Positions 1 through 64,000 of a DNA stretch of 64,000 bases are shown here, piece after piece. The stretch spans positions 7,438 to 71,437 of the forward strand of contig JANTFH010000006.1 of assembly GCA_024763535.1 (NCBI GenBank), in the 5' to 3' direction. How positions within the stretch are numbered: the first letter of the stretch is position 1; each line of letters starts with the position of its first letter. The notes under the pieces are model-generated. The model was not told the origin of the DNA and ran no database searches. It was given only the letters and a program-made list of their open reading frames with translations. The DNA is from Thermodesulfobacteriota bacterium (lineage in GTDB: Bacteria; Desulfobacterota; Anaeroferrophillalia; Anaeroferrophillales; Tharpellaceae). Both the position numbers and the translations under genes were made by a program.

Positions 1-177
1 TCTGCGGCCGCAGACAACCGGAGCCGCAGGAAACCTATTCTCAGTGAAAACCGCGGCGGCCTGAGCCGGCTTGTCACTGAGCAGCAGAGCCAGATCAAGC
101 ACCTCTTCAGCCTTCAGCCCGCAATGCACGCCGGCAAAGCGAAAACCGGAACAAATTTTAATACTGTTATCAGACAT
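1..177 (-). CDS. argJ: Glutamate N-acetyltransferase / ornithine acetyltransferase ArgJ, 5' end only; the gene continues beyond the window start
   Basis: Minus-strand translation from the ATG at 177 gives [55 protein letters not shown]..., a typical ArgJ N-terminus. A GGAG Shine-Dalgarno sits 6 nt upstream. secA followed by argJ is a common gene order. The ORF track missed it because it runs off the window edge. Confidence 0.7.
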
Positions 178-250
178 TACAACTCCGCATTTATCCTGCA
201 TAATTATAAAAAATCAACCCCACAGGATAAATGATTTTTTTACAAAGCCA

Positions 251-2911
251 CTATTTACCGCAGCACTTTTTATACTTCTTCCCGCTGCCGCAGGGGCAGG
301 GCTCATTACGGCCGATCTTCTGACCGCCGACCACCGGTTTCTGTTTGGTTCCCTCGCCCTGACCGCGGGAGAGAACAAATTCGGTCTCCTGACGAGCCTG
401 CTGATCCAGCTCATCGACCTCCTCTTCCCGGGTTACCTGAACGTGGAAAAGCTGGCCGATAACATCTTCTTTGATGCGTTCAATCATCTCGGCAAACATC
501 TCGAAACCCTCACGCTGATAAGCCCGCAGAGGATCCTGTTGACCATAGCCGCGCAGGCCGATACCCTCTTTCAACTGGTCGATCGCGTAGAGATGATCCT
601 TCCATAAACTGTCGATGGTATGCAGGAGAATAATCTTTTCCAACTGCCGCAGGGTTTCCTCGCCCATCTCTTTTTCACGGTTATCATAATTATCACAAAC
701 AAGCTCCTGCAGACGGGCGCATAGGGTCTCTTCGTTATCAATCTCGGCCAGTTCCGACTCGGGCGAAAAATCCAGTGAAAGGGCGAAGGTCCGGTGCAGA
801 CCGGTCGTTAATGAATCATAATCCCACTCTGCGGTATTGCGGGATTTGCCGGTGGCCGCCTCCAGCATCTCTTCCACGACATCCTCGGCGTAGTCAATAA
901 CCAGATCGCGCAGATTATCGTTACCCAGAACCTCGCGGCGGAGGGCATAGACGGTTTCCCGCTGCTGATTCATGACATCATCATACTCCAGCAGCTGTTT
1001 ACGAATATCGAAGTTGTGTCCCTCAACCCGGCGTTGAGCATTCTCAATCGCTTTGGAGATCATCTTGTGTTCAATCGGTTCACCCTTTTCTATCCCCAGG
1101 GTATCCATCACCTTGGCAATCCGTTCCGACCCAAAGATCCGCATCAGGTCATCTTCAAGGCTGAGATAGAAACGGGATGAACCGGGATCACCCTGACGTC
1201 CGGATCGACCTCTGAGCTGGTTATCAATCCGGCGGCTCTCGTGCCGTTCGGTGCCGAGAATATGCAGTCCCCCGGCTTTGAGTACCTCTTCCCGTTCGGC
1301 CGCACACTGTTTAACGAATACGGACATAACCTCTTCGCGCTCGTCCAGACTCATCTCATCATCAAGCCTGGCCTTGGCCATCATTTCGGGATTGCCGCCA
1401 AGAACAATATCGGTTCCCCGACCCGCCATATTGGTAGCGATAGTCACGGCTCCCTTGCGGCCCGCCTGCGAGATAATCTCCGCCTCTTTTTCATGAAATT
1501 TGGCGTTTAAGACCTCATGCTTGATTCCGCGGCGTTTCAAAACCTTGCCCAGATATTCGGAATCCTCAATCGAAATCGTTCCGACCAGAACCGGCTGGCC
1601 GGTTTTATGACAATCGATAATCTCCTCGACCACCGCATCATATTTCTCTTTACCGGTCTTAAAGATAACATCCGGATTATCTTTACGAATCATCGGTTCG
1701 TTCGTCGGCACCACGACTACCGAGAGGTTGTAGGTCTGGGTAAACTCAACCGCTTCGGTATCCGCGGTTCCGGTCATCCCGCTCAGTTTATCATACATCC
1801 TGAAGTAGTTCTGAAAGGTTACCGAAGCCAGGGTCTGATTTTCGCGCTCAATCTTGACATCTTCCTTGGCCTCCAACGCCTGATGCAGGCCATCACTGTA
1901 ACGCCGGCCATCCATCAAACGCCCGGTAAATTCATCAACGATAATAACCTTGTCATCCTTAACCACGTAGTCGACATCCCGCTTGAAAAGAACATGCGCC
2001 TTCAAGGCCTGATTGACGTGATGCAGGGTTTCAATCTGGGTCGGTTCGTAAAGGTTGTCAACCTGCAAAAGCTTTTCCACATTGGCAACCCCGGATTCGG
2101 TCAGGGTGACGGCCCGGCTCTTTTCGTCGAGTTCGTAATCGGTAGGCTCATCCAGGGTCTGATTTTTCTGCACCAGTTTGCGCAGGGCTTTATCAATTAC
2201 ATAGTATTTTTCCGTACTGTCATCGGTCGCCCCGGAGATAATCAGCGGCGTCCGGGCTTCATCGATAAGGATACTGTCGACCTCATCGACGATCGCGTAG
2301 TGCAGGGGACGCTGCACATAATCGTCAAGCGAAAACTTCATATTATCGCGCAGATAATCGAAGCCGAACTCATTATTGGTGCCGTAGGTAATATCCGATC
2401 CGTAGGCCTGCTGCCGTTCACTGTCATCCAGTTCATTAAGAATAACGCCGACCGAAAGCCCGAGGAACTTATAAACCTTACCCATCCAGGCGGCATCACG
2501 CCGGGCCAGATAGTCATTAACGGTAACAACATGCACCCCTTTGCCGGTCAGGGCATTTAAATAAACGGGCAGGGTTGCCGCCAGGGTTTTACCTTCACCG
2601 GTTTTCATCTCCGCAATCTTACCGCTATGGAGAACGATACCACCTATAACCTGAGAATCGAAATGGCGCATACCCAGGGTTCTGATTGAGGCTTCACGAA
2701 CTACGGCGAAGGCTTCCGGCAACAGATCATCAAGATTAGCCGTACCATCGGCGAGCCGGCCGCGAAACTCCTCAGTTTTGGCCCGCAGCTGGTCATCAGA
2801 GAGCGATTTGAGTGCATCTTCCTCACGGTTTACCTGATCCACCAGAACCCGCATGGATTTTATCTCACGATCATTTTTAGTGCCGAATATTGCTTTTAAA
2901 AAATTTGCCAT
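251..2911 (-). CDS. secA: Preprotein translocase ATPase SecA
   Basis: 886 aa. DEAD-like motor motifs. C-terminal zinc-binding tail [23 protein letters not shown] upstream of the ATG at 2911. Confidence 0.95.
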
Positions 2912-3009
2912 AAAACCTTTAACCCCTTAAAAAATAAAAAGTCCCCGCAAAAAGACGCCGGACGACGTTCTACGAGGACCATTGAATTTAAGCTGTACAG
3001 TTGCGAATA

Positions 3010-3963
3010 TTAATCTAGCAGATAATCAACCGGATCCACCGCTTTGCCATTTACGACAACCTCGTAATGCAGATGAGGACCGGTACTGCGACCGCTGCTG
3101 CCGATCTTACCAAGCTCCTGCCCCCGGGTTACCGTGTCACCGCTATGAACCGTGATTTTCGACAGATGCCCATATTTTGTGATGCGATCCAGACCGTGAT
3201 CAACAATCACCATCTTACCATAGCCGTTTTTATAACCGGCAAAAACCACCTCTCCGTCAGCCGTTGAGACTACCGGAGTACCTCTGCGGTTAACAATATC
3301 CAAGCCTTTATGCAACTCTCTGCGGCCGGTAAACGGTGATACCCGATAACCGAAATGAGAACTCACCCAACCCCGTACTGGCCAGATCGAAGGCGTAAAA
3401 TTAAGCAGGGTCTGCTGCTCTTTAAGGTGAGTGGAAAGCTGCTTCAGCTCGCCTTCCTCATGCGCAAAACCGAGTTCTAAACGCTGCAGTTCCCGGTGCA
3501 TGGCCGCCAGCTGTCGTTTACGTTCGGCATCAATGCTGGATACCGTCAATTCGGCTGCCAGCGGATCGGGGCCGCCCAGCCCGACGCTCTCAACCCGCCC
3601 CGGAGCAACCGTAAGATTGGCCATAACCTTAACCCGGGCATTACTCTCCTGCAACCTTGCAAAGTGATCGTTAAGATCGCTTATCCGCTGCGAGAAGTAG
3701 CCCACCTGTTTTTCCAGTTCACGATTTTTCCGGGCCAGTCTGCCGTAATCATTAATGTCATGCAGATTCACAAGATAGAGAGCAATCGCCGCCAGGGCTC
3801 CGCAAAACAGGGCCGCCAGAAGCGGAGCCAGCAACAGCGAAACCAATTTTACCTGTTTTACCGGAAGTACCAGCTTGCGGTGGCGACCGTTTCCGGTACG
3901 AAAAAGCATAAAAGTATATTGATCTTTGGTATCCATAATATTATTTAATCCGCTCAATTCCAT
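3010..3963 (-). CDS. M23-family metallopeptidase with N-terminal membrane anchor and coiled coil (EnvC/NlpD-like murein hydrolase activator)
   Basis: C-terminal LytM/M23 signature: HKGLDI ... GTPVVSTADGEVVFAG ... GYGKMVIVDHG ... GPHLHYEV. TM helix near the N-terminus. Confidence 0.85.
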   Translation of the reverse strand: MELSGLNNIMDTKDQYTFMLFRTGNGRHRKLVLPVKQVKLVSLLLAPLLAALFCGALAAIALYLVNLHDINDYGRLARKNRELEKQVGYFSQRISDLNDHFARLQESNARVKVMANLTVAPGRVESVGLGGPDPLAAELTVSSIDAERKRQLAAMHRELQRLELGFAHEEGELKQLSTHLKEQQTLLNFTPSIWPVRGWVSSHFGYRVSPFTGRRELHKGLDIVNRRGTPVVSTADGEVVFAGYKNGYGKMVIVDHGLDRITKYGHLSKITVHSGDTVTRGQELGKIGSSGRSTGPHLHYEVVVNGKAVDPVDYLLD

Positions 3964-4197
3964 TCGTTCATGAGTAAATGATATCGGTTACAATACCAAT
4001 CACGCGCGACCCCTAATAGCAAAACATCATCTAATTGTCAATATTTTAGCATTTCAGCCAGACAAGCCGCTCAATTACTCCTGCCTGCCGAAGCCATACT
4101 TTATCAGGCACGAAACTCCTCCGGACGGGATTTTGAAACCGGATTACAAACGCTTTGAACTTTACTCACACCCGCATCATGTGCTACTAGAAGAGCC

Positions 4198-5073
4198 ATG
4201 CAGAATATCGGAATCATAATCAAACGCAACAACCAGCGGGCCCTTGCCATCGGCGTCAAACTCGGCCGCTGGCTGATTAAAGAGTTCGGCAAACAGATTC
4301 TTTCGGAATCCGAACTGGCGGAGCAGTTGGGACTTTCCGGCCTCACCAAAACCGAACTTACAACCCGGGCCGACCTGATTGTGGTTCTAGGCGGTGACGG
4401 CACCCTGCTCAGTATCGCCCGGCATATTCAGAAGAACTCGTGCCCGATTCTGGGAGTCAACCTCGGCGGGCTGGGGTTTTTAACCGCGATCACTCTGGAT
4501 GAACTTTTCCAGGTAATGCTTGAAGTTCTGGCCGGCAACTACTCTTTAAGCCAGCGCATGGTGCTGAAGGTCGAACTCTATCGCGATAAGCGGATGATCT
4601 CCCGCCACAATGTTCTCAATGACATTGTTATCAATAAAGGGGCCATGGCCCGGATCATCGATTTAAAGACCGTTATTGACAACAATCTGGTCAATACATT
4701 CAAGGCCGACGGTCTGATTTTTTCAACCCCGACCGGTTCCACCGGCTACTCGATGTCGGCCGGAGGTCCGATCGTTTATCCGACCTTGAACTGCATAACC
4801 GTTGCCCCTATATGCCCGCACACCCTTTCCAACCGGCCCCTCATCGTGCCGCCCGAAGTCACGATCGAAACTACCCTGACCTCAACCGACAGTGACGATG
4901 TTTTCCTGACCCTGGATGGTCAGACCGGGGTCTCCATGCAGCCGCTGGATCGCATTGTAATAACCAAATCAGAACACAGCATTGAGCTTGTCACCTCTCT
5001 CAGCAAAACCTATTTCGAGGTTTTAAGGAATAAGCTGAAATGGGGCGACCGCTACCAGAACCACGGCGAGTAA
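4198..5073 (+). CDS. nadK: NAD+ kinase
   Basis: 291 aa. GGDGTLL motif. NAD-kinase fold conserved along the full length. Confidence 0.9.
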   Translation: MQNIGIIIKRNNQRALAIGVKLGRWLIKEFGKQILSESELAEQLGLSGLTKTELTTRADLIVVLGGDGTLLSIARHIQKNSCPILGVNLGGLGFLTAITLDELFQVMLEVLAGNYSLSQRMVLKVELYRDKRMISRHNVLNDIVINKGAMARIIDLKTVIDNNLVNTFKADGLIFSTPTGSTGYSMSAGGPIVYPTLNCITVAPICPHTLSNRPLIVPPEVTIETTLTSTDSDDVFLTLDGQTGVSMQPLDRIVITKSEHSIELVTSLSKTYFEVLRNKLKWGDRYQNHGE

Positions 5074-5076
5074 CGA

Positions 5077-6786
5077 ATGTTAAAATATCTGGCCATCAAT
5101 AACTATAAACTGATAGATAAACTCGCCTGCGAATTCGGTCCCGGCCTGACCGTGCTTACCGGTGAAACCGGAGCGGGGAAGTCGATCATTCTCAATGCCT
5201 TAAACACCCTGCTCGGTGAAAAGCCCGCTCCCGACATATTCCACGATCACAGCCGGCCGGCAACCATAAGTGCCGTTTTTTCACTGCCGCAGAGTCCGGA
5301 ATTACGGCAAAAACTCAGTGAATACGGTTTCGATACAGGAGACGATGAGATTATCTTCCGGCGCCAGCTGAGCCGAAAAAGCCACGGCGGCCTAAGTAAC
5401 CGGATCTACATCAACGATCAGCCGACAACCGGAGCCGCGGTTACCGCCATTGCCGACTTCCTGCTGGAGTTTGTCGACCAGCACCAGCAGCAGAGCCTGC
5501 GCGATGCGAAAAAACTGCTGCATCTGCTCGACACCTATGGCAACCTGCTGCCCTTAAGAGCCGAATACAGACACAACTTTCACACCCACCAGCGACTTGT
5601 CCAGGAGTTTGAGGAGTGGGAGAGTAAAATCAGTGAAAATATCCGGCAGATGGACTACTACCGGCACCAGCTGACGGAACTTGAAGAGGCCGACTTAAAC
5701 CCCGGTGAAGAGGAGGAACTGATCCGCCGCCGCCGCCAGTATCAGCAGATCGGGAAACTTAAAGAGTTGACCCATGAGGCTGAAACCCTTATCTATACGG
5801 GCAGCAACTCGATTATCGACGGCTGTTACCGGCTCCAGGAGATCGGCGGTGAACTCAGCCGCCGCGACGACAAAGCCCCGCCGACCCAGGAGCCTCTAAC
5901 CGACATTATCGATGCCCTGCAGGAGGTCTACAAAGAGAACTCCACCTACATGAACAACCTCGAAGTGGACGAGCAGACCATCGAAGAGACCGAAGAGCGG
6001 CTCGCGCTGCTGGAACGTCTTAAACGTAAATTTGCCACGGATATCGATGGCTTAATCAAACTGCGTGATGAACTCCAGAAGCAGGTTGTCAGCCTCGAAA
6101 ATCGGGATGCGGAGAGAGAGGAAAAGAGTATCGCCATTGCCGCCGCCGCCGATAAGATGCAGGCCGCAGCTGACGAACTCACAACTAAACGCCGGCAGCG
6201 GGGTAAGGATTTAGCCGCCGCCGTAGGCCGACATCTGATCGACTTAAACCTTCCTAAGGCCCGTTTTATGATCACCCGGGAGGCTGTCACGGCCTCAGCC
6301 AGCGGCCGGGATCTGATACAATTCCTTTTCAGTGCCAATCCCGGTGAAGAGCCGGCCCCGATTGAGAAAAATGCCTCCGGCGGTGAACTCTCCCGTCTGC
6401 TGCTGGCCTTAAAAACCGCACTCGGCCAACAACATCAGGTAACCACCCTGATTTTTGACGAAGTCGACAGCGGCCTCGGCGGTGGTACCGCGGCGGCCGT
6501 CGGCCGCAAACTCGCGGATATTGCCGATAAATGTCAGGTAATTACGGTAACCCACCTGCCTCAGGTCGCAGCTTTCGCCGACCAGCATCTGGTGATCGAC
6601 AAGATTGAGTCTCCGGAAAGCCGGCGGACACTGATTCAGCTCAAAGCATTTTCCGCCGCCCAGGAGTTGGAAAAGATTCGTGAACTGGCTCGCATGGGCA
6701 GCGGGGAGGAGATCACCAGCGCGGCCGAAGAACATGCCCGGGTTCTGCGCCGGGAGGCTAATAAAATTCGTAAAGGGGTAAGTTGA
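5077..6786 (+). CDS. recN: DNA repair protein RecN
   Basis: 569 aa. N-terminal Walker A GETGAGKS. SMC-like coiled coil. C-terminal signature and Walker B. Confidence 0.9.
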   Translation: MLKYLAINNYKLIDKLACEFGPGLTVLTGETGAGKSIILNALNTLLGEKPAPDIFHDHSRPATISAVFSLPQSPELRQKLSEYGFDTGDDEIIFRRQLSRKSHGGLSNRIYINDQPTTGAAVTAIADFLLEFVDQHQQQSLRDAKKLLHLLDTYGNLLPLRAEYRHNFHTHQRLVQEFEEWESKISENIRQMDYYRHQLTELEEADLNPGEEEELIRRRRQYQQIGKLKELTHEAETLIYTGSNSIIDGCYRLQEIGGELSRRDDKAPPTQEPLTDIIDALQEVYKENSTYMNNLEVDEQTIEETEERLALLERLKRKFATDIDGLIKLRDELQKQVVSLENRDAEREEKSIAIAAAADKMQAAADELTTKRRQRGKDLAAAVGRHLIDLNLPKARFMITREAVTASASGRDLIQFLFSANPGEEPAPIEKNASGGELSRLLLALKTALGQQHQVTTLIFDEVDSGLGGGTAAAVGRKLADIADKCQVITVTHLPQVAAFADQHLVIDKIESPESRRTLIQLKAFSAAQELEKIRELARMGSGEEITSAAEEHARVLRREANKIRKGVS

Positions 6787-6787
6787 A

Positions 6788-7246
6788 ATGATTCGTACGG
6801 CAACAATAGAAGATATAAAAACAATCCAGCAGATGCTCGAATATTACGCCGACAGAGGACTGCTGCTGCCCCGTTCCCTGAACGACCTCTATGATAATTT
6901 GAGAGATTTCATTGTCTATCAGGAAGATGAGAATATTTCGGGTGTCAGCAGCCTGCATGTCTGCTGGGATGATCTCGGGGAGATTCGTTCACTGGCGGTT
7001 CTGCCGCCTCACACGAAAAAGGGAATCGGCCGCCGACTGGTTGCCGTTTGTGAAAATGAAGCTTTGCGGCTGGGTCTTAAGAGGGTTTTTACTTTGACTT
7101 ATCAGGAAAAATTTTTTTCTCGCCTGGGCTATAGAACTGTTGACAAGAGCCGGCTGCCGCATAAAGTCTGGGGTGAATGCTTAAAGTGCGTGAAGTTTCC
7201 CGACTGTGATGAAATCGCCATGATCAAAGAGCTTAAAACATCCTGA
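6788..7246 (+). CDS. GNAT-family N-acetyltransferase (short ArgA-like amino-acid N-acetyltransferase)
   Basis: 152 aa. Acetyl-CoA-binding motif RRLV..CENEALRLG, GxG signature. Start is 2 nt after the recN stop. Confidence 0.7.
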   Translation: MIRTATIEDIKTIQQMLEYYADRGLLLPRSLNDLYDNLRDFIVYQEDENISGVSSLHVCWDDLGEIRSLAVLPPHTKKGIGRRLVAVCENEALRLGLKRVFTLTYQEKFFSRLGYRTVDKSRLPHKVWGECLKCVKFPDCDEIAMIKELKTS

Positions 7247-7280
7247 GAATCGACCCCGGATACGAATAAGGCCTGAAGAT

Positions 7281-8615
7281 TTACAAATCATCTCCGCCGA
7301 CGACCCGGTTGCGACCCTTGTCCTTGGCTTGGTACAGAGCTCGATCAACCCTCTCGACATAACTTTCGAGCGTATCATCATGCTTGAGGCTCCCGACCCC
7401 GAAACTCACCGTTACCGAAAAGGTTTTACCTTTATACTCCATCTTAGTACCCTCGATCTTCCGGCGAATCCGTTCCGCTACGTCACAGGCCTGCGGGTAC
7501 AGGGTATGCGGCAGAATCAGAGCAAACTCTTCGCCCCCGTAACGAGCCAGAACATCAATCTCACGAATCTCCCGCTTCATCAACCTGCTCAGATTCTGCA
7601 ACACCATATCTCCGGCATGATGACCAAAGGTGTCGTTAACCTGTTTGAAGTGATCAATATCGGCGATCGCCAGCGCCGTCGGCCGCCCATAACGTTTGAA
7701 GCCCATGAATTCATGCTTGATCTTTTGATCGTAAGCCCGACGGTTGTAAGCCCGGGTCAAAGGATCGATAACGATCTCCTGTTTGATTTTTTCCATCTGC
7801 TGCTGCAGGGTCTCAATCTTTTTATTGGCATCATCAATCTGTTCCTGGGCCTGGCGGATGTGTTCAACCATCTGCCGGGTGCGGGACTGTAAACCCTGGG
7901 CCTGAAGCAATAATGATTCACGAATCTGCTGCACTTCCGAGAGCGTGCGGGCCTGCTGCAAACGGTCAACACTCTCATCCAGACCGCTGTCGAAATCCCC
8001 GCTGCTGTGGAGCAGACCGGAGATGGAACCGGCCAGAATCGTGATGATTTTCTTCAACTCCTCCCGCTCTCTTTCGGTCTCTTTATCCAGCAGGAGGTTG
8101 CTGGAGAAAAGCCGTTTACACTTATCAACACAGATGCGGGTCTCCTGCGTTGAAGAGAATTCACTCAACCCTTCACGACACTCTAGAAAAAGTCTGCGGT
8201 TTTCCTGCTCGGCGATCGAAAAAACCTCAACCTGATGCAGAGCCAGACTTGTCAGATTCTTAAACTCACGAACCAGTACGTGGAGATCGTTCTCGGCTTC
8301 TGATCGAGCCTTCAAGGAGTGCTGCAGATGTTTGATCTCGGTCGGGAAAAGATCAACCGCCAACAGTTTTTTCCGCTGCACATCCTGCTTGATCCGGCTG
8401 TGGATATGCTTGATCCGGCTTAAATCATCAGCTTCCGACAGATCTTTACTTAAATCGGAAAGCAATGAGTTATCCTCGCTCTGCTGATCTGAGACAACCC
8501 CGACCATGGTCCGCAGCAGAAAGAGCGAAAGCTCCCGATACTCCTTGACAATCTCTTCTTCACTCATCTTATCTTCCCGATCAAATCTAAGCGGCACCAT
8601 AAACGCTACCGACAA
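7281..8615 (-). CDS. Diguanylate cyclase (GGDEF domain) with N-terminal coiled-coil region
   Basis: C-terminal GGDEF domain with RYGGEEFALIL active site and an RxxD I-site-like motif. Confidence 0.85.
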   Translation of the reverse strand: MSVAFMVPLRFDREDKMSEEEIVKEYRELSLFLLRTMVGVVSDQQSEDNSLLSDLSKDLSEADDLSRIKHIHSRIKQDVQRKKLLAVDLFPTEIKHLQHSLKARSEAENDLHVLVREFKNLTSLALHQVEVFSIAEQENRRLFLECREGLSEFSSTQETRICVDKCKRLFSSNLLLDKETEREREELKKIITILAGSISGLLHSSGDFDSGLDESVDRLQQARTLSEVQQIRESLLLQAQGLQSRTRQMVEHIRQAQEQIDDANKKIETLQQQMEKIKQEIVIDPLTRAYNRRAYDQKIKHEFMGFKRYGRPTALAIADIDHFKQVNDTFGHHAGDMVLQNLSRLMKREIREIDVLARYGGEEFALILPHTLYPQACDVAERIRRKIEGTKMEYKGKTFSVTVSFGVGSLKHDDTLESYVERVDRALYQAKDKGRNRVVGGDDL

Positions 8616-8697
8616 ACAGACTGTTTGAACCTACGGCCGGTTCCCGAATCAGCAGGCAAGTGTATTACATTCAAGAAAAATCTAGTTGGTCGACGCC

Positions 8698-10278
8698 TCA
8701 AACTCCCGGCTTGAGCGGCAGTACCACCTTGAAACAGCTCCCTCGACCCGGTTCACTGCTGAAACTAATGTTGCCCTGATGCTGAGCAACAATTATCTTG
8801 GCGGTAAACAGACCGAGCCCGGTCGCTCCATGCTCGGTTTGAACATCTTTGGTCGAGAAGAACGGATCAAAAAGCTGTTCCCGGCACTCAGGTTTAATAC
8901 CGACACCATTATCGGCAACCGAAAAGAAGAGATATCCCTCTTTTTCGATCCCGGTGGTCACCACAATCAGACCGACAAACTCATTACCGCCTGCAGCTTT
9001 ACGCTCCCTGACCGCCTGAGCACCATTGAGCATCAGATTCAACAACACCTGCTGAATCTGACCCTTCTCCATCTTGACCGAGGGCAGGTTTTCAGCAAAA
9101 TCACATTTCAAGACAACCTGATCCCGCTCCAACTCATAGCGGCTGAAGATCAGCGCATCCTCTATCACCTGGTTCAACGAGAGCGGGAACATCTCTTTCC
9201 GTTCAGGATAGGAAAAAATCATCAAGTTACCGGCCAGAAGATTCAAGGCTTCAACCTGATCTTTAAGCTTCATCAAGAGAGCCATATCCTTGGCCCGGTC
9301 TTCTGCGGAGGCCTCAAAACGCATCTGCATAAGTTGCACGACACCATAGATCGCCGCCAGATAATTATTCAGGTCATGGGCCACCCCGGCGGCCATCTGT
9401 CCGACACTGGCCATCTTTTCCGCCCGGATAATCTTATTTTCCATAGTCGCCAGTTTACTGGTATCCTGGATATAGACAACTACCTCACGACTCTTACTCT
9501 CACCTTCATGGAAAACAGGGTAGCAGAAGATATTGACTACAGGTCGCCCGGCTCGCAGATTTTCCGCCCGCATGAGACTCCGAGCCTGACCATCATCCAT
9601 ACATTTCCGCGGCATACATTCGGCACAGGGCGCTTTGCGCTGACGAAAAACCTGATAGCAGTGTTTACCGACAATCTCTTTGGGTATCGTACCGCAATAG
9701 GCGGCCTCGGCCTGATTAACGGTTCTGATGGTAAAGCTGTCATCAATCAGATAGAGTCCGTTTTCAAGTGCGTCCAGGGCCGTCCGGTAGCGCTGCCGAC
9801 TCTCGTTTACTTTGAGGTTCTGTCTCTCCAGAACTTTCGAGAAATTTTCCAGTTGCCGGGCATGGGAGATAAGTTTACGATATTGTCTCTCCAGAAGATC
9901 CGTAGTCTGACTAATTATTTTTTCATAATTACCCATATCCAGTTCGGGCTGGGAGATAATCTCCGGAACATCCTCAAGCGAGTGCTTTTCCACCACGGTG
10001 ACCAGTTTATTGAGGCCGCCCCGAACCGGCCAGACCACCCTGGTCATGAACCAGTGCAGTGTAATCGCTGAAAACATATGAATGGCAACCGAAATCCCGA
10101 CAGCATAGACAGACTCCGGCAAGAGCAGCAGAACCACTACGGCACAGAGATTGACCAGAATCAGAAGCCTGATAAAGAATGTCGCTCTAAGACGTAAAAT
10201 GGAATCAATAAACAACCTGGTTTCTCCCCGATTTCTTGGCATGGTAGAGTTTGCGATCCGCCAGTTCCACCAGTTCAC
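8698..10278 (-). CDS. Membrane-anchored PAS-domain sensor histidine kinase. Start uncertain; the tracked ORF overlaps the upstream GGDEF gene by about 74 nt
   Basis: N-terminal TM segments, a PAS-like Cys-rich region, H-box HDLNNYL, N/G1/G2 ATP-lid motifs (GLGL). No cognate response regulator adjacent. Confidence 0.8.
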   Translation of the reverse strand: MNWWNWRIANSTMPRNRGETRLFIDSILRLRATFFIRLLILVNLCAVVVLLLLPESVYAVGISVAIHMFSAITLHWFMTRVVWPVRGGLNKLVTVVEKHSLEDVPEIISQPELDMGNYEKIISQTTDLLERQYRKLISHARQLENFSKVLERQNLKVNESRQRYRTALDALENGLYLIDDSFTIRTVNQAEAAYCGTIPKEIVGKHCYQVFRQRKAPCAECMPRKCMDDGQARSLMRAENLRAGRPVVNIFCYPVFHEGESKSREVVVYIQDTSKLATMENKIIRAEKMASVGQMAAGVAHDLNNYLAAIYGVVQLMQMRFEASAEDRAKDMALLMKLKDQVEALNLLAGNLMIFSYPERKEMFPLSLNQVIEDALIFSRYELERDQVVLKCDFAENLPSVKMEKGQIQQVLLNLMLNGAQAVRERKAAGGNEFVGLIVVTTGIEKEGYLFFSVADNGVGIKPECREQLFDPFFSTKDVQTEHGATGLGLFTAKIIVAQHQGNISFSSEPGRGSCFKVVLPLKPGV

Positions 10279-10957
10279 TCGGTTCTTTCATGGTCGGATT
10301 GTAGGCCGCGATACCGAGACAGATGGTCAAGGAGCCGATACTCTGCCCTGACAACAGAGGCTGTTTCTCCTGGCCGGGAATCACAGCATCCTCGATCTCC
10401 GTCCGAAAACGCTCCGCCACCCCGATGGTATCCGCCATAGAACTATGGCAGAGCACAGCGAACTCCTCGCCCCCGTAGCGGGCTACGATATCACTATGCC
10501 GGGCATTATCCAGCAGGATTCTGGATACCTCAAGCAGCACCTTATCTCCGGCCGGATGGCCATGGGTGTCATTATAGTGCTTAAAGTTGTCGATATCGAT
10601 CATGATCAACGAGAGTTTGGAATTATAACGCTTGGCCCGCTCATATTCATCCCGCAGCCGCTGCTGGAAATGACGGTGATTATAGAGCCCGGTCAAACCA
10701 TCGGTAATCACCAGCTTATTTAAGGCCTCCTCTTTCTCTCTGAGGTCGGCAATCAGAATCGCCTGCTGAAATGAGGCTTCGCGCAGGATATCGGCGGCAC
10801 TGCGGTCGCCCTGTTCAGCCAGGATACAATCGAGCTGATTTTTTAAAATAATTTTTTCCTGCCGGAGCTTTTGCATCTCTCTCTCCAGTTCAGCCCGGCT
10901 CTTTAGTTCCGTCAATCTACTGTCACCTCCATAAAACACTTTACCTGAACAGGTCAT
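10205..10957 (-). CDS. Diguanylate cyclase (GGDEF domain), short coiled-coil N-terminus
   Basis: 250 aa. RYGGEEFAVL active site. DxLTGLxNRR motif. Confidence 0.85.
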   Translation of the reverse strand: MTCSGKVFYGGDSRLTELKSRAELEREMQKLRQEKIILKNQLDCILAEQGDRSAADILREASFQQAILIADLREKEEALNKLVITDGLTGLYNHRHFQQRLRDEYERAKRYNSKLSLIMIDIDNFKHYNDTHGHPAGDKVLLEVSRILLDNARHSDIVARYGGEEFAVLCHSSMADTIGVAERFRTEIEDAVIPGQEKQPLLSGQSIGSLTICLGIAAYNPTMKEPSELVELADRKLYHAKKSGRNQVVY

Positions 10958-11097
10958 ATCTGTTATAGGCCCGCCTCGGGATCAAGGCTTTGGCGACTTC
11001 TTAATTCCGACAAACTTACGCATAATACATACTGTAAGAACGATAAAAACTCAACCGGTAAAATTAACCGGCGGTTTTTAACGATCAAATAATATCT

Positions 11098-12396
11098 ATG
11101 ACCTCATCTCACACCCGCAAACAAGAGCCTCAGGGCCCGAAATCCGAACCGGTCATTATCACCCGTTCCGGCCACCCCGTATCCCGCAAAAAGATAGATC
11201 ATAATGCGGTCAAGATTCTCTACCGGCTGAAGAATCACGGCTTCAAGGCCTATCTTGCCGGCGGGGCCGTACGGGATCTGCTGCTCGGGAAAACCCCGGC
11301 TGATTTTGACATCGTTACCGACGCGACCCCGAAACAGGTAAAAAAGCTGTTTCGCAACTCCCGGATTATCGGTCGCCGCTTCCGCCTGGTACACATATTT
11401 TTTCATGGCCGTTCACAATCAATGCCGCAGATATTTGAGATTGCCACCTTCCGCCGGACCTTCACCCTGGATCAGGATGAAGCTGACAACATTGAAGAGC
11501 ATCCGGAACTTGCCAACAACCTTTTCGGAAGCCCCGGTGAGGATGCCGAACGGCGGGATTTCACCATCAACGCCATCTTCTATAATATCGCCGATTTTTC
11601 GGTGATCGACTACGTCGGCGGCTTACGTGACCTGAAAGACCGGATTATCAGGGTCATCGGTGAACCGGATTTACGTTTTGCCGAAGACCCGGTACGCATC
11701 CTGAGGGCCCTGGAATTTGCCTGCCGGCTTGATTTCACAATTGAAGATGAAACCGCCCGGGGCCTGATGGCCCAGTCGGAACACTTAAATGAGGTTCCGG
11801 CCAGCCGCCTGCGGGAAGAGTTAAAAGGTCTCTACATTAAAAAAACCACCTCCAGCCTGCTGGGACTCGGCTGCCGCTACCGGATCAACCACCACTGGCT
11901 GCCGCCGGAGATTGCCGAAAACTGCCCCGCGTCAATTCCCTTTATCAGGCAGATCGAAAATTTTTATCCAACCGCGGAAAACCACAAAGAACTGGAAAAA
12001 ATGGTGGTCGCGGCCCTGATTCTGCCCGGCATTCTCAATGATTTCCCGCTGGCCGAAAATGTGCGCCTCAACCAGATTCAGGAACTGGTTGAAGAACGTC
12101 TCAAACCGATAAACCAACGCTTCAATCTGCCGCGCTTCCAGAGGCATGCGATCAAGGATATCTTCACCCTGCTCTACCGTATCGGCCGCGGCGATAAGCG
12201 GGTCAAAAAACTGCTCAACCGGGATCACTTTTTTGCCGCCCTATTCTTCTACGCGGCGATCAATAATCAGGCCGAATCAAAACCGAATCACTTCTCCTTC
12301 TGGCAGAAGCAGTGCGAAAACCTGGGCCGCAACCCCAAAGCCAGAGGGCTTAATTACAGCGCTCTTTTCTCAAATAGAACAGCCGCCCGAAGATAA
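11098..12396 (+). CDS. pcnB: Poly(A) polymerase I / class II tRNA nucleotidyltransferase family
   Basis: GGAVRDLLLGKTPADFDIVTDATP nucleotidyltransferase head motif. Arg/Lys-rich N-terminus typical of PcnB. Confidence 0.8.
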   Translation: MTSSHTRKQEPQGPKSEPVIITRSGHPVSRKKIDHNAVKILYRLKNHGFKAYLAGGAVRDLLLGKTPADFDIVTDATPKQVKKLFRNSRIIGRRFRLVHIFFHGRSQSMPQIFEIATFRRTFTLDQDEADNIEEHPELANNLFGSPGEDAERRDFTINAIFYNIADFSVIDYVGGLRDLKDRIIRVIGEPDLRFAEDPVRILRALEFACRLDFTIEDETARGLMAQSEHLNEVPASRLREELKGLYIKKTTSSLLGLGCRYRINHHWLPPEIAENCPASIPFIRQIENFYPTAENHKELEKMVVAALILPGILNDFPLAENVRLNQIQELVEERLKPINQRFNLPRFQRHAIKDIFTLLYRIGRGDKRVKKLLNRDHFFAALFFYAAINNQAESKPNHFSFWQKQCENLGRNPKARGLNYSALFSNRTAARR

Positions 12397-12398
12397 TC

Positions 12399-13262
12399 AT
12401 GCCGCACTCAAAACTTCATCTGGGAAAGATCAGCTACTTAAACTGCTGGCCCCTTTTCCACGAACTCCCGAAAGTTCTGGATCCGGATCACTTCAGCCTG
12501 ATCCCAGGTCACCCGGCCCGGCTAAATGCGGGGCTCAAAGAGGGCCGGATAGACATCAGCCCCTCATCCTCAATGCTGCTGGCCCACGATGATACGGACA
12601 ACAACTATTTTATCCTGCCGGATATCTCCATCGCCTCACTCACCGAGGTTCGCAGCGTCATCCTTTTGAGCCGGAAACCCCTGCCCGAGCTAAGCCCCGG
12701 CACCATCGCCCTGACGAATCAGTCGCTGACCTCGATCTTTCTCTTAAAAATTATTCTTTTCCATTTTATAAAACTCAATCAAGACAAACTCTCCTTCACG
12801 ACCGGCGAGTTCTCAACCGACAATTTTGCCGCAGATGCGGCGCTGATCATCGGCGACCAGGCTTTAAGACTGTATCACAACCCGCCCCGGGGCTATCAAG
12901 TCTACGATCTGGGACGGCTCTGGTATGAATTTACCGGGCTCCCGTTTGTCTACGCCCTCTGGATCGGCCGCCGGAGCGCCCTGAAAAACAAAAGTGAAGC
13001 CATTATCGATCTCTACCACGCCTTGAAAGAAATTATTGCCGAGCTACCGCAGAGATATGCCGGATTGACAACTCCGGCCCTGGCGGAAACCGGGAACCAT
13101 GCGGCAATTACCCCATCCCAGCTGAAAAGCTACTGGGAGCAGGCAATCTCCTACCGGCTCGAGCCGGAGAGTCTGAGCGGGCTTGATCTCTTCTACCGGC
13201 TGGCCCGGGAACTGGAATTAATCCGCCAGGTTCCGCAACTTGAGTTCTTCCCAGCACCCTGA
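12399..13262 (+). CDS. MqnA/MqnD-family protein (futalosine-pathway menaquinone biosynthesis, periplasmic-binding-protein-like fold)
   Basis: 287 aa. N-terminal LHLGKISYLNCWPLF motif characteristic of the MqnA/MqnD (DUF178) family. Confidence 0.55.
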   Translation: MPHSKLHLGKISYLNCWPLFHELPKVLDPDHFSLIPGHPARLNAGLKEGRIDISPSSSMLLAHDDTDNNYFILPDISIASLTEVRSVILLSRKPLPELSPGTIALTNQSLTSIFLLKIILFHFIKLNQDKLSFTTGEFSTDNFAADAALIIGDQALRLYHNPPRGYQVYDLGRLWYEFTGLPFVYALWIGRRSALKNKSEAIIDLYHALKEIIAELPQRYAGLTTPALAETGNHAAITPSQLKSYWEQAISYRLEPESLSGLDLFYRLARELELIRQVPQLEFFPAP

Positions 13263-13338
13263 GATCCGGAAAAAAGAAAATCGACCTCCCACCTGAAATC
13301 ATTTACAACCATCATAACGACAAAGTCACGGACGCAAC

Positions 13339-13392
13339 AAAGCTGTTTCCGTCATCTTGATTGGATGTCATGGAAACAGCTTCATTATTTTT
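13339..13392 (+). terminator. Long hairpin (11-bp perfect stem AAGCTGTTTCC/GGAAACAGCTT, 21-nt loop) followed by a T-run, between the convergent mqnA-like and FAD-oxidase genes
   Basis: Seen directly in the sequence; T-run ATTATTTTTA on the plus strand. Confidence 0.5.
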
Positions 13393-13429
13393 ACCCGGCC
13401 GGATAAATGATGCCGGTAGATAAAACCGA

Positions 13430-15046
13430 TCAGGGCATAAAGACATTGCCGCGATTTATAAGGAAATCGGGGTCGATGGCGGCCTTGCATCTTTTCAATT
13501 GAGCAATAACATCCGGGCTGTAAAGAATCGTAAAATCCTTGCGTTTCCGTTTGCCGGTGCCGTGTTCTCCGGAATAGACACCGCCTAAAGCCACGGCCTT
13601 GGCAATGAAAAGATCATAGAGCTCGGTTGCCCGTTCCAGCTTCGCCTTTTCCGGCAGCAGGGTGAAATGAAGGTGGCAGTCGCCGAAATGGCCGAAAGAG
13701 AGATAGTCGATCGCCTCGCTTTGCAACTGGGCGTGAATGTAGTCTAAAAATTCGGCAAAATGCTCGGGCGGAACCACGGCATCGGTCATAATCGTATAGG
13801 TACCGTGCTGCTGGATGACCTCTAAAGCATTGGCCGGCATAGAGTGACGGGACTCCATAAAGATCCGGCGTTTAGGTTCATTATCAAGCAGAAGAACCGC
13901 CTCCGTATCGATCCCGCAGCCGGAGTCGAGCAGACGGTTGAACCAAATCTCAACCTCCCGATCATACTCATTTTTCTCGACCGGAACCTGGAGATAGACG
14001 GCCACCTGGTTGTCGCCGTAAAAGAGGCGCTCCTTGTGATCCATATAGGCCAGACTGTTGACTCCGAAATATTCGAAAGCGCTTAAAACCGAGAAATCAC
14101 CTTCAAGTTCGTGCTCAACATAGGCGTAAAAAGAGAGGGCTGAACTCTCATCCGGAAGCGAGAAGAAGAGATCGATGTAAGTCTCGGGAGAGGGAGCCAG
14201 TTTCAGGGTGCAGGCGGTCACCAGGCCGAAAAGACCCTCGCTGCCGATAAACATATCGATCAGATCAATCTTTCCATCCGGTGAAGAGAAAGGGCCGCTG
14301 GCATTCTTGACGCGGGGCCGGACATAGGTCGGCACCGGCCAGGATTTACGAAAGCCCCCGTCCGCCAGAATAAATTCCCCGTTTTCCGAAACATACTGAC
14401 CCCGCCCGGCCTCAATTTTAAGACCGTCGGGCATAATGATATTGAGGCCCGCAACCCAGTCGCGGGTCGCTCCGATCTCACCCGGGGTAAATCCGGAAGC
14501 ATTACAGGCGATGGTGCCGCCGACCCAGGCATCTCCCCGGCTGGTGGGATCAACCGGATAGTAGAGCCGGTTACCGGTATCGGCAAGAATTTTATCCCGC
14601 AACTCTTCAAGGATTATATTGACCGGACTTTTAACTAAAGCCTGCTGCGGATCAATGACAATCCGGATCTCATCAAGCTTAGCGGTCGATAAGACAATAC
14701 CGCCTTCCGCGGTCGCGCTCCCGGTCAGATTGGAGCGGCCGCCGGAGATGGTTAACGGAATTTTTGCCGCTCTCGCGGCCCGCAAGATAGCGGCCGTCTG
14801 GCGGTCGCTATCCGGCCGGCAGAGGGCGTCGGCCCGGGCCGGCAGATTGGAGCTGTCGGAGGCATAACCTGAAACAATTTCCGAATCAAGAACCAGAGCC
14901 AAAGAAAATTTTTCAAGCAGAAAATCGGCAATCTGCGGCAGATTCTCCAGCCCCTGATGGCGGCCGCAGAAATCGTCGACAGCAAGGTATTCGGAATCGC
15001 TTAAAATTCTGCTTAGCGGTATGACATTGCTGCTCATAGTTATCAC
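13430..15046 (-). CDS. FAD-linked oxidase (PCMH-type FAD-binding; GlcD / D-lactate dehydrogenase family 2-hydroxyacid oxidoreductase)
   Basis: 538 aa. N-terminal FAD_binding_4-like region (TISGGRSNLTGSA ... GGIVLS). C-terminal FAD-oxidase domain. Confidence 0.8.
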   Translation of the reverse strand: MITMSSNVIPLSRILSDSEYLAVDDFCGRHQGLENLPQIADFLLEKFSLALVLDSEIVSGYASDSSNLPARADALCRPDSDRQTAAILRAARAAKIPLTISGGRSNLTGSATAEGGIVLSTAKLDEIRIVIDPQQALVKSPVNIILEELRDKILADTGNRLYYPVDPTSRGDAWVGGTIACNASGFTPGEIGATRDWVAGLNIIMPDGLKIEAGRGQYVSENGEFILADGGFRKSWPVPTYVRPRVKNASGPFSSPDGKIDLIDMFIGSEGLFGLVTACTLKLAPSPETYIDLFFSLPDESSALSFYAYVEHELEGDFSVLSAFEYFGVNSLAYMDHKERLFYGDNQVAVYLQVPVEKNEYDREVEIWFNRLLDSGCGIDTEAVLLLDNEPKRRIFMESRHSMPANALEVIQQHGTYTIMTDAVVPPEHFAEFLDYIHAQLQSEAIDYLSFGHFGDCHLHFTLLPEKAKLERATELYDLFIAKAVALGGVYSGEHGTGKRKRKDFTILYSPDVIAQLKRCKAAIDPDFLINRGNVFMP

Positions 15047-15051
15047 CTCTG

Positions 15052-16338
15052 CTAATTGGAATCGGCGGCAGGTTTCAGAATCAGGAGCGGGCCGTCGGGG
15101 ACTACGGCCCAGCGGGCCTTGGGACCATGCCGAAGCAACAGTTCGGAAACTGCCGTCTCCAGAGATTTGACCGGCTTCATGTGATAACTCTCAATATCTG
15201 CCGCGCTCAAACCGTCACTGTAAAGCCAGACCGGATGCTCAATCATAACCTGATAGGTCTCCTGCGCGCACCACTGATCCGGAATAAAAAATTCCCTCGC
15301 TAAAAGACGTTTGATAAAATTCTGCGGGCTGTCGACCATCTTCAGAATTTCGACATATTCGGGACTGCCCGCACCTTCGCTGCAGGCACTGGCAATCAGA
15401 ATCTCGCCGCCGGGTTTAAGCACCGGAGCCGCCCCGGTTATCCCTTTAACCGTCTGATAGAGGTTGCAGTCAAGCGGGGCTCCGGAGTTGGTTGTGACAA
15501 TAAAATCCAGAGGTTTATCCAACTTGCGGGTGCTGAAAGGCGCCAGAAAACGGCAGCCCTCAAGATGCGCCGCTAGCGGATCACCGGCAAACACTCCGGT
15601 AATCTGTTTGGCACTGTTGAGGGTGACATTAACAATAAAATCGGCCCCGGCCCGGGCCATGATTTTCAGCCCGGCTTCATGAAAGGGATTACCTTCAAGG
15701 GCCCCGTAAACCGTCATCGGATGAGCGATCATCTCGGGCCCATGCATATATTCCAGGGTCTCAATCGAAGAGATTCCGGGGAGAATCGATTTCCGCCCCC
15801 CGGAAAAACCGGCCCACATGTGGGGTTCGATAAAGCCGGTCAAAATTTTGAGCTCGGCGGCCACATAGTGACGGTTAATCAGCGCCGGAACCCCGTCATT
15901 TATTTCACCAACTAAGACCAGATCTTCGGCTTTTTTTGAGAAATGGTTGACAATACGATATTTTGCGGCGATCTCCTCGCCGACCAGAGCAATCAGCTCC
16001 GCCCCCTCATTGGGACGGTGGATGCCGGTGGCAATAAGAATGGTGATCGCCTCTCTCGGAATGCCGGACGCCTCAATCACGGCCAGCAGCGGGGGCAGAA
16101 TAATCCGGTTCGGAACCGGCCGGGTGATATCACTGATTACGATACAGGCACTGTGGCGGCCCCGGGCTATTTCAGCCAGAGACTTTGCCGCTATCGGCTG
16201 AACCAGGGAGCGGGCAATCGCCTCCCCGGGATCGGCAATCACTTCAGCCTCCCGGGGCCGTAAAACTCCTTGAAATCCCGGGCTCTCAGTTATCTCAAGC
16301 GGCAATCCCTCGACGCCATAACTCAATCTGATTTTCAC
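15052..16338 (-). CDS. larA: LarA-family nickel-pincer-nucleotide-dependent 2-hydroxyacid (lactate) racemase/epimerase homolog
   Basis: 428 aa. Residues align with L. plantarum LarA catalytic and cofactor positions: His107 (GIHRP), His173 (EPHMW), Lys183 (GGRK) and His199 (EYMHG), matching H108/H174/K184/H200. Confidence 0.7.
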   Translation of the reverse strand: MKIRLSYGVEGLPLEITESPGFQGVLRPREAEVIADPGEAIARSLVQPIAAKSLAEIARGRHSACIVISDITRPVPNRIILPPLLAVIEASGIPREAITILIATGIHRPNEGAELIALVGEEIAAKYRIVNHFSKKAEDLVLVGEINDGVPALINRHYVAAELKILTGFIEPHMWAGFSGGRKSILPGISSIETLEYMHGPEMIAHPMTVYGALEGNPFHEAGLKIMARAGADFIVNVTLNSAKQITGVFAGDPLAAHLEGCRFLAPFSTRKLDKPLDFIVTTNSGAPLDCNLYQTVKGITGAAPVLKPGGEILIASACSEGAGSPEYVEILKMVDSPQNFIKRLLAREFFIPDQWCAQETYQVMIEHPVWLYSDGLSAADIESYHMKPVKSLETAVSELLLRHGPKARWAVVPDGPLLILKPAADSN

Positions 16339-16848
16339 TTACACACCCCAGCAACCAAAGACCATAATCTAACATCCACTGCTTTTCTGCAGCTAAATCA
16401 CCCTGTCTTGAAATTATTAAACCATAACTACAGCAAAAAAACAACCTTCGTTTTATCTCAACTTTTTCATTCCGGTTTGCTGTAAAAAGCCAGCATGAGC
16501 CCGGTGGCAATGCCGACGATCGACCATGACCATGGACTGGCTGACAGAGCTCACGTACTCCCGGCACACTTCACCACAAAACCGACGATGCAGCCGACAA
16601 CGGCCCCTATCACCACTCCGTATATATATTTCTTCACGTTACCCGTCTCCCTCTCAGGTTGAAGATGTTGAACCGTATCCCACACCCCTATCCCATACCT
16701 TCCCGACATTAATTTGTAAAGAGGGAAGGCCCCAATCTCATTGAAATTCCCTTTTGAGTTGATTATTTGGCCAAAATGTTATACGAAATAATCAACCGTA
16801 AAATTCCACATAATTTATACTATAACCAATCATTGTGGTGACAAACAG

Positions 16849-17445
16849 ATGAAAATTATAGGTGTATCAGCAAGCCCGAGAAAAAATCAGTCTACTTACT
16901 ATGCCCTGCAGCAGTGCCTTGAGGAGATAACCCTTTCGGCGAAGAGCGCGGGGAAAAATATTGAGGTTGAGATAGTCGATCTGGCGGGGATGAAGATCAG
17001 CGGCTGTATATCCTGTGATGCCTGCAAAAAAGATCTGGTCTGCAGTCAGAAAGATGATTTTCAGGAATTGATCCCCAAATTTGCCGATCCCGAAATTGCC
17101 GGAATTATAATCGCGAGCCCGGTATATATGGGTTGCATGAGCAGCCAGGCCAAGGCATTTATTGACCGCTCCGTGCTCTTCAGACGTAATCGATTTATGT
17201 TCAGAAACAAGGTTGGTGGAGCCATCGCCGTGGGCGGCTCACGCAACGGCGGTCAGGAGTTGACAATTCAGGCGATTCATGCCGGAATGATGATACACGA
17301 TATGATCATTGTTGGCAATGACAACCATTTCGGCGGTATGGTCTGGGGCAATCATCCCGACGGCTATAAAGCCGATGCAACCGGCATCACAACCGCCAGA
17401 AATCTCGGCAGACGCATGGCCGAAGTAGCTCTGATGATAAGCTGA
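16849..17445 (+). CDS. Flavodoxin-like NAD(P)H-dependent FMN reductase / iron-sulfur flavoprotein (Isf-like)
   Basis: 198 aa. N-terminal GVSASPRKN flavodoxin-like fold. Cys cluster GCISCDACKKDLVC. Confidence 0.65.
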   Translation: MKIIGVSASPRKNQSTYYALQQCLEEITLSAKSAGKNIEVEIVDLAGMKISGCISCDACKKDLVCSQKDDFQELIPKFADPEIAGIIIASPVYMGCMSSQAKAFIDRSVLFRRNRFMFRNKVGGAIAVGGSRNGGQELTIQAIHAGMMIHDMIIVGNDNHFGGMVWGNHPDGYKADATGITTARNLGRRMAEVALMIS

Positions 17446-17538
17446 ACACGTTAAAACCGTAAGACATGGTCTGACTCCGTTTGCGGACTCCAAAAACCTT
17501 GCCGGCTGCGGCCTTGTAAGTTTTAAGGGAGGTGACAC

Positions 17539-18768
17539 ATGAAAGGGAAATTGTCTCTCAAGGGGCAGATTGCCGATTATGTCAGGCAATGCGCTCGTGA
17601 ATCTCTGGAAATCATCTACTGGGACGGCGATCGGGAGATCTACACCCCCGAGACCGAAAGCACCTCCGGCAAACCGGTCTGCACCCTCCATTTCAAAAGC
17701 AAAAAAGCGGCCCAGCAGGCGCTTTTCAGGGGTTCGCTCGGTTTTGGCGAAGCCTATATGGATGGTGAGATTGAGGTCGAAGGTGACTTGCAGCAGCTTA
17801 TCCGTTTAAGCCTGCATCCGACCTTTGACAGTTGCCAGACACCGATTGTCAGCAAACTCATACCCTTGACAGGTCTTTTCTATAATTATAATTCCATTGA
17901 TGGTGCTCACAAGGCCATTGCTTACCATTACGACCGCGGCAACGATTTTTACCGTGACTGGCTTGATGACAGCATGAGTTATTCCTGTGCCTATTTTAAG
18001 AATCCGGGGAATTCACTTGAACAGGCCCAATATGATAAGTATGAACACATTTGTCGCAAACTGAGGCTGCAGCCCGGAGAACATCTCGTTGACATCGGCT
18101 GCGGCTGGGGAGGAATGCTGATTCATGCGGCTCAGCATTACCAGATTAAGGGTACGGGATACACCCTGTCGCAAAACCAGCTTGACTATGCCAGACAATG
18201 GGCCCAAAGGGTCGGAGTTGCCGATCAGCTGAGCTTTCATCTTCAGGATTACCGGGAGGCGGAAGGTTCTTTTGATAAATTTGTCTCGATCGGCATGTTT
18301 GAACATGTCGGCAAGAAGTACTATCCCGTTTTTTTCAACAAAATGCTGGAGTTGTTGCGTCCCGGAGGCCTGGGGCTGCTGCACACTATCGGCAAAAATG
18401 ACGGAAGCCCCACCAACTCATGGATTACTACCTATATTTTCCCGGGTGGTGAGCTGCCGCAGCTATATGAAATCTGTCGTATTTCCGGCCGGCATGATCT
18501 TCGAATAATCGATATGGAAAACCTGCGCTATCATTATCATCTAACGCTGGAGAACTGGATTAAACGTTTTGAACAGCAACTGAACCACATCAGGGAAACA
18601 ATCGGCGGCAATGAAGAGGAAAAAGAGCGTTTTCTGCGCTGTTGGCGGCTCTATCTCAATGGTTGCTCGGTAAATTTTGTCCATGGACCCCTGGATCTTT
18701 ATCAGGTCACCTTTACCCGGGGGATGGCAAATGATATGCCCCTGACGAGGGAGTATATCTACCTCTAG
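17539..18768 (+). CDS. cfa: Cyclopropane-fatty-acyl-phospholipid synthase
   Basis: 409 aa. SAM-binding VDIGCGWGGMLIHAA. CFA-synthase C-terminal region. GGAGG SD. Confidence 0.9.
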   Translation: MKGKLSLKGQIADYVRQCARESLEIIYWDGDREIYTPETESTSGKPVCTLHFKSKKAAQQALFRGSLGFGEAYMDGEIEVEGDLQQLIRLSLHPTFDSCQTPIVSKLIPLTGLFYNYNSIDGAHKAIAYHYDRGNDFYRDWLDDSMSYSCAYFKNPGNSLEQAQYDKYEHICRKLRLQPGEHLVDIGCGWGGMLIHAAQHYQIKGTGYTLSQNQLDYARQWAQRVGVADQLSFHLQDYREAEGSFDKFVSIGMFEHVGKKYYPVFFNKMLELLRPGGLGLLHTIGKNDGSPTNSWITTYIFPGGELPQLYEICRISGRHDLRIIDMENLRYHYHLTLENWIKRFEQQLNHIRETIGGNEEEKERFLRCWRLYLNGCSVNFVHGPLDLYQVTFTRGMANDMPLTREYIYL

Positions 18769-18838
18769 ACTGAACAACCGTCTTTCAGCGGCGGGTTGTA
18801 CTGAACCGACATGATGACCACCCACATGTCTAATAAAA

Positions 18839-18878
18839 CACAAGAACGCGAAACCCGGTTCGGTTTCGCGTTCTTGTG
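18839..18878 (+). terminator. Perfect 17-bp-stem hairpin downstream of cfa (CACAAGAACGCGAAACC / GGTTTCGCGTTCTTGTG); U-tract weak on the plus side
   Basis: Seen directly in the sequence. Confidence 0.4.
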
Positions 18879-19088
18879 TGAAATTAAAATGAAATCTTAA
18901 ATTATCAGCTTGTTTCTCTCCGCCGCAGTATCAACAGGGTCGCCAACGACAGCATAATCATAGTAAGTATCATCCCCCATTCATTGAGGGCTGGTATGGG
19001 TTGCGCTCCCCTTCCCTACCGGAAAGTTTGGTACCTCTCAGGTTACTTATCTGCAGGCAACGCCCGCCTTGACTATTAAACTTAAAAA

Positions 19089-19110
19089 GGCGGGGAACCC
19101 CCGCCTTTTT
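19089..19110 (-). terminator. Bidirectional rho-independent terminator (GGCGGGG-AAC-CCCCGCC flanked by an A-run and a T-run)
   Basis: Lies about 25 nt downstream of the minus-strand zinc-ribbon ORF stop. Confidence 0.6.
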
Positions 19111-19134
19111 ATGCCGACCCTGAAATCAAAAACA

Positions 19135-19308
19135 CTATTTATGCGATTCAGGGTTGATGGTTCCGGCACAATGCGTACCTTTACCAAGTTCGTCATCATA
19201 GACCTGAATATTAATGCTGCCGCACTCAGGACAGGTCTTGATATTTTTCTGATCCGAAGTTAAATGTTTTTCATAGTCACAATCCATGCATAACAGTCTT
19301 AGCGCCAT
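19135..19308 (-). CDS. Small zinc-ribbon protein (57 aa, CxxC...CxxC), absent from the ORF track
   Basis: Minus-strand ORF MALRLLCMDCDYEKHLTSDQKNIKTCPECGSINIQVYDDELGKGTHCAGTINPESHK. GGAGGG SD 7 nt upstream. Terminator immediately downstream. Confidence 0.5.
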   Translation of the reverse strand: MALRLLCMDCDYEKHLTSDQKNIKTCPECGSINIQVYDDELGKGTHCAGTINPESHK

Positions 19309-19817
19309 AATCAAACCCTCCTGTAAACTATAGATTGAAGGACCATCCTGAAAAATCCCGAGAAGACAGCCCCGATTGCATCACCAGCACAACCACAACC
19401 CTTACCGGAGAAACTTGCGTAACAAATCTTCCGGTCATAGGCTTCTATTTTCACCCTGCGTCACGCTTTCGCCTTTCAGCTTCTTATCAAGCCGTTCAAG
19501 AATCTTCTCTTTTACCTTCTGTTGCAGCGGCCGACTCACCTGAGCCTTATTCAAACCAACTTTTGGCCTATCCAGCGAGCCTTTAAGCGTTATCCCAAGC
19601 GTCGCTCCCCCTTTTTCATTCACAGTCTCTTTCACCCAAGGATAATGCTGCCCCAGGTCAGAGTGCCATCCCAGCTACTATTTAGTTTAACCACTCCATC
19701 CCGAATCCGCAAGTTTCCGGAAAATTCATCAACCTTCAGCTCTTTTAACTGGAACAAAGCCAGAACTTACGACGAGGCGACCGGCAACATTTTCCATCAG
19801 ATATTCGTCAGCTACCA

Positions 19818-19874
19818 GATTTCAATCAACATTTCAATATAATTTCGGTTTTCCGGATTTCAACCCGATTTCAC
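19818..19874. repeat. Four closely spaced copies of GATTTCA(A/C) in an AT-rich non-coding stretch
   Basis: GATTTCAA at 19818, ATTTCAAT at 19831, GGATTTCAAC at 19856, GATTTCAC at 19867. Confidence 0.3.
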
Positions 19875-19918
19875 AGCGCAAATACAACAAATTTAAATAC
19901 ATCTCTCCCTACCCTTCC

Positions 19919-20074
19919 ATGCTGACCCTTCATCTTCAGGATTACCGAAAAGCTGAAGGCTCCTTTGATAAATTTGTTTTGATCGACATATTTGAACATG
20001 TCGACAAGAAGTACTATCCCGTTAGAGAAAACCACACATCCTATAAAATAAGGGGTTACGGCAATAGACCGTAA
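19919..20074 (+). pseudogene. Remnant of a cfa paralog: about 105 nt that are roughly 85% identical to an internal part of cfa (18228-18335), in a 51-codon ORF
   Basis: MLTLHLQDYRKAEGSFDKFVLIDIFEHVDKKYYPV... matches Cfa LSFHLQDYREAEGSFDKFVSIGMFEHVGKKYYPV. No N- or C-terminal Cfa domains. Confidence 0.6.
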
Positions 20075-20080
20075 CCCCTT
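20050..20080 (-). terminator. Rho-independent terminator downstream of tRNA-Pro (12-bp stem AAGGGGTTACGG/CCGTAACCCCTT)
   Basis: Perfect inverted repeat followed by a U-run on the minus strand. Confidence 0.6.
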
Positions 20081-20087
20081 GATATGA

Positions 20088-20164
20088 TGGTCGGGACGAG
20101 AGGATTTGAACCTCCGACCCCCTGCTCCCAAGGCAGGTGCGCTGCCAGGCTGCGCTACGTCCCG
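20088..20164 (-). tRNA. tRNA-Pro (anticodon TGG)
   Basis: Reverse complement folds as a cloverleaf: 7-bp acceptor CGGGACG/CGTCCCG, D-arm GCGC, anticodon stem CCTGC/GCAGG with loop CTTGGGA, T-arm GGAGG-TTCAAAT-CCTCT, 3' CCA. Confidence 0.9.
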
Positions 20165-20264
20165 ATTATGTAGTTCTTTGCGGCTCGTTAAGAGAGGCGG
20201 CTTCTAACATAAGTTCTTATAACTGGCAAGAGATTTCTATAGATCAGCGGGCCCGGCATCAGCC

Positions 20265-21677
20265 TCAATCGTCATCTGACTCATCATCATTTCCGTTTAC
20301 GACCCCGAGTTTTTTTATCTGGTAACGCAGGGTGCCGCGGTCCATATTCAGCAGGCGGGCGGTTTTGGCCTTGTTACCACCGGCAACCTTCATCGCCTCT
20401 TCAATCAGATAGCTGGAGAATGACTTGACAAGTTCATTGAAATCGACACCCTGACGGAAATCATACTCCCAGGGCAGGGCCAGGCCGAAACGGTTGCGGT
20501 CACGATTGGCGGAGAAGACCTCCAGGGGCAGATGCTCCTCGGTGATAATCTCTGAATCTTCAAGGATCATGATTCTTTCGACCAGATTCTTCAGCTCCCG
20601 CACATTACCCCGCCACTGGTAGTTCTGCAACAGTTCCAGGGCCCCTTCCGAGATCTCTTTGACATTTTTCTTGAACTTGCGGTTGAAATGGTCGAAGTAA
20701 TATTTCAACAGCAGTTCAATATCCAGACGCCGCTCACGCAGAGGCGGCACGACAATGTTGATCACCTTGATACGATAGTAGAGATCTTCGCGGAATTTAT
20801 TCTCTTCGATCAGTTTTTCCAGCGACTGATTCGTTGCCGAGAGGAAGCGGACATCGATGCAGACATCCTCGACACTGCCCAGGCGGCGAAATTTGCTCTC
20901 CTCTAAAACGCGCAGCAGCTTGGCCTGGAGCGGGGCCTCCATATCCCCGATCTCATCTAGAAAAACGGTGCCGCCGTTACCCTTCTCCAGAAGCCCGAGT
21001 TTACGGCTCTTGGCATCGGTAAAGGCTCCCTTTTCATAACCGAAGAGCTCACTCTCTAAAAGATTTCCCGGGATTGAAGCGCAGTTGATACTGACAAAGG
21101 GCTGGCTGGAACGTTCACTCAGGCTGTGAATCGCCTTGGCAACCAGTTCCTTACCGGTGCCGCTTTCGCCCTGAATCAAAACCGAAACGTCACGGTTTCC
21201 CGCGACTTTGCGAACCATAGCCATGACCCGTTCCATCATCGGATCGACCGAGATAATATCATTGGCTTTGGACTGCTCCTTGATGATATCGCGAACCTCC
21301 CGTTTCAGCTTGCCGGTCTCCAAGGCAAGTTTGACGATCAGCAGGATCTCCTTGGACTTAAAAGGTTTGTTGATATAATCGTAGGCGCCGTACTTCATCG
21401 CTTCAACCGCAGTATCGACTGAACCGTAGGCCGTCATCATGATACAGAGCGGAGCATAATCAACCTGGTCATGGATGTGGCGCATCAGATCAATGCCGCT
21501 GCCGTCGGGAAGCCGCAGATCGATCAGAATAAGGTCGTAAACCTCTTTGGCGATCTGTACCTTGGCATCATCCACCCGGCTCGCCACCTCCACCCGGTGG
21601 CCGGCGCCGGTCAACAGGTGGGTCAGGGATTCACGGATCAGTTTTTCATCATCAATTATAAGTATTCGATTGGACAT
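20265..21677 (-). CDS. Sigma-54-dependent response regulator (NtrC family: REC + AAA+ sigma-54 activator + Fis-type HTH). The true start is MSNRILIIDD, so the ORF-track N-terminal extension is spurious
   Basis: Receiver-domain Asp. GESGTGKE Walker A. GAFTDA sigma-54 contact motif. C-terminal HTH. Confidence 0.9.
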   Translation of the reverse strand: MSNRILIIDDEKLIRESLTHLLTGAGHRVEVASRVDDAKVQIAKEVYDLILIDLRLPDGSGIDLMRHIHDQVDYAPLCIMMTAYGSVDTAVEAMKYGAYDYINKPFKSKEILLIVKLALETGKLKREVRDIIKEQSKANDIISVDPMMERVMAMVRKVAGNRDVSVLIQGESGTGKELVAKAIHSLSERSSQPFVSINCASIPGNLLESELFGYEKGAFTDAKSRKLGLLEKGNGGTVFLDEIGDMEAPLQAKLLRVLEESKFRRLGSVEDVCIDVRFLSATNQSLEKLIEENKFREDLYYRIKVINIVVPPLRERRLDIELLLKYYFDHFNRKFKKNVKEISEGALELLQNYQWRGNVRELKNLVERIMILEDSEIITEEHLPLEVFSANRDRNRFGLALPWEYDFRQGVDFNELVKSFSSYLIEEAMKVAGGNKAKTARLLNMDRGTLRYQIKKLGVVNGNDDESDDD

Positions 21678-23826
21678 CTTCTGCACTCTGATAACGGGGT
21701 TGGGCTTCACCGGCCGGCAGGCCGACGGCGAAGGTAGAGCCCTGGCCGGGTTCACTCTCAACCACAAGGTGACCGCCATGCTCTTTAATTATATTATGAA
21801 CTATCGACAAACCGAGGCCGGTGCCCCGGTTTTTGGTGGTAAAAAAGGGATCGTAAATCTTCTCAACAATCTCCCGCGACATACCCGGCCCGCTGTCAAT
21901 GACTTTAAGCCAGAGCCAGGGCTGTTCCGGCGGGGTTTCTGAATTGACGACAACCGCGAACCCCGCCCCCCGGGCATTACCCAGACTAATCGTAATTTTA
22001 ACCTGCCCCCGGCTCTCCCGAACCGCATCCAGAGCATTCAAGCCCAAATTCACAATCACCTGCTTGAGCTTTTCCGAGTCCCCGTGAACCGCGGGAAGGA
22101 TACGACCTTCCATCTGCAGGAAGGCGTCAACTCCATCCCGCCGGGCCTGTTCCTTAAAAATCGGAAACCAGCCAGCAAGCACTTCCTTAAGATCAACCCA
22201 TGACTTCTCCAACATCCCGGCCCGGGAAAATTCAAGCATTGAAGAGACGATATTTTCAAGCCGGTCTAATTCATCCACTACCCCGCCAATCAATTTACCG
22301 ACCTGAGGCCGATCCGTCAATTCATTACTGATAATATCCAGCGACACATTCATGCCCGTCAGCGGATTCCTGATCTCATGGGCGATCCCGGCCGCCAACT
22401 GGCCGATTGAAGCCAGCCGCCGCATGCGCTCAACCTCAAGATCGGTTTTACGTTTTTCGGTATGATCCTGCACTAGAACCAGAAGCCCGCGATCTCCATC
22501 CGGCGCTACTCCGAGAGAGGTAACGTTGATAAGAAAGATCTTCTCGCCACCGCTCAAGGGGTCACAATTACCGCAGGGGGAGGCGTAGGTTCGGCACATC
22601 TCCAGCTGAGCTGAAGACTGCTGCCGACCGGCGACCTCCGTCAGAGCCCGGCGAAAGGGAGGAGAGTCAAGCAGAGCGAATACACTGCCCCGCCAGTCCG
22701 GCTTGAGAGAGCCGAAGAACTCTTCCGTCATACGATTATGCGAGGTAATCCGCAAGGCGCTGTTCAAGGTAATAATCGCGTTGGGTGAGCTTCTCAGGAT
22801 ACTTTCACGAAAATCACGATCCTCAATCAAGGTTCGATTGAAGATAAAGCGTTCCATCGCCTTATCGGCCTGGACGGCGAAAACCTTCAAGAGATCTATA
22901 TTCAGATTTACCGGCGGTACCAGTTCGCGATAGAGCAGAACCAGAACCCCCTGCTCCCGCTTGCCGATCAACAGAGGCAGGCTTAAAATACCGACCTGCT
23001 GGCTCTCTCCGGCGGCGGATATCTTCGCCACCGGCCGGAACAGAACCTTACCGGTAACCAGTGATTCGTTCAATTGACTCCGGACATCAAAAGAGTGGAA
23101 ATCTTCAGCGGAAGCGGCAAACTCGGAAACCGGTGTCAACTTGTAACCTTGCCCCTCATTCAGCAGCAGCCAACCGGCCTGAGCCCCGCTGAGCTGAACC
23201 CCGCGAGAAACAATCAATTGCTGCAGATCACCCATATGCTTGACATCACTCATCTGCCGCGAGATCTGCTGCAGTTTGAAAAGATCGTTAATCTGCCGTT
23301 GATTATGGGCATTCAAACGTCGAGTTCCGACCCCGATCCCTATCTGGTTGCAGAAGATCTCCAAAATCTCGATATCTTCGTCACTGATCTCCTCCTGCCG
23401 AAAGCTGCGGTCGGCCAGCATCGTCCCGACAACCCCGTGATCGCTCATGACCGGTACCAAAACACAGTTGCTGCGCTTTAAGGCGGCATTCCGACGTTTG
23501 TCAAGCTCGGAAAACAGACCGTCATCGACATCTTTCTGAATACGGATTATCTCACCCAGACGCACAACCCGGGTTTCGACACAGTCGTCTTTTTCCAAGT
23601 CATATTTCAATCCTTTAACACTGACCTGACAACCGACATTAATAACCCCTTCAAGCAGGGTGGTTCCCTCCCGCAACAGATAGAGAGCCACCCGGTCATA
23701 GCTTAAAGCCACGCTGACGGTCTCCAGGATGGTGCGGGCCAGCTCCTCCCAGCTCATCCCGGTCATAGTCAGACGGCTGATCTGGTGCAGGGCGGTTAAA
23801 ACCTGTTTTGTGTCTTTATAGATCAT
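21652..23826 (-). CDS. Sensor histidine kinase with GAF and PAS sensory domains; 26-nt overlap with its cognate NtrC-type regulator
   Basis: 724 aa. H-box HEIRNPLTGM. HATPase_c motifs (GLGLSIV). Confidence 0.85.
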   Translation of the reverse strand: MIYKDTKQVLTALHQISRLTMTGMSWEELARTILETVSVALSYDRVALYLLREGTTLLEGVINVGCQVSVKGLKYDLEKDDCVETRVVRLGEIIRIQKDVDDGLFSELDKRRNAALKRSNCVLVPVMSDHGVVGTMLADRSFRQEEISDEDIEILEIFCNQIGIGVGTRRLNAHNQRQINDLFKLQQISRQMSDVKHMGDLQQLIVSRGVQLSGAQAGWLLLNEGQGYKLTPVSEFAASAEDFHSFDVRSQLNESLVTGKVLFRPVAKISAAGESQQVGILSLPLLIGKREQGVLVLLYRELVPPVNLNIDLLKVFAVQADKAMERFIFNRTLIEDRDFRESILRSSPNAIITLNSALRITSHNRMTEEFFGSLKPDWRGSVFALLDSPPFRRALTEVAGRQQSSAQLEMCRTYASPCGNCDPLSGGEKIFLINVTSLGVAPDGDRGLLVLVQDHTEKRKTDLEVERMRRLASIGQLAAGIAHEIRNPLTGMNVSLDIISNELTDRPQVGKLIGGVVDELDRLENIVSSMLEFSRAGMLEKSWVDLKEVLAGWFPIFKEQARRDGVDAFLQMEGRILPAVHGDSEKLKQVIVNLGLNALDAVRESRGQVKITISLGNARGAGFAVVVNSETPPEQPWLWLKVIDSGPGMSREIVEKIYDPFFTTKNRGTGLGLSIVHNIIKEHGGHLVVESEPGQGSTFAVGLPAGEAQPRYQSAEDVQSNTYN

Positions 23827-23940
23827 GGATACAACTTCAATTTCAGCTCATTTCAGTATGATTTAATCCGTGTCGGGCTAAATATAGCCTTTGCCGACAA
23901 AAAACAAGGCAATTTATCAAGATACCCTCAATTAAAATAA

Positions 23941-23975
23941 AAAGGGACGACCGTTAACCGGGCCGTCCCTTTTAT
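23941..23975 (-). terminator. Rho-independent terminator downstream of the cytochrome c3 gene
   Basis: GGGACG...CGTCCC hairpin followed by a U-run on the minus strand. Confidence 0.55.
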
Positions 23976-24003
23976 GGACTTATGCGTACCTGTAAAAATT
24001 TAA

Positions 24004-24360
24004 CTATTTTTTATGACAAGCTTTACATTTGGTCGGAGCTTTCTTGTTGCCTGATTTTTTATGGCAGCCTTTACACTGTTTATGAGCTGCGTCCTTGAAC
24101 TTCGGAGTTTTGCCATCTTTTTTCTCTTTATGGCAACTGTCACATTTCTGCGGCTCACCCTCACCCTTAAATTTGTGATGACAGGTCTTACAATCACTGA
24201 TTTTAGCCTCTTCCATATGAAGTTTATGGCTGAAATTTACGGCTGCTTTTTTGGCACCTTTCATGCTTATGTCGCCAGCCGGTGCGGCCGGATTACAGAA
24301 AGCAACTGACGCTACGGCCAGAAAGGCCACCATTGCTACTAACATAACTACTTTTTTCAT
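24004..24360 (-). CDS. Periplasmic tetraheme cytochrome c3 (class III cytochrome c)
   Basis: 118 aa. Signal peptide. Four CxxCH motifs (CKTCH, CDSCH, CKGCH, CKACH). Lys-rich and small, like Desulfovibrio-type c3. Confidence 0.8.
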   Translation of the reverse strand: MKKVVMLVAMVAFLAVASVAFCNPAAPAGDISMKGAKKAAVNFSHKLHMEEAKISDCKTCHHKFKGEGEPQKCDSCHKEKKDGKTPKFKDAAHKQCKGCHKKSGNKKAPTKCKACHKK

Positions 24361-24388
24361 AACTTTTTCTCCATTTCACCTTTTTTTA

Positions 24389-24397
24389 ATTATACCA
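24389..24397 (-). promoter_or_regulatory. Extended -10 element TGGTATAAT about 30 nt upstream of the cytochrome c3 start codon
   Basis: Read on the minus strand: TGGTATAAT, then GGAG SD, then ATG. Confidence 0.35.
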
Positions 24398-24642
24398 GAA
24401 AAAAGAATTGCCAAAACCGAATGGCAGCTCCGTATACAAAATAACCGGCCCCGTTGTCAAGTCATTATCTGAAGAATTTAAGACGCTTATATAAACCATA
24501 TTAATCTTGAATCAGGAAGGAAATGAGTGTTGGGAAACCAGAGATCTTAACGCCTGGCGGAGAAAAACCGCACCCGGTCCCGAATTTACTGTCAGGCTGA
24601 ATTGTTACAAAACTATTTACAAACACGACCGAATTTTTGAGA

Positions 24643-25458
24643 TTACGCCGACAGGGAGGCGCCGCAGTGTTTACAAAATTCAGCATCGCTGTCATGACTG
24701 TCAAGACCGCAGCCGGGACAGGTGTGTTTGCCTGTTCTTTTTTTCAGACGTTGAGTGAATTCGGCAGTAACGATCCCGGTCGGAACCGCAATAATACTGT
24801 AACCGACAACCATAACCAGGGCCGCCAGGGTCTGACCGAAAGCGGTTTTAGGAGAAATATCACCATAACCAACCGTCGTCATGGTGACAATCGCCCAGTA
24901 GACGCTTTTGGGAATACTGGTAAAACCGTTGGCCTCACCTTCGATGATATAGATAAGTGAGCCGAAAATGATCACCAGACACAAGACCGTAAACAGAAAA
25001 ACCGTTATCTTGTGTATACTGGCCTTAAGCGACTTAAGCAGCAGGTTGGCTTCACCAACGAACTGGACCAGTTTCAAAACCCGAAAAATCCGTAAAACCC
25101 TGAGAATCCGAACAACCAGAAAGATCTCCGCCCCCGGCACCAGCAGGCTCAGATAGGTCGGTAAAACCGCCAGCAGATCAATGATGCCGAGAAAACTGAC
25201 GGCATAGCGCCAGGGCCGCTCGACACAGCTTAAGCGCAACAGATATTCGACCGTAAACAGGATAGTAAAAATCCATTCCAGAAGGAAAAGCTGGTACCCG
25301 TAAGCAGCATTGATCGCGGCCACACTGTCGAGCATCACGACGATGATACTCAAAAAAATGCTGGCAATCAGCAGCACATCGAAGGTTTTACCCGCCGGTG
25401 TTTCCGTCCCGAAGATAATTTCATGTATCCGGGAACGCCAGTCTTCGATTCTATTCAT
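24643..25458 (-). CDS. Voltage-gated K+ channel (6TM, Kv/KvAP-like) with C-terminal zinc-ribbon tail
   Basis: S4 segment RILRVLRIFRVLK, with R at every third residue. Selectivity filter TVGYGD. C-terminal CPGCG...CKHCG. Confidence 0.8.
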   Translation of the reverse strand: MNRIEDWRSRIHEIIFGTETPAGKTFDVLLIASIFLSIIVVMLDSVAAINAAYGYQLFLLEWIFTILFTVEYLLRLSCVERPWRYAVSFLGIIDLLAVLPTYLSLLVPGAEIFLVVRILRVLRIFRVLKLVQFVGEANLLLKSLKASIHKITVFLFTVLCLVIIFGSLIYIIEGEANGFTSIPKSVYWAIVTMTTVGYGDISPKTAFGQTLAALVMVVGYSIIAVPTGIVTAEFTQRLKKRTGKHTCPGCGLDSHDSDAEFCKHCGASLSA

Positions 25459-25529
25459 ATCGATTTACCCTGTCCGGACTATCTCGAATCAGGCCAGCCG
25501 GGCCACCCTGAAACGATGACAATTTTCCA

Positions 25530-26042
25530 CTACATGGGCACGAAATTATTGGCCTGCCAGTAATCTTCCTTAAGACTTTCAAGCTCCTGAGCAAAGCCGT
25601 CATAATGGCCCTGCTCCCATTTGACCAGGTGGTTGAAAAAAGCCTTTACTTCAGGGTTGTCGGACTCTTCGGCACATTGACGATAGAAATTTACGGCGTT
25701 AAGCTCAAGCTGCATGCCGACGCTCAAAGCACTGACTTCAAAATGACTCTGCTTGATACGAGCCTTAAGCTGAGGGCTGAAAATCGGACCGCCGATCTCA
25801 GCTGTGGAGTCCGCCGCCAGAGGGGTGGAAAAATCGAATCCGCCGGTCGCCAAAACACTGCCATACTGTTTCCGCAGGTAGTTAAAATGGAGCATCTCCT
25901 CTTCCGCCAGTCGTTTGAAGGTGGCTTTCCCCTGCGGGTCTTCCGTAGTTAGCGCCGCGTTGTTGTAAAAATGGTAACCGGTCATCTCGGCCTCCATGGC
26001 TGTCTTTAAGGCGGCTAAAATCTTCTCATTGGCATTAGTCAT
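25530..26042 (-). CDS. Ferritin-like / rubrerythrin-family diiron protein (no rubredoxin domain)
   Basis: 170 aa. Two ExxH pairs: EEEMLHF and KWEQGHYDGF. Confidence 0.6.
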   Translation of the reverse strand: MTNANEKILAALKTAMEAEMTGYHFYNNAALTTEDPQGKATFKRLAEEEMLHFNYLRKQYGSVLATGGFDFSTPLAADSTAEIGGPIFSPQLKARIKQSHFEVSALSVGMQLELNAVNFYRQCAEESDNPEVKAFFNHLVKWEQGHYDGFAQELESLKEDYWQANNFVPM

Positions 26043-26169
26043 AATAAAACTCCTTTAGTATCTTATACGGTTATTGCTTCATTTACATCCTGCATCCAAT
26101 TGATTGTTGCCTGGGGATAGCTTGAAAGCTTGCTTTTCCCCAGATACCTCGATTAGTTTGCAGCGTGAG

Positions 26170-26204
26170 CCATTAAACAAGATTTTTTTTATCTTGATTA
26201 ATGG
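26170..26204. promoter_or_regulatory. Imperfect palindrome in a divergent promoter region: CCATTAAACAAGAT - T7 - ATCTTGATTAATGG (14-bp arms, one mismatch)
   Basis: Seen directly; lies between the divergent rubrerythrin-like and mgtC genes. Confidence 0.3.
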
Positions 26205-26320
26205 CTTTTGTCAACAGATATTATTACTGCTGATTAAACGTAAAGAGGAAACGAAATTTAAAACGATCTATTTGCCAGATGACTTACGATCTGTTATTCT
26301 AGTTTGGCTGGAGGTTCAAC

Positions 26321-27010
26321 ATGGAATATATCTGTAACATAATCGGCAATGACTGGGTTTTTGTGGCCCGCCTGCTGCTGGCCATGCTCCTCGGCGGTCT
26401 GGTAGGTATCGAGCGCCAGGCCCGGGGCCGGTCCGCCGGTCTGCGCACCAACATTCTGGTCTGTCTGGGGTCGGCGGCAATCATCGTCGCCTTCCAGAGA
26501 CTCTCGCTGGAGTTGAATGTCGATGTAAAATCAGCTATCCGTATGGATCCGGCCCGGGCCGCGGCCGGGGTGATTACCGGCATCGGTTTTCTCGGGGCCG
26601 GCACCATCGTCAAAAGCAAGGATTTCGTCCGGGGTCTGACCACGGCGGCCTCAATCTGGGTGGTTTCAGCTATCGGAGTGACCGTGGGTCTGGGCGAATA
26701 CGTCATCTCCATCTCCCTGACCCTGCTCGTGCTTCTGGCCCTCTACGCCCTGCACTATCTCCAGATTAAAGCCGACCGCTACTTCACGCTGCATCTCAAA
26801 TGGCACGGCGATCTTAATCTGCTTGATGAAATCATAGAACAACTCAGCGGTGAACAAGTCAAGATCAGAAGCCGCTCAATTATGCACCAGCCCAACTCCG
26901 GCAAATGCCAGGCGACCCTGGGCCTGAGTCTGCGGCAAAAAGGAAATGACTACCCGCTGGTCAAATCCCTGCAGAAAGACCAGCGTTTTGATGAGGTCTC
27001 ATGGAGTTAA
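26321..27010 (+). CDS. mgtC: MgtC/SapB-family membrane protein
   Basis: 229 aa. N-terminal MgtC-family TM domain (LLLAMLLGGLVGIERQ...). C-terminal soluble domain. Confidence 0.8.
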   Translation: MEYICNIIGNDWVFVARLLLAMLLGGLVGIERQARGRSAGLRTNILVCLGSAAIIVAFQRLSLELNVDVKSAIRMDPARAAAGVITGIGFLGAGTIVKSKDFVRGLTTAASIWVVSAIGVTVGLGEYVISISLTLLVLLALYALHYLQIKADRYFTLHLKWHGDLNLLDEIIEQLSGEQVKIRSRSIMHQPNSGKCQATLGLSLRQKGNDYPLVKSLQKDQRFDEVSWS

Positions 27011-27483
27011 AGAGTAAAAAAATGCCCCCACTACGCCGTCACGACCGGGCCCTGCCGGAAGATATCGCCAAAAAGTTATTGAAACGGGCGGAATATGGTG
27101 TATTATCAACCGTCTCCGCTGATGGAGCACCTTACGGTGTACCTTTGAATTTCTGCGTCTTAGATAACCGCATCTATTTTCACAGCGCCGCCAGCGGCCA
27201 TAAAATCGACAACTTAACCAAAAATCAAGCGGTATCATTTTGCGTTGTCGGCAACACCGAGGTGTTAGCGGAAAAATTCAGCACCAGATATGAGAGTGTT
27301 GTAGTCTTCGGTCAGGTCAATGAAGTTTTTGAACCTGAACGCCGGAGAGCTTTGGAAGGGCTGCTACATAAATACTCGGCGGCATTCATCGAAAAAGGCC
27401 GGGAATATATAAAAAACAGTAAAGAGTCGCCCCGGGTTTTTGCGATTACCTGCAAAAGTATCACCGGCAAAGCCCGTCGATAA
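27001..27483 (+). CDS. Pyridoxamine-5'-phosphate-oxidase-like FMN-binding split-barrel protein (NimA/flavin-reductase-like)
   Basis: 160 aa. Split-barrel pattern. Overlaps the mgtC stop by 10 nt (ATGGAGTTAA). Confidence 0.65.
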   Translation: MELKSKKMPPLRRHDRALPEDIAKKLLKRAEYGVLSTVSADGAPYGVPLNFCVLDNRIYFHSAASGHKIDNLTKNQAVSFCVVGNTEVLAEKFSTRYESVVVFGQVNEVFEPERRRALEGLLHKYSAAFIEKGREYIKNSKESPRVFAITCKSITGKARR

Positions 27484-27502
27484 CCTTAGAGGAGTTTATA
27501 AA

Positions 27503-27721
27503 ATGAGTGATCAGGCTACGGTTTTTGAACCCTACCCCTTCCGGGTGGGAGAGAGAATTTTAAGACGCCGTCAGGGAAAACTTGAGGACTGGGACGTAAT
27601 TGCCGTAACCGACAAAGAGGTTACGGTTAAATGTCCGTTTCACGGCATGGAGTTGACCTGGAAAAGGAGCAGCTTCTGGTACGGCGGAGAGACGGCGGCA
27701 GCGGCCGACTCTAAAGCTTAA
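27503..27721 (+). CDS. Small hypothetical protein (72 aa)
   Basis: ATG at 27503 (MSDQATVFEPYPF...) lies inside the tracked ORF 27440-27721. No recognisable domain. Confidence 0.35.
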   Translation: MSDQATVFEPYPFRVGERILRRRQGKLEDWDVIAVTDKEVTVKCPFHGMELTWKRSSFWYGGETAAAADSKA

Positions 27722-27723
27722 GT

Positions 27724-28473
27724 TTAAGGCTTGCGGGGTTTATCGATAAGGCTCATGATCCCCCGGATTATCCTTACCTCCCGGGAACTCATGGCGGCCC
27801 GGCCGAAAAGCCGACGCAGATATTCAAGCAGATGATCGGGATTGCTCTTATCCAGAAAATCGGCCTCTTCAAGGGTTGAACGCATATGCGCGTACATCCC
27901 CTGCAGTTCGGCATGAGATGCCAGATCGCCGCCGGTTTTACCGGAGTTGTTACTTTCGCTCACCCGGTTGGCAGGTTTGAACCGGCTTAGCTCATAACCG
28001 TACAACAGTACCGACTGCGCCAGATTCAGCGAGGAAAATTCCGGATTCACCGGAATTGAAGAGAGAATATGGCTATGCCGGCGCTGCTGTCGGCCGAGCC
28101 CGAAATCTTCCCGCCCGAACATGATAGCCACCGGCACCCCGACTCCCAGATCGGCGATTTTCGCGGCAGTCTGCGCCGGTGTATAGACCGGTTTGCAGTA
28201 TTTCCCCAGTCGTGCCGTGGTTCCCACCACCAGCTTAAAATCGGCCAGAGCTTCATCCAAGTCAGAAAAAACTTCGGCTCTCTCCAGAAGATCATCGGCA
28301 CCGCAGCTCAAAGCCCGGGCTTTGTCGGAGAGATGATCACAACCGGGTGAGATCAAAAGCAGCCGCCCTAAAGCAAAATTCTTCATCGCCCGGGCCACGG
28401 CCCCGACGTTTAAATCAAGTTTCGGCTCGACCAGAACAATCGCCAGTTCAGACCAGCTCTGCTTTATTGACAT
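27724..28473 (-). CDS. SpoU/TrmH-family RNA 2'-O-methyltransferase (TrmJ-like)
   Basis: 249 aa. SPOUT motifs (IVLVEP..NVGAVARAMKNF). C-terminal extension like TrmJ. Confidence 0.8.
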   Translation of the reverse strand: MSIKQSWSELAIVLVEPKLDLNVGAVARAMKNFALGRLLLISPGCDHLSDKARALSCGADDLLERAEVFSDLDEALADFKLVVGTTARLGKYCKPVYTPAQTAAKIADLGVGVPVAIMFGREDFGLGRQQRRHSHILSSIPVNPEFSSLNLAQSVLLYGYELSRFKPANRVSESNNSGKTGGDLASHAELQGMYAHMRSTLEEADFLDKSNPDHLLEYLRRLFGRAAMSSREVRIIRGIMSLIDKPRKP

Positions 28474-29210
28474 GCCCGACTCCGGTTAATTTCAAACAGG
28501 GTAACGGCGGCGGCAATCCCGACATTCAAGGATTCACTCTCAGCCGCCAGGGGAATGGTCAGCAGATGATCGCAATGTCTGGCAACCAGAGGCCGCAGGC
28601 CTTTATCCTCCGACCCCAAAACCAGAACCACGGCTGCCGGCCATTCGACCTGATATAGATTTTCCCCGCCGGCGGCTACAGCCCCGTAAATCCAGAAACC
28701 ACTCTCCTGACAACGGCGCAGAGCCTCGGACAGATTAACCACCCGGCTGATCGGCATATTCTCCAGGGCGCCGGCCGCGGTTTTAGCCACGGCTGCCGTA
28801 ATTGCCGCACTACGCCGCTCCGGCAGCAGCAGGCCCACAACTCCGGCCGCCGCCGCTGTCCGGATAATCGCCCCGAGATTACGAGGATCGGTAATCCCGT
28901 CAAGCGCCACTAACACCGGAGTTGAGGTTGTCTGAAAAACGGAAGCAAGCAGCTCTTTCAAAGGTGTAAAGACAAAGGGTGTGACCTTGGCGGCCACACC
29001 CTGATGTCGAATCCCGTCCGCCAGCCTGTCCAAAGCTGCCGCCGGAACAATTTTAACCTTGATTTTCGTCTGCGACAGATACTCGCTCAGCCCTTTTAGG
29101 CGACGGCTGCCGCTGTCAACGAGATAGATCTCCTGAATCCGATCCGGCTGCCGCCGGAACAGTTCTTCCACCGCGTTGATGCCGCAGATAAGCTCTTCAT
29201 CACGCCCCAT
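28464..29210 (-). CDS. rlmB: 23S rRNA (guanosine-2'-O)-methyltransferase RlmB
   Basis: 248 aa. N-terminal SpoU_sub_bind-like region (ICGINAVEEL). SPOUT catalytic domain. Overlaps the downstream TrmJ-like gene by 10 nt. Confidence 0.8.
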   Translation of the reverse strand: MGRDEELICGINAVEELFRRQPDRIQEIYLVDSGSRRLKGLSEYLSQTKIKVKIVPAAALDRLADGIRHQGVAAKVTPFVFTPLKELLASVFQTTSTPVLVALDGITDPRNLGAIIRTAAAAGVVGLLLPERRSAAITAAVAKTAAGALENMPISRVVNLSEALRRCQESGFWIYGAVAAGGENLYQVEWPAAVVLVLGSEDKGLRPLVARHCDHLLTIPLAAESESLNVGIAAAVTLFEINRSRACQ

Positions 29211-29249
29211 CTAAGCACCCGCTAAATCAGCTGAAATCAGCCGCAATTA

Positions 29250-29960
29250 TCAGTTACCGAAAAGCCGCATATTGATGAATTTAGACCATCCTGACTGCGG
29301 CTGTTTAACTTCATCACCGGATCCATTTTTTTCATCCGTGGAGACGGAATGATGTCCGGCGGAAACGTGGGCGGGATCATGAGCCGATGCGGGAATCGGC
29401 AGCGGATTATTCCGCAGACACGGAGGCTGTTGACCGGCGGGAGCGAGAAAACATTTACCGCCTTCACAACGACCATGAAAAGCGACAGGCTTCAATAAAC
29501 GACTGCCCTTGAAGGTTCCGGGAGTGGTGCCGGATATCTTATCTTCGAGACGTTTCTGCTCGTTTACCAGATCATCCGCCAACGCCTGCAGTTTGTCAAC
29601 CATCTCCGGGTTGTCGGCAAAAAGAAGTTTGAGATCTTCCAGATTTTTTCGCGACTGAGCGATCTTCTTCAAGCTGTGCTTAAGGCCCATAACTACGAAT
29701 TCATCTTCCAGGGCCAATACCCGCTTACCCATCTCTTTCTCTCCGGTCTGCAGGGTCACGATCCGGCGTTGCAGTTCAACCACCTGTTTATTAAGTTTCT
29801 GGCCATTAAGAAAAAGCAGGACAACGGCCACCAGCAGGAAACAACCGAGCACAACCGCAACCAGAGATAAAACCCCGGATTTTTTCTTTTTCTCTTCTAC
29901 CTTTACGGGCTTGGCCGCTCCGGTTTCATCTTTTTTCTCAACTTTTTTTTCTTCACTCAC
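29250..29960 (-). CDS. Hypothetical single-pass membrane protein with a Lys/Glu-rich N-terminus and coiled coil
   Basis: 236 aa. MSEEKKVEKKDE..., one TM helix, heptad-like region. C-terminal CEGGKC...C. Confidence 0.5.
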   Translation of the reverse strand: MSEEKKVEKKDETGAAKPVKVEEKKKKSGVLSLVAVVLGCFLLVAVVLLFLNGQKLNKQVVELQRRIVTLQTGEKEMGKRVLALEDEFVVMGLKHSLKKIAQSRKNLEDLKLLFADNPEMVDKLQALADDLVNEQKRLEDKISGTTPGTFKGSRLLKPVAFHGRCEGGKCFLAPAGQQPPCLRNNPLPIPASAHDPAHVSAGHHSVSTDEKNGSGDEVKQPQSGWSKFINMRLFGN

Positions 29961-30088
29961 AAGCTCTCTCCTGAAAATCTATTTTTCTATTTTTTAGGGT
30001 ACTTTTTAAGGCCCTACCGGGTAACCGGCAGGCTGAAATTTATATATAACCTTTATTGACTCCGGGGTCAAGCCGGAGAGAGGAAAAA

Positions 30089-31462
30089 CTATGCCGCAAA
30101 ATTCTCCAGCAGCGTCAAAATCTCTTCCGTCTTGCGCTCCATCAGGGCTTTATCACCCCGGCTTTCAACATTCAGACGTACCAGAGGTTCGGTATTGGAA
30201 GAGCGCAGATTAAAGCGCCAATCGGCAAATTCAAGGCTTAAGCCATCGGTCAGATCCCGCTTCAGGGGCTCCTCACGCCGGCTGAAAGATTCCTCAACCG
30301 CAGCGATTGCTGCGGCCGGATCGGTCAGCCGCCGGTTGATCTCACCGCTTACCGGATAACGCCGAATGCGCTCATCAACCAGTTCCGAAAGCGTTTTGCC
30401 GCGCCGGGCCATCAATTCCAGCACCAGAAGCCAGGGAATCATGCCGCTGTCGCAGTAGGAAAAATTGCGAAAATAGTGATGGGCGCTCATTTCACCACCG
30501 TAGAGCGCATCCAGAGCCCGCATCCGGTCCTTGATAAAAGCATGCCCGGTTTTTGAGAGGCAGGCGGTACCTCGATTTTCGTTCACGATCTCAACCGTAT
30601 TCCATAAAAGCCGGGGGTCGTGAACGATAGCGGAGCCGGGATGGTTAAGCAGCAGACTCTCCGCCAGCAGTCCAACGATATAGTAGCCTTCAATAAACCG
30701 GCCCTGCTCATCAAAAAAGAAACAGCGGTCAAAATCGCCGTCCCAGGCCAGACCAATATCCGCCTGCTGCTCGACCACGGCCCGGCTCGTCAACGTCCGG
30801 TTTTCCGGCAGCAGGGGGTTGGGAATGCCTTCGGGGAAGTTTCCATCCGGCTGATGCAGCAGTTTAATCATCTTATAGGGCAGTCTCTCTTCAAGCAGAT
30901 CGAGCACCGGCCCGGCACAGCCGTTTCCGGCATTGGTGACAACTTTGAAAGGTTTGAGCTTATCAAGATCGATATAACTTAAAAGATGATTGATGTAGTC
31001 GGTGCGAAATGTGAAAGGCCGGGTAGCGGCAACTTTTTCAACCTCGGGAAAGCTTAAGCTTTCGACCATCTCCTTAATCTGGGGCAGACCGAAATCACCG
31101 CTCAGCGGGCGGGATTCGTGACGCACCAGCTTCATCCCGTTATAATCTCCTGGATTATGACTCGCGGTCACCATGATGCCGCCGTCGAGTCGGTAGTTGA
31201 AGGTCGCGAAATAGACCTCTTCCGTACCGCAGAGGCCCAACTCCAGAACTTCGGCCCCGCCTTCGTTCAGGCCTCGGGCCAGAGCCGCGGCCAGAGAGCG
31301 GCTGGAAAAACGCACATCCTCACCCACAGCTACCCGGCGGGGTTTGATAAAGGCGGCATAGGCCCGGCCCAGCCGCCAGGCCAGCTCTTCATTAAGCTCA
31401 TCCGGCACCCGGCCCCGAATATCGTAAGCCTTGAAACAGGCGGTTGATACGGTTTTTCCCAT
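30089..31462 (-). CDS. Phosphomannomutase/phosphoglucomutase (alpha-D-phosphohexomutase family)
   Basis: Active-site [13 protein letters not shown]. Start moved to the ATG at 31462 ([17 protein letters not shown]), because the tracked ORF start overlaps tRNA-Phe. Confidence 0.85.
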
Positions 31463-31579
31463 AATCCGATGACTCCCGCTAAAAACAGAATTGGCAATCA
31501 GGCCACCATAAATCTTAAGGGCAGCCTTAAGACACAAAAAAGGCGTTCTCACCGGAGAACGCCTTAATGCTTGAAAAGC

Positions 31580-31654
31580 TGGTGCCGGGGGACGGAATCG
31601 AACCGCCGACACGGGGATTTTCAGTCCCCTGCTCTACCGACTGAGCTACCCCGG
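31580..31654 (-). tRNA. tRNA-Phe (anticodon GAA)
   Basis: Reverse complement GCCGGGGTAGCTCAGTCGGTAGAGCAGGGGACTGAAAATCCCCGTGTCGGCGGTTCGATTCCGTCCCCCGGCACCA. Anticodon loop CTGAAAA. Confidence 0.9.
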
Positions 31655-31714
31655 CTAACCAAGCGAGCGCCTAGATATCTTAAAGATTGAGCTTTGTCAA
31701 GAGGATTTTTCCGG

Positions 31715-32662
31715 TTACTGACCTGAAATCTGCAGACGATAGATCCGTTTACCCGACGGCAGGTGCCCCACCGAGACACAGTAGATCGACCCACCCCGAT
31801 GCAGATAGTCAATAAGATAGTTCTGTTCCAGCTCTAAAACATCAAGCAGACTATCCGGATTGTCCCGCAACTCATCCGTAAAAGCGACAACCACGCCCCG
31901 GGTTTCAGAAAAGCTCTGGTTGGAACCGGTTAAAGCGTGACTTACGGCATAGGTAATTGAATCCCGGATAACTCCGTGGAATTCATAGCCGTTCTGAAAA
32001 TTAACCTCAAAAAAATTATATCCGTGCGGCCGGATCTGAGGAGGACAGATAAGGGTAAAAGCCGGGTTCTGCTCTTTCGCATGGGCTCTGAGCTGAACTT
32101 CGGGGAAAAGCCCTTCCAGACTTAAAGAGAGTTCACGATAGATAAACTCGGCCACATGATGCTGAGCGTAGGGCCGGCTCTGTTCATCATTGCAGTAGAG
32201 TTCAAGTTGACCCTGCTCGTGATTGAAATAAAGGATGCCGCCCCGGGCGGAGGGATCTATCTTGGCGAGCTGACGTCGCGCGTTACCGAGAATCCCGTCT
32301 TCCACTTCCACCGCCAGCATAGAGAGTTCCGGAACCGCTTCGAAATCCTCACCCCTCAGCTTTTTTACATAGTCAACGGCGCCGCAGTGCGGGCCATGGG
32401 CGAGAATTACGGCCGGACGACGACTGGGATTAAAGACAACATTCCCGGCCGATGAAAAGACTCTTATATTGCCGATTTGATCAAGCAGATTGCGCAAAGC
32501 GGCGTTACGCTGATCGGCACAGAGATAGAGATCAAAGAGTTTATCCCGACGATCAATACTCAAAGCGGCCAGGAAACGGCGCGTGCGACTGAAGGCCTGA
32601 TCCGGCTCAACCTGGGCCAGAGAGATCTCCTGCAGAGAACCCCAACTCAATTCAACATTCAT
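31715..32662 (-). CDS. Hypothetical protein (315 aa), no recognisable domain
   Basis: Long ORF with genome-typical composition, between tRNA-Phe and ssb. Confidence 0.5.
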   Translation of the reverse strand: MNVELSWGSLQEISLAQVEPDQAFSRTRRFLAALSIDRRDKLFDLYLCADQRNAALRNLLDQIGNIRVFSSAGNVVFNPSRRPAVILAHGPHCGAVDYVKKLRGEDFEAVPELSMLAVEVEDGILGNARRQLAKIDPSARGGILYFNHEQGQLELYCNDEQSRPYAQHHVAEFIYRELSLSLEGLFPEVQLRAHAKEQNPAFTLICPPQIRPHGYNFFEVNFQNGYEFHGVIRDSITYAVSHALTGSNQSFSETRGVVVAFTDELRDNPDSLLDVLELEQNYLIDYLHRGGSIYCVSVGHLPSGKRIYRLQISGQ

Positions 32663-32683
32663 CCAACACCTCTTTTCAACTCA

Positions 32684-33169
32684 CTAGAAAGGAATATCAT
32701 CCGGTCCAGAATCGGGAGCTGAAGCCTGACCGTAGGGAGCCTGATTCGTAGTGGCCTGAGGTTCAGGTTTCGAAAAACCACCGCCCTGGCCCCCGCCGCC
32801 GCCAAAACTCTGGCCCTGATTCTGACCACCGCCGGAGCCACCTTCACGGGCACCGAGCATCTGCATATTTCCAGCAATAATTTCGGTTGTCCAGCGTTTC
32901 ACCCCGTCCTGCTCCCAGGAGCGGGTCTGAATCCTTCCTTCGAGATAGATCTGCTTGCCTTTATGAAGATATTTAGCGCAAATTTCAGCCAGTTTACCGA
33001 AAGCGATAATCCGATGCCATTCAGTGCGTTCCTCACGCTGTCCATCCTTGACCCAGCTGTCGCTGGTCGCCAGGGTGAAAGTAGTAAAAGGGTTACCGCT
33101 GCTGCCATACTTCATCTCCGGATCCGCACCCAGATGCCCGACTAAAATCACCTTGTTTACTCCAGCCAT
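32684..33169 (-). CDS. ssb: Single-stranded DNA-binding protein
   Basis: 161 aa. OB-fold N-terminus. Gly-rich linker. Acidic tail DDIPF. Confidence 0.9.
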
Positions 33170-33407
33170 TTCCTCAATCTCCTTCTCGTAAAATAGAACG
33201 CCTGTTATTGATTGTTTTTTACCAAACTATTACATACGACTTTTTCCTGATATAATCAAGTTGTAAAAAATTGGAAAATAATATTGTGTTTTTTTTTACT
33301 ATCTGGTAGGAGGCAGACCGGATTGTTAAATAACTCCCGATACCGGTATTTATGAGTTTTCCGGAACGGGTTCAAGCGGTAAAGTATCTATTTTGAAGGA
33401 GATAAAA

Positions 33408-34538
33408 ATGAGTGAGATTAAAACAGTCGGTGTGGTGGGTTTCGGAGTCATGGGTGCGGCAATCGCCTTAAATGCGGCGGGTGCAGGCTACAAGGTCATT
33501 TTCAAGGAACTTAACGATGAACTGGTTGCCACAATGTATGACCGCTGGGTCACCAAACCTTTAAGTAAAAGAGTGGCCAAAGGCAAAATCAGCCAGGACG
33601 ACATGGATAAACTGACCGGTCAGATCAGCGGCACCAGCAGCTATGCCGATTTGCATGAGTGTGATCTGGTTATTGAAGCCGCCATCGAAAAGATGGATCT
33701 GAAAATCGAAGTCTTTGCCGAGCTTTCCAAGGCCTGTAAAAAAGATGCAATTCTGGTCAGCAACACCTCGACTTTTCTGATTGAAAAATTGATGGCCAAG
33801 GTTGAAAATCCGGGCCGGACCGCAGGTCTGCACTACTTCTTCCCGGCCAACATCAACCGTCTGGTTGAAGTTATCAGACAATCTGAGACTACTGATGCCA
33901 CCTACAACGCCTTGATGGAGTTCGCCAAGAAAAACCGCAAGGTTGCGATCACGGTCAAGGATTTCCCCGGCTTTGCCGTTAATCCGGTGTTTATTGCCAG
34001 CTATATTGTCCTCGATTGCTTCTACGGCGACAAGTTTAATGCCGCCAGTCTGGAAAGTATCTCGCAGGAGGCTTTAGGGCTTAAATTCGGCATCATGTGG
34101 GTTCAGAACGGCGCTGGTTTAGGCACCTGTTTTCACGCCGGAAACTCCATGGTTGAATACTTAAGGGATGCCGACACCGGCTATCCGGCGATGTGCGAGC
34201 AACTCAAGAAACAGTTTGAGAGCGGCACCCCCTGGGATCTCGAAGACGGCCCGGTCACTGAGGATGCCGCCGCCCGGACTCTGGTAAAAGAGCGTCTTTT
34301 GGGTGCGATCTTTGCGATCTCAACCCATCTCATTGAACATGACGTAGTCAGCCCTGATGATCTCGAGCTCGGGATCATCACCTCTCTGGCCTGGCCCAAA
34401 GGCCCTCTGGCCCTGATGAATGAGATCGGTATGGAAGAGAGTGCTCGTCTGGTCAAGGTTGCGGTGGCCGCCGGAGATTTCAAACTACCAAAGAAATTCT
34501 CCGACAACGATATGACGCCGTGGGCTCTGAAAGGCTAG
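33408..34538 (+). CDS. 3-hydroxyacyl-CoA dehydrogenase (NAD-binding, Hbd/FadB-like)
   Basis: Rossmann GVVGFGVMGAAIA. The ATG at 33408 has an AAGGAG SD; the tracked ORF start at 33393 is a TTG. Confidence 0.85.
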   Translation: MSEIKTVGVVGFGVMGAAIALNAAGAGYKVIFKELNDELVATMYDRWVTKPLSKRVAKGKISQDDMDKLTGQISGTSSYADLHECDLVIEAAIEKMDLKIEVFAELSKACKKDAILVSNTSTFLIEKLMAKVENPGRTAGLHYFFPANINRLVEVIRQSETTDATYNALMEFAKKNRKVAITVKDFPGFAVNPVFIASYIVLDCFYGDKFNAASLESISQEALGLKFGIMWVQNGAGLGTCFHAGNSMVEYLRDADTGYPAMCEQLKKQFESGTPWDLEDGPVTEDAAARTLVKERLLGAIFAISTHLIEHDVVSPDDLELGIITSLAWPKGPLALMNEIGMEESARLVKVAVAAGDFKLPKKFSDNDMTPWALKG

Positions 34539-34581
34539 ATTTTTTTTAAGAAGAGATCCTTAAACCTGTATGAACCTTACC

Positions 34582-34626
34582 AAAAGAGCCCGAAACCGCA
34601 GAAGCCGGTTTCGGGCTCTTTTTTTA
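34582..34626. terminator. Strong bidirectional rho-independent terminator (14-bp stem AGAGCCCGAAACCG/CGGTTTCGGGCTCT, T7 run)
   Basis: Between the convergent hbd-like gene and the 558-aa gene. Confidence 0.75.
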
Positions 34627-34653
34627 CCCTGAATCAGAAGCAATGGACCGCCT

Positions 34654-36330
34654 TTACCAGCCTCTCTCTTTCTTGGCGGCGACAATCTTTTTGGCCAGAG
34701 CCAGGATTTCGCGAAACGGATGATGAATCTGGGTTGTGTTGATGGTAATAATCGTATCGGTGATCGTACCGTAGCGGGTGGGGTCGCCACTCTCCTGCAG
34801 ATGGTGGGAGATAATATCTTTCAGTTCGGTCTCGGTTCCCAGCATAATATGGTGTTCATCGGTCGCAATAATATCTTTGATTCGTGCCCGTTTGCGGGTG
34901 CTGATAAAATATTGGGAGCCGAGTGTCGCTCCGCGCAGGGCGTGGCCGCTGTCCCAGCCAATGGCTTTTAACCCAATGAAGGTACCGGTAAAGGTGTCGC
35001 CGGCACCCAGAGTGGAACTCAGTTCATCAACAAAATCGTCGCCGCAGATGATCTGCCGGTCGGCATAGCGCATACGAAAGATCGTATCCTCCGGCATCCG
35101 GGCTTTTTTCCAGTAAAGCAGAGCCCTCTCCGGGGTCAGGCGTTCGGTATAACGCACGCCTTTGCTGCCGTCGGTCAGCAGCAGCCGGCCGCCTTTATTA
35201 TTCTCGCCCTTTTTCCCCTGGTTCATATAGCGAACCAGCTGCCGGCTGGTCTCATCTTTGCCTTTACGACGGATAACCCCGTCGAACAGCTTCAGCTCGT
35301 CGACATTGAGAATTATATACTGGATAAAAGGGATCACCACATCGTACAAAAGCTCTTCCCGATTATTGAAAAAACGCTCCTTGCCGGAACTGTAGTAACG
35401 TGCTTTGACCAGAGCATCAAAACATTTGAACAGGGTCTTGGTCGGACAGAGATAAGTGGTCACCGAACTGGCGTAAGCGGTAGTCAACAAACGACAGATA
35501 AGACGTAACTCTTCCGGATTCGTCAGGGAGTTGATAATCAGGCTGGTTTTGATAAAGTCGCTGTCTTTTCGCAGTTTGTATTCGAGATCGAAGTAACGCT
35601 GAGCCAGTTTCTCCGCCGGGATCACCTCTTCGTTGGTACAATTGGAGAGTACAATCCGATCCAGACGCCGGCCGCCATTCTCATCTTCAATCGTCAGAAC
35701 ATAACTTTCACGCGGCAGCAGCCCCTCAATATGCATCTCCGTCATCTTACCGATAGCAACATCAAAATCCTGATAAAATTGCTTGATCAACCTGAATTTC
35801 GGTAATTTCACATCAAAAAAGAAGAGATGTTCATACTTGATCCCAGCACTCTCATCAATCAGTTCCGGGGATTCGTATAGAGAGCGAATCGCCTCGATCA
35901 GGTTGCGGTTATTGCCGCCCAACTGAACCGTAATCGGTTTTTCAACCCGAACCGGCTTGAGATCATTTATGTCCCTGATAATTTCGGGGTAGGCCCGGTT
36001 AAGCTCCGCAAAGACAGCCTCAAGGTCAGTCGCGCACAAACTTAATTCCGGCTGTTCTCCATGTTTACCGCCTAAAGCCATAGTAAAATAATAATTTTCG
36101 TTAACCTTCTGCACTTCACAGGCCGCCATCGGATTAACGTAGAGCGGCTGCTCGTCATCCTCAACCAGACACACAAAGATGGTTCCCAGCGGCAGTAGTA
36201 CCTTATCATCAATCATGATAATATCATTCGCTACCGCCCGGCGAATCTCCTGCAGCGTCGGGGTTATGATATGATCAAAAACCGGAATCCCGCCCAGAAA
36301 GATAAAACGACTCTGGCTGCTGGCTGTCAT
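34654..36330 (-). CDS. Divergent PfkB/ribokinase-family kinase-like protein with large lineage-specific insertions
   Basis: 558 aa. C-terminal GAGDTFTG anion-hole motif and an upstream LLLTDGSKGVRYT strand. Possible GG motif MALGGKHG. No other recognisable domain. Confidence 0.45.
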   Translation of the reverse strand: MTASSQSRFIFLGGIPVFDHIITPTLQEIRRAVANDIIMIDDKVLLPLGTIFVCLVEDDEQPLYVNPMAACEVQKVNENYYFTMALGGKHGEQPELSLCATDLEAVFAELNRAYPEIIRDINDLKPVRVEKPITVQLGGNNRNLIEAIRSLYESPELIDESAGIKYEHLFFFDVKLPKFRLIKQFYQDFDVAIGKMTEMHIEGLLPRESYVLTIEDENGGRRLDRIVLSNCTNEEVIPAEKLAQRYFDLEYKLRKDSDFIKTSLIINSLTNPEELRLICRLLTTAYASSVTTYLCPTKTLFKCFDALVKARYYSSGKERFFNNREELLYDVVIPFIQYIILNVDELKLFDGVIRRKGKDETSRQLVRYMNQGKKGENNKGGRLLLTDGSKGVRYTERLTPERALLYWKKARMPEDTIFRMRYADRQIICGDDFVDELSSTLGAGDTFTGTFIGLKAIGWDSGHALRGATLGSQYFISTRKRARIKDIIATDEHHIMLGTETELKDIISHHLQESGDPTRYGTITDTIITINTTQIHHPFREILALAKKIVAAKKERGW

Positions 36331-36485
36331 TTCACTACCTCCGAAAAAAATTCATGCTTGATTTTTACGAACAACCTGTGTTAAACAGCGTCCCCTTGAA
36401 ATTAAATTATTTTTTTCTATAGATGCGGCCCCTCTGCAAGCCTGAAGCCCTGCGGAGAAGGTCTTAATATCTGTTATGGAGTAGG

Positions 36486-36674
36486 ATGATGGCTAAAGTT
36501 TGTGAAATATGCGGTAAAAAACCGCTTGTCGGCAACAATGTAAGTCACGCGCACAACAAGACCAAAAAGGTCTGGCAGCCCAATCTGCAGAGTGTCAATA
36601 CGGTTGTCAACGGGCAGAAACGCAAGGTTAAAGTCTGCACCCGCTGCATTCGTTCCGGCGCCGTCAGCAAATAA
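36486..36674 (+). CDS. rpmB: 50S ribosomal protein L28
   Basis: [34 protein letters not shown]... Confidence 0.9.
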
Positions 36675-36712
36675 TCAGACAAACCTGAAATCAGCTTGAA
36701 AAATACCAGCCA

Positions 36713-36748
36713 CCCGATATCGGCCCCTATGCCGGTATCGGGTTTTTG
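36713..36748 (+). terminator. Rho-independent terminator after rpmB
   Basis: CCCGATATCGGC / GCCGGTATCGGG hairpin followed by TTTTT. Confidence 0.5.
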
Positions 36749-36777
36749 TCTTTCCCGGTTTTACAAACTCCCGCATA

Positions 36778-38919
36778 TCAACTAATCCGGGTCACCTGAT
36801 AGACCCCCTTAACTCCCCTGAGAGCCATTTTCACCCTTTTCAAATGTTCAAGATCCTTGACCTGAATCTCAAAATAGCAGTGGGCTTTCTGATTGATAGT
36901 CGTCTGCAGCGTCCCACTGGTAATATTTGCCTCCTGACTGCTGATTGCGGTCCCCAGAGAGACCAGCAGCCCTTTGGCGTCCTCTGACATAACCCTGATC
37001 CTAACCCGGTGGGAACTGGAACGATCAAGATTCCAGGAGACATCCATGTAACGTTCCGAATTGGATTTATCAACATGGCGGCAACCCCGCCGGTGAACAG
37101 TCAAACCCCGGCCCCGGGTGATAAAACCGACCACATCATCCCCCGGCAGGGGATTGCAGCACTTGGCAAAACGTACCATAACATCGTCGATATCTTTAAT
37201 TGAGATACCATCCCGGGCCGGTTTCCGTGCGGCTCTCTTCTCCTCCTTATCGCTCTTCTTACCCTTCTGCGATTTACGCATCTCGGGAAAGATCCGGTTT
37301 ATCACCTGACGGGCGGATAACTTCCCCCGGCCGACGGCCGCCAATAGGGCCTCGGCATGTTTGAGTGAAAACTCCTCGGCTGCGGCCTGCATTTTGCCGC
37401 TCTTTAAGGCCTGGTTAAATGACAGCTTGTTGCGGATGAAAGCCTTCTCGCAGAGTTCCCGGCCCAGCTCAATACTGCGCCGCTCCTCCTCCTTTTTCAC
37501 CCACTGCCGGATTTTGGTTTTGGCCTTACTGGTTTTGACAAAGGCGAGCCAGTCTTTATTCGGATGCTGTCGATTCGAGGTTACGATCTCGACCATCTCA
37601 CCATTCTGCAGCTGATAACGCAGTGGTACCAGCTTCCCGTTAACTTTAGCCCCGCTGCAGTGATCGCCGACCTTGGAATGGATACTGTAGGCCATATCGA
37701 CCGGTGTTGAACCGCGAGGCAACTCTTTCACATCTCCGGCCGGGGTAAAGACATAGACCGCTTCGGAGAAGAGATCAATCTTGACGGAATCCAGAAATTC
37801 ACCCGGATTGTCAACATCCTGCTGCCACTCGATCATCTGCCGGAGCCAATCCATCTGCTGACGGTCATGATCATCAAGCTGGTAACCCTCTTTGTAGTGC
37901 CAGTGGGCAGCGATCCCCATCTCCGCTATCTGATGCATCTCATGGGTGCGAATCTGGAATTCGACATGGCGGCCTTCCGGCCCGATAACCGTAGTATGCA
38001 GAGACTGATACATATTGGCCTTGGGAACCCCGATAAAATCCTTGAACCGACTTGGCAGCGGCCGCCAGAGCGCATGTATGATCCCCAGAACATTATAGCA
38101 TTCGGCTTTATCCGCCACCAAAATCCGAAAAGCGATAATATCGTAGATCTGCTCGAAGGCGATATCCCGGCGTACCATTTTACGATAGATACTGTAGAAA
38201 TGTTTAAGCCGCCCGTTAACCTGGGCCTGAATACCGTTATGGGTCAGGTTACGCTGTACCAGTTTGATGACGGTGTCGATAAAGGCCCGGCTTTCAAGCT
38301 CTTTCCGCGCGACCTTCTCCTCAAGTTCACGATAGATTGCCGGCTGCAGATAGCGCAGGGAGTTGTCCTCGAGTTCCTGCTTTATCCAGGAGATCCCCAA
38401 GCGGTTAGCGAGCGGGGCATAGAGATCCAGAGTCTCCTGAGCAATCGCCTGCCGCCGGTGACTTTTCTGAAAATCCAGGGTTCTCATATTGTGAACCCGG
38501 TCGGCAAGTTTGATAATCAGAACACGGATATCCTTGACCATAGCCAGGATCATTTTGCGATAGTTCTCGGCCTGATGCTCCTGGGAACTCTTGAATTTTA
38601 TCTTGCTGATTTTAGTCAGGCCTTCGACCAGAGCGGTGATCTCATCACCAAAGCGCAGGCTCAGATCCTCAATCGAGGTCATGGGATCATCTTCTAAGGT
38701 ATCATGCAGGAGGCCGGCGGCGATACTGGCGATATCCATCTTCATTTCGGCCAGGATATTGGCCACCTCAATCGGATGGATCATATAGGGTTCACCGGAG
38801 AGACGAACCTGGTTACGGTGGGCGTAGGCGCTGTAGGCGTAGGCTTTGCGAATGATATCGAAATCGGCGGCCGGGTAGTAGTCGGCAACCTTGTCTATAA
38901 TGTCATTCGCTCTAATCAT
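36778..38919 (-). CDS. Bifunctional (p)ppGpp synthetase/hydrolase (RelA/SpoT family; HD + synthetase + TGS + ACT)
   Basis: 713 aa. HD motif HDTLEDD. RelA_SpoT synthetase region. C-terminal ACT. Confidence 0.9.
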   Translation of the reverse strand: MIRANDIIDKVADYYPAADFDIIRKAYAYSAYAHRNQVRLSGEPYMIHPIEVANILAEMKMDIASIAAGLLHDTLEDDPMTSIEDLSLRFGDEITALVEGLTKISKIKFKSSQEHQAENYRKMILAMVKDIRVLIIKLADRVHNMRTLDFQKSHRRQAIAQETLDLYAPLANRLGISWIKQELEDNSLRYLQPAIYRELEEKVARKELESRAFIDTVIKLVQRNLTHNGIQAQVNGRLKHFYSIYRKMVRRDIAFEQIYDIIAFRILVADKAECYNVLGIIHALWRPLPSRFKDFIGVPKANMYQSLHTTVIGPEGRHVEFQIRTHEMHQIAEMGIAAHWHYKEGYQLDDHDRQQMDWLRQMIEWQQDVDNPGEFLDSVKIDLFSEAVYVFTPAGDVKELPRGSTPVDMAYSIHSKVGDHCSGAKVNGKLVPLRYQLQNGEMVEIVTSNRQHPNKDWLAFVKTSKAKTKIRQWVKKEEERRSIELGRELCEKAFIRNKLSFNQALKSGKMQAAAEEFSLKHAEALLAAVGRGKLSARQVINRIFPEMRKSQKGKKSDKEEKRAARKPARDGISIKDIDDVMVRFAKCCNPLPGDDVVGFITRGRGLTVHRRGCRHVDKSNSERYMDVSWNLDRSSSHRVRIRVMSEDAKGLLVSLGTAISSQEANITSGTLQTTINQKAHCYFEIQVKDLEHLKRVKMALRGVKGVYQVTRIS

Positions 38920-38962
38920 GCAGGGTCAAGGGGGAAATGGAGGTTATCAATTCATACAGCCT

Positions 38963-39898
38963 CTAACGCAGATGGGCATCAGGGAAACCCGCATCATGCA
39001 GCCGGGCCAGAACCGTATCGGCACTCTGTTGCACTCGGGGGAGGTCCAGCAGTATGAGCGAGTGCGGCATCTTAACGGAAACCTTTTGTACCTTGAGGGT
39101 TAATCCGGCCGTGCCATACAATTTCTTCCAGTCATCAACACTGCTCTGCAGATAAAAAGAGCCGACCACAACCCGGTAAGTACCGGCCCGAATCAGAAGG
39201 AACGGGTCATCCCCTTTCTCCCGGGCGACAGAGATCATCTCCTGAGCCTTGCGGCGCTCAGTAAACGGCCCCAGATAAACCCTGGATATCAGGGTCGGCC
39301 GCACAACCTCTTCGGTTCTGGCAACAAAGCCCAATTTCTCCAGCCGTTTCAGATTCCGCCGGAGATTATTATGGAGAACGTACTCGCCGGCGACGATCAC
39401 GGCTTCCGCAGGCGGCGCGGGCGAGGTTTCATCCTCAACCCCGGGCTGCAATTCAGGAGCCGGTAAATCATCCTTGGCGCCCGCAGCCGGAAGAGTCTGA
39501 TTATCGACTGCCGTGGTCTGACTTCCAGCCGGTGCGGTTTGCGCTTGAACCACCGGTCTAAGCCCGGAATTTTCAGGAATGCTCTTTTCTGATACGACAA
39601 CCGGAACGTCTCCGGCGGCAGCACCGGTAACCGACCCGGCCACAGGCTCCGCAGCCTCAGCCGGCGGTGGTGTCGCAACCGTATCCGCGGTCACAGGCTC
39701 CACCGTTGCCTCAGGTTGCGGCCCGGAAGCAGACGGCAGCGAAGCAATCACCTCAAGCTCACTGGTAACCGGTCGCACCGGCATACGAACCGGCCGCTCA
39801 AAAGAGAGAAAGTAGTAAAAGCCGGTTAAAGCGAAAAGAGCAATTACAATCTCGCAAATTAAAAATTTCTTCACAGGATTACCTTGCTCTCTCCGCAT
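38963..39898 (-). CDS. SPOR-domain protein (membrane-anchored, Ala/Pro-rich linker, C-terminal SPOR repeats)
   Basis: N-terminal TM. PAPAEA-rich linker. YRVVVGSF / RVYLGPF SPOR-like motifs. Confidence 0.6.
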   Translation of the reverse strand: MRREQGNPVKKFLICEIVIALFALTGFYYFLSFERPVRMPVRPVTSELEVIASLPSASGPQPEATVEPVTADTVATPPPAEAAEPVAGSVTGAAAGDVPVVVSEKSIPENSGLRPVVQAQTAPAGSQTTAVDNQTLPAAGAKDDLPAPELQPGVEDETSPAPPAEAVIVAGEYVLHNNLRRNLKRLEKLGFVARTEEVVRPTLISRVYLGPFTERRKAQEMISVAREKGDDPFLLIRAGTYRVVVGSFYLQSSVDDWKKLYGTAGLTLKVQKVSVKMPHSLILLDLPRVQQSADTVLARLHDAGFPDAHLR

Positions 39899-39930
39899 TT
39901 TTCCCGATAACGGATTTGGCCATCAAAAAA

Positions 39931-42024
39931 TCAGCTTTCCTCTTTTTCCAATTTGGCCGCTTCAACAATCTTGGCGGTCAGATGACTGGGGACCTCCTCA
40001 TAGTGAGAAAATTCCATCGTAAACATCCCTCGCCCCCCGGTCATCGAACGCAGATCCGGAGCATACTTCAAAACCTCAGACATCGGCACATGAGCTTTAA
40101 TCAATTGGCTGTTGGCCATCGGTTCGACCCCATTGACCTTGCCCCGACGACTGTTAAGATCACCGATAACGTCACCCATATAGTCGTTGGGAACATTGAT
40201 ATCCATCAGCATTATCGGCTCTAAGAGGGTCGGTTTGGCATCAATCACACCCTTTTTGAACGCCATCGACCCGGCGATCTTGAAAGCCATCTCGGAGGAG
40301 TCGACGGAGTGGTAAGAACCGTCGTACAAGGTCACCTTGACATCAACCACCGGATAGCCGGCTAAAACTCCTCCGGCCATCGCCTCCTGCACCCCTTTTT
40401 CAACGGCAGGAATATATTGACGCGGAACAACTCCACCGACGATACTGTTGACGAATTCAAATCCGCCGCCCTTGGGCAGAGGTTCAATCTTCAGCCAGAC
40501 ATCACCGAACTGACCCCGGCCGCCGGACTGTTTTTTATGGCGGCCCTGCAGTGAAACCGACTTCTTGATGGTCTCTTTATAGGGTACTTTAGGGGCATCG
40601 AGCTCAACATCAACCCCGAATTTACGTTTAATCCGATCGACGGTCACCTCAACATGAACCTGCCCCATGCCGGAAACCACCAGTTCCTTGGTCTGCTCAT
40701 TACGGCTGATGTGAATCGTCTGGTCTTCCGCCATCAAGCGCTGGAGAGCACTGCCGAGTTTCTCTTCATCACCCTTGCTCTTGGGCCGGAGAGAGAAAGA
40801 GATTACCGGTGACGGGAGGTTGAAACCCTTCAACTTAACCGGACATTTTTCGTCACAGAGGGTATCCCAGGTTGTAGTCTCCTTCAACTTGGCTACGGCG
40901 ACGATATCTCCGGGCACGCATTTGTCAATCGGAACCTGTTTATTACCTTCAAGCTTCAGAAGTTGACCGATACGCTCCTTGCGGTCTTTGGTACTGTTGT
41001 AACAGGTGGAATCCGAAGTCAGGGTACCGCCATAAACGCGGAAGATCGAAAGCTGACCGGTAAAGGGGTCGGAAATGGTCTTAAAAACCAGGGCCGAAAA
41101 AGGTGCGTCGACATCGGCTTTAAGTTCATACTCTTCACCCTCGGCCAGGTTTTCGGCAAACTGGGCCGGCCGCTCAAGCGGTGAAGGAAGACATTCACAC
41201 ATAATATCCATCAACGGCTGAATACCGATATTTTTAAGCGCCGAGCCGCAAACCACCGGCACGAATTTACCGGTCATGCAGCCCTCACGGGTAGCCCGGC
41301 GAATATCATCGACCGAGACTTCTTCTCCACCCAGATACTTTTCCATCAGATCATCATCAGCCTCGACGGCCCGTTCAATCATCGCCTCACGGGCCTCTTC
41401 CGCCTCAGCCTGCAAATGTTCCGGAATCTCTTCAGTCGTAAACTTGCCACTCTGATCATTACCATAGCGCAGAGCCTTCATCGTCACCAGATCGATAACT
41501 CCGATAAAGTCATCTTCCTTACCGATGGGAAGCTGCAGAACCAGCGGATAGCACTTGAAGGTCGACTCCATCTCACCGACAGCTCGGTTGAAATCGGCCC
41601 GTTCGCGATCAAGTTTACTGATAAAAACAACCTTGGGAACCTCATATTCATCGGCATATTTCCAGACCGCCTCGGTCTGAACCTTGACCCCGGAGATAGC
41701 ACTGACAATCACCACCGCACCTCCGGTTACCCGCAGGCAGGATTTGGTATCAACAATAAAATTGGCATATCCGGGAGTATCAATGATATTAAGATGCTTG
41801 CCCTGCCAGTCACAGTGATGGATGGCACTGCTCAAAGTGATCTTGCGTTTAATCTCCTCGGGCTCGGAATCGAGTACCGAAGTACCGTTATCAACACTGC
41901 CCAAACGTTTGGTGCTGCCACCGTTGAAAAGGATCGCCTCAGCTAAAGATGTTTTGCCGGCTCCGCCGTGGGCAATAATTGCAACATTTCTCAAATTTTC
42001 ACTTGTGTATGACTTCATATTCAA
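39931..42024 (-). CDS. Elongation factor G paralog (EF-G II / fusA2-like)
   Basis: 697 aa. G1 motif AHGGAGKTS (the EF-G II variant). Full set of five EF-G domains. Not in a str-operon context. Confidence 0.85.
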   Translation of the reverse strand: MNMKSYTSENLRNVAIIAHGGAGKTSLAEAILFNGGSTKRLGSVDNGTSVLDSEPEEIKRKITLSSAIHHCDWQGKHLNIIDTPGYANFIVDTKSCLRVTGGAVVIVSAISGVKVQTEAVWKYADEYEVPKVVFISKLDRERADFNRAVGEMESTFKCYPLVLQLPIGKEDDFIGVIDLVTMKALRYGNDQSGKFTTEEIPEHLQAEAEEAREAMIERAVEADDDLMEKYLGGEEVSVDDIRRATREGCMTGKFVPVVCGSALKNIGIQPLMDIMCECLPSPLERPAQFAENLAEGEEYELKADVDAPFSALVFKTISDPFTGQLSIFRVYGGTLTSDSTCYNSTKDRKERIGQLLKLEGNKQVPIDKCVPGDIVAVAKLKETTTWDTLCDEKCPVKLKGFNLPSPVISFSLRPKSKGDEEKLGSALQRLMAEDQTIHISRNEQTKELVVSGMGQVHVEVTVDRIKRKFGVDVELDAPKVPYKETIKKSVSLQGRHKKQSGGRGQFGDVWLKIEPLPKGGGFEFVNSIVGGVVPRQYIPAVEKGVQEAMAGGVLAGYPVVDVKVTLYDGSYHSVDSSEMAFKIAGSMAFKKGVIDAKPTLLEPIMLMDINVPNDYMGDVIGDLNSRRGKVNGVEPMANSQLIKAHVPMSEVLKYAPDLRSMTGGRGMFTMEFSHYEEVPSHLTAKIVEAAKLEKEES

Positions 42025-42421
42025 CTTATCCCTTCGTCAAGAAAACTGGCTGAGGTTAACAGATACCAAGTACTTGTCAGAGCGGCTCCCGGGCCCCCTG
42101 ATTTCGCAAAGTACTAATGCCGATAAACTAAATTCCTACTGTAAATCAGTCTCACTTGTCAAGCCTTTATCTTAAACCTCAGCTTAAATCGACAAAATCA
42201 CCCGACGCCCGGCAACTTAAGGCCGCCGGCAGGATGATAGCTAGGTCACAATCACGCGGGATAATATCCCCGCAGAAAAAAAGAAAACCGGGTTCAAACC
42301 TTGTAATTAAGAGAGAAATGCTATAAGTTGCGCTAAACTGAAATCAGCATATTTTCCCGGGCCGAATCGAGCCGTAGACACAACTGATACGAACTTAATC
42401 TCTCAACCACGGAGCTAACGT

Positions 42422-42721
42422 ATGGATGTAACCAAAGATAACGGGGTGGTAACGATAATTTTGGAGGGTGACTTTACCAGTATCAAACTGAATGACTTCA
42501 GGGATCTGATACAGTTCGAAAGAGACGCCGGCAACAACTTGTTCCGCGTTGATTTACGCAATACGGCAGTTATCGATTCCATGGCAATCGGCTGCCTGGT
42601 GGCAACCTACAACTCGCTGCGCCATAATGAGGGAAACCTCAGACTCATCAATGTTCCGGAAGACATTAAAGAAATTTTACGGGTAATGCATATGGATCGG
42701 ACTCTGGCCGGTGACCAGTAA
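42422..42721 (+). CDS. STAS-domain anti-sigma-factor antagonist (SpoIIAA-like); no partner switch kinase or phosphatase in the window
   Basis: 99 aa. The conserved phosphorylatable Ser in IDSMAIG. STAS fold pattern. Confidence 0.7.
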   Translation: MDVTKDNGVVTIILEGDFTSIKLNDFRDLIQFERDAGNNLFRVDLRNTAVIDSMAIGCLVATYNSLRHNEGNLRLINVPEDIKEILRVMHMDRTLAGDQ

Positions 42722-42926
42722 GGTGCAGGTTACACGAACCCGACACAGGACTTGTTAGAACTGATATAAAGGCGATAATTAAAAAGAGAGTATAAGAGGG
42801 GCCCGGCCCGAGCCCATGGGGCCCTGACCGGAATAGAAAACGAAGAGAGTCAAGCCGCCGGAGCGTACCCGGCAGTTCCGGATCCAGCGGCTTCAGGCGG
42901 CCGTTTAAGCCTGAGCCGCTCCGGCG

Positions 42927-43109
42927 TCAGTCGTTGTAGTAACCGACATATTTCTTCTCGATCCACATGCCGGCAATAACCATCACACCGCCGAAACCTA
43001 TCATGATTGTCGCAATCGTATAAAGGTCGTGAATCAACCACAGGGCAATTCCGCATACCGCAAGAAAAAAACCCAGTACTTCGAGGATCGGAATAATAAT
43101 TCTATTCAT
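42927..43109 (-). CDS. Small two-TM membrane protein (60 aa) immediately downstream of ccdA
   Basis: Hydrophobic ORF 27 nt after the ccdA stop. No known family recognised. Confidence 0.35.
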   Translation of the reverse strand: MNRIIIPILEVLGFFLAVCGIALWLIHDLYTIATIMIGFGGVMVIAGMWIEKKYVGYYND

Positions 43110-43135
43110 AAACTATGCAACCTTTCTGCAGATTT

Positions 43136-43870
43136 TCAGCCGGTTTGCGGCAGCCACATATTCAAATACTGTGAGAGGACGGAAAGATAGTCAAACACTA
43201 ATAAAAAGCCGATTATAATCAGAAATATACCACTGACTATACTGACGATTCTCAGGTAACGGCTGAACTTGGAAAAGTAGGTTAAAAAGCTGTTGAAAGC
43301 CAGGGCCGAGAGCAGAAACGGCACCCCCAGACCGAGGGAATAGGCCACCAGCAGGATAATCCCGCCGCCGACATTATCGGAGGTACTGGCATAAAGCAGA
43401 ATACTTGCCAGGATCGGGCCGATGCAGGGTGTCCAGCCGGCCGCGAAAGCAATCCCCACAAGCACTGAGCCTAAATATCCAATCGGTTTATCATTGAATT
43501 CAAAACGTTTCTCATGCTCCAATAATTTTAACTTGACGACCCCGGTAATATGGATCCCGAGGAGGATGACAATGACCCCACCGACCCGGCGAATCAGCAC
43601 CTGATTCTCCTGAAAGAAGGCTCCGACATAGGTCGCTGAAGCCCCTAAGGCAACAAAAACGAGAGTGAATCCCAGGATAAAAAAGAGCGAGTGAAAAAGA
43701 GTGCGGCGCCGCACCGACTGACTCCGGTTATCAACCAGTTCATCGAATGAGATACCGGTAATATAGGTCAGGTATGAAGGAATAAGCGGCAGCACACAGG
43801 GAGAGATAAAGGAGAATATCCCGGCCATAAAAGCGATCAGCAGAGATACATGCGAGGTTGATGATTCCAT
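43136..43870 (-). CDS. ccdA: Cytochrome c-type biogenesis protein CcdA (DsbD transmembrane-domain family)
   Basis: 244 aa. FISPCVLPLIPSYL and second Cys motif GWTPCIGP. Confidence 0.8.
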   Translation of the reverse strand: MESSTSHVSLLIAFMAGIFSFISPCVLPLIPSYLTYITGISFDELVDNRSQSVRRRTLFHSLFFILGFTLVFVALGASATYVGAFFQENQVLIRRVGGVIVILLGIHITGVVKLKLLEHEKRFEFNDKPIGYLGSVLVGIAFAAGWTPCIGPILASILLYASTSDNVGGGIILLVAYSLGLGVPFLLSALAFNSFLTYFSKFSRYLRIVSIVSGIFLIIIGFLLVFDYLSVLSQYLNMWLPQTG

Positions 43871-43982
43871 AGATAATAGTTTCTTAAAGCAGAGGTTAGA
43901 TCAGGCTTGCGACAATAATTAGCGAAAACCAAATAGTTTAGGATACCTTAAAAAAAATTGCCTTTCTTTACGATTACGGACT

Positions 43983-44000
43983 TTATAAGTCGACTTATAA
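43983..44000. promoter_or_regulatory. Perfect 18-bp palindrome TTATAAGTCGACTTATAA, overlapping the aroB stop and about 110 nt upstream of ccdA
   Basis: Seen directly; it is its own reverse complement. Confidence 0.3.
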
Positions 44001-45107
44001 CTCTAATTGCGACTTTTTACACCTTTCCAGAACCGCTTTCAACATCAGGGGATCCAGGGCCTTTTCCAGATGAGGATCTCCCAAACCGTGCAGCAGCACC
44101 ATAGACAAACTCTCTTCCGCCTTTTTATCCCGCTGCATCAGCTCAATCAACTGTCCGACATCAACCTCTTCCGGGATCACTGTCGGCAACCCGAAGTCCT
44201 TGAACAACTGCAGGGCCCGCTGCAAAACGGCATCGGACATCAGTTTCAATTCATGGGCAAGCACCATTGATGCCACGGTACCGATGGCCACCGCTTCACC
44301 GTGAATAAAACGCTTATAGGCGAATATTTTTTCCAGAGCGTGGCCGACGGTATGCCCCAGATTCAGGGCCGCGCGGACTCCTAAGCGGTCAAACTCATCC
44401 CGCACCACATAATCAGCTTTAATCCGGCTGCAGAAATGAATCATCGTAGCCAGGCTCCGGGGTTCCCGGGCCAAGATCTCTTTCCGGTTCATCTCCAGAA
44501 AAGAGACAAAATCGTCACCGGCCAGCAAACCGTATTTCAGCACTTCACCGAGACCGCTGAGAACATCCCGTTCCGACAGGGTGGAGATAAAATCAACATC
44601 GGAGATTACCACCCGGGGTTGATAGGTCGTACCGACAAGATTCTTGCCGGCTCCCATATTGACCCCGTTCTTGCCGCCGATGGCGCTGTCAACCTGAGCC
44701 AGTATAGTAGTCGGAATCTGCAGCAGATCAACCCCGCGCATATAAGTGGCGGCGGCATAACCGGCCAGATCACCGATCACTCCTCCACCCAGAGCGCAGA
44801 TAAACGAATTGCGCTGCAGGCCGGCCTTAAAAATATCCTCATAGAGACGCATCAGGGTCTCATGATTCTTGAACTCTTCTCCGTCCGGCAGGATGATTGC
44901 GGAGCTTAAATAACCGGATTGACGCAGCCACTCCTGCACCTGTTCAAGATAGAGCGGAGCAATGGTCGTATTGGTTACCACAACCCCGCGCTGACCATAC
45001 AGAATCGGCACAAATTCAGTGGCCGTACCGGTTTTGGTCAGACCCGAACCGATATAGACCGGATAACTGCGCGAGGGCAGAGGCACTGTCAGTTTATGAA
45101 AAGTCAT
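43995..45107 (-). CDS. aroB: 3-dehydroquinate synthase
   Basis: 370 aa. NAD-binding GGGVIGDLAGYAAA. Metal-binding His residues. Confidence 0.9.
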   Translation of the reverse strand: MTFHKLTVPLPSRSYPVYIGSGLTKTGTATEFVPILYGQRGVVVTNTTIAPLYLEQVQEWLRQSGYLSSAIILPDGEEFKNHETLMRLYEDIFKAGLQRNSFICALGGGVIGDLAGYAAATYMRGVDLLQIPTTILAQVDSAIGGKNGVNMGAGKNLVGTTYQPRVVISDVDFISTLSERDVLSGLGEVLKYGLLAGDDFVSFLEMNRKEILAREPRSLATMIHFCSRIKADYVVRDEFDRLGVRAALNLGHTVGHALEKIFAYKRFIHGEAVAIGTVASMVLAHELKLMSDAVLQRALQLFKDFGLPTVIPEEVDVGQLIELMQRDKKAEESLSMVLLHGLGDPHLEKALDPLMLKAVLERCKKSQLEL

Positions 45108-45118
45108 TAAAAACCCGT

Positions 45119-45829
45119 TTATAACTCTCCGCAGACCCGGCGGCAGATCTCCTGATAAGCATCTTCAACCTTACCCAGTTCGCGCCGGAAACGGTCCTTG
45201 TCAAGCTTCTCCAGGGTGTTACGATCCCAGAGGCGACAGGTATCGGGACAGATCTCATCCGCCAAAAGCATTTTGCCTTTATGGCTGCCGAACTCCAGCT
45301 TGAAGTCAACCAGAAGAATATCCCGCTCGAGCATATACTCACTTAAAATCCGGTTCACCTTGAGAGCGGTGGCATGGGCACTATCGATCTGTTCGCCACT
45401 GGCAATACCGAAAACCAAAACATGATCACGGTTGATCATGGGATCGTTAAGGGCGTCATCTTTATAGTAGTATTCGATAATCGGATGCTCAAGTTTTCCG
45501 CCTTCACTTTTGCCCATGCGCTTGGCCAGGCTGCCGGCGATATAATTTCTGGCAACAATCTCAACCAGCATGATGTCAACCTTCCAGGCCAGCATCTCAC
45601 GATCGGAGAGTTGTTCGATAAAGTGACTTTCAACCCCGTTTTCGGCCAGCATCTGAAAGAGTTTGGCCGAAACCTTGTTGTTGATAACACCCTTGTCCAT
45701 AATAGAGCCCTTTTTGGCACCATTAAAAGCGGTCGCGTCATCCTTGAAGTAGAGAATATTCTTATCCGGGTCATCAGTTGCGTAAACTATCTTGGCCTTA
45801 CCTTCGTAGAGTTTTTCCTTACGTTCCAT
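45119..45829 (-). CDS. purC: Phosphoribosylaminoimidazole-succinocarboxamide synthase (SAICAR synthetase)
   Basis: Start moved to the ATG at 45829 (MERKEKLYEGKAKIVY...), 237 aa. The tracked N-terminal extension is spurious. Confidence 0.9.
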   Translation of the reverse strand: MERKEKLYEGKAKIVYATDDPDKNILYFKDDATAFNGAKKGSIMDKGVINNKVSAKLFQMLAENGVESHFIEQLSDREMLAWKVDIMLVEIVARNYIAGSLAKRMGKSEGGKLEHPIIEYYYKDDALNDPMINRDHVLVFGIASGEQIDSAHATALKVNRILSEYMLERDILLVDFKLEFGSHKGKMLLADEICPDTCRLWDRNTLEKLDKDRFRRELGKVEDAYQEICRRVCGEL

Positions 45830-45854
45830 AATCGTTCTCCTCTTCTCCTGTCTC

Positions 45855-47150
45855 CTACTTGCCGAAAACCCGGGCAAAAATCGTCGGTACCTGCCGCAGA
45901 TGATGTTCCAGACTAAATTTCTCTTCAATCTCGGCCGCCGACATATATTGGGCCACATCCTTATCTTTCAGCAGATATTCCTTGAAAGAGCCTCCGTCGT
46001 TAAAAGCCTGCATCGCATTACGCTGAACCCAGCGGTAGGCATCCTCACGGGTGGCGCCGGCCCGGGCTAAAGCCAGCAGAATCCCCTGCGAGTAGATTGT
46101 ACCGCCGGTCAATTCAAGATTTTTCATCATTTTTTCGGGATAGACAACCAGTTTTTCCATCATCGAGGCGAAACGGTGGAGCATGAAATCGAGCAGGATC
46201 GTCGCATCGGGCGCGATGACCCGCTCAACCGACGAGTGACTGATATCCCGCTCATGCCATAGTGCCACATTTTCCATCGCCGCCAGCGCGTGGGAACGCA
46301 CCAGGCGGGCCAAACCGCAGAGATTTTCAGACAGAACCGGATTCCGCTTATGCGGCATCGCCGACGAACCCTTCTGCCCGGCATGGAAGAACTCTTCCGC
46401 CTCGCCGACTTCGGTCCTCTGCAGATGTCTGATTTCGGTCGCGAATTTCTCGATTGAAGCGGCAATCAGGGCCAGTGTCGTAAAGAAGAAGGCGTGCCGG
46501 TCACGCTGAACGATCTGGCTTGAGGCCGGCGCCGGCTGCAGACCGAGAACTGAGCAGACTGACTCTTCGATCTCCGGCTCAATATTGGCAAAGGTTCCGA
46601 CCGCACCTGAAATCTTGCCCACTGAGATATCCTTAACCGCGGCTTCCAGGCGCCGTTTCTGCCGGGCCATCTCATCATACCAGATAGCAAATTTGAGCCC
46701 AACCGTAACCGGTTCGGCATGAATTCCGTGAGAACGGCCGATCATCGGACACTCTTTCAGTTCAAAGGCCCGTCGTTTAAGCTCTGCCAGAACCAGATCG
46801 AGGCCTTCAAGCAGCATCGTACCCGCCTCTTTTAGCTGCAGGGCCAGAGCCGTATCGAGGACATCCGATGAGGTCATCCCCAGATGAATATAGCGGGATG
46901 CGGGGCCGACATGCTCGGACACCGAAGTCAGAAAAGCGATCACGTCATGACGAACTTCAGCCTCAATCTCATTAATCCGGGCAATATCAAAACCCGCTTT
47001 ATCACGAATCTCCGCCCAGTCGGCTGCCGGAATTTCACCTCGTTCAGTATAGACCTCACAAACCGCCAGTTCAACCTTAAGCCAGCTTCTGAATTTATTC
47101 TCTTCACTCCAGACCTGACTCATGGCCGGACGTGAGTAACGCTCAATCAT
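45855..47150 (-). CDS. purB: Adenylosuccinate lyase
   Basis: 431 aa. Fumarate-lyase signature GSSAMPHKRNP. Confidence 0.9.
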   Translation of the reverse strand: MIERYSRPAMSQVWSEENKFRSWLKVELAVCEVYTERGEIPAADWAEIRDKAGFDIARINEIEAEVRHDVIAFLTSVSEHVGPASRYIHLGMTSSDVLDTALALQLKEAGTMLLEGLDLVLAELKRRAFELKECPMIGRSHGIHAEPVTVGLKFAIWYDEMARQKRRLEAAVKDISVGKISGAVGTFANIEPEIEESVCSVLGLQPAPASSQIVQRDRHAFFFTTLALIAASIEKFATEIRHLQRTEVGEAEEFFHAGQKGSSAMPHKRNPVLSENLCGLARLVRSHALAAMENVALWHERDISHSSVERVIAPDATILLDFMLHRFASMMEKLVVYPEKMMKNLELTGGTIYSQGILLALARAGATREDAYRWVQRNAMQAFNDGGSFKEYLLKDKDVAQYMSAAEIEEKFSLEHHLRQVPTIFARVFGK

Positions 47151-47280
47151 AACAATTTATTCCGTTTTAAGTTGAAATTAAAAAATCCATAAGGAGCCGG
47201 GTCATCTGAGCTCCGGGTTATCGACGAAACGTTAGACATATCATTTCCAGATAACTATTGTCAAGATTTAAGCTTACGAC

Positions 47281-49821
47281 TCAGGAAAAATCGAGATATT
47301 TATAGATCTCAGCCTCTCTCTCTGCAGTCAGCTTCCGCTCTACCACTTCACGGTACTCGGCCAACGTCGGCAGGCGCCCGTAAAGAGCGGTTACGGCAGC
47401 CAGTTCAGCCGAACCGAGATAGACCTGAGCCCCGGCCCCGAGCCGGTTGTCGAAATTTCGGGTCGAGGTCGAAAAGACCGCCGCACCGTCCGCGACCCGG
47501 GCCTGGTTACCCATGCAGAGGCTGCAGCCGGGAATCTCTATCCGGGCCCCGGCCTGAACGAAAAGCGCATAATATCCCTCACTTTTCAGCTGTTCGGCAT
47601 CCATCTTCGTGGGCGGCGTCAACCACAACTGAGCCGGAGCCCGGCCCTCACCTTTAAGAATTTCACCAACCGCGCGGAAATGACCGATATTGGTCATACA
47701 GCTGCCGATGAAAACATCATCAATCTGTTTCAGCCGGCGCTCATCGGCCAGGATATCACTCAAGGTCGCGACATCGTCGGGATCGTTGGGGCAAGCCAGA
47801 ATCGGCTCTTTAATCGCCCCCATATCGATATCCAGCACTGCCGCATAAGCGGCATCACTATCAGCCCGCAGCAGTTCGGGATGAGCCAGCCATTCGCGCA
47901 TCTTCCGGGCCCGGCGCTGCAGGGTCGCAGAATCCTGATAACCGGCGGCTACCAAGTTGTCGATCAGAGCCGCATTCGAGGTTAAAAACTCACGCACCGG
48001 CTCAACCCCGAGTTGCACCGTGCAGGCAGCGGCGCTGCGCTCGGCCGAGGCGTCGGAGAGTTCGAAAGCCTGTTCACAGGTAAGCTCTTCGAGCCCCTGG
48101 ATTTCGAGAATACGGCCGGCAAAAATATTCTTTTTCCCCTCTTTGGCAACCGTCAGCAGGTCCGCTTCAATCGCTTTAAGAGGAATCGCATTGACCAGAT
48201 CGCGCAGCGTAATTCCGGGTCGACGCCGGCCCGAGAAACGCACCAGCACACTCTCCGGCATATCGAGCGGCATCGAGCCGGCAACCGCGGCAAAGGCGAC
48301 CAATCCGGAGCCTGCGGGAAAAGATATTCCCAACGGAAAACGGGTATGTGAATCAGCCCCGGTACCAACGGTATCGGGCAGCAGCAGACGATTAAGCCAG
48401 GAGTGGATGACGCCGTCTCCGGGAGCCAGCGAGACTCCGGAACGCTCTGTAATAAAGCCCGGCAGACTCCGGTGCATCGCCACATCAACCGGCTTGGGAT
48501 AGGCGGCCGTATGACAGAAAGACTGAAGTACCAGATCGGCGGAAAAATGGAGCGCCGCCAGTTCTTTAATCTCATCTTTGGTCATGGGCCCGGTGGTATC
48601 CTGGCTGCCGACAGTGGTCACTTCGGGCTCGATATACATCCCCGGCTTAACTCCGTCCCGGCCGCAGGCCCGGCCGACAATCTTCTGGGCCAGGCTGTAA
48701 CCACCGCCTGAAACTTCCGGCTGCACCGGTTCCACAAAGATGCCGCCGTCTTCTTCAAGGCCCAGAACCTGGCGGGCATTGCGGGTCAACTCCCGGCCGA
48801 TCAGCAGCGGGATTCTGCCGCCGGCGCGAAATTCATCCGCCAGGGTTTCCGGCTGCAGCTTGAAACGGCTTACCACCCGGCCCTCTTTCTCAATCACCCC
48901 GGCATACGGTTTTACCGTAATCACATCACCATGGGCCAGATTTTCCACCGGGGCGATCAGCGGCAGAGCTCCTGAATCCTGAGCCGTATTGAAAAAAATC
49001 GGGGCGATAATGCCACCGATAACGACCCCGCCCCCCCGTTTATTGGGGACCCCGACGAGATCGCTGCCGAAGTGCCACTGAATCGAGTTAATCGCCGATT
49101 TACGGCTGCTGCCGGTGCCGACAACATCGCCGACATAAACCAGCGGATGGCCCTTGCCGCGTAAACCCTCCAACTCTGCCAGAGGATCCTGCAGACGGGC
49201 CGCCAGCAGGGCCTGGGCATGGAGCGGGATATCACTGCGGCTGGAAGCTTCGGAGGCCGGGGAGAGGTCATCGGTATTGGTCTCACCGGGAACCTTGAAG
49301 ACGGTTAGAACCAGCTCTTCCGGCAATACCGGGCGGCGTTTGAACCAGTTGCCTGAAGCCCATGATTCGAGCAGTTTCCGGGCCCCTGCATGACCGGCCG
49401 CAAATTTATCGACGACATCCGCAAAAGCATCGTAGATCAACAGAGTATTTTCCAGGCTCAGGATAGCAGCTTCAGCAACTTCGCTGCGGTCATTCTCCAT
49501 CGCCTCAAGCAGCGGGGCGATATTATAGCCGCCACGCATCTCTCCCAGCCAGGCGACCGCCTGTACAGGTTCAATTCCAACACTATTTATCCGGCCGCTG
49601 ATAACTTCGGCCAGGAAACCGGCCTTAATCCGGGCCCCGTCATCAACCCCGGGGTTGACCCACTCCCGCAGCAGATAGAGCATATAATCCCGCTCTTTGT
49701 CTTCAGCTGACTGCAGCTGCGCAATAACCGCCTTAACCTCGGCTGCCTGCAGCGGCAGAGGCGGAATACCCGCCGCCTGCCTGGCCGCTGCCATTTTTTC
49801 ATACTCCTGCAAAATTTCCAT
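47281..49821 (-). CDS. acnB: Aconitate hydratase B (bifunctional aconitase 2 / 2-methylisocitrate dehydratase)
   Basis: 846 aa. N-terminal AcnB HEAT-like domain. Swivel domain. Fe-S Cys ligands (CSLCMGN). Confidence 0.9.
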   Translation of the reverse strand: MEILQEYEKMAAARQAAGIPPLPLQAAEVKAVIAQLQSAEDKERDYMLYLLREWVNPGVDDGARIKAGFLAEVISGRINSVGIEPVQAVAWLGEMRGGYNIAPLLEAMENDRSEVAEAAILSLENTLLIYDAFADVVDKFAAGHAGARKLLESWASGNWFKRRPVLPEELVLTVFKVPGETNTDDLSPASEASSRSDIPLHAQALLAARLQDPLAELEGLRGKGHPLVYVGDVVGTGSSRKSAINSIQWHFGSDLVGVPNKRGGGVVIGGIIAPIFFNTAQDSGALPLIAPVENLAHGDVITVKPYAGVIEKEGRVVSRFKLQPETLADEFRAGGRIPLLIGRELTRNARQVLGLEEDGGIFVEPVQPEVSGGGYSLAQKIVGRACGRDGVKPGMYIEPEVTTVGSQDTTGPMTKDEIKELAALHFSADLVLQSFCHTAAYPKPVDVAMHRSLPGFITERSGVSLAPGDGVIHSWLNRLLLPDTVGTGADSHTRFPLGISFPAGSGLVAFAAVAGSMPLDMPESVLVRFSGRRRPGITLRDLVNAIPLKAIEADLLTVAKEGKKNIFAGRILEIQGLEELTCEQAFELSDASAERSAAACTVQLGVEPVREFLTSNAALIDNLVAAGYQDSATLQRRARKMREWLAHPELLRADSDAAYAAVLDIDMGAIKEPILACPNDPDDVATLSDILADERRLKQIDDVFIGSCMTNIGHFRAVGEILKGEGRAPAQLWLTPPTKMDAEQLKSEGYYALFVQAGARIEIPGCSLCMGNQARVADGAAVFSTSTRNFDNRLGAGAQVYLGSAELAAVTALYGRLPTLAEYREVVERKLTAEREAEIYKYLDFS

Positions 49822-49864
49822 GTTTTACGATCAACTCCCTGCCGGCACCGATACCCGGGCCGAC

Positions 49865-52800
49865 TTATTTAATTTTTATCTCCACCTGCCGACCCCGGGC
49901 ACCATCCGCAACCGACGCCTCAGTCACCAGCTCCGGAGCCACCAGAAAAAGCCGCTTAGCCTCAAGCGGGCCTTTAGTCGACAGAAAACTCATGACTGTC
50001 TGAGCCCGATTTCTAGCCAGAGCCAGCAGTTCATCATCTCCCACCTTAACAAACTGCCGCAGGAGCCGTTCCTGCTCAGCCGGTTTGATCTTCTTCACTA
50101 ATAGAAGAATTTTCTCTTTTTCGATCGGCGCCGCCTTATATGCCTGCCAGAGATACTCCTTGAATTCATCCTTTTTGATAACCACATCGGTAATCGCCGA
50201 AGGCCGCTCTTTAGCCGACATATCCTTAAATTTCTGCGCCTTGAGAAGCTTCATGAAATGGGCCTCCTGCAGAGCCTGCCTATCACTTTCGGCACCCGCC
50301 CGACCGATAATATCAACCTTCAAACCCGGCCGGTCGTAAAGTACTCCCGCCAGCTTAGTCAGACGCTCTTCGGCACTCTTATCAAGTTCCGCCCGGCCCG
50401 CGGCAAAATTTACCTGATTAAGTTCTTCACCGCCGCCGGCCAGAGAACCGATAAGCGCAAAAGGTGAAGTTACCGCCTTGGTAATAAGGTTGATAAAAAC
50501 CTTGAAAACAACCCCGCCGAAACTGAATTTAGGATCATCCAGATCACCCGACACCGGAAGATTAAGATCAATCTCACCCTGCCGGTTACGCAGCAGGGAA
50601 ACCGCCAGTTTAACCGGCAGGCTGACCGCATCGGGGCTGTTGGTCGTGGAACCGAAATCAAACTGATCGATAAAGATAGCATTGCGGGCCAGCAAATGAT
50701 GATCTTCAATATGATAAGTCAAATCGAATGAAACCTTACCTTTACTGATCAAATGACCTATATATTTGCCGCTGTAGGGACTGGCCGAGGTTAACCCCAG
50801 GCCCTCCCCTTTAATTTTCATATCCGCAAAGAGAGACTCGCCCAGAGGATTAACCGCCCCCGAGATTGAAACCGGGGCCTGACGGTTCAAGCGGCCGGAA
50901 AGTTTAAGATCAGCCGGCTTCTCCCCTAGCGAGGTAAGGCCGGTAATCGAACCGTTAAGCTCATCAAAGCTAATTTCCACTGCCGGGGAGATGGAACGAT
51001 CGCGGAATGTAAGCGAGCTGTCATCCAAGACCAGCTCTTTAAGATCCAGACTCATAGACTTGCCCGTGGAGTTCTCCGCACTCTTTACTGGGCGGCGGCC
51101 GGCTTTATCAACAGCCGGAGCATCAGCTTTTTTGACGACTATCTTCTCAAGATTGGTGAGACCGTCAGGATCTTTGATAACCTTCACCTTAAGCCCCTTA
51201 CACACTACCTGTTTGAGTGCGAGAGCCGGAGGCTGAAAGTGATAGCTTACCCGGTTTAAAGCTAAATGCTGCAGACTCAGAATATCATCCGCCCGCCGGT
51301 TACCAACCGTCTTCAGGTTGTCTAAAGAGAGGTTGCCGGCAAAATCAATCCGATTGTCACCTTTTGCGCTCTTGATACGCAGATGCCCGCCGGTGGCAAA
51401 ATCGCCTCTGACTAAAACCAGATCAAGATATTCATCCAGATAGTTCTGGAGTAGCGGCAGGGGGAACTTCTTCAGATCGACATCAAGCTCAGCCTGCGGC
51501 GGATCGATGCCTGCCGTACCTTTAAGCCGGAGTTTTCCTTTTTTTGCCAGCCGCAGCCGCAGGTTAAGTTTCCCGGTTTCATTCCGGCCGGAGCCGAACT
51601 TGTCGATCCGCAGATTAACCCGGTCGGCATTCAAGAGAGCCGGCCCGGAAGGAACTTGATCTTTAAAGGTCAAGGCACAGTCGCTCAGGCTGCCCCGGTT
51701 CAGCATCAGATGCCATAGATTTTTGGCAGACGGCACCGACGCCGGGGTTTTGGTCTGCCCCTTGACGCTTGCCGCCGGCATCAGATCGGCAAGATTCAGG
51801 CTGCCGTCCGGACGCCGGGCAAGCTGTAGATGTCCTTTATCTCCTTTGAATGAACCGATCACACATTCGTGCCGGTCGAGGTCGATTACACTTTGAGATA
51901 TCTCAAAATGGGGCAGATCAAGGACTACAGTGCCGTCCGCTGTGCTCAGCTTACAATCATCAAGCTCGCAGCCCAGATTCTCAAACTGCATTCGGATATC
52001 ACCGGAAGCGGGCTTGGCAACCGCAACCTCACCTGCAAGACTTAAGTGACTGCCGGCAAACTTCCCGGCAAAGAAAGGTCGATAATAAGCGGCGTACTGC
52101 GGCAGCGGCAGATCCTTAAGAGCAAAATGAGTTTTTACATCTAAAGGCTCCAGAGCAAAATCTCCGTCCCCGGTAAAGGATTCGCCACGATCACTCTTAA
52201 ATTTGAGGCTGTAACGGGCCCGCTTGCCCGCAGCCGTGGTAAAATTTTCAAGTTCTAAATCGAGCGGATAAAAATGAGCGGAAAAAGCCGGATCAACCCG
52301 ACGGTCTAAAACCGTCAAAGCCCCCTCCTGCAGTTGCAGTTTAGCTAAACGAAAAACAATCCTGGACGCGGATTTTTTTTCAGTTTTCGGCGGAGCGGCG
52401 GCGGCCGCAGCCGCTTTCCGGCCATCGCTGCTGGCCGCAGCGATCAGCATCGGCAGGTAAAAAGCACCGTCCGGTTTATGCAGAAAATTAAACTCCGGCC
52501 GGCGGCAGACAACCTCATCAAGAAAAATCTCTCCCGCCAGAAGATTACCGGCCCCTAAAGTAACCACCAGTTCCGGAATCGAGATAAAACGATAATCGGA
52601 CTCTTCGTCCTTGCCGTTGATCACGAGCTCCTTAATCGTGGAGCGGCCGCTTAAGGTCAGCCGGGGTGACTGCCTGGGGGGCTGGATATACACCAGATCA
52701 AGAGTGGTACTCAGGAAACCCGAAGTTAAGGCAAAGTTACGTTTACCCGGCAGGTAGGAGAGGTAATAGGGCAGATCCAGTCTATCCAGATTAATCGCAA

Positions 52801-53503
52801 AATGAGTCTCAAGGCTCTGATCAAAAGGCAGAGTTTTACCTTTGGCATTTAACCGGGTACCGTTAACCACCGCAGAAAAAGAGGGTTCGACATTGGTTTT
52901 AACCAGGTGAGGCAGGTTTGAAATCTGCGGCAGGCTGATCGAGATTTCAGTAATTTTATGGGCCGTACTCCGGCAGTTATCGTCAATAACCAGCATCCCT
53001 TGCGTCAGGATGATGTTGTTCAGAGAAAAATGAAAAGCGGAAACTTTTTCTCTCTGATCTTTCTTCCCACTCTCCGGGGCGGTCAACAGTTCCAGGAGAT
53101 CAGAGAAATTATAGCTCAAATCAGAGTTCCGGGTCACTTTGCAATAAGGTCCCCGAATCTCCACTCGTTCAAGCACCAGGGCCCGGTTACGCAGTGAAAG
53201 GAAACCGGCACTGTCCAGCAGCAGATCATCAACCTTGAAAAAGATATTTTGATCGCGGCGGTCTTTAACTATAAAATCGTTAACCTTCAACTGCAGGGTA
53301 AAGGGGTTAAACTGAACCCCGGCAATCGTCACCGGCCGCTGTAAAAGATCGGGCAGGCGCTTTTCCGCCTGATTTTTAAGCACCCAGGGCAGCAGGAAGA
53401 AGCCACTTAAAGTATATATCAGCGACAACAACATCAGGATCAGCAGACCCACATGCCAACGACGCAACTTTGAACTTTTTTTCACCCTCTCTGTTTCGCT
53501 CAT
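49865..53503 (-). CDS. Giant AsmA/TamB-like envelope protein (N-terminal membrane anchor, DUF748-like)
   Basis: 1212 aa. N-terminal TM (HVGLLILMLLSLIY). Long predicted beta-rich body. Confidence 0.55.
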   Translation of the reverse strand: MSETERVKKSSKLRRWHVGLLILMLLSLIYTLSGFFLLPWVLKNQAEKRLPDLLQRPVTIAGVQFNPFTLQLKVNDFIVKDRRDQNIFFKVDDLLLDSAGFLSLRNRALVLERVEIRGPYCKVTRNSDLSYNFSDLLELLTAPESGKKDQREKVSAFHFSLNNIILTQGMLVIDDNCRSTAHKITEISISLPQISNLPHLVKTNVEPSFSAVVNGTRLNAKGKTLPFDQSLETHFAINLDRLDLPYYLSYLPGKRNFALTSGFLSTTLDLVYIQPPRQSPRLTLSGRSTIKELVINGKDEESDYRFISIPELVVTLGAGNLLAGEIFLDEVVCRRPEFNFLHKPDGAFYLPMLIAAASSDGRKAAAAAAAPPKTEKKSASRIVFRLAKLQLQEGALTVLDRRVDPAFSAHFYPLDLELENFTTAAGKRARYSLKFKSDRGESFTGDGDFALEPLDVKTHFALKDLPLPQYAAYYRPFFAGKFAGSHLSLAGEVAVAKPASGDIRMQFENLGCELDDCKLSTADGTVVLDLPHFEISQSVIDLDRHECVIGSFKGDKGHLQLARRPDGSLNLADLMPAASVKGQTKTPASVPSAKNLWHLMLNRGSLSDCALTFKDQVPSGPALLNADRVNLRIDKFGSGRNETGKLNLRLRLAKKGKLRLKGTAGIDPPQAELDVDLKKFPLPLLQNYLDEYLDLVLVRGDFATGGHLRIKSAKGDNRIDFAGNLSLDNLKTVGNRRADDILSLQHLALNRVSYHFQPPALALKQVVCKGLKVKVIKDPDGLTNLEKIVVKKADAPAVDKAGRRPVKSAENSTGKSMSLDLKELVLDDSSLTFRDRSISPAVEISFDELNGSITGLTSLGEKPADLKLSGRLNRQAPVSISGAVNPLGESLFADMKIKGEGLGLTSASPYSGKYIGHLISKGKVSFDLTYHIEDHHLLARNAIFIDQFDFGSTTNSPDAVSLPVKLAVSLLRNRQGEIDLNLPVSGDLDDPKFSFGGVVFKVFINLITKAVTSPFALIGSLAGGGEELNQVNFAAGRAELDKSAEERLTKLAGVLYDRPGLKVDIIGRAGAESDRQALQEAHFMKLLKAQKFKDMSAKERPSAITDVVIKKDEFKEYLWQAYKAAPIEKEKILLLVKKIKPAEQERLLRQFVKVGDDELLALARNRAQTVMSFLSTKGPLEAKRLFLVAPELVTEASVADGARGRQVEIKIK

Positions 53504-53798
53504 GGGATTTTTCTATGCCTATCTTTCAGACTGAGGTTCGCCTCTCTTATTTATTTATTGCAAACTGCGGCCCTGAACCACAGGGCCTATTATTATGACA
53601 CAAAAACCATCTCCTTTCCACCATTAATATCCCGATAAAACCTACCCCCTTTCACACGCAAAAATAAGTTGCTATCTTTACCACATCCATCTATACCTCT
53701 AAGTGGCACCGGAATATACCGCCAACCTTGAAAGGACAAGACAAAGGTATCTTGAAATATCGTGATTTTTCGGCATCCCCCCGGGGTTACACACTGAG

Positions 53799-55298
53799 AT
53801 GATAAAGAAATTTGTTGCCGGCCTGTCGGTCTTAAACTATCTCGGCTCTCTGCTGTTCATATTCGGTTTCCTGATAATGCTTCCGGCCCTGATTCATCTT
53901 ATCTTTCCCGGGCCCGGAATTTCAGTCCGGATTATTTCGGCCTTCGTCGGACCGGGCCTGCTGCTGATCTCAGGCAGCCTGCTTCTGACCCGAAGATTGC
54001 CGACCAAGGTTCCCGATATCCTGGAGAGCATGATTATCACGGCTCTGGCCTGGATGATAGTCTCTCTGGTCAGCGCGGTGCCGATATTTATAATCCTTAA
54101 ACACTCTTTTATCGATGCTCTCTTTGAAGCGACCAGCGGCATTACGGCTTCGGGGCTGACGGTTTTTACCGGACTCGACCAGATGCCGCCGGCGCTTCTT
54201 TTCTGGCGCTCTTTCATGCAGTGGATCGGCGGCATCGGAATTCTGACCTTTTTCCTTGCCGTCAGTTTCCGGGGCGGCAGTGCCGCGGCTATCCTCTTTA
54301 ATGCCGAGAGTCACAAAATCAACAGTAGCCGGCCGGTACCCGGAATCTTCAACACGGTCAAAATTATCTGGGCGATCTACGGCTGCATGACGATATCCGC
54401 CTTTTTCCTGCTCTACCTTGAGGGCATGACCCTGTTTGATGCGATCAACCACACCTTGACTCTGGTCTCCACCGGCGGCTTCTCAACCCACGACGCCTCA
54501 ATCTCATACTTCAGCGGCTTCAGACACGGAATTTTGATCGAATACACGATGATAATCTTCATGCTCATGGGCGGCACCAACTTTCTTCTCCATTACAAAG
54601 TGGCCACCGGCAACTGGCGCGCGCTCTACCGGGATTTTGAGATGCGCCTCTTCTGGGCCCTGATTATCGGCGCGGTTCTAATTATTGGAGTTGATATCTA
54701 TATCGCTGTGGGAGAAAAATTTTTATCTTCGTGGACCAACTTCCACCTCCACTTTCGCACGGCCCTCTTTCAGACGGTCTCGGTCATCACCAGCACCGGC
54801 TATACTACCCGGCACCTGAACGACCCCTACTACCCGGCCCTGGCCAAACAGGTTTTTCTGCTGCTGATGTTTATCGGCGGCTGTATCGGTTCAACCGCGG
54901 GCGGCTTCAAGGTATTGCGTTTAGGCATACTCTGGCAGACTCTGGTCAGTGAATTAAAGCAGCTTTCACTCTCGCCCAATGCCGTAATTCCCCTGGTTAT
55001 CCAGAAGAAGATTATCTCTCCGCACGAGATAAAACGGATCTGCGCTCTGCTTTTTGCCTGGATTTCCCTGATCTGGGCAGGCACGGCCCTGACTCTCTCC
55101 TGCACTGATCTTAACGGCAATCAGGCTCTCTCCGGCATGCTCTCCGCGGTCAGCAATATGGGGCCATTTTTTTTCTCAACCCCGGAGCTGGCCGCCTTTC
55201 CCGCCGTCGTTAAAACCTGCTATATTTTCGGCATGCTGGCCGGCCGCCTGGAGGTGCTGCCGATCTTTCTCCTTTTCGCCCGTTTGATCCGGAGATAG
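53799..55298 (+). CDS. trkH: TrkH/KtrB-family K+ transporter subunit
   Basis: 499 aa. Repeated M1-P-M2 units with Gly filters (TASGLT, TGGFS, TGYT, GGCIGSTAGG). Confidence 0.85.
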   Translation: MIKKFVAGLSVLNYLGSLLFIFGFLIMLPALIHLIFPGPGISVRIISAFVGPGLLLISGSLLLTRRLPTKVPDILESMIITALAWMIVSLVSAVPIFIILKHSFIDALFEATSGITASGLTVFTGLDQMPPALLFWRSFMQWIGGIGILTFFLAVSFRGGSAAAILFNAESHKINSSRPVPGIFNTVKIIWAIYGCMTISAFFLLYLEGMTLFDAINHTLTLVSTGGFSTHDASISYFSGFRHGILIEYTMIIFMLMGGTNFLLHYKVATGNWRALYRDFEMRLFWALIIGAVLIIGVDIYIAVGEKFLSSWTNFHLHFRTALFQTVSVITSTGYTTRHLNDPYYPALAKQVFLLLMFIGGCIGSTAGGFKVLRLGILWQTLVSELKQLSLSPNAVIPLVIQKKIISPHEIKRICALLFAWISLIWAGTALTLSCTDLNGNQALSGMLSAVSNMGPFFFSTPELAAFPAVVKTCYIFGMLAGRLEVLPIFLLFARLIRR

Positions 55299-55368
55299 TG
55301 GCCCTGGTCTTAAACGACAGATAGAATGAAGCAAAAAAATTAAACCTTCAGAACAAAAGGAGATTATC

Positions 55369-56037
55369 ATGTATGCAGTAATCGCCGGGGGCGGTATCGG
55401 CGGCTCCCATGTCGGCCAGATGCTGGCCAATCGCAAGGATGATGTTGTCATTATCGACCACGATCAGGCCCGTTGTGAAAAACTTTATGCTGAAACCGGA
55501 ATTATCTCGATTAACGGTGAGGCCACCGATATTCTGACGCTGAAGGAGGCCGGCATCGAAAGGGCCGATGTCGCCATCGCCACCCTCTACAAGGATATCG
55601 ATAATCTGGCCTTTTCTCTGCTGGCCCACAGTTTTGGGGTTTCCAAGATAATGGCCAAGATGCGCCACCCGGATTATGCCGAAGCCTACCGTTTCGCCGG
55701 AGTTACCACCATCTGTAATATGATCGAACTTTTTCAGAATAAGATTATCATGGAACTTGAAAACCCGGATATCCAGATAATCTCCCAGATCAAGCTCGAC
55801 ACCCTTCTGGTTATGGTCAAATATCCGGAAAACCGCCATATCGAAGGCATCAGTATCAGCGAACTTTCTCAGCAGAAGGCCTTTTCCCGGGATTGCGTTT
55901 TTGCCGGGGTACTCCATGAAGACACGGAAAAGATCACCATGCCCAGAGGCGATGATCTGGTTTTCCCCGGAGACCGGCTCTTTCTCGTGATCAACAGCCG
56001 TCGGGTTGCGGGGATATCTCATTTTCTGAAAAAGTAG
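55369..56037 (+). CDS. trkA: TrkA/KtrA K+-uptake regulatory subunit (RCK_N + RCK_C)
   Basis: 222 aa. Rossmann AGGGIGG. C-terminal TrkA_C. Confidence 0.8.
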   Translation: MYAVIAGGGIGGSHVGQMLANRKDDVVIIDHDQARCEKLYAETGIISINGEATDILTLKEAGIERADVAIATLYKDIDNLAFSLLAHSFGVSKIMAKMRHPDYAEAYRFAGVTTICNMIELFQNKIIMELENPDIQIISQIKLDTLLVMVKYPENRHIEGISISELSQQKAFSRDCVFAGVLHEDTEKITMPRGDDLVFPGDRLFLVINSRRVAGISHFLKK

Positions 56038-56338
56038 AACTTCCTGGCAAACCGGCCCCCAGGCTGCCGGCAATCTCCGAAATTTTCCCGGGCACCCAAG
56101 GCTTGCGATTTCCCGGAACCGCAAGTAGCAACCCTGAAAAATTGTATCTTTTCGCGACATTCTCCTTGCAATTTATTTTTATTTAGAGTATAGGCCGCGT
56201 GCTTCTCCGCTTTGACCTTAGTAATAAGGTTAGGAAAAGGCCCGGCTGGTGGTGATCTCTTCAGGCCGGCACACCATATTCCTTTTTAGTTATTTTTTTA
56301 GTAACGAATAACAGATTAAACAGATTATGGTTCCCAAG

Positions 56339-56379
56339 ATCGCCCGCATTCACTGATAGCGATTGCGGGCGCGTTTTTA
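56339..56379 (+). terminator. Rho-independent terminator in the middle of the 437-bp trkA / EF-G intergenic region
   Basis: CGCCCGCA...TGCGGGCG stem followed by TTTTTA; about 95 nt upstream of the EF-G start. Confidence 0.5.
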
Positions 56380-56474
56380 TTGTTCAATGTATTACGACAT
56401 AAAAAAGCATTACGTTTTCGAGCGGCCGACAAATAATCAGCGGCCCACAACATGAAGTGTCAAAGGTGAAAAAG

Positions 56475-58565
56475 ATGAGCAAGGAATTAAGCAAGGTACG
56501 TAATATCGGGATCAGCGCCCACATTGACTCGGGCAAGACCACTCTGACTGAAAGAATTCTGTTTTACACCAACAAGATTCACGCGATCCACGATGTTAAA
56601 GGTAAAGACGGCGTCGGAGCCGTTATGGACTCGATGGAGCTCGAAAAAGAGCGCGGCATTACAATCGCTTCCGCGGCGACCTTCTGCGAGTGGAATGATC
56701 ATGCCATCAATATAATCGACACCCCGGGCCACGTCGATTTCACGATTGAAGTCGAACGCTCTCTCCGGGTGCTTGACGGAGCTATCCTGGTTCTCTGTTC
56801 GGTCGGCGGGGTTCAGTCTCAGTCGATTACCGTTGACCAGCAGATGAAACGCTACAAGGTTCCCTGCATAGCTTTTGTCAATAAATGTGACCGCAGCGGT
56901 GCCAATCCGGAAAGGGTTGTCAGCCAGCTTAAGGAGAAACTCGGTCATAATGCTATAGCCATGCAGCTGCCTATCGGCCTCGAAGCGGCTCATGAAGGAG
57001 TGGTTGACCTGGTAACTATGGAAGCTCTCTATTTCGACGGTGAGAATGGAGAAATTATCAGACGCGAAGAGATTCCGGCCGAGCTTCAGGAAAAAGCGGA
57101 AGAGAGACGGGAAGAGCTGATTGAAATGGCCTCCAATTATTGCGATGATCTCGCCGAAGCCTTCCTCGAGGAGCAGGAGATCAGCCCCGATATGATTTTG
57201 CAGGCGATGCGTAAAGGAGTGCTGAAACGGGAGGTCACCCCGGTCTACATTGGTTCAGCCTATAAGAACAAAGGGGTGCAGCCGCTGATGGATGCGGCCA
57301 CCCAGCTGCTGCCCGACCCCTCGGAAGTTACCAACATCGCCCTTGATCTGGATCGGGATGAAGCTGAAGTCGTACTCAGCAGCAGTTCAGAAGATCCCAC
57401 CGTAGCCCTCGCCTTCAAACTTGAAGACGGTCAGTACGGACAGCTCACCTACATCCGGGTCTACCAGGGAGTTCTCGCCAAAGGCGACACCCTGATTAAC
57501 ACCCGCAGCGGGAAAAAGATAAAAATCGGCCGCCTGGTGCAGATGCACTCCAACCAGATGGAGGATATCAATGAGATCTCGGCCGGCTATATCGGTGCCC
57601 TGTTCGGTATCGACTGCGCCTCCGGCGACACCTTTGCCGATCCCAAGCTCAATTACTCGATGACCTCGATGTTCGTTCCCAATCCGGTCATCTCTTTGGC
57701 TCTTGTTCCGAAAGACAACAAGTCTCAAATCAATATGTCCAAGGCCTTGAACCGCTTCTCGAAAGAGGATCCGACCTTCAGGACTTACGTTGATGAAGAG
57801 ACCAACGAAACCATTATTGAGGGCATGGGTGAACTTCACCTTGAGGTCTACGTTGAACGTATGCAGCGTGAATACAATGCTGAAGTAAACACCGGCCAGC
57901 CCCGGGTCGCCTACCGTGAAACCATCACCAAACGGGCCGACTTTAACTACACCCACAAAAAACAGACGGGTGGTTCCGGTCAATACGGCCGCGTCGCTGG
58001 TTATATCGAGCCTTTTGCCGACGGTGAATTTGAGTTCATCAACAAGATTACCGGCGGAGCGATTCCAACCCAGTTTATCTCCTCCTGCGAGAAAGGCTTC
58101 AAAGCCAGTCTGGCCAAAGGGGCGCTTATGGAATTTCCAGTAACCGGCATCCGGGTCGAGATCAACGACGGGGCCTCACATGCCGTCGACTCCTCGGAGA
58201 TGGCCTTCCAGGCGGCCGCCCGCGGCGCTTTCATAGACGCCTACAAGAGAGCAAAACCGGTTATTCATGAACCGATCATGAAGGTTGTCATTGAGACTCC
58301 GACTGAGTTTCAGGGCACCGTCATGGGCACCATCAACCAGCGCCGGGGCACGATCCTCGGCGCCCAGGAAGAGGGCCCTATGTGCGTAGTCGAGTGTCAG
58401 GTACCCCTGGCTGAAATGTTCGGCTATTCCACCGTTCTCCGCTCCAGCACTCAGGGCAAGGCCCAGTTCACCATGGAGTTTGCCAACTACAAGCAGGTAC
58501 CGCAAAGTATTACGGAAGAGTTGCAGAAGAAGAGAGACGAAGAGGCCAAGAAAGGCGCGGCTTAA
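56475..58565 (+). CDS. Elongation factor G paralog of the mitochondrial/spd type (spdEFG1-like)
   Basis: G1 region [24 protein letters not shown] is typical of mtEF-G1/spdEFG1. Full EF-G domain set. Start moved to [13 protein letters not shown]. Confidence 0.85.
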
Positions 58566-58621
58566 TGAGCACACCAATTTCCAGTGCCCGGGTAATCTAC
58601 CTTAGAGAAAGGAGCTTTACT

Positions 58622-59317
58622 ATGTTAAAAAAAGATTTGATGATGCGCAACCCCTTAAGAGCGGTCAGCGATGCAAATGGTTATATCCTGCCGGAAGGTG
58701 GCCTCGGGGCGGTTGTCGCCCGCGCCGGTGTCGGGAAAACAGCCCTTTTAGTACAGCTGTCATTAAACAGTCTGCTCAAAGGTGACAACGCCCTGCATAT
58801 CAGTTTAGGCGATCCAGTTCGCAAGGTCAGCCTCTGGTATCGTGAGGTATTCAATAATATCGGCACCCACTACAAGATTGACAAAATTGATGATCTCTGG
58901 AATGAGCTGCTGCCGCAACGGTTCATCATGACCTTCAATATTGACGGTTTCAGTGTGCCGCGTCTGGATGAACGCCTGACTGAACTTGCCGACCAGGACA
59001 TATTCCATCCTCAGATGATTCTTATCGACGGCCTGCCATTCAATGAGCAGCTCAAACGCACCGACCTGCACGCCTTGAAGGATCTCTCGGAAAAATTCAA
59101 CTCCCACATCTGGTTCACGGTCCGCAGCCATCGTCATGAAGAGCCGGATGCCGAAGGCCTGCCGATCCAGATCAGCGAATATGCCGATCTCCTTGATGTT
59201 GCCATCAAACTTGAGCCCGAAGACAACGAGATCAGGCTTAACGTCTTGAAAGGCAGCGGCTCGATCTCCACCCAGGATCTCTCTCTCGATCCGGCAACCA
59301 TGCTGATCAAAGAATAG
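58622..59317 (+). CDS. Single-domain RecA-superfamily ATPase (KaiC/RadA/GvpD-like, COG0467-type)
   Basis: Walker A ARAGVGKT. Walker B QMILIDGL. Strong AAAGGAG SD before the ATG at 58622. 56 nt after EF-G, with no intervening terminator. Confidence 0.6.
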   Translation: MLKKDLMMRNPLRAVSDANGYILPEGGLGAVVARAGVGKTALLVQLSLNSLLKGDNALHISLGDPVRKVSLWYREVFNNIGTHYKIDKIDDLWNELLPQRFIMTFNIDGFSVPRLDERLTELADQDIFHPQMILIDGLPFNEQLKRTDLHALKDLSEKFNSHIWFTVRSHRHEEPDAEGLPIQISEYADLLDVAIKLEPEDNEIRLNVLKGSGSISTQDLSLDPATMLIKE

Positions 59318-59345
59318 GAACCTACAAGACAAGCATTAGAATTAA

Positions 59346-59382
59346 AAGGCGGGATGAGATTTTCATTATCCCGCCTTTTTTC
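59346..59382 (+). terminator. Rho-independent terminator after the KaiC-like gene (GGCGGGAT...ATCCCGCC followed by T7)
   Basis: Seen directly in the sequence. Confidence 0.65.
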
Positions 59383-59997
59383 AAGCCATCACATTGCAAC
59401 TCTTTTTAGTTTCTCCACTCCAGCAAACATCCATAATAAGTCAAGCCTGCCCCATTCATTGCACTTTTACTGCTCTCCGGCCCAACATCAAGTGGAGTCT
59501 GGCAATCGGGGTTTAAGTGCCAAAGGTCCACTCCCAAGCCAGGCTTCGCAATACTGCTCATGGCCCCCGCTTTGATAATCAGCAATGAATTAAATACTAC
59601 CCAGTGTCACATCTGGTTCTGTATCTGGCAAAACATAAACCGAGCCACAGATACCATCAATCGAAATCTCATCGTCTAAACCATGATCATTATAATAATT
59701 GCTGATAAAATCATTCAAAATATGAGATTGCCATCGGTTTAATTGTTCAAATAAATTCCGTCGTTCCCATTTGATTCACAGTGATTACAGCAAATGCTGT
59801 AACTATCAATGTGATCTCCATATATTCCTGAAAAGAATGAGTTAATGTCTTTTCCATTTCTGTTCCTCAATTTTTTTCAAGCCAACAAAGTAATTGACAC
59901 AATAAATATAGTTATATTACAGTATTTTTAATAAAAACATGGTAACAACTACATCATATCCTGGATTCTCCTGTAATATTTGAGGTTCAAGCCCCCC

Positions 59998-62013
59998 ATG
60001 AACAACCCTTCAACTCTCCCTCTAGCCACTCTTTTTGAAGGAGACCTGCCTAAGTTTCTTAAACAAATAGAACCATTCAAGCATACAAGAGACGATATCT
60101 GTAATTTTCTGACAGCTGCCCACACTTCGCTTTTTCCCGTCCCGACTCAGGAATTTGCGACTGAGCAAGATCCCGACGTTGCCGCAGCCATTATCGGACT
60201 GACTGTCGCCGCCGGATTGAACCGGGGTAATGAGCTAAGTCAGCTCAACCCTTATCATGAGAAGATTAAGGAACTGCTCACCGAAACAAAACTTTCGCCA
60301 ACCGCCAGGGCTTTCCTGCTTTTGCATCAAGCCCAGATTGAACTGATCGTCCACGGCGACCTGACGCAGGCGGAGTCCACCTTCAGAAAGCAGCAGTTGG
60401 CCGCCGAGAAAGCGGCATCTTCATCACTCAAGCTGCTGGGTGCCGCTTTTTATGCTTACTGTCTCACCTGGTCCGGCGATTTAGCTCAGGCCGAAATAAT
60501 TCTCAAGGACAGCGCCCCGTTGCTCGTGAAAGAGGGGCTGCCGCCGCCGGCCATAATGCAATTTCAGATAAGCAACGGCTTGATCAGTGCCCTCTGTGGA
60601 CAGACATCAGAGGGTTTTAAGTCGCTCTCGACATTAGTTGAACACCCCGGTTTTACCAACACTCCACCAACCATACAGTTGTTGACCCTGGGGCACCTGC
60701 TTGATACCAGAATCATTATCGGCAACCTCGACGAAATCGAAAGAAATGCAGAGATGATTCGTGCTCTGGCAATTCCTGACAACAACAATTTCTACCGTAG
60801 CCACCTCCATTTCAACCTGGGCATGGCGGCCCTCAGTCTAGGCCGTCCTCACAAGGCCTTACGCCACAGCGAAGAAGCCAGGTTCCGATCCGGTTTGAGC
60901 CAATCCCCAATTGCAATTCGCAGGAATGCACTATTGCACGGCCTGACCCTGGCCGATCTCGGCCGCCGAAAGGAAGCCCTGAGCCACTTGCAATCCTGGG
61001 TTAAAAACTGGCAGGAATGTAATTTTAATCTGATTGCCGCCCTCGGTTATCTTGAAATCTCCGCCATCCATGCTGCAACTGGCGATTTCGACCAGGCCCG
61101 TCTGGCCTGGAAACAGGCATACGCCCTACTCCCTCCAGGCGAAAAAATGCCATACCAATATCGACCAACGACCTTTTACGGAGAGCTTGAAGAGAAGATT
61201 TTTCCTGAAAAACGTAACTACATCAAGGAGACTGACTATTATCCGGTAAAGATCACCACTCTGGGTGAATTTTTTATAGAGATTAACCAAAAAAAGGTCT
61301 CGATTAAGGAGTGGCGTGGCCGAAAAAGCCGGAATCTGCTTTTTGCTCTGATTGCCCACGGCGGTCGCAAGGTCCCCAGAGAACAACTGGCAACTATGCT
61401 CTGGCAGGATAGTGACGGGGATCTGGCCGATAACAGTCTCAATGTTACCCTCTCGCGACTGCGCCGGATCGGTTGCGACAACGGCCACAAGCCATTTCCC
61501 TGGCTGGTGGCAAAAAACCGCATGATTTGGCTGGATAAAGATCTTTGCCGGGTGGATGCCCTGGATTTTAAGCAAGAAATCACCAAAGTCCTTAAACAGG
61601 CAAGCGGGACTCCGGCCCTGACCAGAGTTCTTGACAGTTACAGCGGCAGCTTCCTGCCGACATTCAAAGGATTGATCTGGCTCGATAAATTTCGCGATGA
61701 ATTGGCGCAACTCTACGTCCGGGGCGTGTTAGTCCGGATCGAAGAACTGCTCCATGAGAACCAGGAACGTACCGCCCTGGCTTTGCTGGCAAAGGCCAGC
61801 AGCCACGCCCCCCTCTATGAAAAAATCTGGGGCCGCCGCATGCAGATTCATATCGACAACGGAGAAGCCGCCCAGGCCCTGAGTGTCTATCGCCAGGCTG
61901 AAACCAACCTGGCCGCCAATCTTGACATCGAACCCGGCCCCCGGCTCCAGGAACTGGCCCGAATAGCCGGTAACCGGCCATCCCGCCAGGTGTGGAGTAA
62001 AGAGAAAAGATAA
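59998..62013 (+). CDS. SARP/AfsR-family-like transcriptional regulator with permuted architecture: N-terminal TPR/helical-repeat region, C-terminal OmpR-type wHTH and BTAD, no NTPase domain
   Basis: C-terminal ITTLGEFFIEINQKKVSI..RKSRNLLFALIAHGGRKVPREQLATMLWQD..LNVTLSRLRRI matches the SARP wHTH pattern, followed by BTAD-like helices. The N-terminal 400 aa are helical repeats with no Walker A. The alternative TTG start at 59980 is not excluded. Confidence 0.65.
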   Translation: MNNPSTLPLATLFEGDLPKFLKQIEPFKHTRDDICNFLTAAHTSLFPVPTQEFATEQDPDVAAAIIGLTVAAGLNRGNELSQLNPYHEKIKELLTETKLSPTARAFLLLHQAQIELIVHGDLTQAESTFRKQQLAAEKAASSSLKLLGAAFYAYCLTWSGDLAQAEIILKDSAPLLVKEGLPPPAIMQFQISNGLISALCGQTSEGFKSLSTLVEHPGFTNTPPTIQLLTLGHLLDTRIIIGNLDEIERNAEMIRALAIPDNNNFYRSHLHFNLGMAALSLGRPHKALRHSEEARFRSGLSQSPIAIRRNALLHGLTLADLGRRKEALSHLQSWVKNWQECNFNLIAALGYLEISAIHAATGDFDQARLAWKQAYALLPPGEKMPYQYRPTTFYGELEEKIFPEKRNYIKETDYYPVKITTLGEFFIEINQKKVSIKEWRGRKSRNLLFALIAHGGRKVPREQLATMLWQDSDGDLADNSLNVTLSRLRRIGCDNGHKPFPWLVAKNRMIWLDKDLCRVDALDFKQEITKVLKQASGTPALTRVLDSYSGSFLPTFKGLIWLDKFRDELAQLYVRGVLVRIEELLHENQERTALALLAKASSHAPLYEKIWGRRMQIHIDNGEAAQALSVYRQAETNLAANLDIEPGPRLQELARIAGNRPSRQVWSKEKR

Positions 62014-62115
62014 ACCCGAAACTGAAAATCCCAAAGAATGCCTCCAATCTGGAGAAATACAGCTCAATTTGAAAAACTCACTCCTATCCCAAAATGGGCT
62101 TTCCGTCATCGAGTT

Positions 62116-63342
62116 CTAACGGTTCCTACCCCAGCCCAAATCTGACCAGGATCTTATTCTCCAGGAACCGGCGTTCAAACCATCCAATTGCGTCAGGGTG
62201 GCCGGCCCTTCAATGACAATGCCTTCTACGGTTACGGTGCCCGCCGAAATCGTCAAACTCCCGTTGATCGTCGAACTGTACCCGGTATTATCACTGTAAT
62301 CCGCATTCCAACCACCTCTTAAAAAGATGTCAACATCCTCATCCAAAGTCAATTCTTCAAGGAAAAAGCCCTTTTCACCGACCCTGATTTCACTGCCGTT
62401 TGCAGACGCGGAGTAAGCCCCAAAAACCGAGCTGAAACAGGGTTTAAGACCATTACAATAGCTGTCATCACAAACATATAGAATACCGGAATCAACACCG
62501 GTTCCGGTTAGAGCGACAAGCTGCGGGGTTTCAGGATCATTGCTGGGAATAGAGAGGGTGGCGGTTTTTACGCCAAGTGATCCGGGAGTAAAAACCACCT
62601 CAACCGTCCGGCTGTTACCAGGCTCAAGCATCTCCCCGGAGCAATTATCATTTGTCAGACTGAAACATGTCGCATCAGAGCCAGTGATCACCAAAGGACC
62701 AATTACAAGATTAACATCTCCGCTATTAGTGACTTGCAAAGTTTTGCTAGAGCCGCTTCCGTCGAACTGAACCTCGGCAAAATCCAGAGATTCGTTATCA
62801 ACATCAAGAACAGGTGCTGGAGGGGTCTCTGTTTTTGTCGTGGGATCAGCGTCACGCTGAAACTCTTCAAGATCACTCAAGCCATCATTATCGCTATCGC
62901 CACTGCCGTCAGAAGCTGTCAAACTTCCGAAATAAGCCATTTCCCAAACATCAAGCATGCCATCATCATCACTGTCTTCAGTCGCCAGGTGAAGCCTGAT
63001 GATCTCCCCCATGGGTCCAACCGTCAAGGTCGCAGCGGCCGTAATTTCACCGTCGACAAAGATTTCGACCGTATCTCCCGGGCGGGCGGTACCGGGAATC
63101 TGGGGATCAAGCGAGTCAATCGGCAAGCGCAAAATATAATACGGTGCCAGCCTGGAATTCGTGGCGACACTAAAAGCGGCGATCTCAACCCCGTTGACTT
63201 TCGCGGTCACGCTGGCACTGTTCTCCCGGGCCACACCGTAAATAATATTATCCGGCTCCGGCAGCCTTGCATGAGCACTGAAAGCAAAAAAACAAATTGC
63301 AACAATAATGCTGCCGACCAAACCCACTTTAAGTATGTTCAT
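62116..63342 (-). CDS. Secreted/cell-surface protein with acidic Ca-binding (thrombospondin-type-3-like) repeats and a choice-of-anchor-D-like beta domain
   Basis: Signal peptide MNILKVGLVGSIIVAICFFAFSAHA, start moved to 63342. DSDDDGMLD...DSDNDGLSD repeats. FDGSGSSKTLQVTNSGDVNLVI motif. Confidence 0.55.
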   Translation of the reverse strand: MNILKVGLVGSIIVAICFFAFSAHARLPEPDNIIYGVARENSASVTAKVNGVEIAAFSVATNSRLAPYYILRLPIDSLDPQIPGTARPGDTVEIFVDGEITAAATLTVGPMGEIIRLHLATEDSDDDGMLDVWEMAYFGSLTASDGSGDSDNDGLSDLEEFQRDADPTTKTETPPAPVLDVDNESLDFAEVQFDGSGSSKTLQVTNSGDVNLVIGPLVITGSDATCFSLTNDNCSGEMLEPGNSRTVEVVFTPGSLGVKTATLSIPSNDPETPQLVALTGTGVDSGILYVCDDSYCNGLKPCFSSVFGAYSASANGSEIRVGEKGFFLEELTLDEDVDIFLRGGWNADYSDNTGYSSTINGSLTISAGTVTVEGIVIEGPATLTQLDGLNAGSWRIRSWSDLGWGRNR

Positions 63343-63441
63343 ACCAGCCCCCAAGCCCTTTTCACAGTTGCTTGCATCTATCAATACTCCCATTCATAAA
63401 TTACAGGTGCCCTTAGTTTAAGAGCCAGATCCCCCGCGCCG

Positions 63442-64000
63442 CTATCGAGATTTACCCGGTAATGACGGAGGGAAATTTTTTTCCGGTTGTGCAGCAGTTT
63501 TTTTCGCAGACAGCATTTCCAGGCGAATATTTTCCAGCATAACCTGATCTATCTTGACTTCAGCCGCCTGCCGCAATGACTCGACATACTTCGCCCGCTG
63601 TTCTTTGAGCTCCTGTTGCCGGATCTTTCTTGCGATACCCCGACTGACCTTAGCCAGATCAGTCTTAAATGCTGCCCTTTTGCCAATAAGTTTGATGATA
63701 TGAAAACCTTTTGCGGTTTCAATCACCTGATCCCCGACCCTGCCGTTATCCAGAGCAAAGGCAGCCTTGACCAACTCAGGCGCTATCTGACCGGGTTGAC
63801 CCCGGCGATCAAAAAAACCGGTATCGCCACGGCCGTGAGCGGGATGTGAATCCGAATATTTATTGATCAACCGGGTGAAGGCAAAACGATCTTTCGCAGC
63901 AAGCACTTCGGCCAGTACAGCTTCAGCCTTCCGCCGCTGTTTTGCCCGGTTGTTGCCGAGCGGTGCGGCAATAAATATTTCGGCCAGGCGAACCTGCTCC
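63442..64000 (-). CDS. PpiC-type (parvulin) peptidyl-prolyl isomerase, PpiD/SurA-like, 3' part; the gene starts beyond the window end
   Basis: Rotamase-domain pattern (GDQVIETAKGFHIIKL). The open frame continues past 64000. Confidence 0.55.
   Translation of the reverse strand, partial: EQVRLAEIFIAAPLGNNRAKQRRKAEAVLAEVLAAKDRFAFTRLINKYSDSHPAHGRGDTGFFDRRGQPGQIAPELVKAAFALDNGRVGDQVIETAKGFHIIKLIGKRAAFKTDLAKVSRGIARKIRQQELKEQRAKYVESLRQAAEVKIDQVMLENIRLEMLSAKKTAAQPEKNFPPSLPGKSR

Follow-up and report, generated by a model that had tools for sequence, protein, structure and literature searches.

A conserved gene for a KaiC/DnaB-fold P-loop protein directly downstream of spdEFG1-type elongation factor G

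Elongation factor G is among the best-studied of proteins, and we know of no dedicated, co-encoded protein partner for it in the textbook picture. The subfamily spdEFG1 is specialised for translocation, and the split between spdEFG1 and spdEFG2 serves as the bacterial model for how mitochondria assign translocation to one factor and ribosome recycling to another. FusB and FusC are small EF-G-binding proteins that alter the behaviour of EF-G on the ribosome; they are resistance determinants and are not encoded with fusA. The spdEFG1 / mitochondrial EF-G1 subfamily was reportedly described by Atkinson and Baldauf in 2011. It was also described in 2011 by Margus et al., who took a three-residue KDG insertion in switch I as its criterion (PMC3150367); spdEFG1 has been reported from spirochaetes, 'delta-proteobacteria' and Fibrobacter. 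The gene context method of Margus et al. considered only genes that have E. coli orthologs and therefore could not have detected the gene that is the subject of this report (PMC3150367). The locus described below shares with the published spdEFG1 its five domains, KDG insertion, location outside the str operon, and mitochondrial EF-G1 as top structures; unlike this locus, the published descriptions make no mention of a conserved downstream partner. The earlier note on this DNA, written from the sequence, had supposed that such a pairing was undescribed, and full-text literature searches found no paper giving an account of it.

The locus lies in a stretch of 64,000 nucleotides from a Thermodesulfobacteriota bacterium (the window). 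Its EF-G gene (56475-58565, plus strand) extends from an ATG at 56475 to a TAA at 58563-58565 and encodes 696 amino acids. The protein scores 986 bits against TIGR00484 (cutoff 659) and exceeds the cutoffs for GTP_EFTU, D2, EFG_III, EFG_IV and EFG_C, with the full architecture (G with G', II, III, IV, V) complete. Switch I contains the three-residue KDG insertion. The best PDB matches are mitochondrial EF-G1 chains (801 bits), followed at a distance by the EF-Gs of T. thermophilus (666 bits) and E. coli (663 bits); by these match scores, the window EF-G sides with mitochondrial EF-G1 and not with EFG I. The gene is outside the str operon, with trkH and trkA on its 5′ side and a SARP/TPR regulator on the 3′ side of the locus. 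On these sequence features, the window EF-G is assigned to spdEFG1, which in bacteria corresponds to mitochondrial EF-G1; as such it should be a functional translocase and not a spare copy. The earlier label of EF-G paralog holds, as a second EF-G gene is present in the window (39931-42024, minus strand, 38% identical to spdEFG1 and without KDG), and the suggestion of an spd-type EF-G was borne out and can be made specific to spdEFG1 by the KDG insertion and the PDB matches. Typically, spdEFG1 occurs together with spdEFG2 in genomes that lack EFG I; the second EF-G of the window is a candidate for either spdEFG2 or EFG II.

On the same strand, an orf ending at 59317 directly follows the EF-G gene. 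The earlier note placed its start 56 nt past the EF-G stop, after a strong Shine-Dalgarno sequence. An ATG is indeed found there (58622), with AAGGAG at 58609-58614 and a spacing of 7 nt (58609-58624 in all, plus strand; short form, 231 aa), but the gap itself is probably an artefact of the choice of start, as an ATG at 58565 is in frame with it and overlaps the EF-G stop codon by 1 nt. Of 20 loci in the window clade, 17 keep this TAATG overlap (58563-58567, plus strand), and the remaining three have an in-frame start codon near the stop. The 12 codons 5′ of ATG 58622 (-12 to -1 before Met20) display the three-base periodicity of coding sequence, with 3 in-frame stops compared to 57-66 in the other frames, and a purely RNA-level signal at this position was rejected on these grounds. 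Because the overlap is kept and the stretch is under coding selection, the partner gene probably starts at ATG 58565, making it 58565-59317 (plus strand, 250 aa) with a 1-nt overlap. ATG 58622 may serve as an additional start inside the gene: Met20 is invariant throughout the partner family, and the AGG codon within the Shine-Dalgarno sequence hardly varies at any of its three positions, which suggests an internal Shine-Dalgarno function. Loci from spirochaetes, Fibrobacterota and Myxococcota have the partner beginning at the equivalent of Met20, 5-57 nt past EF-G; ATG 58622 thus corresponds to the start that the family uses universally in other phyla.

The junction is free of hairpins, as the earlier note had stated: 58540-58640 folds to -17.2 kcal/mol, no better than shuffled sequences (z = +0.91), which excludes a hairpin sequestering the Shine-Dalgarno sequence or another junction RNA structure. 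Equally sound was the observation that a clean terminator follows the second gene only. This terminator (59344-59381, plus strand) has a 14-bp stem, an 8-nt loop and U6, with a predicted energy of -23.4 kcal/mol (z = -4.85) that none of 200 shuffles matched. No promoter or terminator was found between the two genes by consensus scan, promoter prediction being unreliable in this candidate phylum. The window presents the signs of a bicistronic operon with translational coupling (same strand, stop/start overlap, no internal terminator, a terminator after the second gene), and EF-G and its partner are predicted to be co-transcribed.

On the 5′ side of EF-G, a putative sigma-70-like promoter, TTGCAA-N17-TATAGG (56166-56194, plus strand), was missed by a generic consensus scan; a promoter function is suggested by its conservation, nearly base for base, in 13 window-clade loci. 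It is followed by a conserved structured leader or small RNA (56195-56382, plus strand), for which RNAalifold predicts 26 pairs in 12 aligned loci, five of them with compensatory changes. The leader has an intrinsic terminator at its end, 92 nt 5′ of the EF-G ATG, in the form of a hairpin (GCCCGCA...UGCGGGC and a U-run; 56342-56381, plus strand) of which the stem and T-run are present in all aligned loci; the surrounding 56320-56400 folds to -22.2 kcal/mol (z = -1.83). This hairpin may either end the transcript of the upstream trkHA genes or of the leader, or attenuate read-through into EF-G. Known riboswitches and small RNAs were rejected as identities for the leader, which has no Rfam match at gathering threshold or at E ≤ 10, and so was a leader peptide, since the ATG-GTT frame is not kept relative to the terminator. 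Nor is the leader a universal part of the operon, as its covariance model matches only window-clade loci. A minus-strand orf that could have been taken for a divergent neighbour (55348-56160) is spurious, TrkA being encoded there on the plus strand (orf 55369-56037).

Conservation of the pair in relatives had been proposed as a check, and the pair was found to be conserved: an EF-G gene is located immediately 5′ of the partner gene, on the same strand, in 100 of 100 related loci with enough upstream DNA, in addition to the window, and context look-ups placed EF-G directly before the partner in ten of ten cases. The pair spans Ca. Tharpellota, Thermodesulfobacteriota, Myxococcota, Spirochaetota and Fibrobacterota, a phyletic range that mirrors the one reported for spdEFG1. 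The genes flanking it are unrelated between lineages, and the adjacency holds while identity of the partner falls to 28-31%. The switch-I insertion of the partner-linked EF-Gs is KDG in 60 of 61 and KDN in one of 61, and pairwise distances of EF-G and partner are correlated (Mantel r = 0.94, a value that none of 2000 permutations reached). The presence of the gene behind spdEFG1 in all relatives examined points to an undescribed companion of spdEFG1.

The distance between the two genes is from -11 to 17 nt in many lineages beyond the window clade. In a subgroup of Desulfobacterales, the spacer is up to about 330 nt long, AT-rich and apparently non-coding, and the partner has a long N-terminal extension; therefore, strict coupling is not universal. 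Ten loci without a detectable EF-G, all with 459 nt of upstream DNA or less, were set aside; among them is a locus of the long-spacer type (L040) that is cut before EF-G. The long AT-rich spacers could hold promoters, and the unreliability of promoter prediction in the candidate phylum would leave room for others, as expected if the partner were an independent gene with its own promoter and the adjacency a historical remnant without functional meaning. Neutral synteny, however, is normally lost at 28% identity, across five phyla and with full turnover of the flanking genes, and the window junction, whether a 1-nt overlap or a 56-nt gap, has no terminator; such independence is highly improbable.

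The AlphaFold2 model of the partner (pLDDT 88.3, pTM 0.87) has as its top Foldseek matches the DnaB C-domain, KaiC-CI and RAD51 paralogs (probability 1.00, TM 0.62-0.73, 12-18% identity), and by this model the partner is a single-domain member of the RecA superfamily with a RecA-type alpha/beta core. No Pfam or NCBIfam model captures the family: the window partner scores 22.5 bits against Pfam AAA_25 (cutoff 27) and 18.5 bits against KaiC_arch_3 (cutoff 249), and a spirochaete member scores 22.3 bits against a KaiC-type model, far under cutoff. Judged by its modelled fold, the partner belongs to the superfamily but is outside every curated family. The family numbers 2401 homologs, in 530 clusters at 50% identity. 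There is no direct sequence homolog in the PDB at E ≤ 10; the best profile-to-PDB match is the helicase domain of T4 gp41 (E = 1.6e-7), in an alignment spanning Walker A through strand beta-2 and Walker B. A role in anti-phage defence was rejected, PADLOC returning only noise of 13-16 bits, and so was a plasmid or mobile-element location, tblastn finding no match in 72,556 plasmids.

Among 483 family members, the Walker A residues G55, G57, K58 and T59 and the Walker B residue D155 are approximately 99-100% conserved, and His78, Trp91-Tyr92 and Trp183 are invariants specific to the family. Lys229 in a C-terminal strand is 90-100% conserved and may correspond to the lysine or arginine finger region of KaiC. 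In contrast, the canonical catalytic glutamate after strand beta-2 (S-x-E in DnaB and gp41, EE in KaiC) is not conserved. The corresponding column, position 82, is glycine in the window partner and serine or alanine in all spirochaete members; glutamate occupies it in 40 of 119 sequences from Desulfobacterota, 29 of 118 from Myxococcota and none of 120 from spirochaetes. For this reason we read the partner as a protein that binds NTP but hydrolyses it weakly or in an unusual way. The earlier description of a KaiC/RecA-like ATPase is thus upheld by the AlphaFold2 model and Foldseek as regards the fold, but the term ATPase is not, given that the catalytic glutamate is not conserved.

Of the described systems, KaiC CI and archaeal ArlH/FlaH resemble the partner in their RecA-type core of about 230 aa with Walker A and B motifs (TM 0.64-0.73 to KaiC-CI), and ArlH serves another machine as a partner that binds nucleotide and hydrolyses it weakly. 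The differences are that identity to KaiC is 15-18%, that there is no EE catalytic pair and no second domain, that His78, Trp91-Tyr92 and Trp183 are not KaiC motifs, and that no clock or archaellum genes are nearby. KaiC proper is ruled out, the partner being a single domain of 231-250 aa with kai genes in none of the contexts read. A special case of the explanation preferred below casts the partner as an autokinase or ATP/ADP sensor of the KaiC/ArlH kind, which would modify or sequester spdEFG1, for example via the switch-I insertion, so that elongation is tuned to the energy state. Such a switch would agree with the structural match to KaiC-CI, the weak matches to archaeal single-domain KaiC models, an intact nucleotide site whose hydrolytic residue is degenerate, a combination also found in slow KaiC-type enzymes, and the fact that switch I is precisely where spdEFG1 departs from other EF-Gs. 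It is nevertheless improbable, as there was no sign of a KaiC phosphorylation-site motif, of a second domain or of neighbours resembling KaiA or KaiB, and the KaiC-model scores of the window and spirochaete proteins are far under their cutoffs.

The C-terminal ATPase domain of the SF4 helicases DnaB and T4 gp41 accounts for the best PDB profile match and a top Foldseek match, but the partner has no N-terminal helicase domain or linker, and the catalytic-glutamate column is glycine in the window. In Myxococcota, the partner is fused to a DprA-like C-terminal domain and is still directly 3′ of spdEFG1. PHROG 768 ('DprA-like DNA recombination-mediator') matches all nine of the nine Myxococcota C-terminal domains tested (best E = 9e-9), whereas Pfam, NCBIfam and a PDB profile search gave no match; the domain is absent from the window partner. 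Foldseek matches of the Myxococcota fusion were swamped by the RecA domain. The fusion is reminiscent of the DprA-RecA pair in that it joins in one chain two folds that cooperate on single-stranded DNA, but it sits behind spdEFG1, and its DprA membership lacks a Pfam, NCBIfam or PDB sequence match.

Since the nearest relatives (DnaB, T4 gp41, RAD51 paralogs) act on DNA and the Myxococcota fusion is DprA-like, the partner could be engaged in nucleic-acid transactions other than translation. It might be a DnaB/RecA-like single-strand binder or a recombination mediator, kept behind spdEFG1 only to let its abundance follow growth or translation capacity, with co-regulation and no cooperation. The rpsU-dnaG-rpoD operon, which ties a ribosomal protein to primase, is a precedent, and source records name some members as 'DnaB helicase C-terminal domain-containing' or 'SF4 helicase domain-containing'. 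This alternative, the main rival of the explanation preferred below, is rather unlikely: besides the absence of the helicase N-terminal domain and of a conserved SF4 catalytic glutamate, the partner is away from spdEFG1 in 0 of 100 loci, no DNA-metabolism gene is a conserved neighbour in the contexts read, and the frequent translational coupling to EF-G is more typical of subunits or partners.

The explanation that we prefer, with somewhat more confidence than doubt, is a two-gene operon in which spdEFG1 and a dedicated partner from an uncharacterised family of the KaiC/DnaB/RecA superfamily act together. From sequence and genomic context, we infer that the partner is most likely a co-produced accessory or regulatory protein of spdEFG1. 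In the window, the unit would be bounded by the terminator-ended leader on the 5′ side and the strong terminator on the 3′ side. Because the partner start overlaps the EF-G stop, ribosomes that end EF-G translation may reinitiate on the partner at TAATG, and such coupling would tie the synthesis of both proteins to a fixed ratio. The partner might serve as a switch or scaffold that binds NTP and hydrolyses it slowly or in an unconventional manner, probably forming a ring by analogy with its structural relatives, and may act with spdEFG1 by binding to the factor itself, to the ribosome or to single-stranded RNA, thereby supporting or regulating translocation. We infer its oligomeric state, its nucleotide dependence and its contact with EF-G or the ribosome; adjacency and co-inheritance with spdEFG1 are no proof of contact. 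As a purely conceptual analogy, Snu114 is a GTPase of the EF2 family that is paired with and regulates the RecA-fold NTPase Brr2, but that system is eukaryotic and spliceosomal, and Brr2 is a large SF2 helicase with homology limited to the RecA core. FusB and FusC differ from the partner in having an unrelated fold, with no similarity detected. Mitochondria use EF-G1 without any homolog of the partner that we know of; therefore, translocation by factors of the EF-G1 type is not intrinsically dependent on a partner.

A stronger form of this explanation, which we hold only tentatively and think doubtful, is that the partner is an unrecognised bacterial translation factor: a RecA-fold, nucleotide-dependent and probably ring-forming protein, stoichiometric with spdEFG1. 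Such a factor might engage mRNA, tRNA or the ribosome in translocation, or might switch spdEFG1 on and off according to the ATP state of the cell, and its co-inheritance with spdEFG1 would date back to a time before spirochaetes, Fibrobacterota and the former delta-proteobacteria diverged.

If, instead, the association is one of co-regulation, it would represent a new, deeply conserved operon tying nucleic-acid handling to translation capacity. The partner family is large, with thousands of members and no curated model, and the explanation preferred here is the first functional hypothesis for it; cultured carriers exist, among them Haliangium ochraceum and Alkalispirochaeta americana. Fixed to spdEFG1 across five phyla and often coupled to it, the gene is a strong candidate for a missing component of the spdEFG system.

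The EF-G gene extends from the ATG at 56475 to the TAA at 58563-58565 on the plus strand, and its product scores 986 bits against the equivalog TIGR00484 (cutoff 659) with all five domains present. Switch I carries a three-residue KDG insertion, the signature of the spdEFG1 subfamily (Margus et al., PMC3150367), which has been reported from spirochaetes, planctomycetes, 'delta-proteobacteria' and Fibrobacter; among solved structures, mitochondrial EF-G1 chains match best (801 bits), with Thermus and E. coli EF-G behind them (about 665). Because of the insertion and these best solved relatives, the protein is assigned to spdEFG1, the mitochondrial-type EF-G specialised for translocation. The gene lies outside a str operon, with trkH and trkA upstream. 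It was rightly labelled a paralog in the earlier note: a second EF-G (39931-42024, minus strand, 697 aa, 978 bits against NF009381) is 38% identical to it and has no KDG insertion. The G1 motif of this second EF-G, a candidate spdEFG2 or EFG II, is unusual (AHGGAGKTS), and its gene is followed on the same strand by an orf for a membrane-anchored low-complexity protein of 311 aa (38963-39898) and then by a RelA/SpoT gene (36778-38919).

The next gene after spdEFG1, ending at 59317 and called the partner here, had been taken to start 56 nt past the EF-G stop. An ATG is present there (58622) with AAGGAG upstream at a spacing of 7 nt, and the methionine that it encodes is invariant across the partner family; in spirochaete, Fibrobacterota and Myxococcota loci the partner starts at the equivalent methionine, 5-57 nt past EF-G. 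In the branch of Desulfobacterota and Tharpellota, the 12 codons before this methionine vary at the third position and conserve the amino acids (A-x-[VI]-I-Y-[LI]-K-E-R-x-F), and 86 distinct sequences contain three in-frame stops upstream of it versus 57-66 in the other frames. An ATG overlaps the EF-G stop (TAATG) in 17 of the 20 loci of the window's clade, and the extension is always 19-20 residues. Since the upstream codons look coding and TAATG is kept in the clade, the partner gene is most likely 58565-59317 (250 aa) and shares one base with EF-G, the classical layout for termination-reinitiation coupling. The AGG codon within AAGGAG hardly varies at any of its three positions, and so the internal start at 58622 may also be in use.

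What appears to be a spacer of 150-630 nt in a Desulfobacterales subgroup (for example L022 5670-6228 and L040 1-459) is mostly an N-terminal extension of the partner: the median open length of its frame is 78 codons, versus 17-20 in the others. The extension (40-90 residues, low-complexity, mildly basic, rich in S, A, K, R and P) often begins MANSKQSD, and the AT-rich untranslated stretch that precedes it might contain a promoter for the partner alone. Hairpins resembling intrinsic terminators are missing from the majority of the longer spacers. Many gene calls of 310-320 aa among the homologs are extended partners of this type.

The partner is outside every curated family: its sole Pfam match, AAA_25, is below threshold (22.5 bits, cutoff 27), and its sole NCBIfam match, KaiC_arch_3, reaches 18 bits. 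A 90% clustered collection holds 2401 homologs, mostly stand-alone proteins of about 230-236 aa, and at 50% identity the family amounts to 530 clusters (E <= 1e-3). A confident AlphaFold2 model from a 57-sequence alignment (pLDDT 88.3, pTM 0.87) is closest in fold to the DnaB C-terminal domain, the KaiC CI domain and RAD51 paralogs (TM 0.62-0.73, 12-18% identity), and the sequence profile matches the ATPase domain of T4 gp41. In 483 family members, sampled from four groups, the Walker A positions G55, G57, K58 and T59, Walker B residue D155, and H78, Y92 and W183 (numbered in the 250-aa form) are nearly invariant, whereas the column of the gp41/DnaB catalytic glutamate is variable: it is Glu in 40/119 Desulfobacterota and 29/118 Myxococcota sequences, Ser or Ala in 120/120 spirochaete sequences, and Gly in the window protein. 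The description of the partner as a KaiC/RecA-like ATPase thus stands for the fold and the nucleotide site, but the word ATPase is not established, as the catalytic glutamate column is not conserved. This feature and the failure of every curated threshold place the partner outside the KaiC/ArlH and DnaB-C families, although it would work alike. It would bind nucleotide with slow or unconventional hydrolysis and, by analogy with its structural relatives, may oligomerise as they do.

Conservation of the pair in relatives had been proposed beforehand as a check, and it holds in a sample of 20 loci from a scan in which each GTDB species was represented by one genome and 80 from a metagenome scan: EF-G is directly upstream of the partner, on the same strand, in every locus with enough upstream DNA. 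The ten loci with no detectable EF-G have at most 459 nt of upstream DNA each, and L040, which is among them, can be shown to have a long spacer and to be cut off before EF-G. In the gene contexts of single family members, EF-G again directly precedes the partner on the same strand in 10/10 cases, including members only 28-35% identical to the window protein. Carriers of the pair belong to Ca. Tharpellota (with 95% identity, the nearest to the window), Thermodesulfobacteriota (Syntrophales, Desulfobacterales), Myxococcota, Spirochaetota (Alkalispirochaeta americana) and Fibrobacterota (Chitinispirillales), with flanking genes that differ from lineage to lineage. Where the N-terminus is present, switch I of the associated EF-G has KDG in 60/61 cases and KDN in 1/61. 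Pairwise distances of EF-G and partner are correlated (Mantel r = 0.94, 0/2000 permutations as high; r = 0.83 within one subclade), as expected of co-inheritance, which alone is no proof of contact. In a Syntrophaceae MAG (L017, 3912-5904), EF-G matches in two abutting pieces (4382/4384) with query residues 170-188 missing, which suggests a frameshift or an assembly error in the record.

As the main alternative, the partner might work on single-stranded nucleic acid in a process that has nothing to do with EF-G and merely be regulated along with it, in the way that the rpsU-dnaG-rpoD operon ties primase to ribosomal protein S21. The closest relatives of the partner are DNA-helicase-like, and in Myxococcota (L106 7001-8365; L108 6001-7293), Haliangium among them, it continues into a fused C-terminal domain (about 190 aa) with invariant motifs SGxAxGxE, GGTGW and GTGTR, for which PHROG 768 ('DprA-like DNA recombination-mediator') is the sole family matched, by 9/9 members. 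The fusion gene still follows spdEFG1 by 5-13 nt. However, the partner is never found apart from spdEFG1 in the loci sampled and is often translationally coupled to it, and we consider mere co-regulation less likely than a partnership.

The junction (58540-58640) has no stable fold (-17.2 kcal/mol, z = +0.91 versus dinucleotide shuffles), as the earlier note had it, and a consensus scan detected neither promoter nor terminator there. The unit is closed after the partner only, also as claimed, by an intrinsic terminator at 59344-59381 on the plus strand (14-bp hairpin and U6, -23.4 kcal/mol, z = -4.85, 0/200 shuffles as stable). On the same strand, about 300 nt upstream of EF-G, a conserved promoter-like TTGCAA-N17-TATAGG (56166-56194) precedes a conserved structured RNA (56195-56382; 155-190 nt across loci), which ends in a conserved terminator hairpin and U-run (56342-56381) 75-102 nt before the EF-G start. 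Both elements are present in 13/13 loci of the window's clade that extend far enough upstream, and RNAalifold predicts 26 pairs, five with compensatory changes. The RNA matches no Rfam family, and its covariance model finds no match beyond the clade. No conserved promoter is visible between its terminator and EF-G, and so it may be an attenuating leader of the spdEFG1 operon; it could equally well be a small RNA gene of its own. With TrkA (TrkA_N and TrkA_C, 55369-56037) on the plus strand after TrkH (53799-55298), the locus reads trkH-trkA-leader-spdEFG1-partner on one strand; the minus-strand orf 55348-56160 (270 aa, no family match) is a shadow of trkA. Downstream are a SARP/BTAD-TPR transcriptional regulator (59980-62013, plus strand; start codon TTG) and a choice-of-anchor-D/Ig-like secreted protein (62116-63393, minus strand), neither conserved beside the pair in other lineages. 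Unrelated to the pair, a 1212-aa AsmA/DUF748 protein (49865-53503, minus strand, DUF748 911 bits) adjoins aconitase B (47281-49821).

A full-text literature search, with most subscription journals outside its coverage, gave no description of the spdEFG1-partner pairing, in agreement with the earlier note. One published analysis of EF-G gene contexts was restricted to genes with E. coli orthologs (PMC3150367), which the partner gene would escape. The identities of both genes, the fold and motif pattern of the partner, the geometry of coupling and the deep conservation of adjacency are established. From the gene layout, the two genes are predicted to be co-transcribed and co-translated, and the partner would act jointly with spdEFG1. 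Mitochondrial EF-G1 works with no partner homolog known to us, which counts against a strict requirement for the partner. A conceptual precedent is Snu114-Brr2, an EF-G-like GTPase with a RecA-fold NTPase. We lean towards a direct functional partnership of the partner and spdEFG1 in translation.

Follow-up and report, generated by a model that had tools for sequence, protein, structure and literature searches.

A TPR-containing regulator with a C-terminal SARP module and no NTPase domain in a Desulfobacterota genome, and its relatives in sulfur-cycling bacteria

Within the 64-kb window, by which we mean the whole stretch of 64,000 nucleotides that was analyzed, lies a complete gene for a regulator (Table 1) that consists, from the N- to the C-terminus, of eight TPR-like hairpins (residues 59-376), an OmpR-type winged helix-turn-helix (wHTH, 417-519) and a bacterial transcriptional activation domain (BTAD, 520-658). 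The start codon of the gene is the ATG at 59998, with a TTG at 59980 as an alternative, and its full-length homologs agree in both length and start. The spacer on its 5' side is unusually long (680 nt) and free of ORFs; neither an RNA gene (Rfam) nor a convincing candidate for a small ORF was found in it. An intrinsic terminator forms the boundary between the upstream operon of EF-G-like and P-loop genes and the regulator gene, for which a sigma-70-like promoter candidate was identified; the latter is weak, the count of such sites in the region being not above that in shuffled sequences. Neighboring genes, here and at related loci, are housekeeping or secreted-protein genes with no association to a secondary-metabolite cluster; in the window they include a convergent gene for a secreted protein. 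No small gene adjoins the regulator within the window, and a motif search of the window recovered no member of the ~65-aa small-protein family that is described below for related loci.

Table 1. Features of the regulator locus, in window coordinates
Feature	Position	Strand	Evidence
Intrinsic terminator of the EF-G-like / P-loop operon	59344..59386	+	12-nt perfect inverted repeat AAAAGGCGGGAT/ATCCCGCCTTTT, then T-run
Sigma-70-like promoter candidate TTGACA-18-TACAGT for the regulator gene	59894..59923	+	Consensus scan, 10/12 matches
Complete regulator gene, 671 codons plus stop	59998..62013	+	ORF list; identical protein P0001 in public collection
N-terminal leader, residues 1-58	59998..60171	+	Short helices, AF2 pLDDT 47-83
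TPR/SUPR-like solenoid, residues 59-376	60172..61125	+	AF2 helices pLDDT >90; Pfam; Foldseek
Linker, residues 377-416, 40 aa	61126..61245	+	Alignment A1; AF2
OmpR-type wHTH, residues 417-519	61246..61554	+	Pfam, AF2, EmbR/AfsR alignments
Recognition helix GDLADNSLNVTLSRLR, residues 474-489	61417..61464	+	phmmer alignment to AfsR, offset +395
BTAD, residues 520-658	61555..61971	+	Pfam; AF2 all-helical; EmbR/AfsR structural matches
Convergent gene for a secreted Ig-like-domain protein	62116..63393	-	Signal-peptide-like N-terminus from M18; Pfam Cep192_D4/HYDIN-like Ig/DUF1573
Weak heptamer-pair candidate ACTAAGG-gcacc-TGTAATT, before the convergent gene	63399..63417	-	Read from sequence

The ORF located just upstream of the regulator (58565-59317) carries a Walker A motif (GVGKT), and by virtue of this motif and its location it might be taken to supply an NTPase in trans as one half of a split STAND system. 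Its sole Pfam match, however, is a weak one to AAA_25 (RecA/KaiC-like) and not to a STAND NOD, its start overlaps the stop codon of the EF-G-like gene, the terminator intervenes before the regulator, and no homolog of it was found beside any other member of the family. A split NTPase was rejected on the RecA/KaiC-like match, the separate operon and the non-conservation beside relatives, and we attach virtually no credence to it.

For the regulator itself, a first-pass annotation had proposed a domain-permuted SARP-like protein in which about 400 aa of helical repeats are followed by a wHTH and BTAD of roughly 230 aa, with no Walker A motif. The AlphaFold2 (AF2) model (mean pLDDT 86.8, pTM 0.61) bears out the order of repeats, wHTH and BTAD with the boundaries given above, although the sizes had to be revised, as the module spans ~240 aa (417-658) and the repeat array ~320 aa, to which a 58-aa leader of low model confidence and a 40-aa linker are added. 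The solenoid is built of 16 paired helices, with TPR_2, TPR_12 and TPR_14 matches at residues 246-379 and a TPR_MalT match below the Pfam cut-off (21.9 vs 45 bits), and its closest comparisons in Foldseek searches include MalT domain III (1hz4, TMt 0.68) and NprR (5dbk, TMt 0.65). We infer that this solenoid is a sensor or partner-binding domain. Residues 1-58 are variable in the family, with poorly conserved alignment columns (alignment A1), and the linker carries a conserved PxGE(K)MPxLYRP motif and a single helix (391-401). No defence-system protein model of PADLOC matched the regulator; a role as an antiphage STAND/TPR protein was rejected, the PADLOC models giving only a local generic TPR match (24.4 bits, residues 251-317).

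The assignment of the C-terminal part as a SARP-like wHTH followed by a BTAD is supported alike by Pfam, phmmer, AF2 and Foldseek. Pfam places both of its domains near the C-terminus, Trans_reg_C at residues 442-491 (31.8 bits, cut-off 26.2) and BTAD at residues 540-654 (58.7 bits, cut-off 22.1), the BTAD being directly C-terminal to the wHTH. The wHTH has a beta-sheet / three-helix / beta-hairpin topology in the AF2 model, with strands at 417-435, helices at 442-453, 461-468 and 474-489, and wing strands at 503-519. In phmmer searches against the PDB, residues 443-655 align with EmbR 34-251 and AfsR 48-260, and EmbR and the SARP module of AfsR are the top structural matches in Foldseek (EmbR 2ff4, E=2e-7; AfsR 8k60/8hvr; ~250 columns aligned), with an identity of only ~23%. 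As in AfsR and EmbR, an OmpR-type wHTH directly precedes the BTAD and the SRLR(R/K) motif of the recognition helix is kept, including the base-contacting arginine; R487 aligns with AfsR R92 (offset +395), and S486, R487, L488 and R489 are invariant or near-invariant across the family. In AfsR, R92 contacts a base, and T88 is a further DNA contact (PMC10936776).

With respect to the position of the module, the small, medium, large and SARP-LAL classes of a 2024 review of SARPs all carry it N-terminally (PMC10972967), as the first-pass annotation had maintained for described SARPs, whereas in the present regulator it occupies residues 417-658 of 671. The regulator shares a TPR array with AfsR, a large Streptomyces SARP of SARP-NOD-TPR architecture, but has neither the NOD/NTPase of AfsR nor the FHA domain of Mycobacterium tuberculosis EmbR. 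A C-terminal module is nevertheless not a mark of uniqueness for this protein, and "permuted" is true only relative to described SARPs: in each of the 80 related loci examined, only 1-49 residues separate the end of the SARP module from the stop codon, and a C-terminal module is thus general in the non-actinobacterial relatives sampled. In other proteins the SARP module was found behind a STAND NTPase with TPRs, behind REC (L061) or behind PilZ plus PAS (L038). Response regulators of REC-wHTH-BTAD type, which we take to be COG3947, likewise carry the module last, as an output, with an input domain ahead of it; unlike these REC- or PAS-input versions, the present regulator has a TPR solenoid of ~320 aa as its input.

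Regular-expression searches of the 671-aa protein for Walker A in strict and loose form, for GK[ST] and for Walker B were all negative, the absence of Walker A agreeing with the first-pass annotation, and Pfam detected no AAA or NB-ARC domain in it. The domain order and fold of the regulator and its lack of an NTPase are thus established features. Proteins that do bear an NTPase are nonetheless related to it along sensor and output. Family columns 162-668 match NTPase-bearing proteins with an hhalign probability of 99.9, a single collinear BLASTP alignment to an AAA_16-bearing paralog from L034 covers sensor plus output, and P0162 and P0167 combine AAA_16, sensor and BTAD; the BLASTP alignment to the NTPase-bearing P0012 begins in the linker (residue 382). 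The family looks like an NTPase-less branch of a MalT-like NTPase-TPR-SARP (STAND) lineage.

A profile of the sensor domain retrieved 110 clusters (50% identity) at E<=1e-30, nearly all of 600-750 aa, so that with the sensor domain alone as the query the family comprises at least 110 clusters at 50% identity. The ~700-aa architecture was identified in about 34 species-level genomes, and ten full-length homologs (P0002-P0011) are 33-59% identical to the regulator. Invariant and family-specific positions of the solenoid are P217, F219, P223, P260, N263, F265, R297, S303, W334 and W338. The relatives are distributed over Desulfobulbaceae, Nitrospirota, Sedimenticolaceae, Thiodiazotropha, Gallionellaceae and others, in sum Proteobacteria, Desulfobacterota and Nitrospirota without any actinomycete host, which sets them apart from the actinomycete SARPs. 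SARPs have been described as confined to actinomycetes or as occurring mainly there, and in the literature we found nothing on C-terminal SARP modules or non-actinomycete SARPs beyond such actinomycete-specific statements, although some family members are already labelled SARP-family in databases. The family is undescribed yet fairly widespread in sulfur-cycling environmental bacteria. When the neighbors of 34 loci were clustered, no gene was shared across the family and only occasional tandem paralogs were seen; the neighborhood gives no pointer to the signal, because no neighboring gene is conserved.

The existence of NTPase-bearing relatives with homologous sensor and output, together with the unusual length of the ORF-less spacer, might suggest that the ORF is what decay or mis-assembly has left of a longer NTPase-TPR-SARP (STAND) gene, its 5' part having been lost, and hence a pseudogene or an annotation artefact. 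Against this, 110 or more clusters and some 34 species share the ~700-aa architecture with its conserved N-terminus, and in-frame upstream stop codons exclude that family members are truncated calls of longer ORFs. At the locus itself, the NTPase parts of eight relatives gave no upstream match in tblastn searches, which found no NTPase remnant anywhere in the 64-kb window, the upstream operon is closed by its terminator while a promoter-like site precedes the regulator gene, and the confidence of the AF2 model is good from end to end. Given a conserved architecture and no NTPase remnants, a truncated pseudogene was rejected as highly improbable.

A cis-element was recognized in the promoters of relatives. 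Same-strand arrays of two to three direct heptamers with an 11-nt period were found just 3' of the regulator gene (0-150 nt after its stop codon) in 16 of 32 family loci, against ~0.4 expected. The heptamer is TGTAAGN in the subgroup of the window protein, as in the arrays of the P0002, P0004 and P0005 loci, and TGT[A/T]ACC in the others. Exact copies of GGTTACA recur at a spacing of 10-12 nt in 5-6 loci, as against at most 1 in shuffled sequences, and relaxed heptamer pairs occur 35 times (shuffle mean ~10.5). The offset from the array to the -10 hexamer downstream of it is exactly 10 nt in 12 of the 16 array-bearing loci, and an ACCTTT-like sequence, as read from the arrays, stands in place of a -35 hexamer. 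The rule for SARP target promoters involves direct repeats with an 11/22-bp period, of which the 3' repeat lies near the -10 element and overlaps the -35 region (PMC10936776), and the family arrays share with AfsR both the 11-nt direct repeats and the register of its afs box (-40 to -19; PMC10936776). As far as sequence can tell, the cis-element and its geometry are present in the relatives. The recognition-helix variant LNVT pairs with TGTAAGN sites and LK(V/T)(A/T) with TGT(A/T)ACC sites, a co-variation that is confounded by phylogeny, as one clade carries it.

The arrays overlap the core promoter (-40 to -19), a position that would also fit occlusion, and the regulator could bind them and yet repress or act as a brake on itself. 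However, the promoters of the family have no -35 element and their distance to the -10 hexamer is constant at 10 nt, the hallmark of SARP activation; described SARPs with such geometry are activators, and the BTAD is retained and conserved. Repression is in our judgment decidedly improbable.

The genes 3' of the arrays are heterogeneous across loci and encode secreted proteins or a small protein of ~65 aa, unlike the antibiotic clusters linked to Streptomyces SARPs. In five loci the gene downstream of the array encodes a conserved protein of 63-68 aa, and elsewhere its product is a small secreted protein. The 65-aa proteins lack a signal peptide, and their family has no Pfam match. At the locus of P0002, which is the closest relative with genomic context (59% identity), the array precedes a convergent gene for a secreted protein. 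By analogy only, the convergent gene downstream of the present regulator would be a candidate target. No heptamer array was found in the 64-kb window by a PWM scan, and pattern searches of the same window for TGTWACC-N4-TGTWACC (up to 2 mismatches) and TGTAA-N6-TGTAA (up to 1 mismatch) returned nothing credible, matches at 33.2-33.7 kb being rejected as devoid of -10 geometry. The weak heptamer pair before the convergent gene (Table 1) was likewise discarded, as it fails the PWM and relaxed pattern scans and has a poor -10 geometry. There is thus no convincing array ahead of the convergent gene within the window; the scans stop at position 64000, and the convergent operon begins beyond it. Because the 64-kb window holds no array, DNA binding by the window copy and its target are putative, although we infer from the family that it binds DNA and activates transcription.

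Two known types of regulator offer comparisons for the input side. MalT is composed of an NTPase, an arm, a SUPR/TPR sensor and a DNA-binding domain, and like it the present regulator has a sensor preceding the C-terminal output, a solenoid resembling domain III, and homologs with an N-terminal AAA_16 NTPase; unlike MalT it has no NTPase, and hence no ATP-driven oligomerization switch, and its output is a SARP module instead of a LuxR-type HTH. RRNPP proteins (NprR, PlcR, Rgg, AimR), known from Firmicutes and their phages, combine an N-terminal XRE-type HTH with a C-terminal TPR domain, and a gene for a secreted pro-peptide lies next to theirs. The present regulator is likewise an NTPase-less one-component protein in which a TPR solenoid would control a DNA-binding domain, but for DNA binding it carries a SARP module at its C-terminus, and the window has no peptide gene beside it.

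The structural similarity of the solenoid to NprR, the common binding of peptides by TPR arrays, and a gene order that recalls both regulator-peptide cassettes and afsR-afsS, with the 63-68-aa gene downstream in five loci and small secreted proteins in others, might suggest that the solenoid is no small-molecule sensor but an RRNPP-like platform for a protein or peptide that sets the activity of the regulator, and this partner may be one of these downstream products. On the other hand, such a small gene is missing from the window, the 65-aa proteins carry no signal peptide, the targets are heterogeneous, and the interaction with a partner is predicted at most, and on balance we find this proposal doubtful.

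The explanation that we consider likely as a whole is that of an NTPase-less, one-component TPR-SARP activator acting on heptamer arrays, with the solenoid as the input and the C-terminal SARP module as the output. The solenoid is a homolog of the sensor arm found in MalT-like STAND regulators, minus the NTPase. Judging from the family, two or three protomers may bind the direct heptamer repeats head-to-tail with an 11-nt period, the predicted repeat being TGTAA(G/T)N for the subgroup of the window protein and TGT(A/T)ACC for the others. Of the 11-nt units, the one nearest the promoter would span roughly -29 to -19 and its neighbor the -35 position, such that the SARP module may replace the -35 element and recruit RNA polymerase, as shown structurally for AfsR, whose activation involves contacts with sigma region 4, the beta flap and the alpha-CTD of RNA polymerase (PMC10936776). 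The non-SARP domains of AfsR inhibit its SARP module, and by analogy autoinhibition by the solenoid is most likely: it would keep the SARP module switched off, and binding of a ligand or partner would release it, with no nucleotide switch involved. With a pTM of 0.61 for the model, this autoinhibition is purely an analogy.

Domains and activation mechanism were known before, and the gain is therefore incremental and not conceptual. The family indicates that several Gram-negative phyla use the SARP module as a C-terminal output domain, that it can sit behind a TPR sensor without an NTPase, and that the family promoters keep the geometry of the afs box across phyla. A sequence rule of heptamer, N4, heptamer, N10 and -10 hexamer may be used for target prediction in uncultured sulfur-cycling bacteria, and the family may provide a natural "minimal" system for studying how a TPR sensor gates a SARP module, free of the ATP switch that makes AfsR and MalT harder to work on. 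A bolder reading, speculative and rather unlikely at present, is that of a hitherto unrecognized, nucleotide-independent class of SARPs outside the actinomycetes, in which the TPR domain would respond to a specific metabolite, peptide or small protein by turning on neighboring genes for secreted/PEP-CTERM-like proteins or for a small AfsS-like protein. If this reading were true, the family would represent a Gram-negative counterpart of RRNPP-type or AfsR-AfsS-type signaling cassettes, and the heptamer promoter would make its whole regulon predictable from sequence.

The SARP module (OmpR-type wHTH plus BTAD) of the regulator lies at its C-terminus, as proposed in the first-pass annotation: Trans_reg_C and BTAD occupy residues 442-491 and 540-654 of 671, both exceeding the curated Pfam cut-offs, and residues 443-655 align with EmbR and the SARP module of AfsR in a phmmer search against PDB. 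The NCBIfam matches, to AfsR and OmpR-family response regulators, were all far below threshold. In an AlphaFold2 model built with the family alignment as input (mean pLDDT 86.8, pTM 0.61), a linker containing one helix connects eight helical hairpins (residues 59-376; Pfam TPR-type matches at 246-379) to an OmpR-type wHTH (417-519), after which comes a BTAD (520-658) made up of helices only. The best Foldseek matches in PDB were EmbR and the AfsR SARP module, and the repeat array resembles domain III of the STAND regulator MalT (TMt 0.68) and the RRNPP protein NprR (TMt 0.65). Family-specific invariant Pro, Asn, His, Trp and Arg residues of the solenoid do not belong to the TPR consensus. A Pfam scan of the regulator detected no NTPase family, and Walker A, GK[ST] and Walker B were all absent from it by motif search. 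The ORF, Pfam, phmmer, AlphaFold2, Foldseek and motif results thus bear out the initial observation on every point; the feature is real and was correctly read, and its components are ordinary.

A protein identical to the regulator is present in a public collection, and ten homologs of full length (622-727 aa, 33-59% identity) share its domain order and align end to end. A survey limited to one genome per species yielded 328 loci with relatives of the query, 80 of which were kept. About 34 of these code for proteins of ~640-790 aa that share the query's architecture and have no P-loop; among their hosts are Desulfobulbaceae and other Desulfobacterota, Nitrospirota, Sedimenticolaceae, Thiodiazotropha, Gallionellaceae, Azonexus and Hydrogenophilales. 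Some 30 others specify longer proteins (1050-1130 aa), the majority of which have a Walker A around residue 40-60. In 80/80 loci, only 1-49 residues separate the end of the SARP module from the stop codon. A profile restricted to the first 410 residues retrieved 110 clusters at E<=1e-30 from 1.84 billion representatives, and almost all of them measure 600-750 aa and carry the domain at residues ~30-445; weaker matches comprised generic TPR proteins and two ~995-aa proteins with AAA_16, a homologous sensor and a C-terminal BTAD. Family versions in Malikia/Burkholderiales are only 470-500 aa long (loci L035 5103-6602, L036 7773-9272 and L040 978-2384), and as the query match reaches only residue ~521, they stop directly after the winged helix, without BTAD; the L036 version gave no match in a Pfam scan. 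Tandem regulator paralogs occur in L029 (1-1614 and 1667-3754) and L030 (258-2336 and 2376-4475).

In a profile-profile comparison the family matched AAA_16...BTAD proteins with 99.9% probability over family columns 162-668, collinearly with the C-terminal half of these proteins. In a Desulfovibrionales locus (L034), an AAA_16-bearing 1092-aa paralog (3875-7150) lies directly upstream of an NTPase-less 791-aa member (7461-9833) and its BLASTP alignment with residues 158-658 of the window's regulator is one segment (E=6e-19) that includes family-specific sensor motifs. When the NTPase portions of eight relatives served as tblastn queries, nothing matched in the window. On these grounds, the regulator corresponds to the sensor and output portions of a MalT-like STAND lineage with SARP output, the NTPase being absent. 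Among the fetched proteins, a C-terminal SARP module also follows REC, PilZ+PAS, NTPase-less MalT-like TPR and unannotated N-termini, and is a general C-terminal output domain in the phyla of these relatives. The REC receiver protein is encoded at L061 7644-8879 and the PilZ+PAS protein at L038 7233-8732, the latter with a possible c-di-GMP input.

Because the recognition helix (...LSRLRR...) is nearly invariant across the family, the flanks of family genes were searched for common direct repeats. GGTTACA repeated at 10-12 nt was found in 5-6 loci, each time downstream of the regulator; shuffles gave 1 at most. By inspection, the arrays consist of two to three copies of TGT(A/T)ACC recurring every 11-12 nt, and a TAnAnT-like hexamer comes 10 nt later, ahead of a ribosome-binding site and ATG; in four homologs representing the variant of the window's subgroup (P0002-P0005), a -10-like hexamer likewise lies 10 nt after each array. 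A same-strand array occurs within 150 nt past the stop codon in 16/32 loci (~0.4 expected), with the best -10 match at exactly 10 nt in 12 of the 16, and more arrays with this offset stand ahead of genes that are convergent or farther away. A relaxed pair pattern occurred 35 times in family loci (shuffle mean ~10.5), the offset distribution having its maximum at 10. With 11-nt units (heptamer + 4), the proximal unit occupies roughly -29 to -19 and the one upstream of it -40 to -30; the arrays share the reported register of the AfsR afs box and conform to the general rule that SARP sites are 11/22-bp direct repeats near the -10 (PMC10936776). The -35 position of these promoters carries an ACCTTT-like sequence, and therefore they should depend on an activator. 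The family-invariant R487 is aligned with the base-contacting R92 of AfsR. Helices with LNVT pair with TGTAAGN sites and those with LK(V/T)(A/T) with TGT(A/T)ACC sites, which fits cognate recognition but is confounded by phylogeny.

The array-driven targets are heterogeneous across family loci. Five loci have as target a conserved protein of 63-68 aa (...YIxxIYR...LVGTIED...G.K.AF...EEL) that lacks a signal peptide and matches no Pfam family; its small gene, with a box of its own, lies immediately 3' of the regulator, a likeness to afsR-afsS in gene order only. Read by eye, other target sequences resemble a formylglycine-generating-enzyme-type protein, a papain-like peptidase and, common to three loci, a c-type-cytochrome-like protein. 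An identical array, TGTAACCGGTTTGAAACC-N10-TATACA, is found at L021 ~10534 (-), L026 ~12808 (-) and L027 ~8509 (-), ahead of the gene for a conserved 222-aa protein that has a signal peptide and a CxxCH haem-binding motif (as shown for L021 and L026); the array lies ~0.7-0.8 kb downstream of the regulator gene on the opposite strand in L021 and L027, and ~3.2 kb away in L026. Further targets are a repeat lipoprotein and a 791-aa fibre-like protein (Peptidase_S74 by Pfam). Array targets with PEP-CTERM-like C-terminal sorting signals, also assigned by eye, are present at L009 ~10236-10958 and L023 ~9787-10506 (VPVPGALWLFGSGLAAFAFQRK; TPEPSTAVLLFAAIAGLFASHRR), which may point to a connection with exosortase-dependent surface proteins.

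In the 64-kb window, no array for its regulator was detected with a PWM built from the arrays or with relaxed patterns; three relaxed-pattern matches near 33 kb are without -10 geometry. In P0002 (59% identity), the nearest relative whose context is available, regulator and convergent secreted-protein gene are arranged as in the window, with an array ahead of the latter, and by analogy the best guess is that the window's convergent operon is the target. The sole candidate before its convergent gene, ACTAAGG-N5-TGTAATT (63417-63399), is poor, and the operon promoter may lie beyond 64000. The convergent gene encodes Asp-rich calcium-binding-type repeats besides the Ig-like domain, and its true start is probably 63342, as a signal-peptide-like stretch begins at M18; the PPIC-type isomerase gene, for which the listed 154-aa ORF uses an internal start, may be co-transcribed with it, 48 nt apart. 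No neighbour gene is conserved across family loci, and the regulator gene appears monocistronic. Upstream, an EF-G-like GTPase gene (702 aa) and a 250-aa ORF whose ATG overlaps the GTPase stop occupy 56457-59317 (+). This ORF has a GVGKT P-loop and only a weak match to AAA_25 (RecA/KaiC-like); it was rejected as a split NTPase partner, being AAA_25-like, in a separate transcription unit and absent from all other family loci. Neither a credible ORF nor an Rfam match was found in the ~600 nt after the terminator; between terminator and regulator promoter (59387-59893, ~500 nt) there are several short inverted repeats, and short minus-strand reading frames there may represent the remains of a decayed gene.

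Features of the regulator region in the window and of arrays and small target genes in family loci
Feature	Location	Strand	Remarks
Perfect terminator	59344-59379 + T-run		closes upstream EF-G-like/P-loop operon
Sigma-70-like site	75 nt before regulator ATG		TTGACA-18-TACAGT; candidate promoter
Regulator ORF	59998 (ATG) to 62013	+	671 aa; TTG at 59980 is alternative start
Convergent gene	62116-63393	-	secreted Ig-like-domain protein (Cep192_D4/HYDIN/DUF1573)
PPIC-type peptidyl-prolyl isomerase gene	63442-64000	-	open to window end; precedes secreted-protein gene
P0002 array			TGTAAGG-gttt-TGTAAGC; window's subgroup variant
P0003 array			TGTAACC-tttt-TGTAAGA; window's subgroup variant
P0004 array			TGTAATA-tttt-TGTAAGT; window's subgroup variant
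P0005 array			TGTAATC-tttt-TGTAAGG; window's subgroup variant
63-68-aa protein gene	L003 ~2463	+	just after regulator or its array
63-68-aa protein gene	L006 ~3647	+	just after regulator or its array
63-68-aa protein gene	L007 ~3649	+	just after regulator or its array
63-68-aa protein gene	L032 ~10048	+	just after regulator or its array
63-68-aa protein gene	L042 ~9933	+	just after regulator or its array

It is plausible that the solenoid controls the SARP module, given that the SARP module of AfsR is inhibited by its non-SARP domains, that STAND sensors autoinhibit, and that the solenoid carries invariant residues foreign to the TPR consensus; its input signal could be a metabolite, a peptide or a protein. 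The C-terminal module would bind the heptamers in tandem and recruit RNA polymerase as AfsR does (PMC10936776). In a 2024 review (PMC10972967) all SARP modules listed are N-terminal, and SARPs were regarded as exclusive to actinomycetes, with proteobacterial matches doubted (Krause et al. 2020). A literature search found no account in which this family or a C-terminal SARP module is described, but some family members are already labelled 'DNA-binding SARP family transcriptional activator' or 'MalT/SARP' by JGI; no defence-system signal was found for the regulator. Since it has the SARP fold but departs from described SARPs in domain position and taxonomy, and from STAND proteins on the NTPase criterion, we file it as working like a SARP, a new architectural variant outside any described SARP class. 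It is of moderate interest as the branch of SARP-output regulators outside actinomycetes that lacks an NTPase and has the reversed order; the predictive promoter rule for the family adds to this.
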